From Candidatus Bathyarchaeia archaeon (GTDB lineage: Archaea > Thermoproteota > Bathyarchaeia > 40CM-2-53-6): a DNA stretch of 64,000 nucleotides. A model generated the notes under the pieces. The model made no database searches and was not told where the DNA came from. It saw only the letters and a list, made by a program, of their open reading frames with translations. Positions 1 to 64,000 of this stretch are shown in pieces (position 1 is the first letter of the stretch; each line of letters begins with the position of its first letter). Made by a program: the position numbers and the translations under genes. The stretch is taken from positions 192,001 to 256,000 of the forward strand of contig JBEKFP010000003.1 of assembly GCA_050013255.1 (NCBI GenBank). Direction: 5' to 3'.

Positions 1-880
1 GAAAACGCCTGCAACGATGCCCCATTTTCTTCTTGCGGGCCCCCCAGGAACTGGAAAAAGCACGGTTGCTCTTTGTGTGGCCCGGCAATTGATGGGTGAA
101 AGTTTTCGCAGCCTAGTCTTGGAGTTGAATGCCTCAGATGAGCGCGGAATCGGTGTTGTTCGCGAGCGGATCAAAGGGTTCTCTCAGATAATTCAGTCCA
201 CCCCGTCAGGGGTTCAATTCGGCCTTGTCATCCTTGACGAATGCGATGAGATGACCCGGGACGCCCAAACTGCGCTTAGGAGAATCATGGAGACGTCGTC
301 CAGAACCTGCCGCTTCATACTCATCTGTAACTATCAGAGTGGCATCATAGAGCCTATCCAAAGCCGATGTTCTGTCTTCCGGTTTAGGCGATTGGAGAAA
401 GCGGAAGCTGTCGAATATCTAACGAAGGTCTGCAAATCTGAAGGAGTAGACGCAGATTCAAGGGCTGTTGAACGCATTTTCGAAATCTCGGAGGGTGACC
501 TCCGAAGAGCGGTTAACTACCTTCAAGTCGCTGCGACGAGCACGAGGGGCGGAAAACTGGACTTAAAGGCACTCGACAAGACGGTGCCGGAGGCCCAGAG
601 CGAGCTTATCAGTGAAATGTTAAAGCTCGCCCTCCAAGGCGAATTCATGAAGTCACGAGACGTGATGTATGAGCTAATGGGTAAACACGGCGTCAGCGGA
701 AGAGAAATCATCCGTGGAGCGAACCGGGAGGTCAGCCGCATACCAGAAACTACGGCCGATAAGCAGGCTGAGATTGTGCGTGCCCTCGGTGAATGTGATT
801 TTAGGTTGACGCAGGGTGCGAATGAGGATATTCAACTCAGCGCCATGTTGGCCCAGTTGAGCCTGATTGGAAGAAAGTAG
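1..880 (+). CDS. rfcS: Replication factor C small subunit (5' end truncated by window edge; ORF track starts at 17)
   Basis: Walker A GPPGTGKS, LELNASDERGI, Walker B ILDECD, SRC motif; the usual N-terminal WxEKYRP is missing, so it probably lies upstream of the window. Confidence 0.93.
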   Translation, partial: KTPATMPHFLLAGPPGTGKSTVALCVARQLMGESFRSLVLELNASDERGIGVVRERIKGFSQIIQSTPSGVQFGLVILDECDEMTRDAQTALRRIMETSSRTCRFILICNYQSGIIEPIQSRCSVFRFRRLEKAEAVEYLTKVCKSEGVDADSRAVERIFEISEGDLRRAVNYLQVAATSTRGGKLDLKALDKTVPEAQSELISEMLKLALQGEFMKSRDVMYELMGKHGVSGREIIRGANREVSRIPETTADKQAEIVRALGECDFRLTQGANEDIQLSAMLAQLSLIGRK

Positions 881-2675
881 CGTGCAAGCGCTTCAAAGTG
901 TCGCTTGGACAGAGAAGTACCGCCCCCTGTCCACAGCTGCACTTCTGGGCAACGAGGAATCGGTTGAGGTATTCAAGGCCTGGATGAAGCAATGGACCTT
1001 GAAGAAAAAACCCACGAAGGCATGCCTCCTAGTCGGGCCGCCTGGTGTAGGAAAAACAACGCTCGCCAGAGCCGCCGGGAACGATTTCCAGTTCCGAGTC
1101 CTCGAAATGAATGCAAGCGACATCCGGACTGAGAAAGCCATCAAAAACTTCCTCGCTCCCGCAAGATCATCTGTAACGCTCGACAGCTTCACCGCCGACA
1201 GTCGAGGAAATATGATTCTCATGGACGAGGTGGATGGTGTTTTTGGGCGGGAAGACCGCGGAGGGTTGGGAGCGATTCTTTCAGTAATCAAACAGTCGCC
1301 CGTGCCAATTGTCCTGACGGCTAACAATGTCGACGACGAAAAGTTTGACGACCTCAAGAAAGCCTGCATTGTCGTCCCGCTTGTTGAAATTCGCCCTCGG
1401 CTACTGCTGCTGCTAATCAACCATATACTGGCCGAAGAGGGACGCTCAGTTCCTGAAAAGGCAAGGAGACGAATTGCCAGCGAAAGTCAAGGGGACATAA
1501 GATCCGCGATCAATGACATTCAAACCATCGCAACCAGCGGCGCCTTTAACTTGCGCCAGGAACGAACGAGGGAGCTAGATGAAAAAGGCACGTTAAGGGG
1601 GCTATTTGCTTCTCGAGGAGTAAGCGAAGCCAGACGCGCCCTCAACGAGACTGAGATTCCACTTTACCGCGACGAACTGCTCCTGCTGATTCACGACCTA
1701 CTACCGTACCTGTACACTACGCCCATCAAATTGGCGAAAGCCTACGACAGCCTCTCCCGCGCTGACATTGGATATGGCAGGGTTGGTGCGAGCCGTTCCC
1801 GTGGCATGATGCCGCCTCCATTCAACCAGCCGCGCAGGGACGCGGTCCCAGAATGGAACCTTCTGCCCGTCGCACTGAACGAATTGGCCTCGGTGGGAAC
1901 GGAACCAGTGGATAACGACACAGAGCATGCGATGGATGTAGCCCCACTGCTCTCGAGGAAAATTGTTGATCGTTACCAGTACCGACTCTGGGCGTTGGAC
2001 CACCTGTCCGGCAGAATAGCCAGGGCGTGCCACATGTCGAAACGCAAGGCGTTGCATGAAGTTGTTCCGTTCCTAGTTGCAATTTTCAGGTCTGATGGAG
2101 AGCGGGGTCGAGAAATTGCTCTGAGCTTGGAAGCAGAGGAGCGGGACATAGACTTCCTGGTTTCAGAATCTAAGACGCAAGCTGCTGTGAAGGGCCCTGG
2201 GGAGGTTCTAGATCCGACGGGCTTCAAGTTGCCGTACATGGGCAAGGACAAGTTCATCCAACTCATGCGAGCTGGCATCAGCTACGATAGGAGCGGCGGC
2301 AAGTTCGCTGTGCGTCGCCTCGACAACCTTGATACGGTTGAAGAAAGGGTGTCGGACATAATGGCGAGGCCTATCAAATTCCAGCGCCCTGAGCAAGCTG
2401 CAACAGAAGTTGAGGGCAAGGCCGTCAAGGAATGCTTTGTGGACGATCAGAAAATCACCTGCGACGAATGTGATTTCGTTGAGAATTGCCCAACACACAT
2501 AATCCCGTCCCTGAAGTTCTGTATCTGCGATCAAACGCTTTCGGACCCGACAGGTTATGAGAAGTACGTGGCAAAGAACGACATGGCTGCGAAACCGGTT
2601 AAAGCAGTTAAGCCGGTTAAGGCGGCCAAGACGGCAAAGGTGGCGAAGCGGGTTGTGGCCCGCAAAAAGGGTTAA
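867..2675 (+). CDS. rfcL: Replication factor C large subunit with long Cys-rich/Lys-rich C-terminal extension
   Basis: WTEKYRP, GPPGVGKTT, EMNASD, MDEVD, GDIRSAINDIQ; overlaps rfcS. Confidence 0.92.
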   Translation: MEESSVQALQSVAWTEKYRPLSTAALLGNEESVEVFKAWMKQWTLKKKPTKACLLVGPPGVGKTTLARAAGNDFQFRVLEMNASDIRTEKAIKNFLAPARSSVTLDSFTADSRGNMILMDEVDGVFGREDRGGLGAILSVIKQSPVPIVLTANNVDDEKFDDLKKACIVVPLVEIRPRLLLLLINHILAEEGRSVPEKARRRIASESQGDIRSAINDIQTIATSGAFNLRQERTRELDEKGTLRGLFASRGVSEARRALNETEIPLYRDELLLLIHDLLPYLYTTPIKLAKAYDSLSRADIGYGRVGASRSRGMMPPPFNQPRRDAVPEWNLLPVALNELASVGTEPVDNDTEHAMDVAPLLSRKIVDRYQYRLWALDHLSGRIARACHMSKRKALHEVVPFLVAIFRSDGERGREIALSLEAEERDIDFLVSESKTQAAVKGPGEVLDPTGFKLPYMGKDKFIQLMRAGISYDRSGGKFAVRRLDNLDTVEERVSDIMARPIKFQRPEQAATEVEGKAVKECFVDDQKITCDECDFVENCPTHIIPSLKFCICDQTLSDPTGYEKYVAKNDMAAKPVKAVKPVKAAKTAKVAKRVVARKKG

Positions 2676-2701
2676 CCTTGGAATGTTGATGGAAAATCCT
2701 G

Positions 2702-3235
2702 CTAATGTTCGTGAGCTATACTGATGATGTGCCCTAGTTCTGGAAGTATCAGTTTCTCCATGGCTGTTTGAACGGCATCCGGTGATCCTGGAAGGCAGAA
2801 GATCGCTTTTCCTTTGCTCGTCCCCGCGAATGCGCGGCTGAGAATAGCTGAAGAGCCGATACTTTCAAAGCTGATTTTCCTGAAGAGTTCTCCAAAACCG
2901 GGGATTATTCTGTCAACGAGCGGGGCGATGCTCTCTGGAGTCACGTCCCTCGGGGAGAGGCCCGTCCCACCAGTAATGATTACCGCGTCAACCTTGCTGG
3001 CTCGCAGGGCCTGTTTTGTTGCTTTGGTTATCATGGGTTTGGAGTCGGAGATCAGCTTGCGCCCTTCAATTCTGTTGCCTGCCCCCACTGCAAGACGCTG
3101 AATAATATCTCCAGAGGCATCATCGGGCTCTTGACCTGCCTTGAGTTGATTGAACTTTGACGTGCTGCAGGTTATGATGTAGATTGCGACCGACCTTGGC
3201 GCCGACGCCTTGTGGAGTTCCGGAACTTTGGCCAT
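2702..3235 (-). CDS. moaB: Molybdenum cofactor biosynthesis protein MoaB/MogA
   Basis: TGGTGLSPRDVTPE, IPGFGELFR, LPGSP motifs; adjacent to moaC. Confidence 0.92.
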   Translation of the reverse strand: MAKVPELHKASAPRSVAIYIITCSTSKFNQLKAGQEPDDASGDIIQRLAVGAGNRIEGRKLISDSKPMITKATKQALRASKVDAVIITGGTGLSPRDVTPESIAPLVDRIIPGFGELFRKISFESIGSSAILSRAFAGTSKGKAIFCLPGSPDAVQTAMEKLILPELGHIISIAHEH

Positions 3236-3679
3236 TTATCTTCGCTTAATTTTCTTTATCACTCTGATGTTCTCGATGGCAGTGTTTGGGTATTGGCCTT
3301 TCGCGTCCTTCTCGTACTGCTTTACCATATCCCAAACCGTAAGAAGGTAAGTTGCAGCAGCGGTTAGCGCCTCCATCTCAACCCCAGTCTTAGCCTGCCC
3401 CTTCACATATGATTCCACCTTCAACGCGTTTCCAACATAGGAGTGCTCGGTACGCACTGTTGTTATCGGAATCGAGTGGCAGAAAGGAAGCATCTGGGGC
3501 GTACTCTTCGCTGCCATGATTGCCGCCACCTCCGCCGCAGCAATGGCATCCCCCTTCCCAATCCTACCCGACCTAAGCCGCGCGATCGTGCCGGGCTTCA
3601 ACCTAATCTCGCCCACCGCCGTAGCTTCCCTCATAACCACTTCCTTTGGCGAGATGTCAACCATCGAAAAACGGCGCAT
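3236..3679 (-). CDS. moaC: Cyclic pyranopterin monophosphate synthase
   Basis: MVDIS.K, P.CH.IP, TGVEMEAL, WDMVK. Confidence 0.95.
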   Translation of the reverse strand: MRRFSMVDISPKEVVMREATAVGEIRLKPGTIARLRSGRIGKGDAIAAAEVAAIMAAKSTPQMLPFCHSIPITTVRTEHSYVGNALKVESYVKGQAKTGVEMEALTAAATYLLTVWDMVKQYEKDAKGQYPNTAIENIRVIKKIKRR

Positions 3680-3760
3680 TCACCATCAACCCTCTTGCCC
3701 CACGTTAACGCCGCGCTAGCAAATTAGCTATTATGCCCGGGGGGGATGGTACGAGCCGGT

Positions 3761-5011
3761 TTACTTTCGCTGTACGCGTTTCTTCCGACTTGTGGTTAGT
3801 GCGGCCTCTAGTTGTTCGCGCATAGTTGTGGCTGGTATGTTTTGTAGGCCGAGTAGGGTTGTTTTGCCGCGTACGCCTTCGCCTGATTTTGAGGCTGTTA
3901 TTACGCCAATGGCGCCTAGGCCGCGGGCGTACTTCCAGATCTGGGTATGCTTTCTGGGTTTGTCATCGTACTCTTCACAAACAGCCTTGTACTCGCGTTC
4001 AACAACGCCTATAGTAGCGTAGGCTTCCTGTGATTCCCCTAGAACCCTTGCTAAGGCTAGCAGCATGTATTTTTCGTGGGATGATAGGGCGGCGATGTAT
4101 TCGCCCCTGAGCATCGGGTAAACGCTTCCGGCAGCCTTCCGCACATGGTCGGTTAGAATGTGCTTTGCACTTTCAGAGTCAGCGTATTTTCCGGCGCGCC
4201 AGAGTAGTTCGATTGAGTACCTGGCGTCACCGCTCTGCCCTCCTATGTCGGCGACGAGTTGAAGCGCCTCGTCGGCCACAACGTTCTCTTTGAAAGCTAA
4301 ACCAACGCGGTCTTTGAGAATGTCAATTAGTTGGCGGGAATTGTACTTGTCGAGTTTAACGATATTCCGTTGCAGGGTGTCGATGGTGCTCTTGTCGAGT
4401 TTTTGCAGGTATTCAATCTCGCGGAGTATGAAGATGAGTGAGAGCCGTATCGGTTTGCCAACCCTTTCCTCTTGGATGCGGGTTAGGTTGTAGATGGGCG
4501 TGGATTCTTCCACTCTGATTAGGTGTTCAAGTTCGTCGAGTGCGAGTATGAGGTGTATGTTCTTGTCGTCGAGCATGTCCATGAGGGTGTGGAGAAGTTC
4601 CTCGGGCGCGAAACCCCGCTTCGGAAATTCAGGTTCGAACTGAGTTAGGACTCGTTTTAGAATCATGAAGAGGCTGCCTTTCGCTTCGCGGCAGTTCACG
4701 TGAACGTAGTGAAGGTTGACCTTGCGGTTTCTCGCAGCCTTAACAAGGTCTGTCCCGAAACGTTGGGCGAGTACCGTCTTGCCGGTTCCCACGTCGCCCG
4801 TGATCAGGACGCGTTGGCTTGTGGAGAAGGGGCTGTCGAGCGTGAAGCGGAAGAGTTGGGTGAGAAAACGCATTTGCTCGTCGCGGTGGGGAAGCTTACG
4901 GGGCATGTATTCCAATGAGAGGGGCGTTTCGTCTTTGAAGACTGTGGGCCTTTCCAAAGTCTCCTTAACAATATCTGAAGACAATTGAACGAGAGCCCCT
5001 ACTCTCGACAT
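3761..5011 (-). CDS. cdc6: Orc1/Cdc6 replication initiator
   Basis: Y.P..LPHR, GDVGTGKT, VNC, LDELE, GDAR, C-terminal winged helix. Confidence 0.93.
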   Translation of the reverse strand: MSRVGALVQLSSDIVKETLERPTVFKDETPLSLEYMPRKLPHRDEQMRFLTQLFRFTLDSPFSTSQRVLITGDVGTGKTVLAQRFGTDLVKAARNRKVNLHYVHVNCREAKGSLFMILKRVLTQFEPEFPKRGFAPEELLHTLMDMLDDKNIHLILALDELEHLIRVEESTPIYNLTRIQEERVGKPIRLSLIFILREIEYLQKLDKSTIDTLQRNIVKLDKYNSRQLIDILKDRVGLAFKENVVADEALQLVADIGGQSGDARYSIELLWRAGKYADSESAKHILTDHVRKAAGSVYPMLRGEYIAALSSHEKYMLLALARVLGESQEAYATIGVVEREYKAVCEEYDDKPRKHTQIWKYARGLGAIGVITASKSGEGVRGKTTLLGLQNIPATTMREQLEAALTTSRKKRVQRK

Positions 5012-5098
5012 GGCTTAACCTACCCCCATCTTATCTGCTTTTGTTCCCCAACACGATAAAAGCACGAGAGCCGGGTGAAACTGATTGACTACAATTCA

Positions 5099-6121
5099 TC
5101 ATTTCGTTCGGTACGATTCGATGACCCTATAGAGTTCATCCCGCTCGGACGCGCCAATCTCCCGCGCCTTCCCGTTCAGCGCAACCAGCTTCCGTCCCCG
5201 CCTGCGCTGTGTCATCATGCCTATGATGGAAGCCTGAATCCGATGCGCCCTCAAGCGACGTAAGATCAATGTGCTCTTTCGTTTATCGGCGGCTATGAGC
5301 AGACAACCCGAGCTCATCAGCCGCAACGGGTCCACCTTCAACGCGGAGCATATTTCCTTGGTTTCGGAACGAATTGTGATGCGTGACTCATGAATCTGGA
5401 AACCGGCGCCGGAGGCTTCAGCCAGTTCCCAGACTCCCTGGAGCAATCCGCCTTCGGTTGGGTCGTGCATGGCTTTGACTCCTCCTACTTGCACAGCGAG
5501 CAAAGCGTCATTCACGACGCTGATTAGGCTCCTTAGGCTTCTGGCACGCCTGAGTAGTTTTCCACCTATCTTCGGCCTTAGTTTGTGAGCGAAATCCGAG
5601 GCTAGGACAGCGGTTCCTTCGATGCCAACTGTCTTTGTCATGATAAGGTGATCTCCGGGCTGCGCACCGTCGGAAGTAACGAATCGCTTTCTTGGGACGA
5701 CGCCCATCATGTATCCAACTACGATGGGGCGCTTCAGCCCAGGGGTTACCTCGGTATGTCCTCCCACAACGGCAACGCCAACCTGCTTCGCAGCCTTATC
5801 GATCTGCTTCATGATTGCGTTTACCAATCTAACGTTCGACCTTTCAGGTAGGAGGAGGTCGCAGAGGAACCATCTTGGTTTCGCGGCCCTGCAGGCCACG
5901 TCATTGGCGTTTATGTGCACAGCGAGCCATCCGATATCAGACGCTGTACCTGTGACCGGATCCGTTGTTAGGACGAGTACATTCTTGCCCAGCGAAACTA
6001 GCGCGGCGTCCTCGCCTACGGAGGAGCCCATGATTACTGCCCGGTCTTTGATGCCCTTGTAGCGAAACACGCTACGGATTAGGACCTGGGTTGGGATTTT
6101 CCCAGTACGGAAAGGCGGCAT
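5099..6121 (-). CDS. AIR synthase (PurM/HypE)-like protein
   Basis: GEDAA, TTDP, NANDVA, GGHTE, MHDPTEGG. Confidence 0.85.
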   Translation of the reverse strand: MPPFRTGKIPTQVLIRSVFRYKGIKDRAVIMGSSVGEDAALVSLGKNVLVLTTDPVTGTASDIGWLAVHINANDVACRAAKPRWFLCDLLLPERSNVRLVNAIMKQIDKAAKQVGVAVVGGHTEVTPGLKRPIVVGYMMGVVPRKRFVTSDGAQPGDHLIMTKTVGIEGTAVLASDFAHKLRPKIGGKLLRRARSLRSLISVVNDALLAVQVGGVKAMHDPTEGGLLQGVWELAEASGAGFQIHESRITIRSETKEICSALKVDPLRLMSSGCLLIAADKRKSTLILRRLRAHRIQASIIGMMTQRRRGRKLVALNGKAREIGASERDELYRVIESYRTK

Positions 6122-6191
6122 TGCGCATCAGGCTCCAAACGTCGTGTCATGCTTTAAGTAATCACCTTGAATAAGTGTGCCCCGATGATAG

Positions 6192-6533
6192 TTGATTAAG
6201 TCGATAATTGATGTGGCCGTTGTTGTATCCGACGAAAGCAAGTCGGCTGAATGGTACAAAGAAAAACTCGGCCTGGAAATACGTGATAAGCAAGACCACT
6301 GGGTCACGGTGGCCCCAAAGGGATCCGACGTGGTCCTTCATCTATGCAAGACAACGCCGCTTGAGCAGGGCAACACAGGCATCGCTTTTCGTGCAGATGA
6401 CTTGGATAAGGCCTACAAGGAAATGAGCAGCAAAGGCGTCGAGTTCACCGTCAAGCCGACGAAGGAAGAATGGGGCTACTACGCAATGTTCAAGGATCCG
6501 GACGGAAACGAATTCTGGCTTTTTGCAGAGTAA
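6192..6533 (+). CDS. VOC/glyoxalase family protein
   Basis: WY.EKLG and FKDPDGNE motifs, 113 aa. Confidence 0.88.
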   Translation: MIKSIIDVAVVVSDESKSAEWYKEKLGLEIRDKQDHWVTVAPKGSDVVLHLCKTTPLEQGNTGIAFRADDLDKAYKEMSSKGVEFTVKPTKEEWGYYAMFKDPDGNEFWLFAE

Positions 6534-6820
6534 ACAGTACCAAGAAGAAACTACTCTAAAGACGTCTGCACGCTTCGAAATGGTTCATGGACTTCCGGGC
6601 GTTCGTCACATGAGTTGCTAGTGCGCGCACTGGTCCGGCAAGTAAGAGAAAGATCGCTCAGCCGCGGTTGCCGAAGTGCAAGATGGATTTCCCATATGCA
6701 TTTCCACATGATCCTCCATAGGCCTAGATTTCGATTTCTTAACCGGTAAAATTGAGGTGTATGAGTCAAGCCGTTTTTCGTCCTTATATGGCCCGCTCTA
6801 CCTGCATTGTCTAATCGTCG

Positions 6821-7276
6821 GTGGGTACTAGTTCTTTGGAGGAAAACCCTCTGCGCGAGCTTAGAAACCGCAACTCGGTTGGATTAGGTTCAACCTTAAC
6901 TTATGCCGGTGCAAGGACTATTGAAGCTTTGCTCGGTGATTGCATAGATCACGTTCTCTGCGAGGTCCTTGGCATCAAAGCCAAGGAAGCCATTTACGAT
7001 TACATGGAAAGAAATTACGCGGTCGCCAGAGAAGACATTCCTACGAATATGGGTAATTTCTTCACACTCACTGAGGAAGCCTTTGGGAGCGGGAGCAGGA
7101 CAATTGCCCGATGCATTGTGAAGCAGATGTGGCAGGAATTGGGATGGACCTTCACCGACATGCCTGGTCTTGAGTTCTGGGATTACTTGGAGATTGCCCG
7201 GGCTAGAATGGCGAGGGAAGTAGTCGGAATAACAAAGGTCAGCTTGACGACAAGTGGGAGTTTATCGAGTCAATAG
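6821..7276 (+). CDS. Hypothetical protein (DUF3227-like)
   Basis: IDxVL..VLG...KEAIY.Y...FG.G...I pattern resembles a small archaeal family; recalled, not searched. Confidence 0.5.
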   Translation: MGTSSLEENPLRELRNRNSVGLGSTLTYAGARTIEALLGDCIDHVLCEVLGIKAKEAIYDYMERNYAVAREDIPTNMGNFFTLTEEAFGSGSRTIARCIVKQMWQELGWTFTDMPGLEFWDYLEIARARMAREVVGITKVSLTTSGSLSSQ

Positions 7277-7969
7277 ACTGTAGAGCAACCACCCAAATAT
7301 GCAAGTCATACCGAGCAACGCAGCAAGCCATAGTCCAAAGAGCAGGGATGACGAAGATGTCGCCCTGAAGCTCAAGATCGCCCCCTCTGCATCGTCCATT
7401 TCAAGCTCAAAATGCGTGGATCGTGCAACGAGGAAAGGTAGGTACGTGCCGCGCACTTTCCACCTACTGCTCGCTGAGTGATATGTGATCTCATTAATGG
7501 AAACCCGAGAGGATTTGCTCACTGAGGTAATGTAATCTCGGGCGATACGTCCAGCCTCAATTACTGATTTCACCGCGCTAAGATTCTTGGCTGCAGTTTC
7601 AGATTTCTTCATAAGGCCAGGTAGTTGGTCGCTCACTAGAATCATTGCGTCGCCTAGGCTTGAGGTTTCCGTGCTGACTGCCAGCAGTTTATCTTCGCTG
7701 ATATTCGTCAGAATTAGGCCCAAGTCACCGTAGAGAATTCCGACAAGCCCTAGAGATTCCTGGGTTTTGCGGAATTGTGCTGCTGCTCCCGTGATCAGCC
7801 AAAGGCCGAGGGAAGCACTTTCAGTCATTTCGTCGATGATGTTTGATAGTTTCTCAGCGTTGTCTCTAGCTGCCTCTTCTACCACAGCGAAGCGGCCTGC
7901 TCTTTCTTCTAAGATGAACGCCTCGTCTATCCCCTGATGAAGCGCCAGAATGTCCTGGGTCAGCGTCAT
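7262..7969 (-). CDS. Hypothetical protein with C-terminal membrane anchor
   Basis: 235-aa ORF, hydrophobic C-terminus. Confidence 0.55.
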   Translation of the reverse strand: MTLTQDILALHQGIDEAFILEERAGRFAVVEEAARDNAEKLSNIIDEMTESASLGLWLITGAAAQFRKTQESLGLVGILYGDLGLILTNISEDKLLAVSTETSSLGDAMILVSDQLPGLMKKSETAAKNLSAVKSVIEAGRIARDYITSVSKSSRVSINEITYHSASSRWKVRGTYLPFLVARSTHFELEMDDAEGAILSFRATSSSSLLFGLWLAALLGMTCIFGWLLYSLLTR

Positions 7970-8120
7970 CGCTAAAGGCCCGTTTCTACCTAGAAGAACG
8001 ACCTTCGTGGAGATATTACGTTTTGGACCAGCCCACGTCTTTCCAATTCCAATGTCAGGCTAAATACCGCATTCTCCAGTTGTTTCCAGAGTATACCAAC
8101 AAGAAAGCAGCCTGATGCAG

Positions 8121-8399
8121 CCTTAGTCAAGGCTCCTATTCTAGGGTGTATTACACCCCTTCCTTCATTTCGCCAAATCCTGCCTTGAAACGTGCGAGAA
8201 GAACGATCTCTCAGACACCATACATACGGCATACGAGGGAATGGCAAGAGCACATGCGATTGGCAGAGACTACAAATCTGCGCGAGAATACGTCGCCAAA
8301 GCACGCGAGCAACTCGCCCGCCTAACTGGGCTAGACAAAGAGGACACAAAAATCTACTCAGACCAAATTCATGAAAGTGAAGAGTTGATAGACAGATAG
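8121..8399 (+). pseudogene. 3' fragment of a TPR-like helical protein (no start codon)
   Basis: Manually translated frame reads ...LHFAKSCLETCEKNDLSDTIHTAYEGMARAHAIGRDYKSAREYVAKAREQL... to TAG at 8397-8399; resembles the C-terminus of a common hypothetical family. Confidence 0.4.
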
Positions 8400-8446
8400 G
8401 CAGAGCGCTGATGCTCCGAAGTGCCAGTGAAGAAACATCCGCTCGT

Positions 8447-10279
8447 TCAAGTTGATGCGAAGGCCCTCGCCGAGTTGAAAATGACGAAGAGGTCTGCGAT
8501 CTCATGAATTGTTGCGCCCATAATTGGATTGATGAGCCCGGCCGCCGATAAAGCAACCCCGATTGCGTTTGCCGAGAGCCCAATTGCAATGCTTTGTTTA
8601 GCGATTCGGAGCATTCTTCTGCTGAGGCTGATAGCCGACGGGACTTTTTCTAGGTCGTCGGTCATTATTGTGAAATCGGCCGTTTCGATAGCTATGTCGG
8701 AACCCGCAGCGCCCATTGCTATCCCTACATCTGCCGAGGCTAGTGCGGGAGCATCATTTATCCCGTCGCCCACCATTGCGACCCGATAACCCGCTTTCTT
8801 CAATTCGGTTATGTGCATGGCTTTTTCTTCCGGCAGAACCTCAGCGAAGACATCCGCGATGCCGACCTTCTTCCCGATTTTTGCGCCCGTTCTCTCCGTA
8901 TCCCCTGTAAGCATCACGACCTTGCTGATTCCCAGTTGCTCTAGTTTTCTGATCGACTCACGGGCGTTCGGTTTCAACGTATCCCCAAGGACAATTGCAC
9001 CGCATATTTTCTCGTTACGCGCCATGAAGATCGTGGTATCATCAAATTCTGATAAGGAAGCTTTCGTTTGGAGTGGAACGTGGATTAGTTGGCTTGACAT
9101 GAATTTCGCATTTCCGACGAGGACCCTAGCACCTTCGAATTCAGCCATCACTCCTCCTCCAGGCAACTCTCTGAAATCGTCTGGATATGGAATCGTCAGG
9201 TCGTGTTCGTCGGCAAAGCGTTGCACAGCCCCGGCGATAGGGTGCGTAGAGAAACGCTCCGCAATAGCAGCATCCGTTATCACATCTGCGTCGCTGTATC
9301 CATTGAACCCCTTCACAGAGGCGACTCTAAGTTTTCCGAATGTCAAAGTGCCAGTCTTGTCAAAGACAACCGCATTAACAGTCCCGGCTAACTCTAGTGC
9401 GTCTCCGCCCCGAACTAGGATTCCAGATTTCGCAGCTCTTCCAATTGTGGATACAACGGCTACGGGCGTTGCCAAGAGGAGTGGACAAGGGCTAGCTGTT
9501 AGAAGAATCGTCACTGACCTTACCACTTGGCCAGTGAATACGTAGACAATTATTGCCAGCCCGATGATTAGCGGCGTAAACCATTTCGCGTAACGGTCTG
9601 CGACTCGCTGGATTCTTGCCTTGCTACTTTGAGCTTGACGAACGAGTCTGATGATGTGTGCAAATTTCGTGTCCTCTCCGACCCTAGTGGCCCTGACGTA
9701 AAGAGCCCCATTCTGGCATATCGTCCCACTGAGGACGCTACTGCCGAATGACTTTTCCACCGGCAGAGATTCCCCCGTGATAGGTGATTGGTCTACCGCC
9801 GCGTTTCCGCCGACCACTTCGCCATCGACGGTGATTCTGTCGCCCGGTTTGATTACTAGGACGTCGCCAGGTTTGAGCTGTTCGACTTGTACTGTTTCAA
9901 CTTTCCCTGCCCGGAGGACGTTTGCTGTCTTTGGGCGTATTTTGACGAGGGCGTCGATTGCTCGTGATGCCCGGCCTGCGGCGTATTCTTCTATGGCTTG
10001 GCCACCGAGAAGCATTACGGCAACAATTGCGGCTGGGAGAAACTCGTGGATGGCTACGGCTGATATTACCGCGATGCTGGCCAACAGGTCCACGCTAAGG
10101 TTTCCGTGCACCAATTCGGCGAGTGCCCCGTACAGCATAATCACACCGCCTACAATTGCGACTGTCAAGGCCACAATGTCACTAAGTTGTTCCGAAACAA
10201 CGGCCAACAAAAGCCAGCTAATTACCACTAGGACTCCGAGCACCACGGGGAAAATGACACGTGTGCTCGGACGGGCCAT
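8447..10279 (-). CDS. Heavy-metal translocating P1B-type ATPase
   Basis: TGES, SPCP, DKTGT, HP, TGD, GDGINDAP; no N-terminal HMA domain. Confidence 0.93.
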   Translation of the reverse strand: MARPSTRVIFPVVLGVLVVISWLLLAVVSEQLSDIVALTVAIVGGVIMLYGALAELVHGNLSVDLLASIAVISAVAIHEFLPAAIVAVMLLGGQAIEEYAAGRASRAIDALVKIRPKTANVLRAGKVETVQVEQLKPGDVLVIKPGDRITVDGEVVGGNAAVDQSPITGESLPVEKSFGSSVLSGTICQNGALYVRATRVGEDTKFAHIIRLVRQAQSSKARIQRVADRYAKWFTPLIIGLAIIVYVFTGQVVRSVTILLTASPCPLLLATPVAVVSTIGRAAKSGILVRGGDALELAGTVNAVVFDKTGTLTFGKLRVASVKGFNGYSDADVITDAAIAERFSTHPIAGAVQRFADEHDLTIPYPDDFRELPGGGVMAEFEGARVLVGNAKFMSSQLIHVPLQTKASLSEFDDTTIFMARNEKICGAIVLGDTLKPNARESIRKLEQLGISKVVMLTGDTERTGAKIGKKVGIADVFAEVLPEEKAMHITELKKAGYRVAMVGDGINDAPALASADVGIAMGAAGSDIAIETADFTIMTDDLEKVPSAISLSRRMLRIAKQSIAIGLSANAIGVALSAAGLINPIMGATIHEIADLFVIFNSARAFAST

Positions 10280-10783
10280 TGCTCATGTCCACTTGCAAAG
10301 CAGATTCTGTGAGTCCGGTATAAGGAAACGCGGCGATTCCCGCCGACAAGAACGACTAAGCGAGCAACAAATGAACTTGCTTGTTCGATGGCGTTATCGA
10401 AATCTACGAGCGGGAGCAGAAGGAGAGAGCAAGACGGTTTTTGGTAGCCAAGAGATTGTCCCACCGCAAGTATTCCGAAACGGAGGCTGTCACCCGCGAC
10501 GCTTTTGCCATAGCGTTAATTGGCTAACGCTGAAGCGATCGGAAAAACAAGTCTTCGCAGCAGCTGGACCTTCACCGGCTAACAGTATCCATTATTCTGC
10601 GGGCTCCCGCACTCAAGATCCATCTCACGTTATGATCAATTGGGCCAGACTCGTCATCGCCCGCCAGTAAAACTACTCCGAGCCCCGCTAATTTGCGTAT
10701 CTAAACTGAGTGCTTTGCAAGCTTATTTTCAACCTGACTCGTAGTCGCACTTCAAGTGTGCGAACGAAGGTAAATCCAAGAAA

Positions 10784-11758
10784 TTGCCTGCGGTGCGAAT
10801 AGTCCCCATCGGCTTCGAGAGTTTGGGCGTCAGGTCGATGTGCACTTTCATCGAGACGCCCGACGTGAGGGTCCTGGTTGATGCGGGTGTTGCGTTGGGG
10901 CCACGGTTCCGAAAACTTCCCCATCCGCGGGAGTACCGTGCACGCGACCAGTGCCGTATGCGGATTAGGGAGTATGCGGCGAAGGCCGATGTTGTAATTA
11001 TTTCTCACTACCACAACGACCACCACACGCCAAACTACACTGAACCCGTATGGCTGGGAAGCAGCGCCGAAGAATCAGAGCAAATCTATCGGGACAAACT
11101 CGTTCTTACCAAGGACATTCGTAATGCGATTAACTTCAACCAGCGCAGAAGAGGCTGGATGTTCCAAAGATTCGTGAAACGAATCGGGAGCAAGTGCGAA
11201 GTGGCTGATGGGAAGAAGTATGAATTTGGCGCCACGACGATAAGCATCTCTAAACCTGTCCCACACGGTGAAGACGAAACTGTACTAGGCTGGGTTCTCA
11301 TGACTATGGTGGAAACTCAAGGGGAGAGAGTACTTCACGCCTCAGACGTTCAGGGCCCCATGTCGAAAGTAACGACACGCATGATACTGAAAAAGAACCC
11401 TGGGATTCTAGTGCTGGGCGGGCCGCCGCTATACTTGGAAGGCGTCCGCGTGGAGAAAACCTCCATTCAAAAAGGACTAGACAACGCCTCTACTATCGCG
11501 GGGAAGATCCCGAAGGTAATCTTCGAACACCATGTACTCCGATCCGCGAACTGGAAGGAACAAGCAGGACAGGTCATTGAGGCCGCTTGTAGGGTGGGTC
11601 ACGAAGTCGTTACCGCGGCTGAATTCTCGGGGGAACAGCCGATGCTGCTTGAATCAATTCGGGAACGTTTGTATGAAGAGGAGCCGCCTTCTGAGGAGTT
11701 CATGAAATGGACCCAGCTCAACCACGAGAAGCGAAGGCAACAAGCCCCACCTGTTTAG
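10784..11758 (+). CDS. Metallo-beta-lactamase-fold protein (UPF0282-like)
   Basis: ESLGVRSM, SHYHNDH, VPHG, SDVQGP, EHH. Confidence 0.85.
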   Translation: MPAVRIVPIGFESLGVRSMCTFIETPDVRVLVDAGVALGPRFRKLPHPREYRARDQCRMRIREYAAKADVVIISHYHNDHHTPNYTEPVWLGSSAEESEQIYRDKLVLTKDIRNAINFNQRRRGWMFQRFVKRIGSKCEVADGKKYEFGATTISISKPVPHGEDETVLGWVLMTMVETQGERVLHASDVQGPMSKVTTRMILKKNPGILVLGGPPLYLEGVRVEKTSIQKGLDNASTIAGKIPKVIFEHHVLRSANWKEQAGQVIEAACRVGHEVVTAAEFSGEQPMLLESIRERLYEEEPPSEEFMKWTQLNHEKRRQQAPPV

Positions 11759-11874
11759 GGCCTACAGCTAATTGCATTCGTGACCTGATTTGGTTGGTTT
11801 ATGTCACGGTTTGACTTGTTTCCATGTAAAATAAACGGGAAATGGGATGGAGGGATGGACGGAGAGAGTTCCGC

Positions 11875-12036
11875 TTATGCGCCTGCTAGCTTTGTCGCTA
11901 GCCTGAACTTCTTTCCGCACGAGGGGCAGGAGAAGTGTTTGATGTGCAGCGCCGGGCCTCGCCCGTCTTTGGGGTGCATATCCCATTCCTTTGCTGGGCC
12001 TGTGACTTCACCGCCGCATTTGAGACATTTCACCAT
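11875..12036 (-). CDS. Cren7-like chromatin protein (Zn-binding type), 53 aa
   Basis: MVKCLKCG.EV..PAKEW.M.PK......I..F.CP.CGKKFR; GAGGTGA RBS before ATG at 12036 (ORF track over-extends to 12192). Confidence 0.7.
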   Translation of the reverse strand: MVKCLKCGGEVTGPAKEWDMHPKDGRGPALHIKHFSCPSCGKKFRLATKLAGA

Positions 12037-12262
12037 GAGTTTCACCTCTTCGCATGTTGGCCGCCGGACAGTGGGCATGGGCTGTGAATGGTGAGGTGGA
12101 TTGGGGGTAAGTTCAGGAGGATTTCCCCGTGTCCAACCGAGCGGGCTGCCATGGCCCGGCCATACATAATTATTGGTATATGAATGTTTCATTTATGGTA
12201 CATTAATATACCTCGGCAACCAATTCCCAATTCAATCGCAATCACAGGAGGTAAGTCAAGCA

Positions 12263-12412
12263 ATGAATGGAGAATCCAAAAGAAGCTTCGCCGTAGCCCT
12301 CGCATCCTTCGCAGTGGGCGCAGTCATCGCCGGTGTCCTCGGTAACTCAAAGACACGCGAGAAGCTGGTCGAAGCAAGCAAGAAGCTATCAAACCACACA
12401 AGCGTCGCGTAG
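12263..12412 (+). CDS. Small membrane-anchored protein (YtxH-like), 49 aa
   Basis: GGAGGT RBS upstream of ATG 12263; FAVGAVIAGVLG...TREKL. Confidence 0.55.
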   Translation: MNGESKRSFAVALASFAVGAVIAGVLGNSKTREKLVEASKKLSNHTSVA

Positions 12413-12569
12413 ACGACCTCTAAAAGGCCAAACGGCCTTTCCTATTTTTCCATCCTTCCCGTACTCTCGGAAAGACTTATTTTCGATTTCAACGCCTTTG
12501 CAGCAAGGCGCGTGAGTGGGGCCTCCCACCCGTTGCGCTGAAGAAACCCCGGAGTAGGGAGGTAAACTA

Positions 12570-13103
12570 GTGAAAAGCAAGAGTTCAATATTCGTTACTT
12601 TGACCGCCGTGTTTGCAGCCATTTACGCTGTAGGCGTTGTGGTTCTCGCACAGATTAGTTTCCTGCCCTTCCAAGTAAGAGTCGCAGATGCGCTTCTACC
12701 TCTAGCGATTGTTTTTGGTTGGCCAGCGGTGATTGGGTTATCGATTGGTGCTTTCGTTGCCAACGTTTTCGGCGGCTTGGGGCCTATCGATATGTTTGGT
12801 GGATCCATGGCCAACTTTCTTGCCACCTTCGCCGCATGGCGGATAGCCCGCAACAGGTCAAAATCCTGGGGATTGGTTGGAGTAACCGTCGAGATCCTTG
12901 TAGTTACATTGATCGTGGGGAGTTACCTTAGCTACCTGTTTGCAATTCCCCTCGAGGTGGGTTGGGCTGATGTTATGTTAGGGAGCATCATAGCCATCGG
13001 TATACTGGGTTCGATTCTGTACTTCGCGGTAAAGGAGCGAGCAGCCGCACTCCTCAAGCCATACGGATTAGCCCAAAGTAACACCAACTCGAAGAAACGC
13101 TAG
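12570..13103 (+). CDS. queT: QueT-family (ECF S-component-like) transporter
   Basis: AAIY, QVRVADAL, GL.IG..VAN, ID..GG. Confidence 0.8.
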   Translation: MKSKSSIFVTLTAVFAAIYAVGVVVLAQISFLPFQVRVADALLPLAIVFGWPAVIGLSIGAFVANVFGGLGPIDMFGGSMANFLATFAAWRIARNRSKSWGLVGVTVEILVVTLIVGSYLSYLFAIPLEVGWADVMLGSIIAIGILGSILYFAVKERAAALLKPYGLAQSNTNSKKR

Positions 13104-13189
13104 GCGCTTCACGGCTCTTTCCAGCCGGATATTCTAGGAATAAGCCTCATAGCCGTGGCCGACGCAGAGCCGGGACTTGTGACCTGTGA

Positions 13190-14167
13190 ATGGCCCCGCA
13201 ACCTTCACGCCCAAAAATCGCCCTATGTTCCGTTGACGAATCCATTGAAGAACTTCAAGACATGCTTGCTAAGCATTTTGACGTTAAGATGAAGCCGTGC
13301 AAGAATGAGGACGAATTAATCGAGTTCGCCGCGGACGCGGACGGAATATTCGTTGACCTCTTGCCGGTAACCGAGAGTGCGATTGAGAAGCTCCCGAAAT
13401 GTAAAGCCATAGTCTTGTACAGCGATGGTTTTGATTACGTGGACTACGCGGCCGCCGCGAAACGTGGAATAAGCGTCTCACACATGCCCGATTACTGCGT
13501 GGAGGAGGTAGCCGACCACGCGGTCATAATGGCCCTCGCTCTCACGAGGAAATTATGGCAAGCAAATGCGGATGTCAAAAACAAGATTTGGGACTGGCCA
13601 AGGCTTAGGCCCATTAAGGCGCTTCGAGACAGCGTCATGGGGATCATCGGCTTAGGCCGTCTAGGGTCCGTGGCCGCTCTCCGAGCGCGCGCCTTTGGAA
13701 TGCGAGTTTTGGAATACGACCCTTACATACCGCCAGGGCGCGAGAAAGTTTTCGGAGCCGAAGCAGTTGATCTTGAGACTTTACTAAAAGAAAGCGATGT
13801 CGTCACTATACATGTCCCGCTAACCAAAGAGACCCACCATATGGTCGCCGAACGCCAATTGCGCGCAATGAAGGAGACAGCTTATCTCATCAACACGTCG
13901 CGGGGCAAGGTGGTGGATACACTTGCCCTCTACAAGGCGTTGAAAGATGGTTGGATCGCTGGCGCGGCCCTGGATGTCCTCGAAGAGGAGCCGCCAAAAA
14001 CTTCGGACCCCTTACTTGCATTACCGAACCTCATTCTCACGCCACACACCGCCTTCTACTCGGAGCGTTCAATCAAGGAGAAGCAGAGGAAGGTCGTTGA
14101 AGAGTTCTCTAGGATCCTAAGCGGCCAGCCCGGTCGCTATAGGGTTCAGCCTCCAACCTACGGATAA
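13190..14167 (+). CDS. D-isomer-specific 2-hydroxyacid dehydrogenase (CtBP-like)
   Basis: PDYCVEEVADH, GLGRLG, NTSRG, LDV..EP, TPHTAFYS. Confidence 0.9.
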   Translation: MAPQPSRPKIALCSVDESIEELQDMLAKHFDVKMKPCKNEDELIEFAADADGIFVDLLPVTESAIEKLPKCKAIVLYSDGFDYVDYAAAAKRGISVSHMPDYCVEEVADHAVIMALALTRKLWQANADVKNKIWDWPRLRPIKALRDSVMGIIGLGRLGSVAALRARAFGMRVLEYDPYIPPGREKVFGAEAVDLETLLKESDVVTIHVPLTKETHHMVAERQLRAMKETAYLINTSRGKVVDTLALYKALKDGWIAGAALDVLEEEPPKTSDPLLALPNLILTPHTAFYSERSIKEKQRKVVEEFSRILSGQPGRYRVQPPTYG

Positions 14168-14209
14168 CTGCTTGCTGAGGGTAACCGCAAAGGCGTTGGG
14201 GAGAGCAAG

Positions 14210-14725
14210 TTGGGTAAGATTGAGCTCATGCTTGGCGACATTACCAAGCAAAGCGTTGACGCAATTGTAAACGCTGCCAACACAACACTGCTGGGTGGCG
14301 GCGGAGTTGACGGCGCTATTCATCGCGCCGCTGGCCCTGAACTCTTAGAGGAATGCCGCAGAATCGGCGGCTGCCCGACGGGAGAAGCAAGAATTACGAA
14401 AGCATACCGGCTTCCAGCGAAACATGTGATACATACGGTGGGTCCGGTTTGGAGCGGAGGAAAAACGAATGAAGAAGAGCTTCTTCGAAACTGCTATAGG
14501 AACTCGATGAATCTTGCAGATGAAAACGGGGTTAAGACGATTGCTTTTCCATCAATAGGCACGGGCGCATATGGATTCCCCATCGAAAGGGCCGCGCCGA
14601 TTGCCCTCCGAGTAGTCCGCGAGAACCTCGAGAAGATGAACCGTATCGAGAAAGTTGTCTTCATGTGTTTCTCGCAATCTGATTACGAAGTTTACGAGAA
14701 ATCTATGAAACTAAAAATAGCATAA
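14210..14725 (+). CDS. Macro domain O-acetyl-ADP-ribose deacetylase (YmdB-like)
   Basis: [26 protein letters not shown]. Confidence 0.92.
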
Positions 14726-14779
14726 GCCATTGGTTAACCATTAAATCAGACTCAAGGCACAAAAGCTAGGCTGACCATC

Positions 14780-15280
14780 ATGGATTCTCATCGTGTCGTG
14801 GGTGCTGTGCACCAAATGAGCGTCAAGCCAGAGGCGCATGGCGAGAGGGGGCTCCCGAAAACCCCGGTCGATCGAGCCTTAGTTAGGTGGACTGGGCTTG
14901 TGGGCGACTTCAACAGGTATAGACATGAGGAAACGCACGACGACCTTGCGATGGCTGTGCTTCTCATGCCCATCGAAACCATTCAAGAACTCAACGGGGA
15001 AGGTTGGCCGATTAAGCCGGGGGATATCGGGGAGAATTTCACCACATCAGGAATTTCATATGATGCTTTTGCGCCTGGGAAGCGATTTAAGGTTGGGAAA
15101 TCGGTGGTCAGGATCACGAAAGCTTGTGACCCCTGCAGCAACTTGTACCTCCTGCCCTACGTTGGGAAGGACAAGGACATTGTGAAGGCAGTGTACCGGA
15201 GAAGGGGATGGTACGCCAGCGTGGAACAGGAAGGAGAGGTCTCGAAGGGCGACGCGATAGAAGAACTGAGCGGTTCATGA
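14780..15280 (+). CDS. MOSC domain protein
   Basis: GLPK, GENFTT, CDPC, RGWYA.V. Confidence 0.85.
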   Translation: MDSHRVVGAVHQMSVKPEAHGERGLPKTPVDRALVRWTGLVGDFNRYRHEETHDDLAMAVLLMPIETIQELNGEGWPIKPGDIGENFTTSGISYDAFAPGKRFKVGKSVVRITKACDPCSNLYLLPYVGKDKDIVKAVYRRRGWYASVEQEGEVSKGDAIEELSGS

Positions 15281-15372
15281 GCTACAATAACTAAAATGGT
15301 AAGGGCTACCACAGCCCATAGCGGCTACTTATCCATCTCAGTCACTGCCGAGGGTTCTAAGCGCTAATCGTG

Positions 15373-15492
15373 CTACATTTCGAAGTCACAGTCGGGATTG
15401 GAACATTTCCAAGTATCCGCTACTGGGAGTAGTGTGCCATCATCACATTTCATACATTTTGGAAAGTTGGCTACCGTTATGTTTACTGTCAT
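15373..15492 (-). CDS. 39-aa zinc-ribbon microprotein (not in ORF track)
   Basis: MTVNITVANFPKCMKCDDGTLLPVADTWKCSNPDCDFEM; GGAGGTGA RBS upstream; CxxC...CxxxxC. Confidence 0.6.
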   Translation of the reverse strand: MTVNITVANFPKCMKCDDGTLLPVADTWKCSNPDCDFEM

Positions 15493-15675
15493 TCAACTCA
15501 CCTCCAAGAGTATCTGATCGTCTAGGGTTGTTTCTAGTGTAGGCACATGCTTTTGTCCGGCTTATATTTGCTAGTGGAAAGTGTAGGAGAAGATTGGACT
15601 TCAAAATGTAACTGCTAATGGGCGTGACGAGGATATTGACACCGGAAGTTCAATGTGCTTATGCATTTCGATTCC

Positions 15676-16485
15676 TCACTCGCGGAGTTCCGCTTCCAAT
15701 ACTGTAACCGCCTGGCCACCAATGTACACTCGCTTATCGCCGACTCGGACACGAATTACGCCGCCGCGTGCAGAGGCCTGGTAAGCTAGGAGTTCGTTCT
15801 TGCCTAGCCGGTCCCGCCAGAAGGGGCCCAAAACGCAATGCGCCGAACCAGTTACTGGATCCTCGTTGATTCCAGCCCTGGGAGCGAAGAAGCGACTAAC
15901 AAAATCATATGGCTCAGTTGTTGCTTTAGCGGTCACGATTAGCCCCCGGATCGGGAGGGCGGAAAGCCGAGTGAAGTCCGGCTTTAATTTTCGAACAGTC
16001 CTTTCCGAGCTAACTTCAACGATGTAATCAAAGCGACTTCTTCCAACGTACTTCGGCTTCGTCCCGAGAGCCTTCGGAAGGCCGGGAGGAACTTTTGACC
16101 GCTTATCTGGTAAGGAGGGGAAATCGAGTTCAATCCATTCACCCTGCCGTTGCGCTGTCAAGAGCCCACTGCGGGTGTGAAACCGAGCAGCGTCCTCGGG
16201 CCTGATGACCCCTTGTTCCCATAGAGTGTGTGCGCTTGCGAGGGTGGCGTGGCCACAAAGGTCCACCTCAACAGTTGGCGTAAACCAGCGCAAGTTGAAT
16301 CCGTCCCCGCGCCTCTGAAGAAAAGCGGTCTCGGATAGGTTCATCTCCCGAGCCACATTCTGCATCCAGGCATCGTCACGTGGTTCCGGAAGGATGCACA
16401 CCCCCGCAGGATTTCCAGCGAAGGGCTTCTCCGTGAATGCGTCCACTTGGAAAATCTTCAGTCCCATGAATCGCTGGTTACCCAA
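15676..16485 (-). CDS. PhzF family isomerase
   Basis: VDAF, GNPA, SETAF, LCGHATLA, EDPVTGSA. Confidence 0.93.
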   Translation of the reverse strand: MGNQRFMGLKIFQVDAFTEKPFAGNPAGVCILPEPRDDAWMQNVAREMNLSETAFLQRRGDGFNLRWFTPTVEVDLCGHATLASAHTLWEQGVIRPEDAARFHTRSGLLTAQRQGEWIELDFPSLPDKRSKVPPGLPKALGTKPKYVGRSRFDYIVEVSSERTVRKLKPDFTRLSALPIRGLIVTAKATTEPYDFVSRFFAPRAGINEDPVTGSAHCVLGPFWRDRLGKNELLAYQASARGGVIRVRVGDKRVYIGGQAVTVLEAELRE

Positions 16486-16661
16486 ACATGCGTATTATGC
16501 TTTGGATGGCCTGGTTTGTTCGGATAAGGGCCTGCGTACGTGAGCCGTTCAGCCTTCTTGAAGCGTGACCAGTGGCGGTGCGCGCACGCTTGAAGTGACC
16601 CCCCAGGGGGGTGACTCAGTTTTCTGAGTCAAACCGGGCCTGTTTTGCTGTTTTATCGGCC

Positions 16662-17306
16662 TTAGAACAGAAGCGGCAACAGCTTCCAGCGCGTCTTTTG
16701 CGCGTAGGCTTGGTACGCTTTGTCTTCCTTCAGGAGTCGCTCTTCTCCCTGCAACCTCAGAACAAGAAAGAAGCTAGCTATTGCAAATATGAGCAAGTTG
16801 AAGAGTAAAAAATTATTGAGGACGAAACCAGCTTCGACGAGAATGTAGCCCGAGTACATCGGGTGCCGCACGATGCGGTACATTCCATTCGTTTTGATGC
16901 CCCGGTTTTCAGGGCCAATCCCGAAACTCTTATTCAACGATAAGATTGCTCCAACTGTCTGAACCGCGCCCACAAAAACAAACAGATCACCGACAAGTGA
17001 ACCACTCGAACCAACCGCTGGCCGAAAGAACATTGGCGAAACTAACGCGACGAGTGTGTAGACATAGTCTGAAATCCTAGACGAAAAAACAACCATGCTC
17101 TTTCTGATAGCAAACAGAGCAAGAGCCGTTACCTGATAGATCAGGAAGAACGTCTGGTATAACAAGAATGAAGGCTGAAGTTGGAGATTGAAGAAGAATG
17201 AACGAGCATAAACTAAAAGAAAATAGAAGGCGAGTATTACAAATATTAAATCTGTAAATAATGGGAGAACACGAGCCCCGCTCACCTTGCTCATATCTTT
17301 CTCCAT
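16662..17306 (-). CDS. Isoprenylcysteine carboxyl methyltransferase-family membrane protein
   Basis: G.Y..VRHPMY, EE..L, Y..Y; start moved to ATG 17306 to avoid overlap with the upstream gene. Confidence 0.8.
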   Translation of the reverse strand: MEKDMSKVSGARVLPLFTDLIFVILAFYFLLVYARSFFFNLQLQPSFLLYQTFFLIYQVTALALFAIRKSMVVFSSRISDYVYTLVALVSPMFFRPAVGSSGSLVGDLFVFVGAVQTVGAILSLNKSFGIGPENRGIKTNGMYRIVRHPMYSGYILVEAGFVLNNFLLFNLLIFAIASFFLVLRLQGEERLLKEDKAYQAYAQKTRWKLLPLLF

Positions 17307-17400
17307 ACCAGGTCTCTCAGGAAGAACGCTTTGGTATCCTCTGCGAGCAGCTTCGGTTCCCCTGAAACTGCGAAATGACCGCCGGTGGGCGGTTCGGAGT

Positions 17401-18861
17401 TTAGGATATAGGGTGGGTGCGAAGGGCTTTGATGGATTCCTCCGCGGCGGTGAGTGTTTCTTCAATTTCGCGCTCTGTGTGGACCGCTGAGAGGGAGATG
17501 CGTTCAAGCCCATCGGGGTGCATGTAGACGCCGTGTTTCAGCATCTCATCCCTGAAGCGTTTGTACTTCTCCTGGTCCGACTGGGCTGATTGTCTGTAGG
17601 TGGAGACCTTACGAAGTTTTGTGAAGTAGATGGAGAGCAACGGACCGACATTGTTAACGACCACTTGGTAACCTGCCTCTCGGAATTTCGAGGACAGGCC
17701 TTCCTTCAGTTTTGCACCATTGGCTGCCATTCGACGGAAAGCTACGCCATCGTTCTCCATCAATGTCTCCAAGGTTGCTTTTGAAGCGGCGAGCGAGAGT
17801 GGGTTAGAATTGTATGTTCCGCCGAAGCCTATTCTTCCAGGCCCAATCATGCTCATGAACTCCCTTTTCCCAGCAACTGCGGCCACGGGGGCGCCGCCTC
17901 CAAGTGCTTTAGCGAAGCATGCAAGGTCGGGGATTACGCCGTACAATTCTTGCGCACCGCCTTTCGCAACACGGAAACCTGTTAGGACTTCGTCGAAGAT
18001 GAGCAAGACATCATACTTGATGGTCAGTTCGCGCAGGTGCTTGAGGTATTCAGGTTCGGGTGGAATGACGCCTTGGTTTGCCATCACCGGTTCAGTTATG
18101 ATGGCTGCCACGTCGCTGCTGTGTTTCTTGAGTATGCGTTCTAGGGCGGCTAGATTGTTCCATGGAGCGACGATCACAGTTTTCGCGACCTCTTCGGGGA
18201 TGCCAGGGAAGTAAGGTAGCCTAGTCGGGCTCGCTTCTAACCCTGCGACAGGGGAAGGCGCGTCCACGCTGAAGAGAACGGAATCGTGGTGGCCGTGGTA
18301 GTGGCCTTCGAATTTGATCAGCTTATCCTTCCCAGTGACTGCCCTTGCAATCCGCAGCGCTTCCATTGTTGCTTCGGTGCCTGTGTTTGCGAAAGTGACC
18401 ATCTCCGCGCAGGGAACTGCGCTGGTGACCATCTTCGCAACCTCAATTTCCAGTTCGGTTGTGGTACCGAACATGGTGCCATCTTGCAGTTGCTTCTGAA
18501 TTGCGGAGATTACCTTGGGGTGCCTGTGGCCGAGAATCAGGGCGCCGTACGCCATGAGGTAATCAATGTACTTGTTCCCGTCTACGTCCCAAACTCTTGG
18601 TCCTTCACCATTCTTGAAGAGGATTGGGAAGGGTTCATGCATGTGAACTCGGACGTTGGATGACGCTCCGGCAGGCATGTAGATTCTGGCCTGTTCGTTT
18701 AGCTGCCTCGATCTCTCAAGTGAGGCGACCTCCGGTATTGGATTAATCACGCCGAGAAGTTTTCGTTCTTCGCGGCGGTCTAGGAGGGCTTCCATTTCTA
18801 TCAACTCTTTCACACAGAATTTGCCTAGTTCTACCATATAAGATAGTATTATGGTTCTCAC
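17401..18861 (-). CDS. Class III PLP aminotransferase (glutamate-1-semialdehyde aminomutase-like)
   Basis: DVDGN.YIDY, GTEAT, YHGH, FDEV.TGFR, AKALGGG; true start possibly ~18796. Confidence 0.88.
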   Translation of the reverse strand: MRTIILSYMVELGKFCVKELIEMEALLDRREERKLLGVINPIPEVASLERSRQLNEQARIYMPAGASSNVRVHMHEPFPILFKNGEGPRVWDVDGNKYIDYLMAYGALILGHRHPKVISAIQKQLQDGTMFGTTTELEIEVAKMVTSAVPCAEMVTFANTGTEATMEALRIARAVTGKDKLIKFEGHYHGHHDSVLFSVDAPSPVAGLEASPTRLPYFPGIPEEVAKTVIVAPWNNLAALERILKKHSSDVAAIITEPVMANQGVIPPEPEYLKHLRELTIKYDVLLIFDEVLTGFRVAKGGAQELYGVIPDLACFAKALGGGAPVAAVAGKREFMSMIGPGRIGFGGTYNSNPLSLAASKATLETLMENDGVAFRRMAANGAKLKEGLSSKFREAGYQVVVNNVGPLLSIYFTKLRKVSTYRQSAQSDQEKYKRFRDEMLKHGVYMHPDGLERISLSAVHTEREIEETLTAAEESIKALRTHPIS

Positions 18862-19265
18862 GCTCGTTTTTCACATTTTTTGACCTCAAAATTGCGTTTT
18901 CTGACTCCAAAGTGTCAGGGAAAAATCGAATCCAAAGGAATTCCGGATGAATTTGAACTGTTCAACTGTAAGCTTCACAATTCAATATGATTTAAACCGA
19001 TTAGGCATTTGAAACGGAAGATCCGCAAGGTTGGCGTGTCGATATGCTGGCCGTTCTTCGGTCGGAGCTGACATCGACCCGGGAAACGTTCGTGATTTCT
19101 CGGAAACAAGTTCGATTGAACCATAGGCAGAGGTAAGGGTGTTAGTCACCCACGAGCGCACCGCCAAATTAGTTTAACCCATTTTCAGTTGGCTAAACAA
19201 ACAAAATGCTACAGCTAAATGCTAAACGTTAAAGCTAGATTGCCGGCACGTATCTCCGCTAGTAG

Positions 19266-21140
19266 ATGGGATCTATTTTGCAGATGAAGTTTCGATTGGG
19301 CAGAGCAGCTATTGGAAAGATGCAGGGCATCTTAGTAATCGTAGTGTTACTGCTTGTGATTGCCGGAGGTGTATACTTCTACTCTTCAAACAGGCCCGGA
19401 ACCCCAAGTACAACCACCCAGGCGCCTACGACGCTAGTTGTGGAAGAAGAAAGCCAGCCCGACTCAATGGATCCTGCGGTCAGTTACGCAACTTCTGGAT
19501 GGGAAGTTGTCGAGCAAGTCTACCAGGGACTCCTCGCACCGAACGGCCAAAGCTACACCACCTACGTAGGCGTTCTCGCACAAGACTGGACAGTTTCCGC
19601 TGACGGGATGACTTACACATTCACGCTGAGGCCAGGCGTGACATTCAGCAACGGTGATCCATTCAATGCCTTTGTGATGTGGTTCTCGATTTACCGGACC
19701 CTTGTAATGAATCAGGGACCCGCATGGATTCTTGGTCAGAATCTCGGTGCCTCGAATGGCGCCGGCTTCAATATTACCGATAGTATCCTGAATTCCATAA
19801 ACTACACAAGTCCGTCCCCAAGGGATTTGAATTACATGACCTATCCGAATCAATCGGTTCAAGTGACCGGGCCCAATCAACTGATTATGCATCTTGGATA
19901 CGGTTACAACGGGCAGCTACCCTATTCGTCGTTTCTAGCCACACTCAGTACACCTACGGCTTACGCTGTCGACCCGATCGTTGTGGAAGCAAACGGTGGG
20001 GTTTTGGCGGATCAACCGAACAATTGGATGGAAACTAATGCCGTCGGAACGAGCTTCTACAAGCTTCAATCATGGATCCAAGGCCAGAGCGTGACCCTAG
20101 TCAAGAACCAAAACTATTGGGGGGCGAATGTTCCAGCATCGGAGGAAAATTCTGCGATACAGCCCGCTATCATTAACACCGTAAACTTGTACTATAAACC
20201 CACTTCCACCATGGTTGCTGACCTAAAGTCCGGCTTTGCTCAAATCATCGTTGCCCCAACGTCCCAGCATGGTGTTCTAAGTCAAATTCAAGGGGTTTCC
20301 GTATCAGTTTTGCCGCCTGTATTCGGCTCAGCGCAAGGTGTCCACTTCCTATACATGGACCCATATGCCTTTCAGCCCTTCCAAGACGTTCGGGTCAGAG
20401 AAGCTATCGCCAATGCAATCGATTACAAATCCATAATTCACACAGTCTTCAATGACCAGGCAACTCAATGGATTGGCCCAGTGCCACCCGGCTTTCCATA
20501 TTACAATGAATCAACCACAGGCCTGCAACCATACCAATTTGACCCAGCGATGGCTGCGAATTTGCTCGCCCAGGCCGGGTACAAGGCCACCCTTCCCGAT
20601 GGAACGAAACTCAATCCTGGCGGGAAGACTTTTCCAGCCGTTAACTTTCTGTACGATGCTGACTCATCCACAGAGGGACAGACCGCCGAAATCATAGCGA
20701 CGGAATTGGGTTCCATAGGAATTACAGTGACGCTCACGCCGCTAACGTTTAAGCAATATGCAAATGTCATAACCAGCACGTCAGACGCAAGCACAACGCC
20801 TTACCCATTTGGAATAAGCTTCTACAGCGAAGACTACACAGCTAGCATAGACTACGTGTCAGCCATTACCACAACTCCACAGATAGGCTTCTCCGCATAT
20901 AGCAATGACACCGTTGCGGGTTGGACAACTGCGGCGGCCTCAGCTCTAGATGAGAACACAGTAATCAGTAATTTTAGTCAAATCACAAAAGCCATGTATT
21001 ACGATTACACGGACATATGGTTGTACGTGCCGTACTTCATGACAGCCAACAAGAGCAATGTTGTCGGAATGATACCGAACCCTGCAGGCTCTGGTGCAGC
21101 ATACTTCATGTTCTACAATACAGTCCACTACAGCCCCTAG
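19266..21140 (+). CDS. Peptide/nickel ABC transporter substrate-binding protein (family 5)
   Basis: N-terminal TM, DPA, YTFTLRPGVTFSNG, VREAIA.AID. Confidence 0.9.
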   Translation: MGSILQMKFRLGRAAIGKMQGILVIVVLLLVIAGGVYFYSSNRPGTPSTTTQAPTTLVVEEESQPDSMDPAVSYATSGWEVVEQVYQGLLAPNGQSYTTYVGVLAQDWTVSADGMTYTFTLRPGVTFSNGDPFNAFVMWFSIYRTLVMNQGPAWILGQNLGASNGAGFNITDSILNSINYTSPSPRDLNYMTYPNQSVQVTGPNQLIMHLGYGYNGQLPYSSFLATLSTPTAYAVDPIVVEANGGVLADQPNNWMETNAVGTSFYKLQSWIQGQSVTLVKNQNYWGANVPASEENSAIQPAIINTVNLYYKPTSTMVADLKSGFAQIIVAPTSQHGVLSQIQGVSVSVLPPVFGSAQGVHFLYMDPYAFQPFQDVRVREAIANAIDYKSIIHTVFNDQATQWIGPVPPGFPYYNESTTGLQPYQFDPAMAANLLAQAGYKATLPDGTKLNPGGKTFPAVNFLYDADSSTEGQTAEIIATELGSIGITVTLTPLTFKQYANVITSTSDASTTPYPFGISFYSEDYTASIDYVSAITTTPQIGFSAYSNDTVAGWTTAAASALDENTVISNFSQITKAMYYDYTDIWLYVPYFMTANKSNVVGMIPNPAGSGAAYFMFYNTVHYSP

Positions 21141-30460: not shown

Positions 30461-30963
30461 CGCACACACACTGCCTCATCGTCGAGCTGAAGGAACCACG
30501 CCCCCGCCGTCCGTAACTAACTAATGACCCCTCTCTGAAAAAGGGCATGAAGAAGTACTAACTCTAACGTCGCCTCTAGTCTGCGTTTCCACGTATCGTG
30601 AATTTCTTCGAGTGAGTTTGTCAGTCTACGACCTGGACCGTAACACTTTTCGTTGATAATGATTTAGGAGCCTTCTGATTAGGGCCAAGTCTTGTTCAAT
30701 TCTTGGTAGATTCTGTTTTAGAATTGGTTCCGTCATCGCCCTGGCCGGGGCTCGGGACTTGTTAGCAATTGGCACAGAGTCAGGTTCTTTCTCAAAAGTT
30801 TTCTGGCCTGAAGGTCACTTATTCAACTGTAGAGAGGCCTGGTAGGCGAGGCAGGCGCGTTGACCCTCGCCTGCGAGATACATTCTGTATATTGGCAACC
30901 ATTAAACCGACTTGACGTTGTACTCTGTTCTATACCGATACGAAGGAAGGGTGATTTCAACCA

Positions 30964-31164
30964 TTGAGCCACCAGTGTAAATTGTGTCACCCACCTAAGA
31001 TATTTCGATCAATCGACCGACTGCATGAACATCATTGGACGACTCATCGACGATGGTGCTGCAATGTTTGTCATCATTTGAGTCGACTTCACTCAGGATT
31101 TCATGGTTGTGCAGTCTGTGGTTGCAGATACTCGAAGAAACAGCAAGAGCGCCTTCGTGACTAG
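30964..31164 (+). CDS. Small Cys/His-rich (C2H2-like zinc finger) protein
   Basis: CxxC...HxxxxH, further CxxC pairs; GGTGA RBS-like sequence upstream of TTG. Confidence 0.45.
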   Translation: MSHQCKLCHPPKIFRSIDRLHEHHWTTHRRWCCNVCHHLSRLHSGFHGCAVCGCRYSKKQQERLRD

Positions 31165-31667
31165 AACTCTTTCAGGGCTTCGGAAGTTGCTTATTCGAGT
31201 GTGAGTGCTATGTTGTATCTGAGAGGTGACTAATGTATGGCAAAGCAGAGTAGGGGAGCTAAGAAAGCGTGGACGGCTGCTAGAGATAAGAAGGTGTCGA
31301 AAGCACGCGAGAAGAAGAAGGAACGAAAAGCCGCCCTTTCCACGTATCACTAGGAACGCTGTTCTGACGTAGCGGGACGCTTGTGAGGATCACGGGAATA
31401 GCCTATTCAAGGCAGCAATCATTCCTATCATGGTGTCTGCTCGTCAAAGGTGACTTGGATGAGAACTTGCCCTAAGTGCGGTCACGAGATAAATGGAAGA
31501 GTTTGTGTTGTTAAAGACTGTACTTGTGACTGTTACTATGGTTTGAAACAACCCTAAGCCGATGAGAATTTTGAACCGTCGATCTCGTGTGTGATTTCAT
31601 GATTTTGTGATTTTGTCTACGTGTGGGGGGGTAAGGGTGGTTGGGTCTGGGAGAATGTGTTGTTGTG

Positions 31668-31681
31668 CGCACCATTAGACA
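31668..31681 (-). repeat. Junction F (inverted 14-mer TGTCTAATGGTGCG)
   Basis: + strand TGTGTTGTTGTG|CGCACCATTAGACA; right-hand end degenerate. Confidence 0.7.
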
Positions 31682-31878
31682 ATGCCTACTACTCAAAGCC
31701 ATCCAGGAAAGAGCAACCTGACAATTTGCCGCCAGAGGAAGAAGGTGAAGCCCAGAAACAATATTGTCACAATTGTAAATGATACATTCATTCGCTTGTA
31801 TTCAGCCCGCTCACGGAGAAAGCCTCTATGTGAAATTTTAATTGTACACACAGTAAACGATCATAGGTCTGTGATTTT

Positions 31879-32736
31879 ATGAGTCTTCCGAATTTTCCCG
31901 AAAAGATGGAAGGTAGCCTTTTCTTCAGGGAAATAATGCCTCAGTTTCTTCCTGAATACAATCCGTTTAAACTTGCTATGCTTGGTTTGATTGTTGAAAA
32001 AAAAGGTAAAACCAAGATATATGAAGCATTAAGGTTTAGTCTTCGTAAGATTCAATGGGTTAAGTTGATGGGCTCAAAAGCCATCCATTTGGAAGAGGAA
32101 CTACTAAAGGCGGTCGAGCCAAACAGTTTTGTTTTTGACCCGTTAAGACAAACTGCGCATTCGTTGTGTGTAACCGATTGTCTAATTCATACGAAATCGG
32201 CATTAGATTCAATGGCTGTTTTTCTCACTGACTTGCTTGGATTAGACCAGACGGGTGGAGACAGAGATTTTAAGAAACTTGGATTCAGGGAGTCAGTAAG
32301 TCAAAAAGATGCTTTTCTCAAACACGAAATCAAGAAACTTGAACCTTGGTTCTTAGAATTGCAGGGAGTAAGAGATGAATGGATTCATATCAAGGCAATC
32401 GAATCTCTATCTGTTCATGGAAAAAGCGATGTTGGAATGCTGCCTATTCCGAGAAATATCTACCTTAGTGCTGAAGAACAAAGAAACATACCAATTAATT
32501 CAGAGAATTATTGGTCAACAAAAGATTTTGTTGAACATCATTATGCTCAACTTGCAGAACTATTCGGTGAGATTGTTGACCGTAGTATTCAAATTGAAAA
32601 CCTGGACTTAGCGGAACCTGTTACTGTTCCTGAACACTTTATGAATAATCTGACAATGTTTCCTACACATTCCACCGAGAACATGACTCTCCAAAAAATG
32701 AGGGTGTACGTTCCTAAATCTGTGGTCGATTGGTGA
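31879..32736 (+). CDS. Putative HEPN-domain protein (Cthe_2314-like)
   Basis: KSALDSMA motif and RxxxxH (RDEWIH); visibly AT-rich relative to host genes. Confidence 0.65.
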   Translation: MSLPNFPEKMEGSLFFREIMPQFLPEYNPFKLAMLGLIVEKKGKTKIYEALRFSLRKIQWVKLMGSKAIHLEEELLKAVEPNSFVFDPLRQTAHSLCVTDCLIHTKSALDSMAVFLTDLLGLDQTGGDRDFKKLGFRESVSQKDAFLKHEIKKLEPWFLELQGVRDEWIHIKAIESLSVHGKSDVGMLPIPRNIYLSAEEQRNIPINSENYWSTKDFVEHHYAQLAELFGEIVDRSIQIENLDLAEPVTVPEHFMNNLTMFPTHSTENMTLQKMRVYVPKSVVDW

Positions 32737-32896
32737 CCTGCAGGAAAACTGATTCTTGGGGAATGGATTGTTGTAAGTCGCACTCACACGATTGAGCCAT
32801 GGCATCACCCATTGATGCTGAGATTACCTTTTTCATCGATGAGACCATGGTTGGCTAGAACTATGCTGGGTAAGGTTTTCGTTTCTGGGGGGGGTG

Positions 32897-32910
32897 CGCA
32901 CCAGCTATAA
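32897..32910 (-). repeat. Junction G (inverted 14-mer TTATAGCTGGTGCG)
   Basis: + strand GGGGGGGGTG|CGCACCAGCTATAA|CACGCACACAC. Confidence 0.8.
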
Positions 32911-33058
32911 CACGCACACACTTTACTACCGTGCTGGTCTTGGCTAAGTGTCCCCTAACAACCGCGCTCTCATTTTGGTTTCATTAGCCCTATTTCCACG
33001 TAGAACTGGGAATCTTAGATGGTGAGGCTCTACTTAATTCGTATACTGACTTGTTTCT

Positions 33059-33922
33059 TTGACGGTGAAACTGGTGAAAACCGCCTACTATTATTTCGCG
33101 GTAGAACCGCTGATTGAAAAATACGAAGATGTTCCCGAAGTAAAGCCTCTGATATCGATACCTGTCAAGACCAAGTCGAAAACATTCGAAGTCTCATTCT
33201 TTGCCCTGGGCAACCAACTGCACATGCTTAGGATAGCAGTTCCGAACCTGGAAGAGGATAGGATTTCCGAAGAGGATTCGAAGGTCGTTCAGACGCTAAA
33301 AGAACATGTTCTCTCGGTGTTACGCATAACTTACGACCATGGTGTTAGTTTGTTTCCAATTCATTGGTGGAGCTTCGCTGAGGAAGGAAAGGAATACAGG
33401 GCGGGCATTTCAATACGGGAGCAAATAGAGGAAGCATTCCGCATCAATGCGGGAAACATACGGAACGTTTTCGTGAGTACCTTTCCGCTGAGATATCATA
33501 TTGCGCTCATATCTGATTCACAGGACAGGAGAATCCCATTACAGTACCGATACCTCTCACTTTACAAAATACTCGAACTCGAATTCAAGAAAGGTGGCAG
33601 ATGGAATCGAATACGTCTCAACGAATTCCTGTCCAGATTTGAAAAGGAGTTCCAGAAACTTCACAGTGAGAAAATCGAGCTGCGGAATTATCTGCATTCC
33701 TTGCGAGACAAATGTGCACACGTTAGGACTGGAAAGGACATTATTGGCGTCACTCAGCTAAGCGGCAAAGATATCGAAGAGGTTACCAAATTCTTACCTT
33801 TCATGGCAGAGTTGTGCTCAACACTCCTAAACGAGAAATACAAAGACAAAGGATTCTCTATCGTAAAAGGACAACAGTATTCCGAGTTCTTAGCGAAAGG
33901 GCAGAACGTACCCATTAACTAA
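33059..33922 (+). CDS. Putative HEPN-domain protein (ApeA/MauJ-like)
   Basis: YLSLYKILE and RxxxxH (RDKCAH). Confidence 0.65.
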   Translation: MTVKLVKTAYYYFAVEPLIEKYEDVPEVKPLISIPVKTKSKTFEVSFFALGNQLHMLRIAVPNLEEDRISEEDSKVVQTLKEHVLSVLRITYDHGVSLFPIHWWSFAEEGKEYRAGISIREQIEEAFRINAGNIRNVFVSTFPLRYHIALISDSQDRRIPLQYRYLSLYKILELEFKKGGRWNRIRLNEFLSRFEKEFQKLHSEKIELRNYLHSLRDKCAHVRTGKDIIGVTQLSGKDIEEVTKFLPFMAELCSTLLNEKYKDKGFSIVKGQQYSEFLAKGQNVPIN

Positions 33923-34065
33923 GCTTACCAACGGAGTCATGGTTGAGAAGGCTTTTCGTGTATGATTTTGTAATTTCATGATTTTTTCTACGTGTGGTTG
34001 GTTGGTCGTGGTTGGTCATGGTAGTGGTTGTGGAGCGTAGCAAGGGCGAGCGTAGCGAGGAGGGT

Positions 34066-34079
34066 GGTTTAGTGGTGCG
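34066..34079 (+). repeat. Junction H (GGTTTAGTGGTGCG)
   Basis: GAGGAGGGT|GGTTTAGTGGTGCG|CACACACACA. Confidence 0.8.
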
Positions 34080-34197
34080 CACACACACAGCAAAAAAATG
34101 ACACACAATTACTAATCTGAGATAATCAATACAGCTATCAATTCTCAATATGCTTTCATTGATGCTCAGAAAGCAGGCTACAAGTAACACTGGTTTT

Positions 34198-35112
34198 CTA
34201 TCGTTCGTCTGTCTTAATTCCCGGGAGTTGAACAAGGACTACGCCCACAATGACTAAGAGTATTCCCAGAGTCATAACATAGGTGACGCGCTCATCGAGA
34301 AAGATCCATGCAAGCACAGCAACCTGCACGAGCATACTGTTCTGAATTACTGACAGCTCGTACGCATGGATAGAGCGGAGGACGTGGTTCCAGAGAAGAA
34401 AGGCCAAGGCCGTATTGACAACGCCGAGCCACAATATTATCAGCAGACCATTCAGAGAAATCGGCCTAAGCCCATCGAATACTGCCGCAAGCAGCACAAG
34501 GCCCGCTGTCCCAATTCCCATAGTCAACGTTGTCAGTTTCAATGACCCAAAGGAGTCAACCCTCTGAATTTTCCTGACTATTATCATGTAAATAGCCCAT
34601 GAGAGACTCGAAACGATAACGGCTAGGATTCCGATTTGCTGTCCCGCGCCCGCCAGTCTCTCCGAGAAGAACGCGTAAGCCCCCAGGAGAGCCACAGGCA
34701 AGCCCACCAATTGAAGGCGCGACACTTTTTCTCTGAGAAGCAGGACCCCCAGCACGAGAACGAAGACCGGCGTAAAGTTGAGCACGAAGGTAGACGTAAC
34801 TGCTGGGAGATAGAACAAGCCGACGAACTGGAGACCCTGAGCAAGAGTGTAGCCACATATCCCTGCCGCGACGAGGAGTACTTTCCCATTCGCCACAGTC
34901 GTGCTCTTTCGACCACTCTTCTCAGTCCCCACACGTGCGACATACAACATTCCCAAAACGACGAACGCAAGCGTGTAGCGCTCAGCAGCGAAAAGAAAAA
35001 GAGGAATTTCAAGCAAACCAAACTTGATTAGAACATACGACGATGACCACAAGAAAGTTACCAGAATCGCTTCAGCGTATGCTAGTAGTGGATTCGATTT
35101 CGTGAACGGCAC
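34198..35112 (-). CDS. DMT/EamA family transporter
   Basis: LWSSS....K, 10 TM, NTALAFLLWN. Confidence 0.88.
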   Translation of the reverse strand: MPFTKSNPLLAYAEAILVTFLWSSSYVLIKFGLLEIPLFLFAAERYTLAFVVLGMLYVARVGTEKSGRKSTTVANGKVLLVAAGICGYTLAQGLQFVGLFYLPAVTSTFVLNFTPVFVLVLGVLLLREKVSRLQLVGLPVALLGAYAFFSERLAGAGQQIGILAVIVSSLSWAIYMIIVRKIQRVDSFGSLKLTTLTMGIGTAGLVLLAAVFDGLRPISLNGLLIILWLGVVNTALAFLLWNHVLRSIHAYELSVIQNSMLVQVAVLAWIFLDERVTYVMTLGILLVIVGVVLVQLPGIKTDER

Positions 35113-35229
35113 CGCCAGTCACACACTATCATAATTAATCTTTCATCTTGCTGCATACTATTCAGTTGCTTCTCACGTTCGTTCAAGCCCCCACAAGGTG
35201 CACTGATAACTTATGGAGTTGTGTGTGTG

Positions 35230-35243
35230 ACTGCGCTGGTGCG
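35230..35243 (+). repeat. Junction I (ACTGCGCTGGTGCG)
   Basis: TGTGTGTGTG|ACTGCGCTGGTGCG|CACATATG. Confidence 0.8.
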
Positions 35244-35309
35244 CACATATGAGTCCAGTCCTCGTGGACTCAATATATATTTACAGAAGAGACTCAACTC
35301 TGTGATGCT

Positions 35310-36026
35310 ATGAAGACTAACATAATCGCATACTACAGGAAACATGATCCCTTCTCTAGATATCTAACAACCGACAAGCGAAGGGTGAAACAGATTTATG
35401 GGCTTTACACTTCAAACAAACGCCACTTTGGACGCAGAGTCTTAGATATTGCGTGTGGAGGCGGAGTCTTAGGCTTCATAGTGGAGAGAGAGGGTCGCTC
35501 ATACACTGGCGTTGACGTTAATCCTGACATGATTTCGTCGGCCAGAACTCATGCAAAGGAGGTCGGGTCAAGAAACCGGTTCATCGAAGGAGATGTAACC
35601 CAAATGAAAATCGAAGGAAAATTTGACACCATATGCATTCTGGGCAATGCATTATGTCACTTCTCAACGCACGATTTCTCAAGGATCCTTCAGAACACTG
35701 CCGCATGTAGCGAAAGAGGCGCTTACTTCATAGTAGATTATCGAGATATGGTGCGCCTAATGTTTCACAAAAAGTGGAATATCAAGAAAAGGCTTGTACA
35801 GAAAGAACGGGGAAGAATCAGCACGACAGAGGGTTGTGACACAAGAACCGGGTTCGTTCTAGTAACGACTACAGACCTGCGTGGAAAGAGCGAAGTCGGA
35901 TTCGCTCATGCCATATGGTCGCCATTCATTATCACACCCATCATGAATAATCATGGCTGGTCCATGGTAAAGAGAACATTCTCGAAGAGATTGTCTGAAT
36001 GGCTCGATATCTACCGAAGAACCTAG
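35310..36026 (+). CDS. Class I SAM-dependent methyltransferase
   Basis: VLDIACGGG, GVD, GD, FD. Confidence 0.88.
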   Translation: MKTNIIAYYRKHDPFSRYLTTDKRRVKQIYGLYTSNKRHFGRRVLDIACGGGVLGFIVEREGRSYTGVDVNPDMISSARTHAKEVGSRNRFIEGDVTQMKIEGKFDTICILGNALCHFSTHDFSRILQNTAACSERGAYFIVDYRDMVRLMFHKKWNIKKRLVQKERGRISTTEGCDTRTGFVLVTTTDLRGKSEVGFAHAIWSPFIITPIMNNHGWSMVKRTFSKRLSEWLDIYRRT

Positions 36027-36064
36027 TTGCCAAAAACGATGAACCGATATTTCTCGTGTGTGTG

Positions 36065-36078
36065 GGTATGCTGGTGCG
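36065..36078 (+). repeat. Junction J: GGTATGCTGGTGCG (putative TSD, copy 2 of 3)
   Basis: GTGTGTGTG|GGTATGCTGGTGCG|CCGCCCCCGCCGCCGCC. Confidence 0.85.
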
Positions 36079-36278
36079 CCGCCCCCGCCGCCGCCTAGAT
36101 TAACTTTGTGGTTGGAACGACGGTAGGAACCGAACGACGACGGTAGGATTGGAGACGACGGAACGAGTACGACGACGCTAATACGAACGACGGTAGGAAC
36201 GACGACGACACGCCGATGTTCTATGTTTTATAGGAATTGAAACACGTGGAAGCAACAGCACAGCTAAACTCGCACAAA

Positions 36279-36791
36279 CTAAAATCGCAGAAGGCTTGCA
36301 AGGTATTGAGCAACGGCGAATAGGAAGACGAGAACTACGCCTAGCAAGAATGTCAATAGCGCTTGATAGATTCTTGACTGAGATTGCGCCTTGAGTTTCT
36401 TCGGGAGACCCGTCACATCTGCGACTAGGTACGCTAGGAGGTAGAGAGGCGGGAATATCAAAAAGAGCGACGCCGCCTTGAGATGTGCGAGAGCGACAGT
36501 CAAAAATATCGTCACCACATATCCTCCTAATTCTATCGTCATGAGAAACAGCCCCGCTCTAAATATCCAGCAACTTGATGAAACGTTGCCCCTCTCACCC
36601 TTTGGGGGATAATCCAATGTTTCCCACAACAACAAAACTGCGAGTGCAAAGCTTGTAATTGAAACCAGCTGAACAATTATTTGGTTACCGAAGTGGGCGA
36701 GGACTGCTGAAATGCCGCCGAATACACCAAACGCTTCTAGAAGTTTATCATTAGCTTCAACAAAATCTCGCAGGCTCTTCCTTTGCTCCAA
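36279..36791 (-). CDS. Hypothetical membrane protein
   Basis: 170 aa, about 5 hydrophobic segments. Confidence 0.6.
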   Translation of the reverse strand: MEQRKSLRDFVEANDKLLEAFGVFGGISAVLAHFGNQIIVQLVSITSFALAVLLLWETLDYPPKGERGNVSSSCWIFRAGLFLMTIELGGYVVTIFLTVALAHLKAASLFLIFPPLYLLAYLVADVTGLPKKLKAQSQSRIYQALLTFLLGVVLVFLFAVAQYLASLLRF

Positions 36792-36907
36792 ATCTTGACG
36801 CTCACCAACCTTCGGGATTCGTTATCCACATCGAAGGGATTGCACGAAGGAACTACTTAATCCGTATTCTTGGCCCTTTATTCTTATCATGCCAGTATGC
36901 GTTGACG

Positions 36908-37642
36908 TTAGAAATGTTGTTCCGATGGTTCGGGGCAAAGATGGTGGAGCAATTGGACAACGGTCTTGATCGCTCGTCTGCAATCAGATTCGATGACGCT
37001 TTTTTCTGTGACTTTTCCGTTCGCAATCATTGGCATTAGGCCTCTGGTCAAGGCCTTCGCATACTTGTCATAATTGCCTGTGTGCAAGGAAGGATTTCTA
37101 ATTCTTGAAAGCCAGAGCAAGTCGATTTTCTCTCTCTTCGTCAACGTCCCTTCGCTGGCGAGCCTTCTGACCAACCGCCAATACTGCGCTTCGGAGCCTT
37201 TCGCTTTACGCCGGATAACAGATTCGACTACAGCTTGACACATGATAATTGTTGCGTAGTGTGCGCCGTTCATATAGCACGCCCCAACCTCCGGCAAAAG
37301 CAGACTCGTGAGAACGGGGATCCTCCACATTTCGTGAGGAAATTGTTTTCTCAGCCAGCGTGCTCTTCTCTCTTGCTCCAATTCAAGTAACCGATCCCGT
37401 TCATCAAGATCGTCGGCATAGGGCCGCAATACTCCAGAAAAAGCGAAGGCGTCTGCCCCAGTCCAGTCATAAGGCCCGCTTGCCCATTCTTCAATGATCT
37501 GTTTTCGGCGGTGGAGCAGCGTCTTCGTTCTATTCTTCAATGACCGTTGAACCTCTACACAGGATACCTGTAGAGTTTGTTTTGGCGGATTACGTAGATT
37601 CCTAGATTTTCCTTGGGTATGTGTACCTTGAAGAAGTACCAT
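36908..37642 (-). CDS. Putative HEPN (DUF4145-like) protein
   Basis: CY..G..YATIIMC.AVVE and RxxxxH (RNPSLH); true start probably internal. Confidence 0.6.
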   Translation of the reverse strand: MVLLQGTHTQGKSRNLRNPPKQTLQVSCVEVQRSLKNRTKTLLHRRKQIIEEWASGPYDWTGADAFAFSGVLRPYADDLDERDRLLELEQERRARWLRKQFPHEMWRIPVLTSLLLPEVGACYMNGAHYATIIMCQAVVESVIRRKAKGSEAQYWRLVRRLASEGTLTKREKIDLLWLSRIRNPSLHTGNYDKYAKALTRGLMPMIANGKVTEKSVIESDCRRAIKTVVQLLHHLCPEPSEQHF

Positions 37643-38013
37643 ATGCGCTGTCTTTCACGCCGTGTCCAGGGCGACGCCTTGAAAACTTCCACACGCTTGT
37701 AATCCCACTTACCCGTTTTCCTGTTCCTTGTTGTTCCGAAGCATAACTCTCTGTAAATGAATCCTTGTTCTCTCAGCTTCCTTTTGACCAAGGCGAGTTT
37801 TTCCCTCAGCCTCTTTGAGACGGGTAAATCTTCAGTTCTAGTTGTCTTATTGTATTTGAGGTACCATCTCTTCAGATCGGCTTCTTCGAAGACTGACTTC
37901 GCAACCCGCCGTATCGTGCCGTGTTCGTTTCTAAGCACTAGAACCCTGATAGTACGGCCTTTCACGTGGCGCTCTTCATATTGTAAGCGCCAGACCTTGA
38001 GCTTAGGAATCAA
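37555..38013 (-). CDS. Hypothetical basic protein
   Basis: 152-aa Arg/Lys-rich ORF co-oriented with the HNH operon. Confidence 0.5.
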   Translation of the reverse strand: MIPKLKVWRLQYEERHVKGRTIRVLVLRNEHGTIRRVAKSVFEEADLKRWYLKYNKTTRTEDLPVSKRLREKLALVKRKLREQGFIYRELCFGTTRNRKTGKWDYKRVEVFKASPWTRRERQRIWYFFKVHIPKENLGIYVIRQNKLYRYPV

Positions 38014-38066
38014 CGCTCAAAACCCGTAAACACAGACGACGATAAGGGCGCTGAGAACCGTCTATG

Positions 38067-38387
38067 CTAACTGAGTTTCCTACGTGGATGCGATAAACGA
38101 TATTTCCTGTCGCTCTCACGTCTTTCCGCACGATGTGCTTCCCGATATTTTCTATCACTCTCTCGTCTTTCGGCACGGTGTGCTTCTCTATATTTCCTAT
38201 CACTCTCACGTCCTTCTTTACGGCGCGCTTTTCGGTACTTCTCGTCCCTCTCATGTATTTCCGTGCGGTGTCCGTCCCGATATTTTCTATGTTCCTCAAG
38301 TCTTTCCGCACGGTGCGTTTCTCTATATCTCCTATCGTTTTCTCTTGCCTTTTCAGGATGAAGAGACCGCCAACTTCTCCTTTTCAT
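38067..38387 (-). CDS. Charged repeat protein (six 15-aa repeats, RESDRKYREAHRAER-like)
   Basis: 45-bp periodicity in the DNA; GGAG RBS; follows HNH gene. Confidence 0.55.
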   Translation of the reverse strand: MKRRSWRSLHPEKARENDRRYRETHRAERLEEHRKYRDGHRTEIHERDEKYRKARRKEGRESDRKYREAHRAERRESDRKYREAHRAERRESDRKYRLSHPRRKLS

Positions 38388-38399
38388 CTAATGCCACGT

Positions 38400-38897
38400 T
38401 CAGTGTTTTTCCTCGTGTTTCCAAGTTCTATACTTCAATATGGAAATAATCGCACCTCGGCTGACGCCGTATTCTTTGGCGAGGGTCCCAAAGCCGACTC
38501 CAGCTTTATGGTCTCTCGCATATCTCGCCCGAATTTCGACAACTTGATTCCGAGTTAGCTTATGTGCGGGCGAGTCTTCTCCTCTGAGACCTCTGGAACG
38601 GCCCTTTCTCGCCCTGTCTTCGGCGTTCTCCTTGAGTGTTCCGACAGACAAGTGCGCCGGATTTACGCAAGCACGGTTATCGCAATGATGCAAAACACAC
38701 TTTCCTTCGGGTATGCGTCCATATTCGAATTCCCAAGCAACTCGGTGAGCCATAGGCGTATGTCCGCGGTAATGGAATCGGCCATATCCATCTTGGTTCT
38801 TGACACCCATCCAAATCCAACAACCATTATCCTCTTTGCGGACTTTTTCCCAAAAGCGCTCCTTGACAGATGATACCCTCCTTGGCATGATTCTCAC
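38400..38897 (-). CDS. HNH endonuclease with C-terminal HTH
   Basis: RFWEKV, CWIW.G, GYG, AHRVAW, LHHCDNRACVNPAHL..GT..EN..D. Confidence 0.9.
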   Translation of the reverse strand: MRIMPRRVSSVKERFWEKVRKEDNGCWIWMGVKNQDGYGRFHYRGHTPMAHRVAWEFEYGRIPEGKCVLHHCDNRACVNPAHLSVGTLKENAEDRARKGRSRGLRGEDSPAHKLTRNQVVEIRARYARDHKAGVGFGTLAKEYGVSRGAIISILKYRTWKHEEKH

Positions 38898-38946
38898 ATG
38901 TCCAACATTGCGTCTCTAATCATGCTAGGAACAACTTGCCAATCAA

Positions 38947-39081
38947 TCAATTCTTCAGCCAGAGTTTGATAGCTTCCTCTAACGCTTTGATTACTGCACC
39001 TTTCTGACCGCCATACTTCTCCACGGCTTTCAGCCTGAACTTCTTCTCTAGCTCTTTGTCAATCTTGCCATACACTACCAA
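38947..39081 (-). CDS. Ribbon-helix-helix (CopG-like) regulator, 44 aa (not in ORF track)
   Basis: TTG start; VVYGKIDKELEKKFRLKAVEKYGGQKGAVIKALEEAIKLWLKN; divergent from cas1. Confidence 0.7.
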   Translation of the reverse strand: MVVYGKIDKELEKKFRLKAVEKYGGQKGAVIKALEEAIKLWLKN

Positions 39082-39097
39082 ACCGTAATCCGCTCAA

Positions 39098-39152
39098 CTT
39101 GCTATCTAGATAACAAGCCTTATACGTTTTAGCTTGTGGTCTAGATAACTTG
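39098..39152. promoter_or_regulatory. Putative operator pair in the RHH/cas1 divergent promoter
   Basis: TCTAGATAAC at 39105-39114 and 39140-39149; the first lies in the near-palindrome CTTGCTATCTAGATAACAAG; TTATA between the copies. Confidence 0.5.
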
Positions 39153-39178
39153 CGATATAGCATTTCGAGGTTTGAGGC

Positions 39179-40393
39179 ATGAACCCGTTACATCTCGGCG
39201 GTTTCGGCGTCGAAATTCAAGCAAGCAACCCAAAGCCACACGCCGAACTCATGATTACGAATGGACGGCGAAGCGAAAGCCTACCAGAACGCTACCTCTT
39301 TCTGCCAAGAAAAATAGTATACGATTCAATCATACTCGAAAACTGTACTGGACATGTTTCACTTTCAGCCTTACGCTGGTTGAGCAAACACAACATTCCA
39401 ATCTTCTTCTTAAACTTCGACGGCTCAACCATCAGCAGCATTCTACCACCAACACCAGTTAAAGCGGATTTACGTGCCGCACAATTTCAAGCCGCCAACG
39501 ACCCTGAAAAGAAGTTCAGAATCGCCCACGCGCTGGTAGAAGCGAAGATCGCTAGGAGCATACAGGTTCTAGACTGGTTAGCTCAGCGTTACGACATACA
39601 AAGAGAAGTACAAGTCACAAACGGCGAAGCTGTCAAGCTAGGCGAAGCCTCCACGGTCAATCAACTACGCACCGTTGAGGGCAGAACGGCGCTTCGATAT
39701 TGGGAAGCATTCCGCAAAACTCTGCCTGAATCTCTACATTTCGAGGGACGCATGACCACAAGCCACAACAACAACGCCTCCGACCCATTCAACGCGGCGC
39801 TGAACTATGGCTATGGATACCTGAAAATTATGTGCAGAACGGCGATTAACTCTGTGGGACTAGAGCCCGCCGTAGGCTTCCTGCATGAACTCAGCTCCAC
39901 TCAAACAGCAGAAAGCCTAGTCTATGACTTGGAGGAACCATTCAGATGGCTCATAGACCTCTGTGTGATTCAAGCGTTCGAAACCGGCAGCCTAGGCTTG
40001 GCAGACTTCGCTTTCACCAAAGACAATTACGAATATCGAATTGAGTGGGAAGGTAAGACACGGCTCCGTCAATTGCTGACGGAGACATTCAATTCAAGAG
40101 TAAGGTATGGCGGGCAAGTGTTGAAGTGGGACACCGTAATCGAACAGAAAACCTTGGAACTCAGCCGATACTTGACGGGAAAGGCGCCCACGTTGGACTT
40201 CAATGAACCCGCACCGACGTTAGAAAGACAGGATAACCGAGAAGTCAGAGAAAACATTCTGGCCCTAACACAGTCTGAGGCTAGGCAACGTGGGATTGGG
40301 AAGAGTACGCTTCACTATCTACACAAGAACGCACATGAGCGCAGTTCTTTTAGACTCTATGAGCCTGTAAGACGAAAGCTGTTGGGCGGTTAA
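39179..40393 (+). CDS. cas1: Solo Cas1, casposase-like (family-2-type C-terminal HTH)
   Basis: VEG...RYW, DPFNAALNYGYGYL, GLEPAVGFLHE, SLVYDLEEPFR (catalytic E/H/E appear intact); C-terminal GIGKSTLHYL; no cas2, other cas gene or CRISPR array in the window. Confidence 0.93.
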   Translation: MNPLHLGGFGVEIQASNPKPHAELMITNGRRSESLPERYLFLPRKIVYDSIILENCTGHVSLSALRWLSKHNIPIFFLNFDGSTISSILPPTPVKADLRAAQFQAANDPEKKFRIAHALVEAKIARSIQVLDWLAQRYDIQREVQVTNGEAVKLGEASTVNQLRTVEGRTALRYWEAFRKTLPESLHFEGRMTTSHNNNASDPFNAALNYGYGYLKIMCRTAINSVGLEPAVGFLHELSSTQTAESLVYDLEEPFRWLIDLCVIQAFETGSLGLADFAFTKDNYEYRIEWEGKTRLRQLLTETFNSRVRYGGQVLKWDTVIEQKTLELSRYLTGKAPTLDFNEPAPTLERQDNREVRENILALTQSEARQRGIGKSTLHYLHKNAHERSSFRLYEPVRRKLLGG

Positions 40394-40394
40394 T

Positions 40395-41159
40395 TTGAAA
40401 GAAGTTTTCCTAAGCCACGCGCACGAAGACAAGGCACTAGCCGGAAAAGTAAAAGAGATTCTCGAAGCGAACGGGGTAAGTGCGTTCTTGGCTCATATGG
40501 ACATGGAAGTCTCGGAAGAGTGGAGAACTGAAATATCCCGACACCTTGAGACAAGTTCAGCCCTAATCGCTATCGTGACGTCGAATTTCGGCAAATCAGC
40601 CTGGGCAAACCAAGAAGTTGGAATAGCCTTCGAGAAGAAATTACCGCTAATTCCGTTGATGTTCGACGGAAGCGCGGTTCTGAAGGGTGTGATCGAAATG
40701 TATCAGGGAATCCTTGTTTCCGAAAATAATCTAGTAGATGTGGTAAAGAGCACTATTCCGACAATAAACAAGGGAATCCCTTCAACCGAGAGAAAATTCT
40801 ACGATGCCCTAGCAGGCATCCTAAATCGTTTGATACTAAGGTGGCAGACTTACAAGAGCCACCTATCAAACATAAAATGGACTCAAGAAGCTATTGAAGA
40901 GATTAAGAAGAATCTTCGCAGCGATAGAGAGGAACTTCTCAATTTGGTCTCCAATGCGCCAGAAATCGATTTCGGCGTCAAAAATCAGACCACAGTTATC
41001 ATGAGTCAAATTGACGTATTCGCACTCTTCAAAATCAATTTCAACAAGCCCTATGCTGAGACTTACGGCGAATTCCAAGAATTAGAGCATAAAGGAGAAC
41101 AGGTATCTTACACTGCTCAAGCCTTACGCGGTTGGTTGCAAACCGAGAAACTCTCCTAG
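40395..41159 (+). CDS. TIR domain protein
   Basis: VFLSHAHED, S.WANQEVG.A (catalytic Glu), LIPL. Confidence 0.85.
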   Translation: MKEVFLSHAHEDKALAGKVKEILEANGVSAFLAHMDMEVSEEWRTEISRHLETSSALIAIVTSNFGKSAWANQEVGIAFEKKLPLIPLMFDGSAVLKGVIEMYQGILVSENNLVDVVKSTIPTINKGIPSTERKFYDALAGILNRLILRWQTYKSHLSNIKWTQEAIEEIKKNLRSDREELLNLVSNAPEIDFGVKNQTTVIMSQIDVFALFKINFNKPYAETYGEFQELEHKGEQVSYTAQALRGWLQTEKLS

Positions 41160-41361
41160 CTAGAATGACTCTGAAGTCGTTTCTCACTTTCGACACGCGC
41201 GATTCTTGTCTCAGTGGAGGCGTGGTATAGCTGATGCGCCAACAACCTTTCAGGATTTACTCGAACGTGAAAGAGAAAATGAGTAATCCGCCCCTTGGGC
41301 AGCTGTGATTGAATCGTATACTATACATAAGCCTAGGCTAGTCTAACGTTTAGCAGAAATG

Positions 41362-41868
41362 TCATAATGCAACCTTCTTCTTCGGCTTACTATGCGGTTT
41401 GTATGGCGGTGGGGCTCCAGCATTTCGGCGAGCTTTTCGCATGTTCCACTGTCTGAATCTTCTCTTTCGGGCCTGAATGATCTTGTTCCTAAACTCGTTA
41501 CTGTACCAACGTAACAACAGATCAGAGGGCGGCGCTTCTTCACCGTAAGGCTTTGCGCTTAGTTCATGGGCGGCGGCTATTTTCGCATAAATTTCTTCAT
41601 CAAGAGGAAAATATGCGTAGTGCACTCCACCATGATACATGATTTTCAACTGCCGACTAGAGAGGTTGTACGTTAAATCGAAATGCGGGGTTTGCGACAG
41701 TCTACTGAGCGTAACGCAATCTCTATTTTTCTTTCTTCTCTTGTCCAACCCTAGTGTTTCGACTTCTCCCGCAATCTTGAAAATTGGTTTACCTGTTTCG
41801 TTGTCTAATTCAATTTTCACTTGCTGTTTGCGTGAACCTTTGAGGCCGGTAGCCCTGATGTAACCCAT
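41362..41868 (-). CDS. Hypothetical protein
   Basis: 168-aa ORF, basic C-terminus. Confidence 0.5.
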   Translation of the reverse strand: MGYIRATGLKGSRKQQVKIELDNETGKPIFKIAGEVETLGLDKRRKKNRDCVTLSRLSQTPHFDLTYNLSSRQLKIMYHGGVHYAYFPLDEEIYAKIAAAHELSAKPYGEEAPPSDLLLRWYSNEFRNKIIQARKRRFRQWNMRKARRNAGAPPPYKPHSKPKKKVAL

Positions 41869-42349
41869 GGACTACGCTCTCTTGCACTTCTTGAGTCTGA
41901 ACTCGAAAGTGTACTTCGACGGGTTCCTGTCGATTTTCTTGGCTATGATCTCGGGAACTAGAGTACGGAATTCAATGAGACGGCTTTCACGGCATGTCAG
42001 CGTTGACGTCTCCGCTTGCTGAAGAAGAAGAACAGCCGTGTTACAACTGAAGAAGAAGAAGAATTATGGCGAAATGAAGAAGAAACTTCTGTATTCAACT
42101 CTAATCGCCTTTTCCTCTTATTTGCGGAGCTCTTTACCTGAAAGAAGCTCGAAATAACCTTAGTTTTGAACTGTATAAAAAGTCTACTGTCCCGCAGTCA
42201 GACGACAATACAACACTCGGTGATCGCAAACCTGAGGAAGCAGACCGAGAATAGTCTTGACCCAGCTCCCTCAGGGGAAATGGCGATTCCAGGTCTATTA
42301 TTGTCTGCGAGTGGTAAATAAATCTACTTATTTTTGAGTAATAGGTTCG

Positions 42350-42730
42350 GTGCCACCCCTTCTTGAGCACGTATTAAGGGGAGCGATTTACCCAAAAATG
42401 AGTAATTCTAAAATACCTGCGAGCGGGATACGATGGCTGAGTATCCCTATGACCGTTCCCCAGGTCGTTCCATCAGACCTACTCTCAAGGAAGGAGCGCG
42501 AAGCACCCACAGACACTAAGCAGAGGATAAGCTTCAGGGAACTTGCGGAGCGTCGGATCATCACTAAAGGCCTCAACGGAGCGGCCGCCTGGTTGAGGGC
42601 TAAGGTAGGAGTTTTCCCAATCGATATCGAGATGCAGCAGTGTGGCGATGTCTACGAAATGGTTGTAAAAGTAACATATCGCCCTTTACCACCAATGCCT
42701 GAGGTCGTGTATGAACGTCAGGAATCATAA
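42350..42730 (+). CDS. Hypothetical protein
   Basis: 126-aa ORF; start uncertain. Confidence 0.4.
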   Translation: MPPLLEHVLRGAIYPKMSNSKIPASGIRWLSIPMTVPQVVPSDLLSRKEREAPTDTKQRISFRELAERRIITKGLNGAAAWLRAKVGVFPIDIEMQQCGDVYEMVVKVTYRPLPPMPEVVYERQES

Positions 42731-42913
42731 CAACAGAACGAAGAACGACTCGGCGCCATAGTTATGTGAATCCGATGATATCAAATCGAGGCTCAATTCT
42801 AACCAACGCTGGCAACAAGTCGATGAGTTCTCTCTCACTGTTCCAAAACGATTCGGCCCAACTCTCATTAGTTCCCCATCTACAATTCTAAAGAGGCCTT
42901 ACAGGCGGTTCCC

Positions 42914-43399
42914 ATGTCAGTGAACGTCACGGAATCGAGTCTTGATCTCAACACACTCTTGAGCAAACTCGGGTATCAACCCGACCAAATAGGTTCGTTA
43001 TTGGGTGCTGACGTCCTGATGTTCCCGAAAGACTTGGAATCTGCCGAGTCATCGTTTGATGACAAATCAGTATCCATTAAGAAGACCATTGAGAAGCAGC
43101 TTCGAATTGAGGTGCTGACCAAGCAGGGCGCTAAGTCTCATTACGAAGCTCAAAGAGCCGCAGACATCCTTGTCCCTGCATTAGTCTTCTTAGGGGTGCA
43201 AACTTTTGATATCGGTAAGGGAATAATCACCAGCTGGGTTTATGATAGGTATCTCCAGCTACGCAACCGAGGTCTGACACCAAGTGTAGCATTGAAGTTC
43301 GTTGTGATTGATAAGAAGAAAGGGATTAGGAAGGAAGTAAGCTACGAAGGACCGGCCGAGCAATTGCAAGACACTTTGAAGAATCTCAAACTGGATTGA
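42914..43399 (+). CDS. Hypothetical protein
   Basis: 161 aa, 4-nt overlap with next ORF. Confidence 0.6.
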   Translation: MSVNVTESSLDLNTLLSKLGYQPDQIGSLLGADVLMFPKDLESAESSFDDKSVSIKKTIEKQLRIEVLTKQGAKSHYEAQRAADILVPALVFLGVQTFDIGKGIITSWVYDRYLQLRNRGLTPSVALKFVVIDKKKGIRKEVSYEGPAEQLQDTLKNLKLD

Positions 43400-44193
43400 A
43401 GTTGCCTAGACTCTCGTCTCTAAGACCCGTTCGACCGCGAACCATCACCGTGCTTTCACCGGAGCAGAGGGAAATTCTTGAGAAAGGATTGTCTAACGAG
43501 GAAAATGGACACCTTGGTAAAGCTGCTAGTCTGTTCCAGTCCCTTTATGAACAGATGCAGAGTGCCAACTCTGAAGTCTCGCAAGACTCAGCGTGTATGA
43601 AAGCGAACGCTGACTTAGTATTAGCCAGACTGGAAATCACCCGCAATCGAGACGAAGCGGAGAAACTGTTCAGAAGCACGATATCGGCTCTAGAAGTTGC
43701 GCTAAAGATCGATCCGTACTGGGCGGATTATTTCAATTTACGAGGGAAAATCGTGGCCTACCTGCATACTGATTTCGGCTGCAAGATAGTTCGTAATAGA
43801 GGAGTTTGGGAAATCAAATGTATCGATGTATCTAACGCACTACGAATCCCAGGGATAAGTAGAAGCGAGACTTTTGATCTTGAGTGCTCAATCTGTAAGA
43901 AGGACCCAATGTTTTGTCCGCATGTTTCGGGGGAAGTCTACGATGGCCGCCTAGCTCTAGGCATAGTAAGACATTTGGAAATCAAAGAACTTTCAATAAT
44001 TACGCCGCCACATGTTCCCGAAGAGCGTACAATCGGAATATGGCCTCGACCCTTAACCGACGGCGATATCAGGAAGCTCTATTCGGAGAAGACTGCAAGG
44101 CAGATAATAGATTCAGGAGTGATTCGTTGCAAGGATCTCGTTAGAATAATTCGTAAGAACAATCTGGGCGGTGTGGAATGGGTGCAACATTGA
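43396..44193 (+). CDS. Hypothetical protein: helical/TPR-like N-terminus + CSIC...CPH zinc motif
   Basis: ECSICKKDPMFCPHVSGEVYDG. Confidence 0.6.
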   Translation: MKLPRLSSLRPVRPRTITVLSPEQREILEKGLSNEENGHLGKAASLFQSLYEQMQSANSEVSQDSACMKANADLVLARLEITRNRDEAEKLFRSTISALEVALKIDPYWADYFNLRGKIVAYLHTDFGCKIVRNRGVWEIKCIDVSNALRIPGISRSETFDLECSICKKDPMFCPHVSGEVYDGRLALGIVRHLEIKELSIITPPHVPEERTIGIWPRPLTDGDIRKLYSEKTARQIIDSGVIRCKDLVRIIRKNNLGGVEWVQH

Positions 44194-44293
44194 CGAGCAA
44201 ACAACAACTCAAGGATTGCAGAGTTAGGCATCTACCGGAAGAAAGCCCACGCTCTTGGCACTGTCTAAATGCAATCCTCTCGCAATGTACCAA

Positions 44294-44878
44294 TCAGCTT
44301 CTTCTGAGTTTCTTATCATATGTGAAATGTTTCTGAATCAGCGCTCTTGTCAGAAACTCTATGTCCTCATCTTGAGGCAGGAAATCTGATGTTGCTTCGA
44401 CTATCTTCCCTATGTTTCCCCTTTTGTAAAGGGCCATTCCCAGAGACATGTGACGGCCAAAGATTCTCGCCAAGAGTTCTTTCTTCCCCCAGAGTAACTG
44501 TCTAAATTCCTCTATCTTTCGGTCGTCTGGGATATTTTGATGAAACCCTAGAATCAGGTTCGTCCGTTGAACTCCATTCTTCAGATAAAGAAGGGCCTCG
44601 CCAATTCCTTTGTAGAACGCATCCCAGCCCAATGACTTACTTCGTTCATCAAACTTGATCAATTTCATTTCATAGCCGTTCAGTCGGTATTGGTTCTGTG
44701 AAATCTTGTAGAATTCCAGGGCGTCAATGTCTGGATTAATCCTCCTTCCTGCTATGGCCGAGACCTTGGGGTACGCTCCATATGGCAAGACAGACTTTAG
44801 CAATTCGTCTTCGGAAACAAATCGATCATACGTCATGGCGTGTGTCATTCGAGAGGCCTTGTGATTGGGCTGGTCCAT
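44294..44878 (-). CDS. PD-(D/E)XK nuclease-like protein
   Basis: PDID...GYEMK...GIGEALLY. Confidence 0.65.
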   Translation of the reverse strand: MDQPNHKASRMTHAMTYDRFVSEDELLKSVLPYGAYPKVSAIAGRRINPDIDALEFYKISQNQYRLNGYEMKLIKFDERSKSLGWDAFYKGIGEALLYLKNGVQRTNLILGFHQNIPDDRKIEEFRQLLWGKKELLARIFGRHMSLGMALYKRGNIGKIVEATSDFLPQDEDIEFLTRALIQKHFTYDKKLRRS

Positions 44879-45121
44879 AGGTTTAGTCTACCTGACCAGC
44901 GGATTATTCTTTCTGATTTTGATGTTCTGGTAGTGTTATGTCCGAGCTTAACTACTCACGCGGATGGTTCATCATGTGGTCCTTCATGTTTTATGATTCA
45001 TAAGAAATCAGGTTCTTATCCTACTCCTGCCGTTCCTACTCCTACCGTACCGAACAGGTTCCTGCCGTCATTCCTACCCTTCGTGTTGTCACAATCCTAA
45101 TATTAGCGGCGGCGGGGGCGG

Positions 45122-45135
45122 CGCACCAACGATAC
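45122..45135 (-). repeat. Junction K (inverted 14-mer GTATCGTTGGTGCG)
   Basis: + strand GCGGCGGCGGGGGCGG|CGCACCAACGATAC|CACACACAC. Confidence 0.85.
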
Positions 45136-45160
45136 CACACACACTTTTCAAACGAACGCA

Positions 45161-45192
45161 GTCCGATGGTCCGGCGACCGCATCAGTGATAC
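45161..45192 (-). repeat. Junction K2: degenerate tRNA-Gly 3'-end mimic + 14-mer
   Basis: + strand GTCCGATGGT-CCGGCGACCGCATCA (13/15 to tRNA CCGGCGGCCGCACCA), then GTGATAC|TACAGAC. Confidence 0.55.
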
Positions 45193-45211
45193 TACAGACT
45201 AAGCGCGACTT

Positions 45212-46675
45212 CTATGTTGCTAGGCCACACTGCTTCCTGAGTTTCTCCATTAGTTCTCGGTATCGAGGGTCGGCCCTTGCCTTCGCGCAGAGAGGTGAGT
45301 ACATCACGAACAGGGAAATTATCGCATGCTCTTCAAGGGCCTTGTTCACGTACTGGAAGTATGAGTCGAGGTCTCCGAGCGCGTGGTAGACAAACCCCAT
45401 GTAGTTGAAGCCTATTGGACCCACCTTGGCATTCTCAATCTTCTTGATTGCGAGGAGTGCCGTATCTCTGTCGCCTTCCATGGCCGCGACGACCCCTCCC
45501 ATCCAAGCGACCCTAGAATTGGTGGGATCGAGCTTCTCAAACTTCGCAAGGAGCTCCTTAGCCTTCTCAAGTTCCCCTTTGGCTAGGTAGTACTCCGTCA
45601 TTCCCCTGTAGGTCCACGCAGGGGCAATCTGCTCGTACTTCTTCCAGTGCTCCAACGCCTCCTGCTCCCTCCCCGTATAGAGATACGCTAGCCCCACAAG
45701 CCAGGTGAACCGCGGCCTCACGGGGTCTAGGCGGTATGCTGTCTCGATCTGCCTAACCATCTCCCCCTGGTTTCCCTTGATTCCCTCCACCTCAAACAGT
45801 ATCCAGTAGGCGTCTGGGAGACTCGGGTTAAGCTCCAAAGCCTTCCTCGCCTCCGCCTCCGAACCTAAGACATCGTCCTCATCGAAGAGCAAAACAGAAA
45901 GCACCGCGTGGGCCTCCGCAAGGTTCGAGTCGAGATTAAGGGCACGTTCCAATAATTGCCTCGCAGTCGAATGAGAGACATCAAACGGTTCCTTTCCGAC
46001 GTTGGAAAGATAACTGTGGCACTCTGCCGCGCCGACGTATGCCCTCGCGAACTTGGGATCCAGTTCGATGGCTTTCTCAAAGAGGCTGATAGCCCGCTCT
46101 GTTGTATCTATGCTTACTTCCCGTAGTAGTTCTCTGCCTTGCAAGAAGTACGTGTACGCCTCAGTGTTCTCGGTAGGCTTCTTCTGTAGGGTTCGCTTCT
46201 CAGAGTCGAGTAGCTGGGTCTTGAGCTCTCCCGCCACCTTCTCAGCTATCTCACTCTGAACGGCGAAGATATCGTCTAAGTTCTTGTCATAGTGGGAGGA
46301 CCACACGTGTTCTTCCGTTCCCGCGTTGATTAGCTGAACCGTGACCCTGACCCGGTTACCTGCCTTCCTTACACTGCCTTCGACCACCGACCCGACGCTG
46401 AGTTCCTTTGCGATTTCGGAGACATTCTTCTCCTTCTTCTTGTAATTCATCACTGACGTCCGAGCTATGACCTTCAAACTCTTCACCTGAGAAAGCCTGT
46501 CAATCAACTCCTCCGTCATGCCGTCCGCGAAGTACTCGTCGTTAGGGTCGGGGCTCATGTTCTTCATGGGCAAAACGGCAATCCGGAGCTTGTCTAGCGT
46601 CTGCTGTGCCGTGGAGAACGCGGGGGGAATGAAGCTCTTCGACCGGGCGAGGTCGGCTGGCTGCAAATGATTCAC
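45212..46675 (-). CDS. TolB-N-like + TPR repeat protein (type seen with class III cyclases; no cyclase domain)
   Basis: IAVLP..NMS.DP..EYFADGMTEELI, EGSVRKAGNRVRVTVQLI, multiple A.ELDP TPRs. Confidence 0.85.
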   Translation of the reverse strand: MNHLQPADLARSKSFIPPAFSTAQQTLDKLRIAVLPMKNMSPDPNDEYFADGMTEELIDRLSQVKSLKVIARTSVMNYKKKEKNVSEIAKELSVGSVVEGSVRKAGNRVRVTVQLINAGTEEHVWSSHYDKNLDDIFAVQSEIAEKVAGELKTQLLDSEKRTLQKKPTENTEAYTYFLQGRELLREVSIDTTERAISLFEKAIELDPKFARAYVGAAECHSYLSNVGKEPFDVSHSTARQLLERALNLDSNLAEAHAVLSVLLFDEDDVLGSEAEARKALELNPSLPDAYWILFEVEGIKGNQGEMVRQIETAYRLDPVRPRFTWLVGLAYLYTGREQEALEHWKKYEQIAPAWTYRGMTEYYLAKGELEKAKELLAKFEKLDPTNSRVAWMGGVVAAMEGDRDTALLAIKKIENAKVGPIGFNYMGFVYHALGDLDSYFQYVNKALEEHAIISLFVMYSPLCAKARADPRYRELMEKLRKQCGLAT

Positions 46676-47043
46676 GATTACCTGACTGCGTATCTAGCTA
46701 AGCTTGCCGAGCCGGTTGTTATAGAGCCTTTCCTCAACTCGCACGCGAGAGACTAGGTGGTTCAGCAGTCACTTCACATTCGTATTGTGACGAATCATCG
46801 TTCCGTATTCTCTCGTTCTTTAGGTCTTGTTTCTTGTAGGAAATCGTATGGTATTATTGGTCAGCATGTTTGTATTGGCATTGTCGTACGTGACGTCCAA
46901 GCGTCATGTTTTATGATTCATAGAACATCAGGCTACCGCCACTAAGAGAATGTTGTGCGAGCGAAGCGAGCACCAAGCTAACCAAGTAAGCGAGCGAAGT
47001 GATCTTCAACAGGTTCCAACTTCGGGCGGCGGCGGCGGGGGCG

Positions 47044-47075
47044 GGTATGCTGGTGCGGGCGAGCGGATTTGAACT
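47044..47075 (+). repeat. Junction L: GGTATGCTGGTGCG (putative TSD, copy 3 of 3) + T-loop mimic
   Basis: GGCGGCGGCGGGGGCG|GGTATGCTGGTGCG|GGCGAGCGGA-TTTGAACT. Confidence 0.85.
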
Positions 47076-47086
47076 CTCGTTTGGGG

Positions 47087-47113
47087 GAGAGCTTGGTGCG
47101 GCCGCCGGGATTC
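47087..47113 (+). repeat. Junction M: 27-bp copy of tRNA-Gly 3' end plus flank (att-like)
   Basis: GAGAGCTTGGTGCGGCCGCCGGGATTC vs GAGAGTTTGGTGCGGCCGCCGGGATTC at 49300-49326 (26/27). Confidence 0.9.
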
Positions 47114-47124
47114 AGGTCAGCCTT

Positions 47125-48066
47125 TCAGGGCTCGGGATAGGTGTATGACGGGTAGATCCTTAGCGGTGTTCCAGGTTTTATGACGGCTTGGGCTTCAGCG
47201 TTTAGCAGGTAGCGCCCAGCAGGATCAGCGCTGCCCGCCTCCGCAAAAAGCTTGACAACGAAAGGTTTCGATTCGGCCCGCCGGTAGAAAATCTGAGCCT
47301 CATTCGGGCGTGTTCTAACGTACCTCCTCCAAAGCTGCTCGATGGGCTCAGTTCGCGCAAATGACCTGTCCATGAATTCGAAGAACCTTGCTAACTCCGA
47401 TCTTCGGGGAAACCGACCGTAATGCTGCGAAAGTTCCTCATATGCTCCAAGGAAGTATTCCTGTAATGAGGCAAACCGCCGGTCCCTTAGGTACCCTTTG
47501 AAGAGCTCGATAAACTCTTGGAGCAGTCGATTTATGCGTTTATCGACTTGCCCGTGATTCGGTTGCGCTACGGGTAACTTGTCGGGCACGATTTCCCTTA
47601 CCAAACCAAGTTTTCCGTTACCGGAAATTGCTAGGCCAGCTTTGCTTACCGTTCCATGAATCTCGCGTATCGCCTCGACCATGAGATGGTTCTCATACAT
47701 CTCGATTTCGAGAGCATGATCCTGCCTGAAGATTTCCGCCATTCTTTCCCACACAACCTCGTAACGTTTTCTCCGCATATCCAAACCAATTCCGGGGCGA
47801 TCTCTCAACAGCCCCGCCTTTCGGAGGTCCGAAAGTTGCAGACTCACGGCGAACTTCGATTTACCCGTAAACGCTGATATTTCAGAAGGCGAGTTCGTAC
47901 CCTTTGCCACTGCGACGAAGAGCTCACTCAGAGCTTGAGAACGAAGCGCCTTCCGGACGCGTCTAATCTCGCCGCGCAACGGGTCGCCGGAATCAACTTT
48001 AACCTCCATTGCAACGCGCCTTCCCCACAGCTGCCGTGCAAGAACCGTTGGTTTTGTTTTTGGCAT
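47125..48066 (-). CDS. ArsR-like winged-HTH protein
   Basis: SPSEIS..TGKSKFAVS.QL..L.KAGL. Confidence 0.7.
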   Translation of the reverse strand: MPKTKPTVLARQLWGRRVAMEVKVDSGDPLRGEIRRVRKALRSQALSELFVAVAKGTNSPSEISAFTGKSKFAVSLQLSDLRKAGLLRDRPGIGLDMRRKRYEVVWERMAEIFRQDHALEIEMYENHLMVEAIREIHGTVSKAGLAISGNGKLGLVREIVPDKLPVAQPNHGQVDKRINRLLQEFIELFKGYLRDRRFASLQEYFLGAYEELSQHYGRFPRRSELARFFEFMDRSFARTEPIEQLWRRYVRTRPNEAQIFYRRAESKPFVVKLFAEAGSADPAGRYLLNAEAQAVIKPGTPLRIYPSYTYPEP

Positions 48067-48132
48067 GTGGGAAATTAACTAGCAAACGGTATAAGTAGTT
48101 AATTGACCCCTTAACTATCTCGTGATGGAAAA

Positions 48133-48693
48133 ATGGCTAACGCAGACTCGATGAAGGGGACCATCACCAAGGTCTTCCAAGTAAACGCTCCCCCGGAACG
48201 CGTTTACAGAGCGTTTACGGACAAAAAGGATATGGTGGAGTGGATGTCGGATCATTTTGAAATTGATGCCAGGAAGGGAGGAAAGTTTCAGATGGGGAAG
48301 GAATCGGACGGCTTCGTTACAACGGGGGAGTTTCTTGAAGTCGTGCCAAACCAGCTACTCACTTATACCTGGAGAATGAATGGGTACGAAAAGAACACTG
48401 GGAAGCGTATCCCGAACTGGTCCGATGAAAACCCGTCGAAGGTTACGGTGAAGTTCGAAAAAGCGGGCAGGGGTACAAGGATCACAGTTACCCACGAAGG
48501 GTTCCCAGAACGAGATGAGGAATACTGGGCGCATGAGGTGGGATGGGAGATGCTGGGTGGTGAGGTTTTGAAGTACTACCTAGAGCACTCTCAGGAGGAA
48601 TTTGAAAGATGGTGGAAAGAAAACGAAGCGTCGTGGCAGGAACGCTGGCAGAAAAAGGTAGATGCACGAGCCAAGTCATCCCCTATTGCATGA
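48133..48693 (+). CDS. SRPBCC (AHSA1-like) domain protein
   Basis: APPERVYRAFTD, G.FLEVVPN..L.YTW, T.ITVTHEG, GW. Confidence 0.88.
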   Translation: MANADSMKGTITKVFQVNAPPERVYRAFTDKKDMVEWMSDHFEIDARKGGKFQMGKESDGFVTTGEFLEVVPNQLLTYTWRMNGYEKNTGKRIPNWSDENPSKVTVKFEKAGRGTRITVTHEGFPERDEEYWAHEVGWEMLGGEVLKYYLEHSQEEFERWWKENEASWQERWQKKVDARAKSSPIA

Positions 48694-48715
48694 TGGCAAG
48701 AGGTGAGAAAAGAGA

Positions 48716-49135
48716 ATGGTGAAAGTAACTGATGAAGGACTATTTCCGGCACCACGCGAAAAAGTCTGGCGCCTTATTGAAGCCCACGGAACAGACCCAC
48801 AAGGCATACACCCCGCGATGAAATCCGCAAAGCCACTAAACAAAGAAGGCAGCATGGTGGAACAACAATGGGACATGAACGGACAGAATGTCAGAATGGT
48901 TTTGAAAGTAACTCCGGCCCCACCCGACAAGTTGACCCTGGAGTTTCTCGAAGGGCCCGTCACAGGCAAAATGGTAAACACCTACACCGAAGTGGCAGGT
49001 GGAACCAAAGTAGTCACGGAATGTGACATGAAATCACAAGTCATGGACGACAAACAAGTCGAAAGCACTGTTAGACAAATCCTCGACAACGGCTTCGCCG
49101 ACGACGTCCGCTACCTAAACACAAAAATGAAGTAG
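48716..49135 (+). CDS. SRPBCC family protein
   Basis: APREKVW, EGP..G, GGTKV. Confidence 0.75.
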   Translation: MVKVTDEGLFPAPREKVWRLIEAHGTDPQGIHPAMKSAKPLNKEGSMVEQQWDMNGQNVRMVLKVTPAPPDKLTLEFLEGPVTGKMVNTYTEVAGGTKVVTECDMKSQVMDDKQVESTVRQILDNGFADDVRYLNTKMK

Positions 49136-49306
49136 CTGAGAAAGCAGGCGTACTAGCGCCAGTTTTCTCGGCACCCAACCTTTTCTTGGCTGTAGCAATT
49201 CTTGGCTAGCAATATTGTAGCCGCCTTCAAGCTGTGGATTTGCCTCAACTGGTTTTGTCCCCAATATTCGCATTGATGAAGCGATAAGGTATCGTTGCAG
49301 AGAGTT

Positions 49307-49401
49307 TGGTGCGGCCGCCGGGATTCGGACCCGGGTCGTTGGCTTGGAAGGCCAATGGACGCGTAAACGCAATGTCCTAGACCAGGCTAGACTACGGCCG
49401 C
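49307..49401 (-). tRNA. tRNA-Gly(TCC) with 17-nt non-canonical intron (49355-49371, position ~27/28), encoded CCA
   Basis: GCGGCCG/CGGCCGC acceptor stem, TTGGC-CTTCCAA-GCCAA anticodon arm after splicing, CCGGG-TCCGAAT-CCCGG T arm; BHB motif GGAC-ATT...GTCC-ATT. Confidence 0.93.
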
Positions 49402-49427
49402 ATGCGCATCAGGAACAGCCGGTCTTC

Positions 49428-49436
49428 GCAAATAAG
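49428..49436 (-). promoter_or_regulatory. TATA-like box of tRNA-Gly (CTTATTTGC)
   Basis: Same 9-mer at the same spacing (26-nt gap) also precedes the tRNA 5' fragment at 54133. Confidence 0.6.
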
Positions 49437-50056
49437 TGTTAGTGGATTCTCATAGTGGTAGTCTCATTGACAGAATGCGCTCCGAGCCGCAGTTTTTCTA
49501 AGGTATGCATCATTGCCAAACTCATTCAGGTTATGGTTAGGAGACTCGGGTTTGGTCGACGTCGCAAGGTTTGTTCAAGACATCGTTCCTACAACCCGCC
49601 TTTACTTGGACGATTCGTACTTGCAATCCCTTGACGCGAATGTTGTGAAGTTTGCTCAGGAAAAGAACAATGCGTACGTGTTGTAATTAGGGCCATAAGT
49701 AGGTCTAATGCTGAGCGACTCATTGCAGATGCGCCTAACTTGGCAAGGCTTCCGAAAGGTGAGAACTTGCGGATTGTGACCATCGCAAGGCAGATTCCGA
49801 TACCCTGCGGAGGAAGGCACGTACGGAACCTCAAAGAAATCGGAGCCATAGAGTTTTCAAGAGCAGAACCTGCAGAGACAGGTTTCAGACTACACTTCCA
49901 AGTCAAGTAAGCGCTAGCCGACGATCTCTCCTAGTCGACGCCATGAAGAACGTTGGATGCAAAATTCGATAGCGCTCAGCCAGCGACCTTGGTTGAAGAG
50001 ATTGTCAACGTGGAAATTCAAAGAGTTGGAAAGAGAGGTCGCCGAAACATGCTTGG

Positions 50057-51151
50057 CTACGAGAGGAGTCTGGCTGGCGTATAAGGTACTAAGTCTGGGT
50101 TGGATTTTCCGGAGAGAATCTCCTCAGCCATCATTTCTCCGATCGCTGGGGCGAACATTGCACCCTTCCCTGAATCTGCAAAAGCCACCCAGAGATTTTC
50201 GTACACGAACCTACCCGTGACAGGCTCAGAGTCGCGCGTTGTCTCAACCAATCCTGCCCATGGCCTCAAGACCTTGACTTCCCGAAGAGTTGGTATGAAG
50301 TGAACGAGCTCTCTTGCAGCGTCCTCTAAGAATTCCAACGTAGATGAGTTATCATTCAGAATTTTCTCTCCTCTTCTCGGAAATTGGCAGAGTATTTCCC
50401 CGCGGAGGCTTTGTGCGATGGAGATGCCTTCGCGGTACGATTGGATCATAGGTTTTAGAAAGAACCTTAGAGGTTCAGTTGCAAGCATCTCATGCTTCAC
50501 AAGTCGGGTGGGCACGTCAAGCCCGATTGTTCGAAGGATTTCCCGAGATCCAGTTCCTGCAGCCACGACATAGACATCGGCCTTGTAGGTATCGCGATCG
50601 GTCTCGGCTGAAGATATTCGGTCCCCTTCGACATGAAGCGCTTTCACGGTTGTGGGCCTGACTACTTTGCCTTGCATCTCTTCGAAGCTGTCCCAAAGAC
50701 CATTCACGACCGAGAACGGATGCACAGAGCCGTCGCCCTTTGAGAGAGTGCCGCCTACGATCGATGAGGTATCCAGGAACGGGTAGCGGTCTTGAATCTC
50801 TTCAGATGAGAGAAGCGTTGTGTCAAGTCCTAGTGAGCGTTGCAGGCCTGAATTCCGATCAAGCTCGGCCAGTTTCTCTTTGTTACTCGCAAGCATGAGA
50901 TATCCGTCACGTCGAAATAGAATGTTGAAGTTGAGGTCAGATGAAAGGCGGTCTGTGATCTCTCGGTTCTTCTTAGCAAGATTGATGTCGTGTTCATTCT
51001 CCCATTGGCTATGCACCGCTCCAAGCGCTCTTACGCTGATTCCACTTCCCGGGTATTGTCTCTCGAGAACAGCAACGTCGGCGCCGCGCTTGGCCAGGTT
51101 GTAGGCAATGCTCAGACCAAGAATTCCCGCGCCGACAACTACGACGTGCAC
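50057..51151 (-). CDS. FAD-dependent oxidoreductase (proline dehydrogenase / sarcosine oxidase beta-like)
   Basis: VVGAGILG, ATEP, R.WAG, G.G.MFAP. Confidence 0.88.
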   Translation of the reverse strand: MHVVVVGAGILGLSIAYNLAKRGADVAVLERQYPGSGISVRALGAVHSQWENEHDINLAKKNREITDRLSSDLNFNILFRRDGYLMLASNKEKLAELDRNSGLQRSLGLDTTLLSSEEIQDRYPFLDTSSIVGGTLSKGDGSVHPFSVVNGLWDSFEEMQGKVVRPTTVKALHVEGDRISSAETDRDTYKADVYVVAAGTGSREILRTIGLDVPTRLVKHEMLATEPLRFFLKPMIQSYREGISIAQSLRGEILCQFPRRGEKILNDNSSTLEFLEDAARELVHFIPTLREVKVLRPWAGLVETTRDSEPVTGRFVYENLWVAFADSGKGAMFAPAIGEMMAEEILSGKSNPDLVPYTPARLLS

Positions 51152-51420
51152 TTCATCTTGTCTCCAGCTAATACACCAAGTCGCACTGGGTCGATTAGTG
51201 GTCTTTGAGTGGTCAGGTGTTGGTCAGACGGCTTCAGTTTCTTCTCTGCCGCGAGCAATCTCAGGACTTGGAGCAGACATGTTTTGCCTTGGCATGGGCC
51301 GGTGGAGAATCCTGTATACCTTTTGAGAACTTCGATGTCGTCGTAGCCTAGGCGTATGGCTTTCAGCACGTCCTCTTCCGTTAGATCTTCGCAGTAGCAG
51401 ACGAATTTCTTTTCCATCAT
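51139..51420 (-). CDS. BFD-like (2Fe-2S) subunit
   Basis: VCYCED, KRYTG..TGPCQG..C; start trimmed to ATG 51420. Confidence 0.85.
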   Translation of the reverse strand: MMEKKFVCYCEDLTEEDVLKAIRLGYDDIEVLKRYTGFSTGPCQGKTCLLQVLRLLAAEKKLKPSDQHLTTQRPLIDPVRLGVLAGDKMKCTS

Positions 51421-51923
51421 GATCCCTCTACCTTGATCGCCCTCGCTTCGAAGAGCCAATCCTCCGGAACCTCTATTGTGACCAAAGCCGTGCCGTCGTT
51501 GCGTTCAGGAGGTAGGACTCGTGCCACTCTGCCTTTGCCAAGAACAGTCCCTTCGCGGTCGACAGTTCTCACTTGTGTTCCGACTTTCGGAATTGGCAGG
51601 AACTCGTACGGTAAGGTAACATACCCGACTCCATTCGTAGCCCTCAGAAGAAAGACTGCTAAACCGGGGCACACCATGACGCAGGCCATGCAACCTGTGC
51701 ATTTGTCATAATCGACTTTCGGTATGTCGTTGACTGTTGCCATCTGTATGGCGCCAAGTTTGCAGGCGATGGCGCATGAATTGCATGGAATCTCCTCAAT
51801 GCATTCTACCATTGCTACAGGCCGTTTATCCCTTAGCCGTTTTGCAGGAGGGACGGACCCCGAAGGCACCAGGTCTTCGAGCCTGATGATCCCGTCGCTA
51901 AGGTACTGTTGCTTTGACTCCAA
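51417..51923 (-). CDS. 4Fe-4S ferredoxin-like subunit
   Basis: ECIEEIPCNSC...C, CTGCMAC...CPG, PYEFLP. Confidence 0.88.
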   Translation of the reverse strand: MESKQQYLSDGIIRLEDLVPSGSVPPAKRLRDKRPVAMVECIEEIPCNSCAIACKLGAIQMATVNDIPKVDYDKCTGCMACVMVCPGLAVFLLRATNGVGYVTLPYEFLPIPKVGTQVRTVDREGTVLGKGRVARVLPPERNDGTALVTIEVPEDWLFEARAIKVEGS

Positions 51924-53508
51924 TCCTCATATCCTCTGGTAACATGACATGCTCCAGTCCCCGGCGGATCTTTTCGCCGAAAGGCCCTGAACGTTCGTCG
52001 TTGAGCTGCTTGATCCAAGTCTCCAGTTTCTCTTCGTCGCTTGGAAGCCCATATCCCAAGGTGAGGGCCGCGTGGAGGCCAACGATCTGCCCTTCGAGCA
52101 TTGCGGTCGTGGCTTCCTCGATTCCAGAAACGTCGCCGGCTACGTAGACTCCGTCGGCGACTTCCATGAATTTCGTTCTACGAGCCACGAATCCACCAAG
52201 CTCTGGCACGAATTGCAGTTGTGCACCTGCTTGGGACGCGTGCTCGTAGGTGGGCGTTAGTCCGACTGCGATGCAGATGAGATCACAGTCGACTTTCCGC
52301 TCGGTCCCCGGAATTGGGCTGAAAGAGTTGTCGATCTTTGCCATGATAGCGCTCTGAACCTTGCCCCGCCCCAATGCCTTGATAACTGTGTGCGAGGTCA
52401 GGATTTCGACACCTTGACGCCGAACCTTGGCGGCGTGAACCAAGTATCCACCTATCCTGGGGAGAGCTTCCACGATGGCCACAACACTCACGCCAGCTTG
52501 GAGCAGCTGGTATGAGAGTATGAGGCCAACGTTCCCCGATCCAACAACAAGTGCCTTTGTGCCTGGCTTGATTCCGTAAGTGTTCATCAGCGTTTGGACA
52601 CCGCCGGCTGCGTAAACTCCCGGAAGGTCATTGTTCTCGAAGACTAGTGTTCTCTCGTAAGCTCCAGTGGCAATGATGATCTTCTTACCGTGAATCTTCA
52701 GTAGGCGATTTTCTTGCGCAGCCGCGACAATGTGTCTATCGTAGATACCGAATACGTCAGAATCGAGAAAGGTTGTAACGTTCCGCAGTTCGCGAATCTG
52801 CTTTGTCAACGTTTCCGCGATCCGGATTCCCCTGACACCTGCGTAGTGTCGTGCGTCGCCGAAGAACCGGTGCGTCTGCTTGACAAGCTGCCCTCCAAGC
52901 ATCCTCTTATCATCAATCAAGACCACATTCGGACACCTCTTCCCAGCTTCGAGAGCGGCGGTTAAGCCGGCGGGGCCTCCTCCGATTATAACAACATCTG
53001 TTTCCATCGAGAGTTTCGAGTTATCCGCTTTGCTAGTCGACTCCTTTGCCGGGAGACTCCCTAATCCCACAAACTTGGTGAGGATCTTGAGGTAAGTTTG
53101 CCTTAGAAAGGCAGGGCGGATCAATTTTCTGTGGTAGAAGCCGGAGGCCAAGGAGAAGTAGAATCCCAACTTGTCCATGACAGACAGCAGGTCGTGGTCG
53201 GCGTTGGGGAAGCCGCTTTGCCGCGTGACGCGCATTCCTTCCTTCACGTTAACCATGCAGGTCCGGACGTTTGGGACATTGTCGACGGTCATCATGCAGG
53301 CCGAACAACGCCCGATGGCGCAGAAGAAACCCCTAGGGCGGTGGTACTTCATGCTGCGACTAAATGTCCGTAATCCGTTTGCGTAGAGTGCGGCCGCAAC
53401 TGTCTCTTTAGCGTAAGCCTCGATTGGTTTGCCTTCGAAATGGAATATGACTCTACTTTCGCGGTCGAACGTAAGCACAGGGTGTTGCGTTATCCTGCCG
53501 CCCTTCAA
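51898..53508 (-). CDS. FAD/NAD-binding oxidoreductase alpha subunit with N-terminal 2Fe-2S domain
   Basis: RG.FCAIG.CS.C, IIGGGPAG, GGQLVKQTH, ATGA.E, AGD..GIEEA. Confidence 0.88.
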   Translation of the reverse strand: MKGGRITQHPVLTFDRESRVIFHFEGKPIEAYAKETVAAALYANGLRTFSRSMKYHRPRGFFCAIGRCSACMMTVDNVPNVRTCMVNVKEGMRVTRQSGFPNADHDLLSVMDKLGFYFSLASGFYHRKLIRPAFLRQTYLKILTKFVGLGSLPAKESTSKADNSKLSMETDVVIIGGGPAGLTAALEAGKRCPNVVLIDDKRMLGGQLVKQTHRFFGDARHYAGVRGIRIAETLTKQIRELRNVTTFLDSDVFGIYDRHIVAAAQENRLLKIHGKKIIIATGAYERTLVFENNDLPGVYAAGGVQTLMNTYGIKPGTKALVVGSGNVGLILSYQLLQAGVSVVAIVEALPRIGGYLVHAAKVRRQGVEILTSHTVIKALGRGKVQSAIMAKIDNSFSPIPGTERKVDCDLICIAVGLTPTYEHASQAGAQLQFVPELGGFVARRTKFMEVADGVYVAGDVSGIEEATTAMLEGQIVGLHAALTLGYGLPSDEEKLETWIKQLNDERSGPFGEKIRRGLEHVMLPEDMRIGVKATVP

Positions 53509-53538
53509 GTTGACATACCCTATTCTGTTTTGGAATCG

Positions 53539-53865
53539 TCACCCGCTTACTGTCAGAAGGTGTTCTCGAATATCCAAGTCATCATACTCGACATCGATGG
53601 CTTTCTTTGGGCAGGCGCCGATGCATTGCCAGCAAAGGTAGCAGTCTGGTACATGGTACCTAATAGCTAGATTGACCGGCCTGTCTGAGGATAGGATGCG
53701 TTCAGAGAAGCTTTTGAGTGCTATACTGTTCTTCACAGAATTGTCTGTGGGCTTGCACCATCGCCCGTTGCTCGACAGTTCAAAGACCGAGCCAGGGCAA
53801 CTGCTTATGCACGCACCATCGCCGTCACACCTGCTGTAGTCTAGAACCAGATAAGGCATTCTCAA
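53539..53865 (-). CDS. Ferredoxin
   Basis: CDGDGAC...CP and CYLCWQC...CP. Confidence 0.8.
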   Translation of the reverse strand: MRMPYLVLDYSRCDGDGACISSCPGSVFELSSNGRWCKPTDNSVKNSIALKSFSERILSSDRPVNLAIRYHVPDCYLCWQCIGACPKKAIDVEYDDLDIREHLLTVSG

Positions 53866-54108
53866 ACGAGCAAATTGAGGTTAAGATTTTCTCTTAAGAT
53901 TATCGGACCGTGTACGTAGCCACGACTTGCCCGCACCTTGCGCCTTGTTGGCCTCTTCTGAACTTAAATCATCAGTCGAAGCGCCCATTAAATCATAATT
54001 TACGGCCCAGAAACCCACGCTCTTGCAAGACTGCATCTTAATTTGAACCCTCAGTAACCTATCACCCACTAGACCACTGTCCCACTAAAACCACACGAAA
54101 AACAAGGA

Positions 54109-54133
54109 CTAAACCAGGCTAGACTACGGCCGC
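54109..54133 (-). other. Isolated 5' fragment of a tRNA-Gly-like gene (25 nt, positions 1-22) with its own promoter
   Basis: GCGGCCGTAGTCTAGCCTGGTTTAG, 24/25 identical to 49377-49401; CTTATTTGC at 54160-54168. Confidence 0.8.
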
Positions 54134-54239
54134 AAGCAGTTCACGAAAATGCCTTCTCTGCAAATAAGGGTTCGCGGCTCGGATTGCGTATCGACTGGTT
54201 ACCAGAATAGCGCTCAGGATCGTCAATGCCGTGTTGAAT

Positions 54240-54490
54240 TACGGATACGGTTTTCAGCATACTCGCTTTCTACCGGTTGGGATCTGGTCGGCTTTAAACC
54301 GCAACCACTAGTCACAGACGAGACAGTGTGGGTCTATCTGTCAAGCATAGCCGGGCACTACCCGATGAACAGTGTCTGGGTCTACAACAACGAAAGCGCG
54401 GATTGGATTAGAATAGACTCATCAGACGTGCTCCGCCCCGGCCAGGCGATTTGGATCCTGGTAACCGCACCCGCCAAGCTGAAACCATGA
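54240..54490 (+). pseudogene. C-terminal fragment of a secreted/surface protein
   Basis: L.TGWDLVGF.P...VWVY....W....LRPG.AIWI motif typical of surface-protein C-termini; no plausible N-terminus. Confidence 0.45.
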
Positions 54491-54620
54491 TCTTAGCGAT
54501 TTCGGCGGCGGCAAGAGAGTTGGTCTGAAGTGTCCTCTATGTGAAGAGATTGTGATTGCCGAGACAAAACATTTTCTAAGAACAAAGGGGATTCACATCC
54601 ACGAAGAATAGTGGTTAAGC

Positions 54621-55394
54621 TTGGACCTTTCGCTCGACCCTCGATGCTTAGACATGTATACCAGCAGTCTGCAACAAGCCCGATGTTTGAGCGAGGGTTG
54701 GGCAGAGAATAACCTCTACTGCCCAAGTTGTCTCCAACCAACGTTGTCACGAGAGAAGGCCAGTACGAAAGTCCTTGATTTTCGTTGCCCTCAATGCTAC
54801 CAAACCTACAACATCAAGGCCAGCATGAAACCTTTCGCCGAGAGGGTTCGCGATGCCGAATACCACACATTCATGCAGGCTGTCGAAGAAAGAACAAATC
54901 CGAATCTTGTTCTGATGCACTATGACAAGCCACGCCTTCGGGTCGTGGATTTGGAGGTTATCCCTCGATTCTTTTTTGTCCCATCATGCATCATTCCAAG
55001 CAAACCGACTAGGCCGAAATCAAGAGGGAAGCCATGGCAGGGCTGTTACATCTCATTGGAATTGGTGCCGTATGATGGCCGTATTCGAATCATTGAAGAT
55101 GAGCGAATCGAAGACCGCCAGATGGTCCACGACAAGTATCTCAGCACTGCCAAGTTATTGCTGCGCAAGACCGTGGAGGGTCGAGGCTGGACGGCTGACG
55201 TTCTACGATGCGTGCGAGCCCTACGTAGGCAAGCCTTCACGTTAGAGGAATTCTGTCAAGCTTATCAGGAAGAATTGCAAAGCCTTCACCCAAAGAACAG
55301 ATTCATAAGAGCCAAGATTCGTCAACAGCTACAGGTGCTACGCGACAATGCCATTATGCGATTCAGAGGGGGCGGCAATTATGAGTTGGTTTAG
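54621..55394 (+). CDS. DpnI/Dam-replacing-family restriction endonuclease
   Basis: SE.W...NLYCPSC, DF.C..C, NPNL, W.GC.I, RGWT.DV, HP.N..I.AKIRQQLQ.LRD. Confidence 0.85.
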   Translation: MDLSLDPRCLDMYTSSLQQARCLSEGWAENNLYCPSCLQPTLSREKASTKVLDFRCPQCYQTYNIKASMKPFAERVRDAEYHTFMQAVEERTNPNLVLMHYDKPRLRVVDLEVIPRFFFVPSCIIPSKPTRPKSRGKPWQGCYISLELVPYDGRIRIIEDERIEDRQMVHDKYLSTAKLLLRKTVEGRGWTADVLRCVRALRRQAFTLEEFCQAYQEELQSLHPKNRFIRAKIRQQLQVLRDNAIMRFRGGGNYELV

Positions 55395-55578
55395 TTTTTG
55401 CTTAGTAGTTGAAGAGGAACTTCGCGGGTAACATCAAGCCTTTTGGCTTCTCCTTAGGGAGGCCTTGTCATTCATCGAGCCCTAAGACAAAGATCCGGAC
55501 CTGTATGGCGCTTTTGAAATTGGATAAATACCTCCGAGCTTTCTCGAAGGTCAGGCTTGCGTGACTGGAGCATTTGCA

Positions 55579-55731
55579 GGGTGTATACACCCAATCATTG
55601 GGTGTTAAACACCTCCCTCCAGGGGGGGCACCACCCGAACATCAGGTGCGTGGTATTGTGAGTGACCATTTGGAAAGCGTGTATAACACTCGAAATTCAG
55701 GTGTTATACACCTTGAGAGGGTGCATTGCAC
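55579..55731. repeat. Cluster of five related palindromes GTG(T/C)-N2-3-(A/G)CAC
   Basis: GGGTGTATACACCC 55579, GGTGTTAAACACC 55601, GTGTATAACAC 55679, AGGTGTTATACACCT 55699, GTGCATTGCAC 55721. Confidence 0.7.
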
Positions 55732-55920
55732 GTTACCTCTTGTGCCCAGCGACCATGTAGATGGTCCCCGTCGACTAACTACATGGTCAGGAGACGTGAC
55801 GGCCGGGTGGCATCCACCCAATCATCGGGTGGATTCCAGCTTGAGGCCCTAGTAGTGCTAGTTTCGTTGGGGAAATCATGCAGGATTCCTTTGAGTGATT
55901 GATGTGAGTCAGCATGTGTA

Positions 55921-57006
55921 TTACGGGAGTGCGCGCATAAGCAGTCTGACCCAGTTGCCGCCGAGGATGTTGTCGATGTCGGTTTGGGAAAAATCGGCGT
56001 CGCCGAGTGCTTCACCAATCTTCCGCAGGTCTGCCGCGGTGTCTAATTCGGCGGGAATGCTTTCGGCTCCAAACCCACCGTCAAAATCAGACCCAATTCC
56101 AACGTGAAGCTTATCGCCGGCTAAGTCGCACACATGGCGAATGTGTTTTACGACGTCTGCCAATGTGACTTTGGATTTTATTGCGCCAGTTTGCTTCCAG
56201 TCTGGCTGCAGGAATTTGTTGTACAGCACTGTCCCAATGACGCCTTCGCGTGCTATGAGGGCAGAAATCATTTCGTCGCTTAGCTGCCTGTCAGTTGGGA
56301 CGATGGTACGGCAATTGGAGTGGCTGGCTATCACGGGTCCATGGAATAGTTCCAGCGCCTCAAAGAAACTAGCCTCAGCCATATGCGACAAGTCTAAAAT
56401 TAGGCCGGTTTTTTCCATCTCTTTCATCAATTCGCGGCCGAGTCCGGTAAGCGGTCCCGGCATTTGTGTGCCGCCCGCGTAGCGGGTTGCGCGCCAAGCT
56501 GGGCCGACGATTCGCACACCAGCTTCAAACCATTCTCGGGCCTGTTTCGGAGTTACAATTGGGTCAGCTCCTTCCATAAGTAGAACCAAGCCAAGAAGTG
56601 AACTGTCCGGGTTCAGTACGCGGTCAATGTCGGTTCTTGAGCGAATCAGTGTGATACGTGGGTCTTTGGCGAGGGCGTTGTAGTATTCGAGTTGCTTTCT
56701 TGCCAAATCATAGGCTTGCTGGGGGGTTTCGTAGCATGGTTTGACCTTGGGTTCGGGCCTGTTGCAGGGCGCGGCCCACAGGGTTGCGAAAACTATTCGT
56801 ACATCTGCTTGGAGGAGTTCGGGTAAACCAACGGTCGCGACTCCCTTGTCGCTGTCGGGCGGGGTTTCGAGCTTCCGTTTCTCGAGAGCTGAAAGCCTGA
56901 AATCACGTCCTTGCATAGCATTATCTGCTATGTCTTCATGTGCGTCAACTATGAACCTGAATGGCTTCTCACGATGAAAATCAGACCCCGCGCCGACCTT
57001 CTTCAT
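55921..57006 (-). CDS. Membrane dipeptidase (peptidase M19)
   Basis: DAHED, MEGAD, DLSH, SHSN, RQL.D, IGSDFDG. Confidence 0.92.
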   Translation of the reverse strand: MKKVGAGSDFHREKPFRFIVDAHEDIADNAMQGRDFRLSALEKRKLETPPDSDKGVATVGLPELLQADVRIVFATLWAAPCNRPEPKVKPCYETPQQAYDLARKQLEYYNALAKDPRITLIRSRTDIDRVLNPDSSLLGLVLLMEGADPIVTPKQAREWFEAGVRIVGPAWRATRYAGGTQMPGPLTGLGRELMKEMEKTGLILDLSHMAEASFFEALELFHGPVIASHSNCRTIVPTDRQLSDEMISALIAREGVIGTVLYNKFLQPDWKQTGAIKSKVTLADVVKHIRHVCDLAGDKLHVGIGSDFDGGFGAESIPAELDTAADLRKIGEALGDADFSQTDIDNILGGNWVRLLMRALP

Positions 57007-57046
57007 TGTCCCTGTACCTTAGAGTTTAATGACAATTTATGTCCCA

Positions 57047-58432
57047 TCATGACCGGGTGATCGGAATTTCCATAGCAAGAAGTTGCGTAAGCTCGTGAAT
57101 TTGAAGATTTTCTAGATTCATTGTCTTGCTGATTATTGCTTTCTCCTTCTCCTCACTCACTACCGATAACGCGTTAGTGTGGAATTTCGTCAGGACTTCT
57201 TCGTCACTCATTCGGTTCTTGGGATTTCCCTTCGGAAAATCAACTCTCTCTGTGAAGCGGCGTCCGTCCTTGCACGTTACCTCAACTATGGCGGTGGCCA
57301 GTTCCGGAAAGAGCTTTTCCAACTCCGGGTCAGCGACAACCTTGACCTTCCTGATGACGCTACGAATGCGGTCATCGTTCAGCTTAGTTTTGGTAAACTG
57401 GTCCAAGGTCACCGTCCCATCAACAATAGCGGCTGCTATACAGTAAGGTAGGCTGTGGTCGGCAGTCTCCTTGGAGGTAGGTGTGTACTTTGATGGGTCC
57501 GCTAGAATATCGACCGCTCGCGAGATTGTTCTAACCACGACTCCCTCTACTTCCTCGGGCATGATGCTATGACGATCCAAGAGCGTTAGCGTGGCGGTGA
57601 TTGGTGAATGTGTAAGCCCCTCAGTAGGAAATGGCTTCATTGAGCACTCCATAATCTTGAAACGCTCATGAGTTTTGGTCATCACGTCCATATCCCATCT
57701 CCCTCCTATCGTGTCGACTAGACCTTCTTTTCCTTCGAAGACTGCTTCTGGGCCTGTGAATCCCTTCTTCGCCATTAGGGCGGCCATGACTCCACTCTGA
57801 ACTGCCAATGGGTCTGCTATGTTCTTGACCATTGACAGCTTACCAGCCGCCACTGCTCCGAGGGTGAAGTTGTGGCTGCCTGAGATTCCTATGGCATTAC
57901 ACATCTGGTCAACGTTAAGGTCGAGCATTTTTCCAGCAACGACGGGGGACACGAACTGAGTTAGCGACGCATGGTGCCACTTCCTTTCTCGAATTCCCGG
58001 AATTGCGGATTCACAGAGGCGCATTTCCAATTCATATCCAATTATCATCGCCGCGATCAGATCTTTTCCCGACTTGTTTTCACGTTCACCAACTGAAAGC
58101 GCCGCTGGGATCAGGTCACTGGGATGGCTTGGATCTTGCTTCCAGTAAATGTCGTTATAATCGAGGGCGCGAATGAGAAGGCTGTTAGCTAATGCGGCAT
58201 TGTAACAGTTGGTCTTAGAGTCGCTTCCGATGATTGTTGCCTCGGGAGTGCCTCCGAGTTCATCGAGCACCTTCACCAAGATTGCGAAGTCTTCGCTGAG
58301 ACATCCGCGTAAGGCGCATCCTATAGAATCCAGTAGAAATCTCTTGGCCTCTCGGACTGTTTCCGATGGTATCTCATCGTACTTCAGGTTGACCGCGAAC
58401 TCTGCGAACTTTCTTGCTACAGTCGTAACTAT
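57047..58432 (-). CDS. prpD: MmgE/PrpD family dehydratase
   Basis: R.LDYND, HPSD, FEG..G, ADHSLPY, GNP.N; frame stays open and PrpD-like for 51 codons upstream of the ORF-track start, to an ATA at 58432. Confidence 0.85.
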   Translation of the reverse strand: MVTTVARKFAEFAVNLKYDEIPSETVREAKRFLLDSIGCALRGCLSEDFAILVKVLDELGGTPEATIIGSDSKTNCYNAALANSLLIRALDYNDIYWKQDPSHPSDLIPAALSVGERENKSGKDLIAAMIIGYELEMRLCESAIPGIRERKWHHASLTQFVSPVVAGKMLDLNVDQMCNAIGISGSHNFTLGAVAAGKLSMVKNIADPLAVQSGVMAALMAKKGFTGPEAVFEGKEGLVDTIGGRWDMDVMTKTHERFKIMECSMKPFPTEGLTHSPITATLTLLDRHSIMPEEVEGVVVRTISRAVDILADPSKYTPTSKETADHSLPYCIAAAIVDGTVTLDQFTKTKLNDDRIRSVIRKVKVVADPELEKLFPELATAIVEVTCKDGRRFTERVDFPKGNPKNRMSDEEVLTKFHTNALSVVSEEKEKAIISKTMNLENLQIHELTQLLAMEIPITRS

Positions 58433-58548
58433 TCAGACTTCCCGGTCGCTTAGCTTAATGTCGGGACTCAAATATTGCATCCATGATTTGCGGAATCGAT
58501 TATGACGACCTACTAATGCAGTCAATGCTCAGGTGCAGTCGCTGTGGC

Positions 58549-59100
58549 TTATTGAACAAGCTCAAATTCGGTGAAGTCTGCATGATGGAAGATTATTGCT
58601 TCGGGAGACCTCTTGAAACCAGCTGCCTCTTTTGAATGCACTGCGATTATGTGTAGTACGTCTTCTGGTATATCATGCTTTGATGCTAATGCGACACCGA
58701 CAAACGGATGCCTCAAGTACTTACTTGATTTGCTGAATATGAAACGATCACCTTCCTTTGAATATTCATGCAGCTTCCCCACATCTGCAAGCAGGGCCCC
58801 CGCGATGAGCTTGTCACGACTCAGTTCAATGCGATCTCCGTAGGCGTCTTTTAGCACATCGAGCATGGCGATACACATCCTGCATACTGTGCGTACGTGC
58901 GAGATAAAACTCGTCGACACTTTCTCGACAAGTAGGGTGAATGGCATCCTCTGAAGCGACGCGATGTCCCAGTTATTCTCTTTCATCGCATCGATCCAGA
59001 CCTGAAGTGTCTTCTCTCTGAGAGCCCTGTCCTGAATCTCATTAAACTCTGGAATAATTCTAGTCAGTTCTTCTTTCGTCTTAAACACCGACTTGACCAC
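58549..59100 (-). CDS. HD/HDIG-domain-like protein
   Basis: HVR.V, ALLADVGK (HD changed to AD), RH..G, H.I..HS, H.AD. Confidence 0.75.
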   Translation of the reverse strand: MVKSVFKTKEELTRIIPEFNEIQDRALREKTLQVWIDAMKENNWDIASLQRMPFTLLVEKVSTSFISHVRTVCRMCIAMLDVLKDAYGDRIELSRDKLIAGALLADVGKLHEYSKEGDRFIFSKSSKYLRHPFVGVALASKHDIPEDVLHIIAVHSKEAAGFKRSPEAIIFHHADFTEFELVQ

Positions 59101-59295
59101 CCGGTAGAGGCCTGTTGAGTCTATTTTACTTTCAGCGGTGGGGCATAATCGGTTCTTGATTAGGATCCTGCTAGCGGGTCTTCGTCTGGTTCTAGGGTTA
59201 TTGATACGCCCTTAGACTTTGAACTTAACCGTTGCATCTATTGTGCAAGCTCAAAGTCTGCAAATTCGTGCCATAGTGTGGCCAATTGAATCCAC

Positions 59296-61440
59296 CTAGG
59301 GTACCTGCCGGGTTGGTTTTCCCTTGTAGATGGCCTCGGAGAAGTTGATGGGTCGCATTTCGGGTTGAGAGAGGATCTCTTCGAAATAATGCGCCGAGAG
59401 GCCGGCAACTCGTCCCCAAATGAAGAGGACCTTGGCGACTATTGGATTCAGTCCCATGTCCGCAACTATTGCCCCGATTACTCCATCCACGTTAATGGGC
59501 AGGTCCATGCCTCGCACTTGCTTGAAAACTTTGGAAACAATTTTGGAAACGGCTACATTCCCTGCGGCTATTCCTGCATCTTCACTCAGTTTCCAGAGAA
59601 CATCTCGTCTGGGGTCTTGAGTGTGGATTCTGTGGCCGAGGCCTTCAATCCTTCGGCCATCCCGGACATACTCAGTGAGTACTACTTTCGTAGCTTCCTC
59701 CAGATCGAGTCCGTTTCTCTTGGAACGAGAAAGACATTCGGAGTAGAAGAGCGCGGCTTTCTTTCCAGCCCCTCCGTGGACGTCCGTTATCGCGCCAACT
59801 CCGCTTGCGACCGACACAGTATAGTCTGCCCTTGTTGACGCCGAGATGATAGCGACTTGAGCTGAGGGAGGAGTAACACCGTGGTCGACTGATGCTACGG
59901 CCATTGCTTCAAGAAGGCCAGCTTTCTTGCGGTCAAAAGTCGTGTCGCCAGTAATGGCCCGGTATATCAGTTCAGTGAAAGTCGATTCTTCAGAAAGCCG
60001 GTCGAGCGCGGATGTATTTCCCAAGATTGCCGCGAGATACCTTCCGACTCTTCCCAAAGCAAAGGCGGTTTTGAGGATGGGGCCCGATCTTCCTTTCTGG
60101 GAAAAGGTCGCTAGGATTTTGTCAGAGATTAGAGCCCTAGCAAGAGCTTGAGAAATGTCCTCATCTTCATACGATCCGATTGAGGGCTCCGGCTTGAGAG
60201 CGCCCTTCATGGCTATGGCCCGCAACTCTTCCAAGAACTCTGGAGCCGCGAACTCTCCTTGGATCAGGAGATTAGCCACGTCCAAGAGCCCTTTGCGGCC
60301 GACGATTTGTTGCAGTGCGTATCCCGAGATCATGATGTTGTTCGGCTTTACTTCGGTGATTAGAGTCCCCCAGCTGGGGGCAGCCACTTTCGCCTCCCAG
60401 ATGTGTTGCATTTTCTGATAGTATCGTTCTGGATCGAAGTAGGTTTTCTTCAGTCTTGACTTCACAGCTTCGATGAGGTCGTACTGGGAGTTGACAACTG
60501 TTACTCGGGCACGTTCCAGTGCTTCCTTCTTTGACTTGAAGGTGCCGTAAGCTTGTCCTGGAGCAACTATTGCTCCGGCGTGTCCCATTGTCTTTCCTTC
60601 TGGGGCGTGGGCTCCTGAGACGAGGGCTACTAGGGGCTTTGGGTATCGTTCGGGATGGACAAGAATATCCTCGGCTAGCCGCTCTTCTTGGATACCGCCG
60701 ATTTCTCCTGCGATCACCACGAGCTCGGTGTTGGGATAGTTCATCACAAGAGGGACCAGATCCACAAAGGTGGAGCCAATCGCTGCGTCGCCGCCAATGC
60801 CGATGACCGCGTTCTGAGCGATCCCTGCACTTGCCAGAGCGTCGGACATGTGGTATAGAATTGCGCCACTGCGAGAGATTATCGTGACGCCCTTTGGTCC
60901 GAACTTCCCGGGAGCTGTCTCCTCAGGGTAGAAGACATCGGGAAGCATTCCTATCTTTACTTGCTCAGGAGGAAAGATGATGCCGGGCGAGTTTCCCCCA
61001 ATCAGGACCGTTCTATTTCTTCTCGCAGCCGCAAGCATCTCGCGGACATCGCGCAAAGGAATTCCTTCAGTGATTAGGACAACAAGTGGGATACCTGATT
61101 CAATGACTTCGATTACCGCCTCCTTCGCGGTTGAATACTGCTTCCAAACGCTCGCCGCAGCAACATGCGGGTGGTCTTTGAGACACTCCGCGACGGTGTC
61201 ATAAACTGGAATTGTCTCATGGATACGAATGCCGCCTCGTCCCGGAGCAATTCCAGCGACGATTCTAGTCCCGAAGTCCTGCATTAATCCGGCATGTCGA
61301 GTGCCCTCTCTTCCCAGACCCACAACAATTGTGTCGATTTCTCCTGTCTCTTTGATGTGGGTTGCGAGTTCCGGTCGAAGTTGTTTGATGAGATTGTAGA
61401 GTAACCCTTCGTCGGCACGTATCTTTTGGATCATTTCCAC
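59296..61440 (-). CDS. SucD-like CoA-binding/ligase domain fused to citrate-synthase-like domain (ATP-citrate lyase alpha-like)
   Basis: ITEGIP, GGNSPG, SRSG, GIGGD, GEIGG, MGHAGA (phospho-His); C-terminal DHG, HGGA, GLGHRIH..DPR, INVDG, GL.AH. Confidence 0.85.
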   Translation of the reverse strand: MEMIQKIRADEGLLYNLIKQLRPELATHIKETGEIDTIVVGLGREGTRHAGLMQDFGTRIVAGIAPGRGGIRIHETIPVYDTVAECLKDHPHVAAASVWKQYSTAKEAVIEVIESGIPLVVLITEGIPLRDVREMLAAARRNRTVLIGGNSPGIIFPPEQVKIGMLPDVFYPEETAPGKFGPKGVTIISRSGAILYHMSDALASAGIAQNAVIGIGGDAAIGSTFVDLVPLVMNYPNTELVVIAGEIGGIQEERLAEDILVHPERYPKPLVALVSGAHAPEGKTMGHAGAIVAPGQAYGTFKSKKEALERARVTVVNSQYDLIEAVKSRLKKTYFDPERYYQKMQHIWEAKVAAPSWGTLITEVKPNNIMISGYALQQIVGRKGLLDVANLLIQGEFAAPEFLEELRAIAMKGALKPEPSIGSYEDEDISQALARALISDKILATFSQKGRSGPILKTAFALGRVGRYLAAILGNTSALDRLSEESTFTELIYRAITGDTTFDRKKAGLLEAMAVASVDHGVTPPSAQVAIISASTRADYTVSVASGVGAITDVHGGAGKKAALFYSECLSRSKRNGLDLEEATKVVLTEYVRDGRRIEGLGHRIHTQDPRRDVLWKLSEDAGIAAGNVAVSKIVSKVFKQVRGMDLPINVDGVIGAIVADMGLNPIVAKVLFIWGRVAGLSAHYFEEILSQPEMRPINFSEAIYKGKPTRQVP

Positions 61441-62720
61441 CCCTTGGCGGTAAAGACCCCGTTGATTCCGTCTTTGATCACGTCAGCCATGATGACCTGG
61501 TTTCCTACCATGATCGTCATCCCTCTAAGCGCTTCAGGTGTCTCGGCCTTGGCCTTCTCCAAATACTCTCGAGCACTTGGAAGATCGGTTCCGACCATCC
61601 GGCCATAGATAGGAATGATTCTCTTGCCCTGAGCATGCCTTTCCCGGATGGCTTCTACGACCCCACGGATGAAGATGTCACAACTTGAGATGCCCCCGAA
61701 TCGTGACGTTATGATTAGGTCGACTTTATCGTAGTCCATTAGCAAATGGAACATCTGGGCTACCTGATGCTGAGAAGGCCCTCCCCCTGAGTCCATGAAG
61801 TTGACCGGGATGACTCTACCTCGAAAGAATCGATCGCCAATATTCGCCACCTCGTCGATAGAGAAAATACCATAGCCAGCTCCACCAGGGACAAGTCCTA
61901 CGTAGATTTTCTTTGGGTCCCTTGGTGCGTCTTCAGGAAGAAGGTCTACGTACTTGAAACCATTCGCTTGCGCTTTTCGCTCATTCGTGGTCAATTCAGC
62001 TGCATCGTGGCGCTTGTCAGTGATTCCAAGGGTTTCAAGTAGCTTGGGCTGCCGATACAACGCGTTATCGTCAAGCACTATCTTGGCATCAGCCGCTACA
62101 GGTCCTCTGGGGGTGATTATTAGTGGATTGATCTCACAGATTTTTGCGTCAGCTTCTTGATAGAGGCTGTAGACGTTTGAAATGATCTTTGTGAGTTCTT
62201 CTGTGCTGGTGATGGCACGTACACTTGCAGGTAGCTCTTCCATAAGTTTTCTAGCTAACCCAGTTACTAGACTCGGTGGTAGCTTGCTCTCGTTTCCAGG
62301 GATCTCGATTCTGTGGATTGCTCCAGGGGTGTCCCTCGCCACCGTCTCAATATCTACGCCTCCCGCGGCACTTGCAATGACAACGTTATTGAAAGTCAAT
62401 GGGTCCATCGTCACTCCTATGTAGCAGGCCGCGAGCTGGTCTACGGCCTCCTCGACGAGTAAGGTCTTAACAGGGTAGCCTTTCACTCCAAACTTGAAAA
62501 TCTCCTCAGATTTGGCCTTGGCTTCACTCTGATCCTTGGCTTTCTTTATTCCTCCCGCCTTCCCTCGTCCTCCTACCAGAACAAGAGCCTTGAGGATCAA
62601 GGGGTAATTCGCATTGAGCCCTTCCAGTTCCAAGGCCGAGTGGATTACCCCATATTGCCTAGGTACGGGAATGCCCTTCTCCGCGAAGAGCTGTTTCGCC
62701 TCGTTCTCGTAGAGTCTCAT
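61431..62720 (-). CDS. SucC-like ATP-grasp subunit (ATP-citrate lyase beta / citryl-CoA synthetase-like)
   Basis: L.E.EAK, GGRGKAGG, GG.DIE, EINPL, DAK..LDDNA, GGAG, NF.D.GGG. Confidence 0.85.
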   Translation of the reverse strand: MRLYENEAKQLFAEKGIPVPRQYGVIHSALELEGLNANYPLILKALVLVGGRGKAGGIKKAKDQSEAKAKSEEIFKFGVKGYPVKTLLVEEAVDQLAACYIGVTMDPLTFNNVVIASAAGGVDIETVARDTPGAIHRIEIPGNESKLPPSLVTGLARKLMEELPASVRAITSTEELTKIISNVYSLYQEADAKICEINPLIITPRGPVAADAKIVLDDNALYRQPKLLETLGITDKRHDAAELTTNERKAQANGFKYVDLLPEDAPRDPKKIYVGLVPGGAGYGIFSIDEVANIGDRFFRGRVIPVNFMDSGGGPSQHQVAQMFHLLMDYDKVDLIITSRFGGISSCDIFIRGVVEAIRERHAQGKRIIPIYGRMVGTDLPSAREYLEKAKAETPEALRGMTIMVGNQVIMADVIKDGINGVFTAKGWK

Positions 62721-62947
62721 TATGTCTCCCTTTCACCTATGACATCTAGGGGGCCGTCAGTTACACGCGTGAAGGCATACCCGGAGGCATAATGTCTAAC
62801 AAATTCGCCAGATTGCGAATTTGCAGCATGCCAGCCGTGTTGTTCGTACTCTAGGAGCTTGCCCACATCGTGAGGATACGAGTGATGAAGGAGTAGTGAT
62901 TTAGCAGGTTCCATTATGCCATAATACTCTCGTAAGTCTTTGCTCAT
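62720..62947 (-). CDS. Hypothetical protein
   Basis: 75-aa ORF tightly packed in the operon. Confidence 0.4.
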   Translation of the reverse strand: MSKDLREYYGIMEPAKSLLLHHSYPHDVGKLLEYEQHGWHAANSQSGEFVRHYASGYAFTRVTDGPLDVIGERET

Positions 62948-62956
62948 GTTTTCTTC

Positions 62957-63451
62957 TCACGAGAAGGCCAGGTCGCCGTATTTTTCGACGTAGGCGATGA
63001 GTCCTCCTTCAGTGAGGATCGTCTCCATAGTCTTTGACATCGCGGGGAAACTGATCGTAGTTCCTTTTGTCAGATTCTCTAATGCGTTCTCGGAGAGATG
63101 TAGTTCCAGTTTGTCGCCTTCATCGATTTTTGTTGTGTCACAAATGATCGCTGGCAATCCAATGTTGATCGCGTTGCGATAGAATATTCTTGCAAACGAT
63201 TGGGCAAGGACTGCCGCAACACCGCACATCTTGAATACTAGTGGTGCGTGTTCCCTACTTGACCCCATTCCGAAATTTTTCCCAGCTACCACAAAGTCCC
63301 CTGTTCTTACGCTAGAGGAGAACTCCTTTCTAGCATCTTCTAGGGTGTGCTTCGCAAGTTCGGACAGATTCGACCGAAGACTCATGTACCTTCCCGGAGT
63401 TATTTCGTCGGTGCTAATGTTGTCCCCGAGTTTCCACGCACTTCCAGTCAT
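62957..63451 (-). CDS. leuD: Isopropylmalate/aconitase-family dehydratase small subunit
   Basis: GDNISTD.I.P, NFG.GSSREHA, SFARIFYRN. Confidence 0.9.
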   Translation of the reverse strand: MTGSAWKLGDNISTDEITPGRYMSLRSNLSELAKHTLEDARKEFSSSVRTGDFVVAGKNFGMGSSREHAPLVFKMCGVAAVLAQSFARIFYRNAINIGLPAIICDTTKIDEGDKLELHLSENALENLTKGTTISFPAMSKTMETILTEGGLIAYVEKYGDLAFS

Positions 63452-63467
63452 TCTTCACACCTTCTCT

Positions 63468-64000
63468 TCAGATGAACTCTCTTGTGTCCGTAATGTGACC
63501 AGTGATTGCGGTTGCTGCCGCTGTTGCGGGTGATCCCAAATATGTCTGGGCTTTCGGATTTCCCGTCCTGCCTGGGAAGTTCCTGTTGGAGCTGGAGAAT
63601 ATTACCTCATTGTCGGCGGGGATTCCGCCAAGTGCTCCGAAGCATACCCCACATCCGGGCGGGGTGATTACTGCTCCCGCTTGAAGTAAAGTCTCCAGAA
63701 TTCCTTCCTCCATGCATTTCAGGTACACCTTCTTTGAGGAGGGGGTCACGATCAGCTTGAGGCCATTCGCCTTCTTTCTCCCCTTGAAAATCTGAGCCAC
63801 AATCCGCATATCTTCTATTCTGGTGTTTGTGCAACTTCCGATGAAGACCTCGTTGACCTTCACATCCCTAGCTTCGGAAACTGGTTTGACGTTCGAGGGC
63901 GAACCTGGAAAAGCAACTTGAGGTTGTAGTTCCGAGGCGTTAATTGCGATTTCCGATTCGTAGGAAGCATCGTCATCCGCATGGATTTCTTTCCATTGTT
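63468..64000 (-). CDS. leuC: Isopropylmalate/aconitase-family dehydratase large subunit (3' part; runs off window)
   Basis: IGSCTN.R, PGCGVC.G, NRNF.GR. Confidence 0.9.
   Translation of the reverse strand, partial: QWKEIHADDDASYESEIAINASELQPQVAFPGSPSNVKPVSEARDVKVNEVFIGSCTNTRIEDMRIVAQIFKGRKKANGLKLIVTPSSKKVYLKCMEEGILETLLQAGAVITPPGCGVCFGALGGIPADNEVIFSSSNRNFPGRTGNPKAQTYLGSPATAAATAITGHITDTREFI

Follow-up and report, generated by a model that had tools for sequence, protein, structure and literature searches.

Casposons, as reportedly defined by Krupovic et al. in 2014, combine a Cas1 casposase, terminal inverted repeats (TIRs), a target site duplication (TSD) and a family B DNA polymerase (PolB). 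The locus described here lies in a 64,000-nucleotide stretch of Bathyarchaeia DNA (the window) and raises the question whether a Cas1 transposon can exist without such a polymerase, as a stand-alone intact Cas1 and TIRs are present and the family B polymerase is missing. A sequence-only reading had regarded the locus as a PolB-independent Cas1 transposon or a deletion derivative. The analysis below upholds the former, in that the element is a true casposon without its own DNA polymerase, and speaks against a deletion derivative or simple decay.

Casposase, cargo and boundaries of the element

The cas1 gene (39179..40393, plus strand) encodes a 404-aa Cas1 homologue with a C-terminal helix-turn-helix (HTH) (PF01867, E 1e-52). 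In an alignment of 23 casposases the residues E167, H236, D250 and E253 are invariant. The closest PDB structure is 6OPM, the family-2 casposase of M. mazei (E 8.4e-77), with an alignment spanning residues 4-395 of 404 including the HTH tail, so that the intact catalytic residues and the HTH predicted from the DNA letters were both borne out. In the PDB search CRISPR Cas1 proteins reached only E 1e-22 or weaker. As the 6OPM match is full length and that to CRISPR Cas1 far weaker, the protein is, judged by its sequence, a casposase and not a CRISPR Cas1. NCBIfam holds no casposase-specific model, and all its subtype models scored below their own cut-off for this protein. The genome contains only two Cas1 genes, and neither cas2 or other cas neighbours nor a CRISPR-like array were found at either locus among the annotated ORFs and in an array check. 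With dN/dS values of 0.05-0.16 in sampled casposase pairs, codon comparison shows purifying selection on the casposase, which is intact. The closest metagenomic Cas1 homologues share 80% and 75% identity; those in the range of 80-73% lie on contigs of up to 219 kb. A metagenome scan for related loci returned a single 1-kb locus.

Upstream of cas1 four genes are encoded on the minus strand: a 170-aa ORF without family match (36279..36791), a 244-aa ORF (36908..37642), for which an Atlas structure gives a mere lead towards a DUF4145/Abi_C/HEPN-like helical protein, an HNH endonuclease of the HNH_3, homing-endonuclease type (38400..38897; PF13392, E 2e-15) and a 44-aa ORF divergent from cas1 (38947..39081). 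The HNH gene is element-specific, with no homologue among 80 related loci. It had been predicted together with a ribbon-helix-helix (RHH) gene; HNH and the divergent arrangement were recovered, while Pfam, a PDB sequence search and Foldseek returned no significant RHH match for the 44-aa ORF. Its model shows an N-terminal extension and two helices (pLDDT 83), which leaves an RHH regulator plausible but unconfirmed. Directly downstream of cas1 a TIR-domain (ThsB-like) protein is encoded (40395..41159, plus strand), which is probably defence cargo. It is followed by five cargo ORFs of unknown function on mixed strands (41362..44878), of 168 aa (-), 126 aa (+), 161 aa (+), 265 aa (+) and 194 aa (-), none with polymerase-like features. 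The 126-aa ORF is common to the element of the congener G275, and an Atlas structure search with the 265-aa ORF yielded no usable lead.

The 16-bp TIR noted initially (36079-36094 / 45106-45121) is perfect and part of an exact inverted match of 22 nt (36073-36094 / 45106-45127; 0 expected in 100 shuffles), which widens to 55 nt at 80% identity (36056-36110 / 45090-45144). The left TIR, L (CCGCCCCCGCCGCCGC..., 36079..36110, plus strand), and its cognate partner R1 (45090..45121, minus strand; subterminal box 44984-45012) enclose subterminal 18-nt repeats ACGACGGTAGGAACGACG (5.3 copies, 36117..36209, plus strand) with inverted counterparts at 45019-45048. The repeats are probably casposase-binding sites. 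L is preceded by a 14-bp TSD copy GGTATGCTGGTGCG (36065..36078, plus strand; 5'-CGCACCAGCATACC on the tRNA-sense strand), a 14-mer that recurs identically at 47044-47057 and 30447-30460. The GTGTGTGTG immediately before it is the end of a methyltransferase cassette.

On the right side the situation is more complicated. R1 is followed by a 14-mer in inverted orientation (GTATCGTTGGTGCG when read on the minus strand) and GTGTGTGTG, together the end of a TPR-gene cassette (45122..45144, minus strand), and R1 therefore adjoins a landing site belonging to that cassette. The cassette is 5'-truncated and carries a TPR-repeat protein gene (45212..46675, minus strand); positions 45122-46597 are 78.6% identical to C1:1352968-1354441. 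Behind it a second right end, R2, was found (CGCCCCCGCCGCCGCCGCCC on the minus strand, 47024..47043), whose subterminal box (46904-46932) is 90% identical to that of R1. R2 abuts the right-hand 14-bp TSD copy GGTATGCTGGTGCG (47044..47057, plus strand), and then a tRNA-3'-end-like leader GGCGAGCGGATTTGAAC... and a tRNA-end copy (47058..47115, minus strand). This stretch, in which the final ~27 nt of a real tRNA (49310-49401) recur almost exactly, anchors the entire island.

A perfect 14-bp direct repeat bounds L to R2 (36079-47043), whereas the 14-mers bounding L to R1 (36079-45121) are inverted. Because the direct duplication pairs the left end with R2, the locus is composite, having two right ends, and not a simple 9-kb unit. 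Two other readings of the ends were dropped. The outer GTGTGTGTG plus 14-mer is not the element's own TIR, because relatives show the 14-mer as a direct duplication and GTGTGTGTG as part of the adjacent unit; a simple inversion is ruled out by R1 and R2 being direct repeats. The cognate pair L/R1 may be nested in, or recombined with, an older unit, the right end of which would be R2 with its matching direct duplication. In the most likely history, a second copy would have inserted where the TPR cassette, in inverted orientation, has its landing site, and the two left ends would then have recombined. No second identical copy of the element is found in the genome, nor is a transposition of it observed.

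Absence of PolB from the element and its clade

Within the element, cas1 is the longest reading frame. The Pfam models PF00136 and PF03175 are unsuitable for confirming the absence of PolB: on the ~900-aa PolBs encoded beside Cas1 in other archaea they gave mostly no or sub-threshold matches, and phmmer with the host's own PolBs likewise missed casposon PolBs. As Pfam barely detects these polymerases, a dedicated profile HMM was built from 26 casposon PolBs; Exo I-III and the motifs A, B and C are visible in a 15-sequence alignment of them. Neither a casposon-type PolB nor a remnant was found with it in the element or the 100%-complete genome (six-frame search, filters off), where its sole match was a chromosomal PolB (E 1.7e-5), one of three chromosomal family B polymerases. 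ORF lengths and the purpose-built profile thus agree with the absence first noted from the ORF list. In a survey of 401 genomes of the class, the genome at hand (G000) gave no match, and the matches in six genomes were all partial, consisting of fragments, some of them cut by contig ends.

A Cas1 tree of 66 sequences was calculated by quick search, without named reference casposases of families 1-5, and with unverified short Cas1 proteins as root, one of them placed inside the ingroup. The window Cas1 falls within a clade of 19 Bathyarchaeia casposases (SH-aLRT 100, stem length 0.63) sharing 52-76% Cas1 identity. This clade is nested among HTH-bearing, PolB-linked casposases; its sister L065 and most outgroups are PolB-linked. 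With the casposon-PolB profile, linkage to PolB was detected at none of the 19 clade loci, ten of which have at least 8 kb on both sides and nine short flanks, and the 18 other members all lack PolB like the window element. Cas1 is the only gene common to the whole clade; no neighbouring gene is conserved.

Absence of PolB is a property of the whole clade, which is a polymerase-free lineage and not a one-off deletion; the clade members without PolB, the purifying selection, the clean TIR/TSD units and the nesting all argue for this. Three features suggest a family-2-derived origin: the match to 6OPM, the HTH tail and the rule for target choice described below. The C-terminal HTH of family-2 casposases is present (6OPM alignment through residue 395; region according to PMC6977970), but a conserved set of HNH and HTH proteins beside cas1/polB is lacking, the HNH gene found here having no counterpart elsewhere in the clade.

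Relatives, target sites and neighbouring cassettes

The nearest homologue, in G275 (76% Cas1 identity), forms a clean TIR/TSD unit of 7,144 bp. Other clean PolB-less units with TIRs and an identical 14-bp TSD measure 8,671 bp, 9,406 bp and 16,283 bp; in an apparent unit of ~4 kb the flanking 14-mers differ at three positions. The duplications are 14 bp long and begin with 5'-CGCA where a tRNA-like sequence ends; on the tRNA-sense strand the 14-mers read CGCACCA... after a tRNA-like leader. This matches the rule known for the M. mazei family-2 casposase, with a 14-15-bp TSD at a tRNA gene 3' end and a 5'-CGCA motif (PMC6977970). The 19.3-kb island holding the element is missing from two congeners, G275 and G281, giving an empty site, and element locations vary between congeners. 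Such elements occur in 35 of the 401 class genomes; a single genome can hold as many as three complete copies, besides numerous fragments.

The element had also been proposed as the helper that mobilises the neighbouring cassettes. These cassettes end in CACAC.../...GTGTG. TIRs of this type belong to the second casposase lineage of the genome (the C1 element), and most clade members with definable ends have them too, whereas the window casposase and its sister have CCGCC-type TIRs, of which the genome contains only four. The sole feature common to the element and the neighbouring cassettes is the target site. Since the cassette ends match the other casposase lineage, the helper claim is unsupported.

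Proposed mode of mobility and comparison with known casposons

We consider it probable, at roughly 0.72, that the locus represents a casposon without its own DNA polymerase, belonging to a Bathyarchaeia-wide lineage that arose from family-2-like, PolB-carrying casposons. The casposase would be the only gene that the lineage conserves, the remaining genes (here HNH, the TIR-domain protein and unknowns) serving as exchangeable cargo. Movement may rely on the casposase alone, by excision and subsequent integration at the 14-mer beside a tRNA-like leader, whereupon host enzymes would close the gaps and thereby create the target duplication. Such movement would be cut-and-paste, or else the elements would be copied passively as part of the chromosome, in either case without self-synthesis. 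For the cut-and-paste step we argue by analogy with another organism, as precise excision and mobilisation were shown for the M. mazei mini-casposon (PMC10359463).

Copying during transposition could instead be carried out in trans by a host PolB or the polymerase of another replicon, which would make the elements replication-dependent, although not self-synthesizing. The three chromosomal family B polymerases and the multiple copies per genome, which imply that copy number can rise, fit this idea. A casposon helper polymerase is excluded, however, because G000 has no casposon PolB and the class shows only partial matches, in six genomes; moreover, the host PolBs lie on other contigs or at a distance, unlinked to the elements, and the two PolB neighbours of elements are chromosomal orthologues. 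We regard this explanation as unlikely. Similarly improbable is a domestication of the Cas1 genes for a function of the host or of a defence island, with transposition abandoned and Cas1 paired with a variable downstream effector (a TIR domain in the present element and AIPR in the C1 one). Purifying selection is compatible with a host function, what lies downstream of cas1 often resembles a defence gene and the genome has no identical second copy. Against it stand the units bounded by TIRs and perfect 14-bp duplications, the differing positions and empty sites among congeners, the many decayed fragments typical of transposon turnover and the lack of a conserved neighbour gene.

That the element is an ordinary family-2 casposon which recently lost polB and is now an immobile relic is largely refuted and very improbable. 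Casposon-PolB relics in a few Bathyarchaeia genomes and a 60-aa fragment resembling the PolB C-terminus 7 kb upstream of one clade member's Cas1 do indicate that the PolB-less state arose through loss. The loss is nevertheless old and shared, since all 19 clade members lack PolB despite their divergence; their casposases are conserved, several in intact TIR/TSD units, and the element holds no PolB remnant. A further reading goes beyond the casposon without polymerase and is offered tentatively, at less than even odds: the PolB-free Cas1 integrase lineage might be the autonomous engine of the Bathyarchaeia repeat-gene-repeat arrays, repeatedly inserting itself and enzyme-less cassettes at the 14-bp repeat beside a tRNA-mimic leader.

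The lineage most resembles family 2 (M. mazei MetMaz-C1 and the tRNA-Leu casposons, 6OPM; AciBoo-C1). Both have N-terminal, catalytic and HTH domains, TIRs, a 14-bp duplication with 5'-CGCA at a tRNA(-like) 3' end serving as leader and tandem pile-ups at one site, and the window copy also has HNH beside cas1. Unlike family 2, the window clade lacks the family B polymerase throughout, its HNH and small DNA-binding genes are not conserved, its elements go down to about 4-7 kb and its targets are, besides real tRNA genes, often tRNA-mimic pads on neighbouring cassettes.

PolB-less casposons have already been proposed as 'family 5' from hot springs, which mostly lack PolB and are read by the authors as non-self-replicative transposons (Salgado et al. 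2022, PMC9755687), and the window lineage is a variant and not the first of its kind. Both have a solo Cas1 with intact catalytic residues, a mostly absent polymerase and highly variable gene surroundings. Family 5 casposases, however, lack the C-terminal HTH and branch beside subtype I-A CRISPR Cas1 and a Cas1-solo outgroup (PMC9755687), whereas the window clade has the HTH, is family-2-like and nested among PolB-linked casposases, and is backed by clean TIR/TSD borders as well as an empty site. The M. mazei mini-casposon likewise is small, has casposon ends and undergoes excision and integration in vivo, but it was engineered, and its host in the tests, M. mazei, carries the native casposon (PMC10359463); the Bathyarchaeia elements are natural, encode their own casposase and reside in genomes without any casposon PolB.

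Reviews define casposons by an "invariable" or "ubiquitous" pair of Cas1 and family B polymerase, with self-synthesis as the proposed mechanism (PMC6452270, PMC9966878). The polymerase-less lineage qualifies this textbook view of casposons as "self-synthesizing". A large, diversified, selectively maintained, PolB-less family-2-like clade in genomes in which no intact casposon polymerase turned up suggests that casposase and ends suffice as a transposon, which fits the excision-based model from M. mazei. Its members are natural minimal elements, roughly 4 to 9 kb long, whose ends and target (14 bp plus leader) are defined, which makes them useful for biochemistry. The lineage also supplies a plausible step from casposon to CRISPR adaptation, with a Cas1 integrating DNA that it does not replicate itself. 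If these elements indeed drive the repeat-gene-repeat arrays, they would offer a living counterpart to the stage expected immediately before the casposon became a CRISPR adaptation module, in which the integrase was kept, self-replication was lost and serial insertion was directed by leader and repeat.

Identity of the casposase and content of the element

Judged by its sequence, the 404-aa Cas1 of the window (39179-40393, + strand; PF01867, E 1e-52) is a casposase. Among solved structures it is closest to 6OPM, a casposase of Methanosarcina mazei (E 8.4e-77), in an alignment which spans residues 4-395 and includes the C-terminal HTH, while CRISPR Cas1 proteins match at E 1e-22 or weaker. The residues E167, H236, D250 and E253 are invariant in an alignment of 23 casposases, and thus both the intact catalytic residues and the HTH-like tail proposed in the sequence-only reading are borne out. 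The 2.46-Mb genome, in 3 contigs and with a marker-gene completeness of 100%, contains only two Cas1 genes. The second, on contig C1 (C1:1333417-1334640), is 60% identical to the window Cas1 and is flanked by an AIPR gene and DNA-methylase/ATPase genes, with neither cas genes nor a CRISPR array around it. A broken CRISPR locus, considered beforehand as an alternative source of Cas1, is therefore excluded by the 6OPM-type match, the invariant catalytic residues and the lack of cas genes and array at the second copy.

The terminal inverted repeat is real and longer than first described, with a perfect inverted match of 22 nt (36073-36094 / 45106-45127; 0 expected by chance) that reaches 55 nt at 80% (36056-36110 / 45090-45144). 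An HNH_3 endonuclease gene is present at 38400-38897 (-) as claimed. For the RHH gene, a 44-aa ORF divergent from cas1 was found (38947-39081, -), and its structure model, an extended N-terminus followed by two helices, fits a ribbon-helix-helix protein, but searches of Pfam, PDB and Foldseek gave nothing significant. Directly downstream of cas1 lies a gene for a TIR-domain protein (40395-41159, +), homologous (E 6.5e-16) to a protein of a PolB-carrying Nitrosopumilus casposon locus (L105 12042-12776, -); TIR-domain genes may be recurrent casposon cargo. In addition, between a 152-aa ORF and the HNH gene, the element contains a 45-bp tandem repeat (38098-38337; 5 1/3 copies, 69% matches) with which several short ORFs of both strands overlap.

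Search for a casposon polymerase

No ORF of the interval 36079-45121 is longer than Cas1. A PF00136 search of the genome returned three polymerases, all on contig C2. However, this is not a valid test for the absence of PolB, as ORFs of ~900 aa beside Cas1 in Nitrosopumilus, Aenigmarchaeota, Micrarchaeota and Thermoplasmata mostly have no or only sub-threshold Pfam matches. Since Pfam misses most of these polymerases, Cas1-adjacent ORFs were collected for a profile of our own. This yielded 31 mutually homologous ORFs, and the 26 full-length sequences gave a casposon-PolB profile of 898 positions; Exo I-III and the polymerase motifs A, B and C (YCDTDS) are present in a 15-sequence alignment of these ORFs. 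When the complete genome was searched in six frames without any filter, the sole match was a chromosomal PolB, weakly (E 1.7e-5), and nothing was detected in either Cas1 element. A search of 401 genomes of the class with the same alignment gave matches in only six, all partial and some with internal stops or contig-end cuts, and none of them is in the source genome. The element therefore lacks PolB, as had been read from the sequence, no remnant of a casposon-type PolB was found elsewhere in the genome, and supply of such a polymerase in trans is excluded for this genome.

Short or stop-interrupted pieces matching the profile lie at L057 (G095:C3) 2789-3013 (-), G335:C5:279973-280359, G170:C15:31076-32820 and G095:C3:32986-33408, one piece being 7 kb upstream of a casposase of the clade described below. 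Such pieces in a few Bathyarchaeia genomes are likely relics of a polymerase lost by the lineage. The C-terminal HTH of many casposases, including the window copy (residues ~356-402, window 40244-40384) and the C1 copy, weakly matches profile positions ~846-892, with E values from ~1e-5 in loci of relatives to ~1 for the window copy. A related DNA-binding tail may be present at the C-terminus of the casposon polymerases.

A large protein collection contains 849 relatives of the window Cas1 at E <= 1e-20, at least 120 of them at least 58% identical and several labelled Bathyarchaeia. Matches occur in 35 of the 401 class genomes, with up to three full-length copies in some and fragments in many. 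Scanning named genome contigs gave 80 loci. By the casposon-PolB profile, PolB lies beside Cas1 in ~30 non-Bathyarchaeia loci (28 with full-length Cas1) and in one Bathyarchaeota locus, L065 (Cas1 43% identical), and at no locus with a Cas1 at least 52% identical to that of the window. In a maximum likelihood tree of 66 sequences, the window Cas1 is one of 19 Bathyarchaeia casposases that form a clade (SH-aLRT 100, stem 0.63). PolB is absent from all 19 loci, for ten of which the available sequence reaches at least 8 kb to each side, so the closest homologues share the lack of polB. The sister of this clade is the PolB-linked L065, and the group as a whole lies within the PolB-linked casposases. 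Within the clade dN/dS is 0.05-0.16 and the catalytic residues are retained in 18-19 of the 19 members. The only gene common to the elements is cas1; the cargo differs between them (AIPR, methylase, DndB-like, DUF4365, alcohol dehydrogenase, zinc-ribbon proteins). Outside Bathyarchaeia, the full-length casposases L095, L099 and L089 (Nitrosopumilus / Thaumarchaeota) lack a casposon PolB in the 10 kb to either side. They are sporadic polymerase-less copies in otherwise PolB-linked Nitrosopumilus clades, and one of them shares its chromosome with a PolB-bearing copy ~19 kb away.

Target sites, neighbouring cassettes and anatomy of the locus

In G275, the genome with the nearest homologue (76% identity), Cas1 lies in a 7,144-bp unit whose CCGCC-type TIRs are ~50 nt long and which has the same 14-bp direct repeat, GGTCAGCTGGTGCG, on each side, the right copy being followed by tRNA-3'-end-like sequence. 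Three further units, of 8,671 bp, 9,406 bp and 16,283 bp, have CACAC-type TIRs and perfect 14-bp duplications. The largest is the second element of the source genome (L006, G000:C1:1330273-1346555); it carries AIPR, an N6/N4 DNA methylase, a GHKL-type ATPase and a DndB-like protein, and so amounts to a defence island that a casposase moves. An apparent ~4-kb unit in G260 (L051, G260:C8 9075-13132), whose flanking 14-mers differ at three positions, consists of a CACAC end, Cas1, another ~2 kb and a GTGTG end, with a tRNA-like pad after the flanking 14-mer; it is apparently a minimal casposon. On the tRNA-sense strand the 14-mers start 5'-CGCACCA. In M. mazei, the 14-bp duplications made by the family-2 casposase have a conserved 5'-CGCA start at the end of tRNA-Leu, and the enzyme requires ~30 bp of upstream tRNA and its own HTH domain (PMC6977970). 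The target rule is thus the same, as in both cases the duplications start 5'-CGCA next to a tRNA or tRNA-like end.

The window element had also been proposed as the helper of the neighbouring cassettes (29.4-36.06 kb), which is doubtful. The cassettes end in CACAC/GTGTG, as do the C1 element, L050, L051, L054 and L063 of the other casposase lineage, whereas CCGCC-type ends accompany only the window casposase and its sister. The C1 casposase is more likely the cognate helper; cross-mobilisation by the window casposase is possible, because both lineages share the target.

The motif GTGTGTGTG-N6-xTGGTGCG, with ~60 occurrences in the genome, is the junction of one unit's GTGTG end with a 14-mer, followed by the CACAC end of the next unit, a tRNA-like pad or a CCGCC-type casposon end. 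The whole genome has four CCGCC-type ends: L (36079), R1 (45121), R2 (47043) and a solo left end at C1:770467. GGTATGCTGGTGCG precedes L (36065-36078) and recurs after R2 (47044-47057), where a tRNA-like leader comes next. Beyond R1 lie an inverted 14-mer and CACACACAC, together the end of a TPR-gene cassette. In the paralogue of this cassette on C1 (78.6% identity over 1.5 kb), a 14-mer and tRNA-like pad follow, and thus R1 has exactly the position that insertion of a casposon at this cassette's landing site would give it. Outside the GC-rich core L is closer to R1 than to R2, and a 29-nt subterminal box is common to R1 and R2. The locus is therefore composite and not a simple 9-kb unit from 36079 to 45121, R1 having an inverted flanking 14-mer and the 14-mer of L recurring after R2. 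In the history that we favour among several possible ones, the inverted TPR cassette would have been part of an older unit with L-type and R2 ends. Another copy of the casposon would have inserted at the cassette's pad, and the two left ends would then have recombined with loss of the DNA between them.

Window segments 27054-27766 (94% identity) and 47104-49323 (91%) lie ~70 bp apart in G275, with the same adjacency in G281, and therefore 19.3 kb (~27767 to 47100) are an insertion relative to these congeners. The island is anchored by 47087-47115, which repeats almost exactly the final ~27 nt of a real tRNA at 49310-49401 (-), the apparent source of this tRNA-3' fragment 2.2 kb away. This tRNA (Rfam 48 bits; ARAGORN gave no anticodon name) is probably intron-bearing, given its length of ~92 nt, and terminates in CGCACCA, after which comes an unoccupied 14-mer. 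A ~270-bp sequence on the island's left edge (27767-28037) is multicopy both in the genome (C1:262259, C2:477538, C1:668681, C2:83355, C2:426177) and in its congeners, and could be a MITE-like repeat that has nothing to do with the casposon ends.

Polymerase-less casposons

Reviews describe the polymerase as invariably or ubiquitously present in casposons (PMC6452270, PMC9966878), and we found no paper on casposons in Bathyarchaeia. Polymerase-less casposons are partly anticipated in print, as a 2022 study proposed HTH-less 'family 5' casposons, mostly without polymerase, and put them forward as non-self-replicative transposons (PMC9755687). In M. mazei, precise excision and the mobilisation of a mini-casposon have been shown (PMC10359463), which makes movement without a polymerase plausible. 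With no casposon PolB in element or genome, nor in any member of its clade, the proposal of a Cas1 transposon without PolB is supported, and the element is a true casposon that lacks a polymerase and belongs to a family-2-like lineage.
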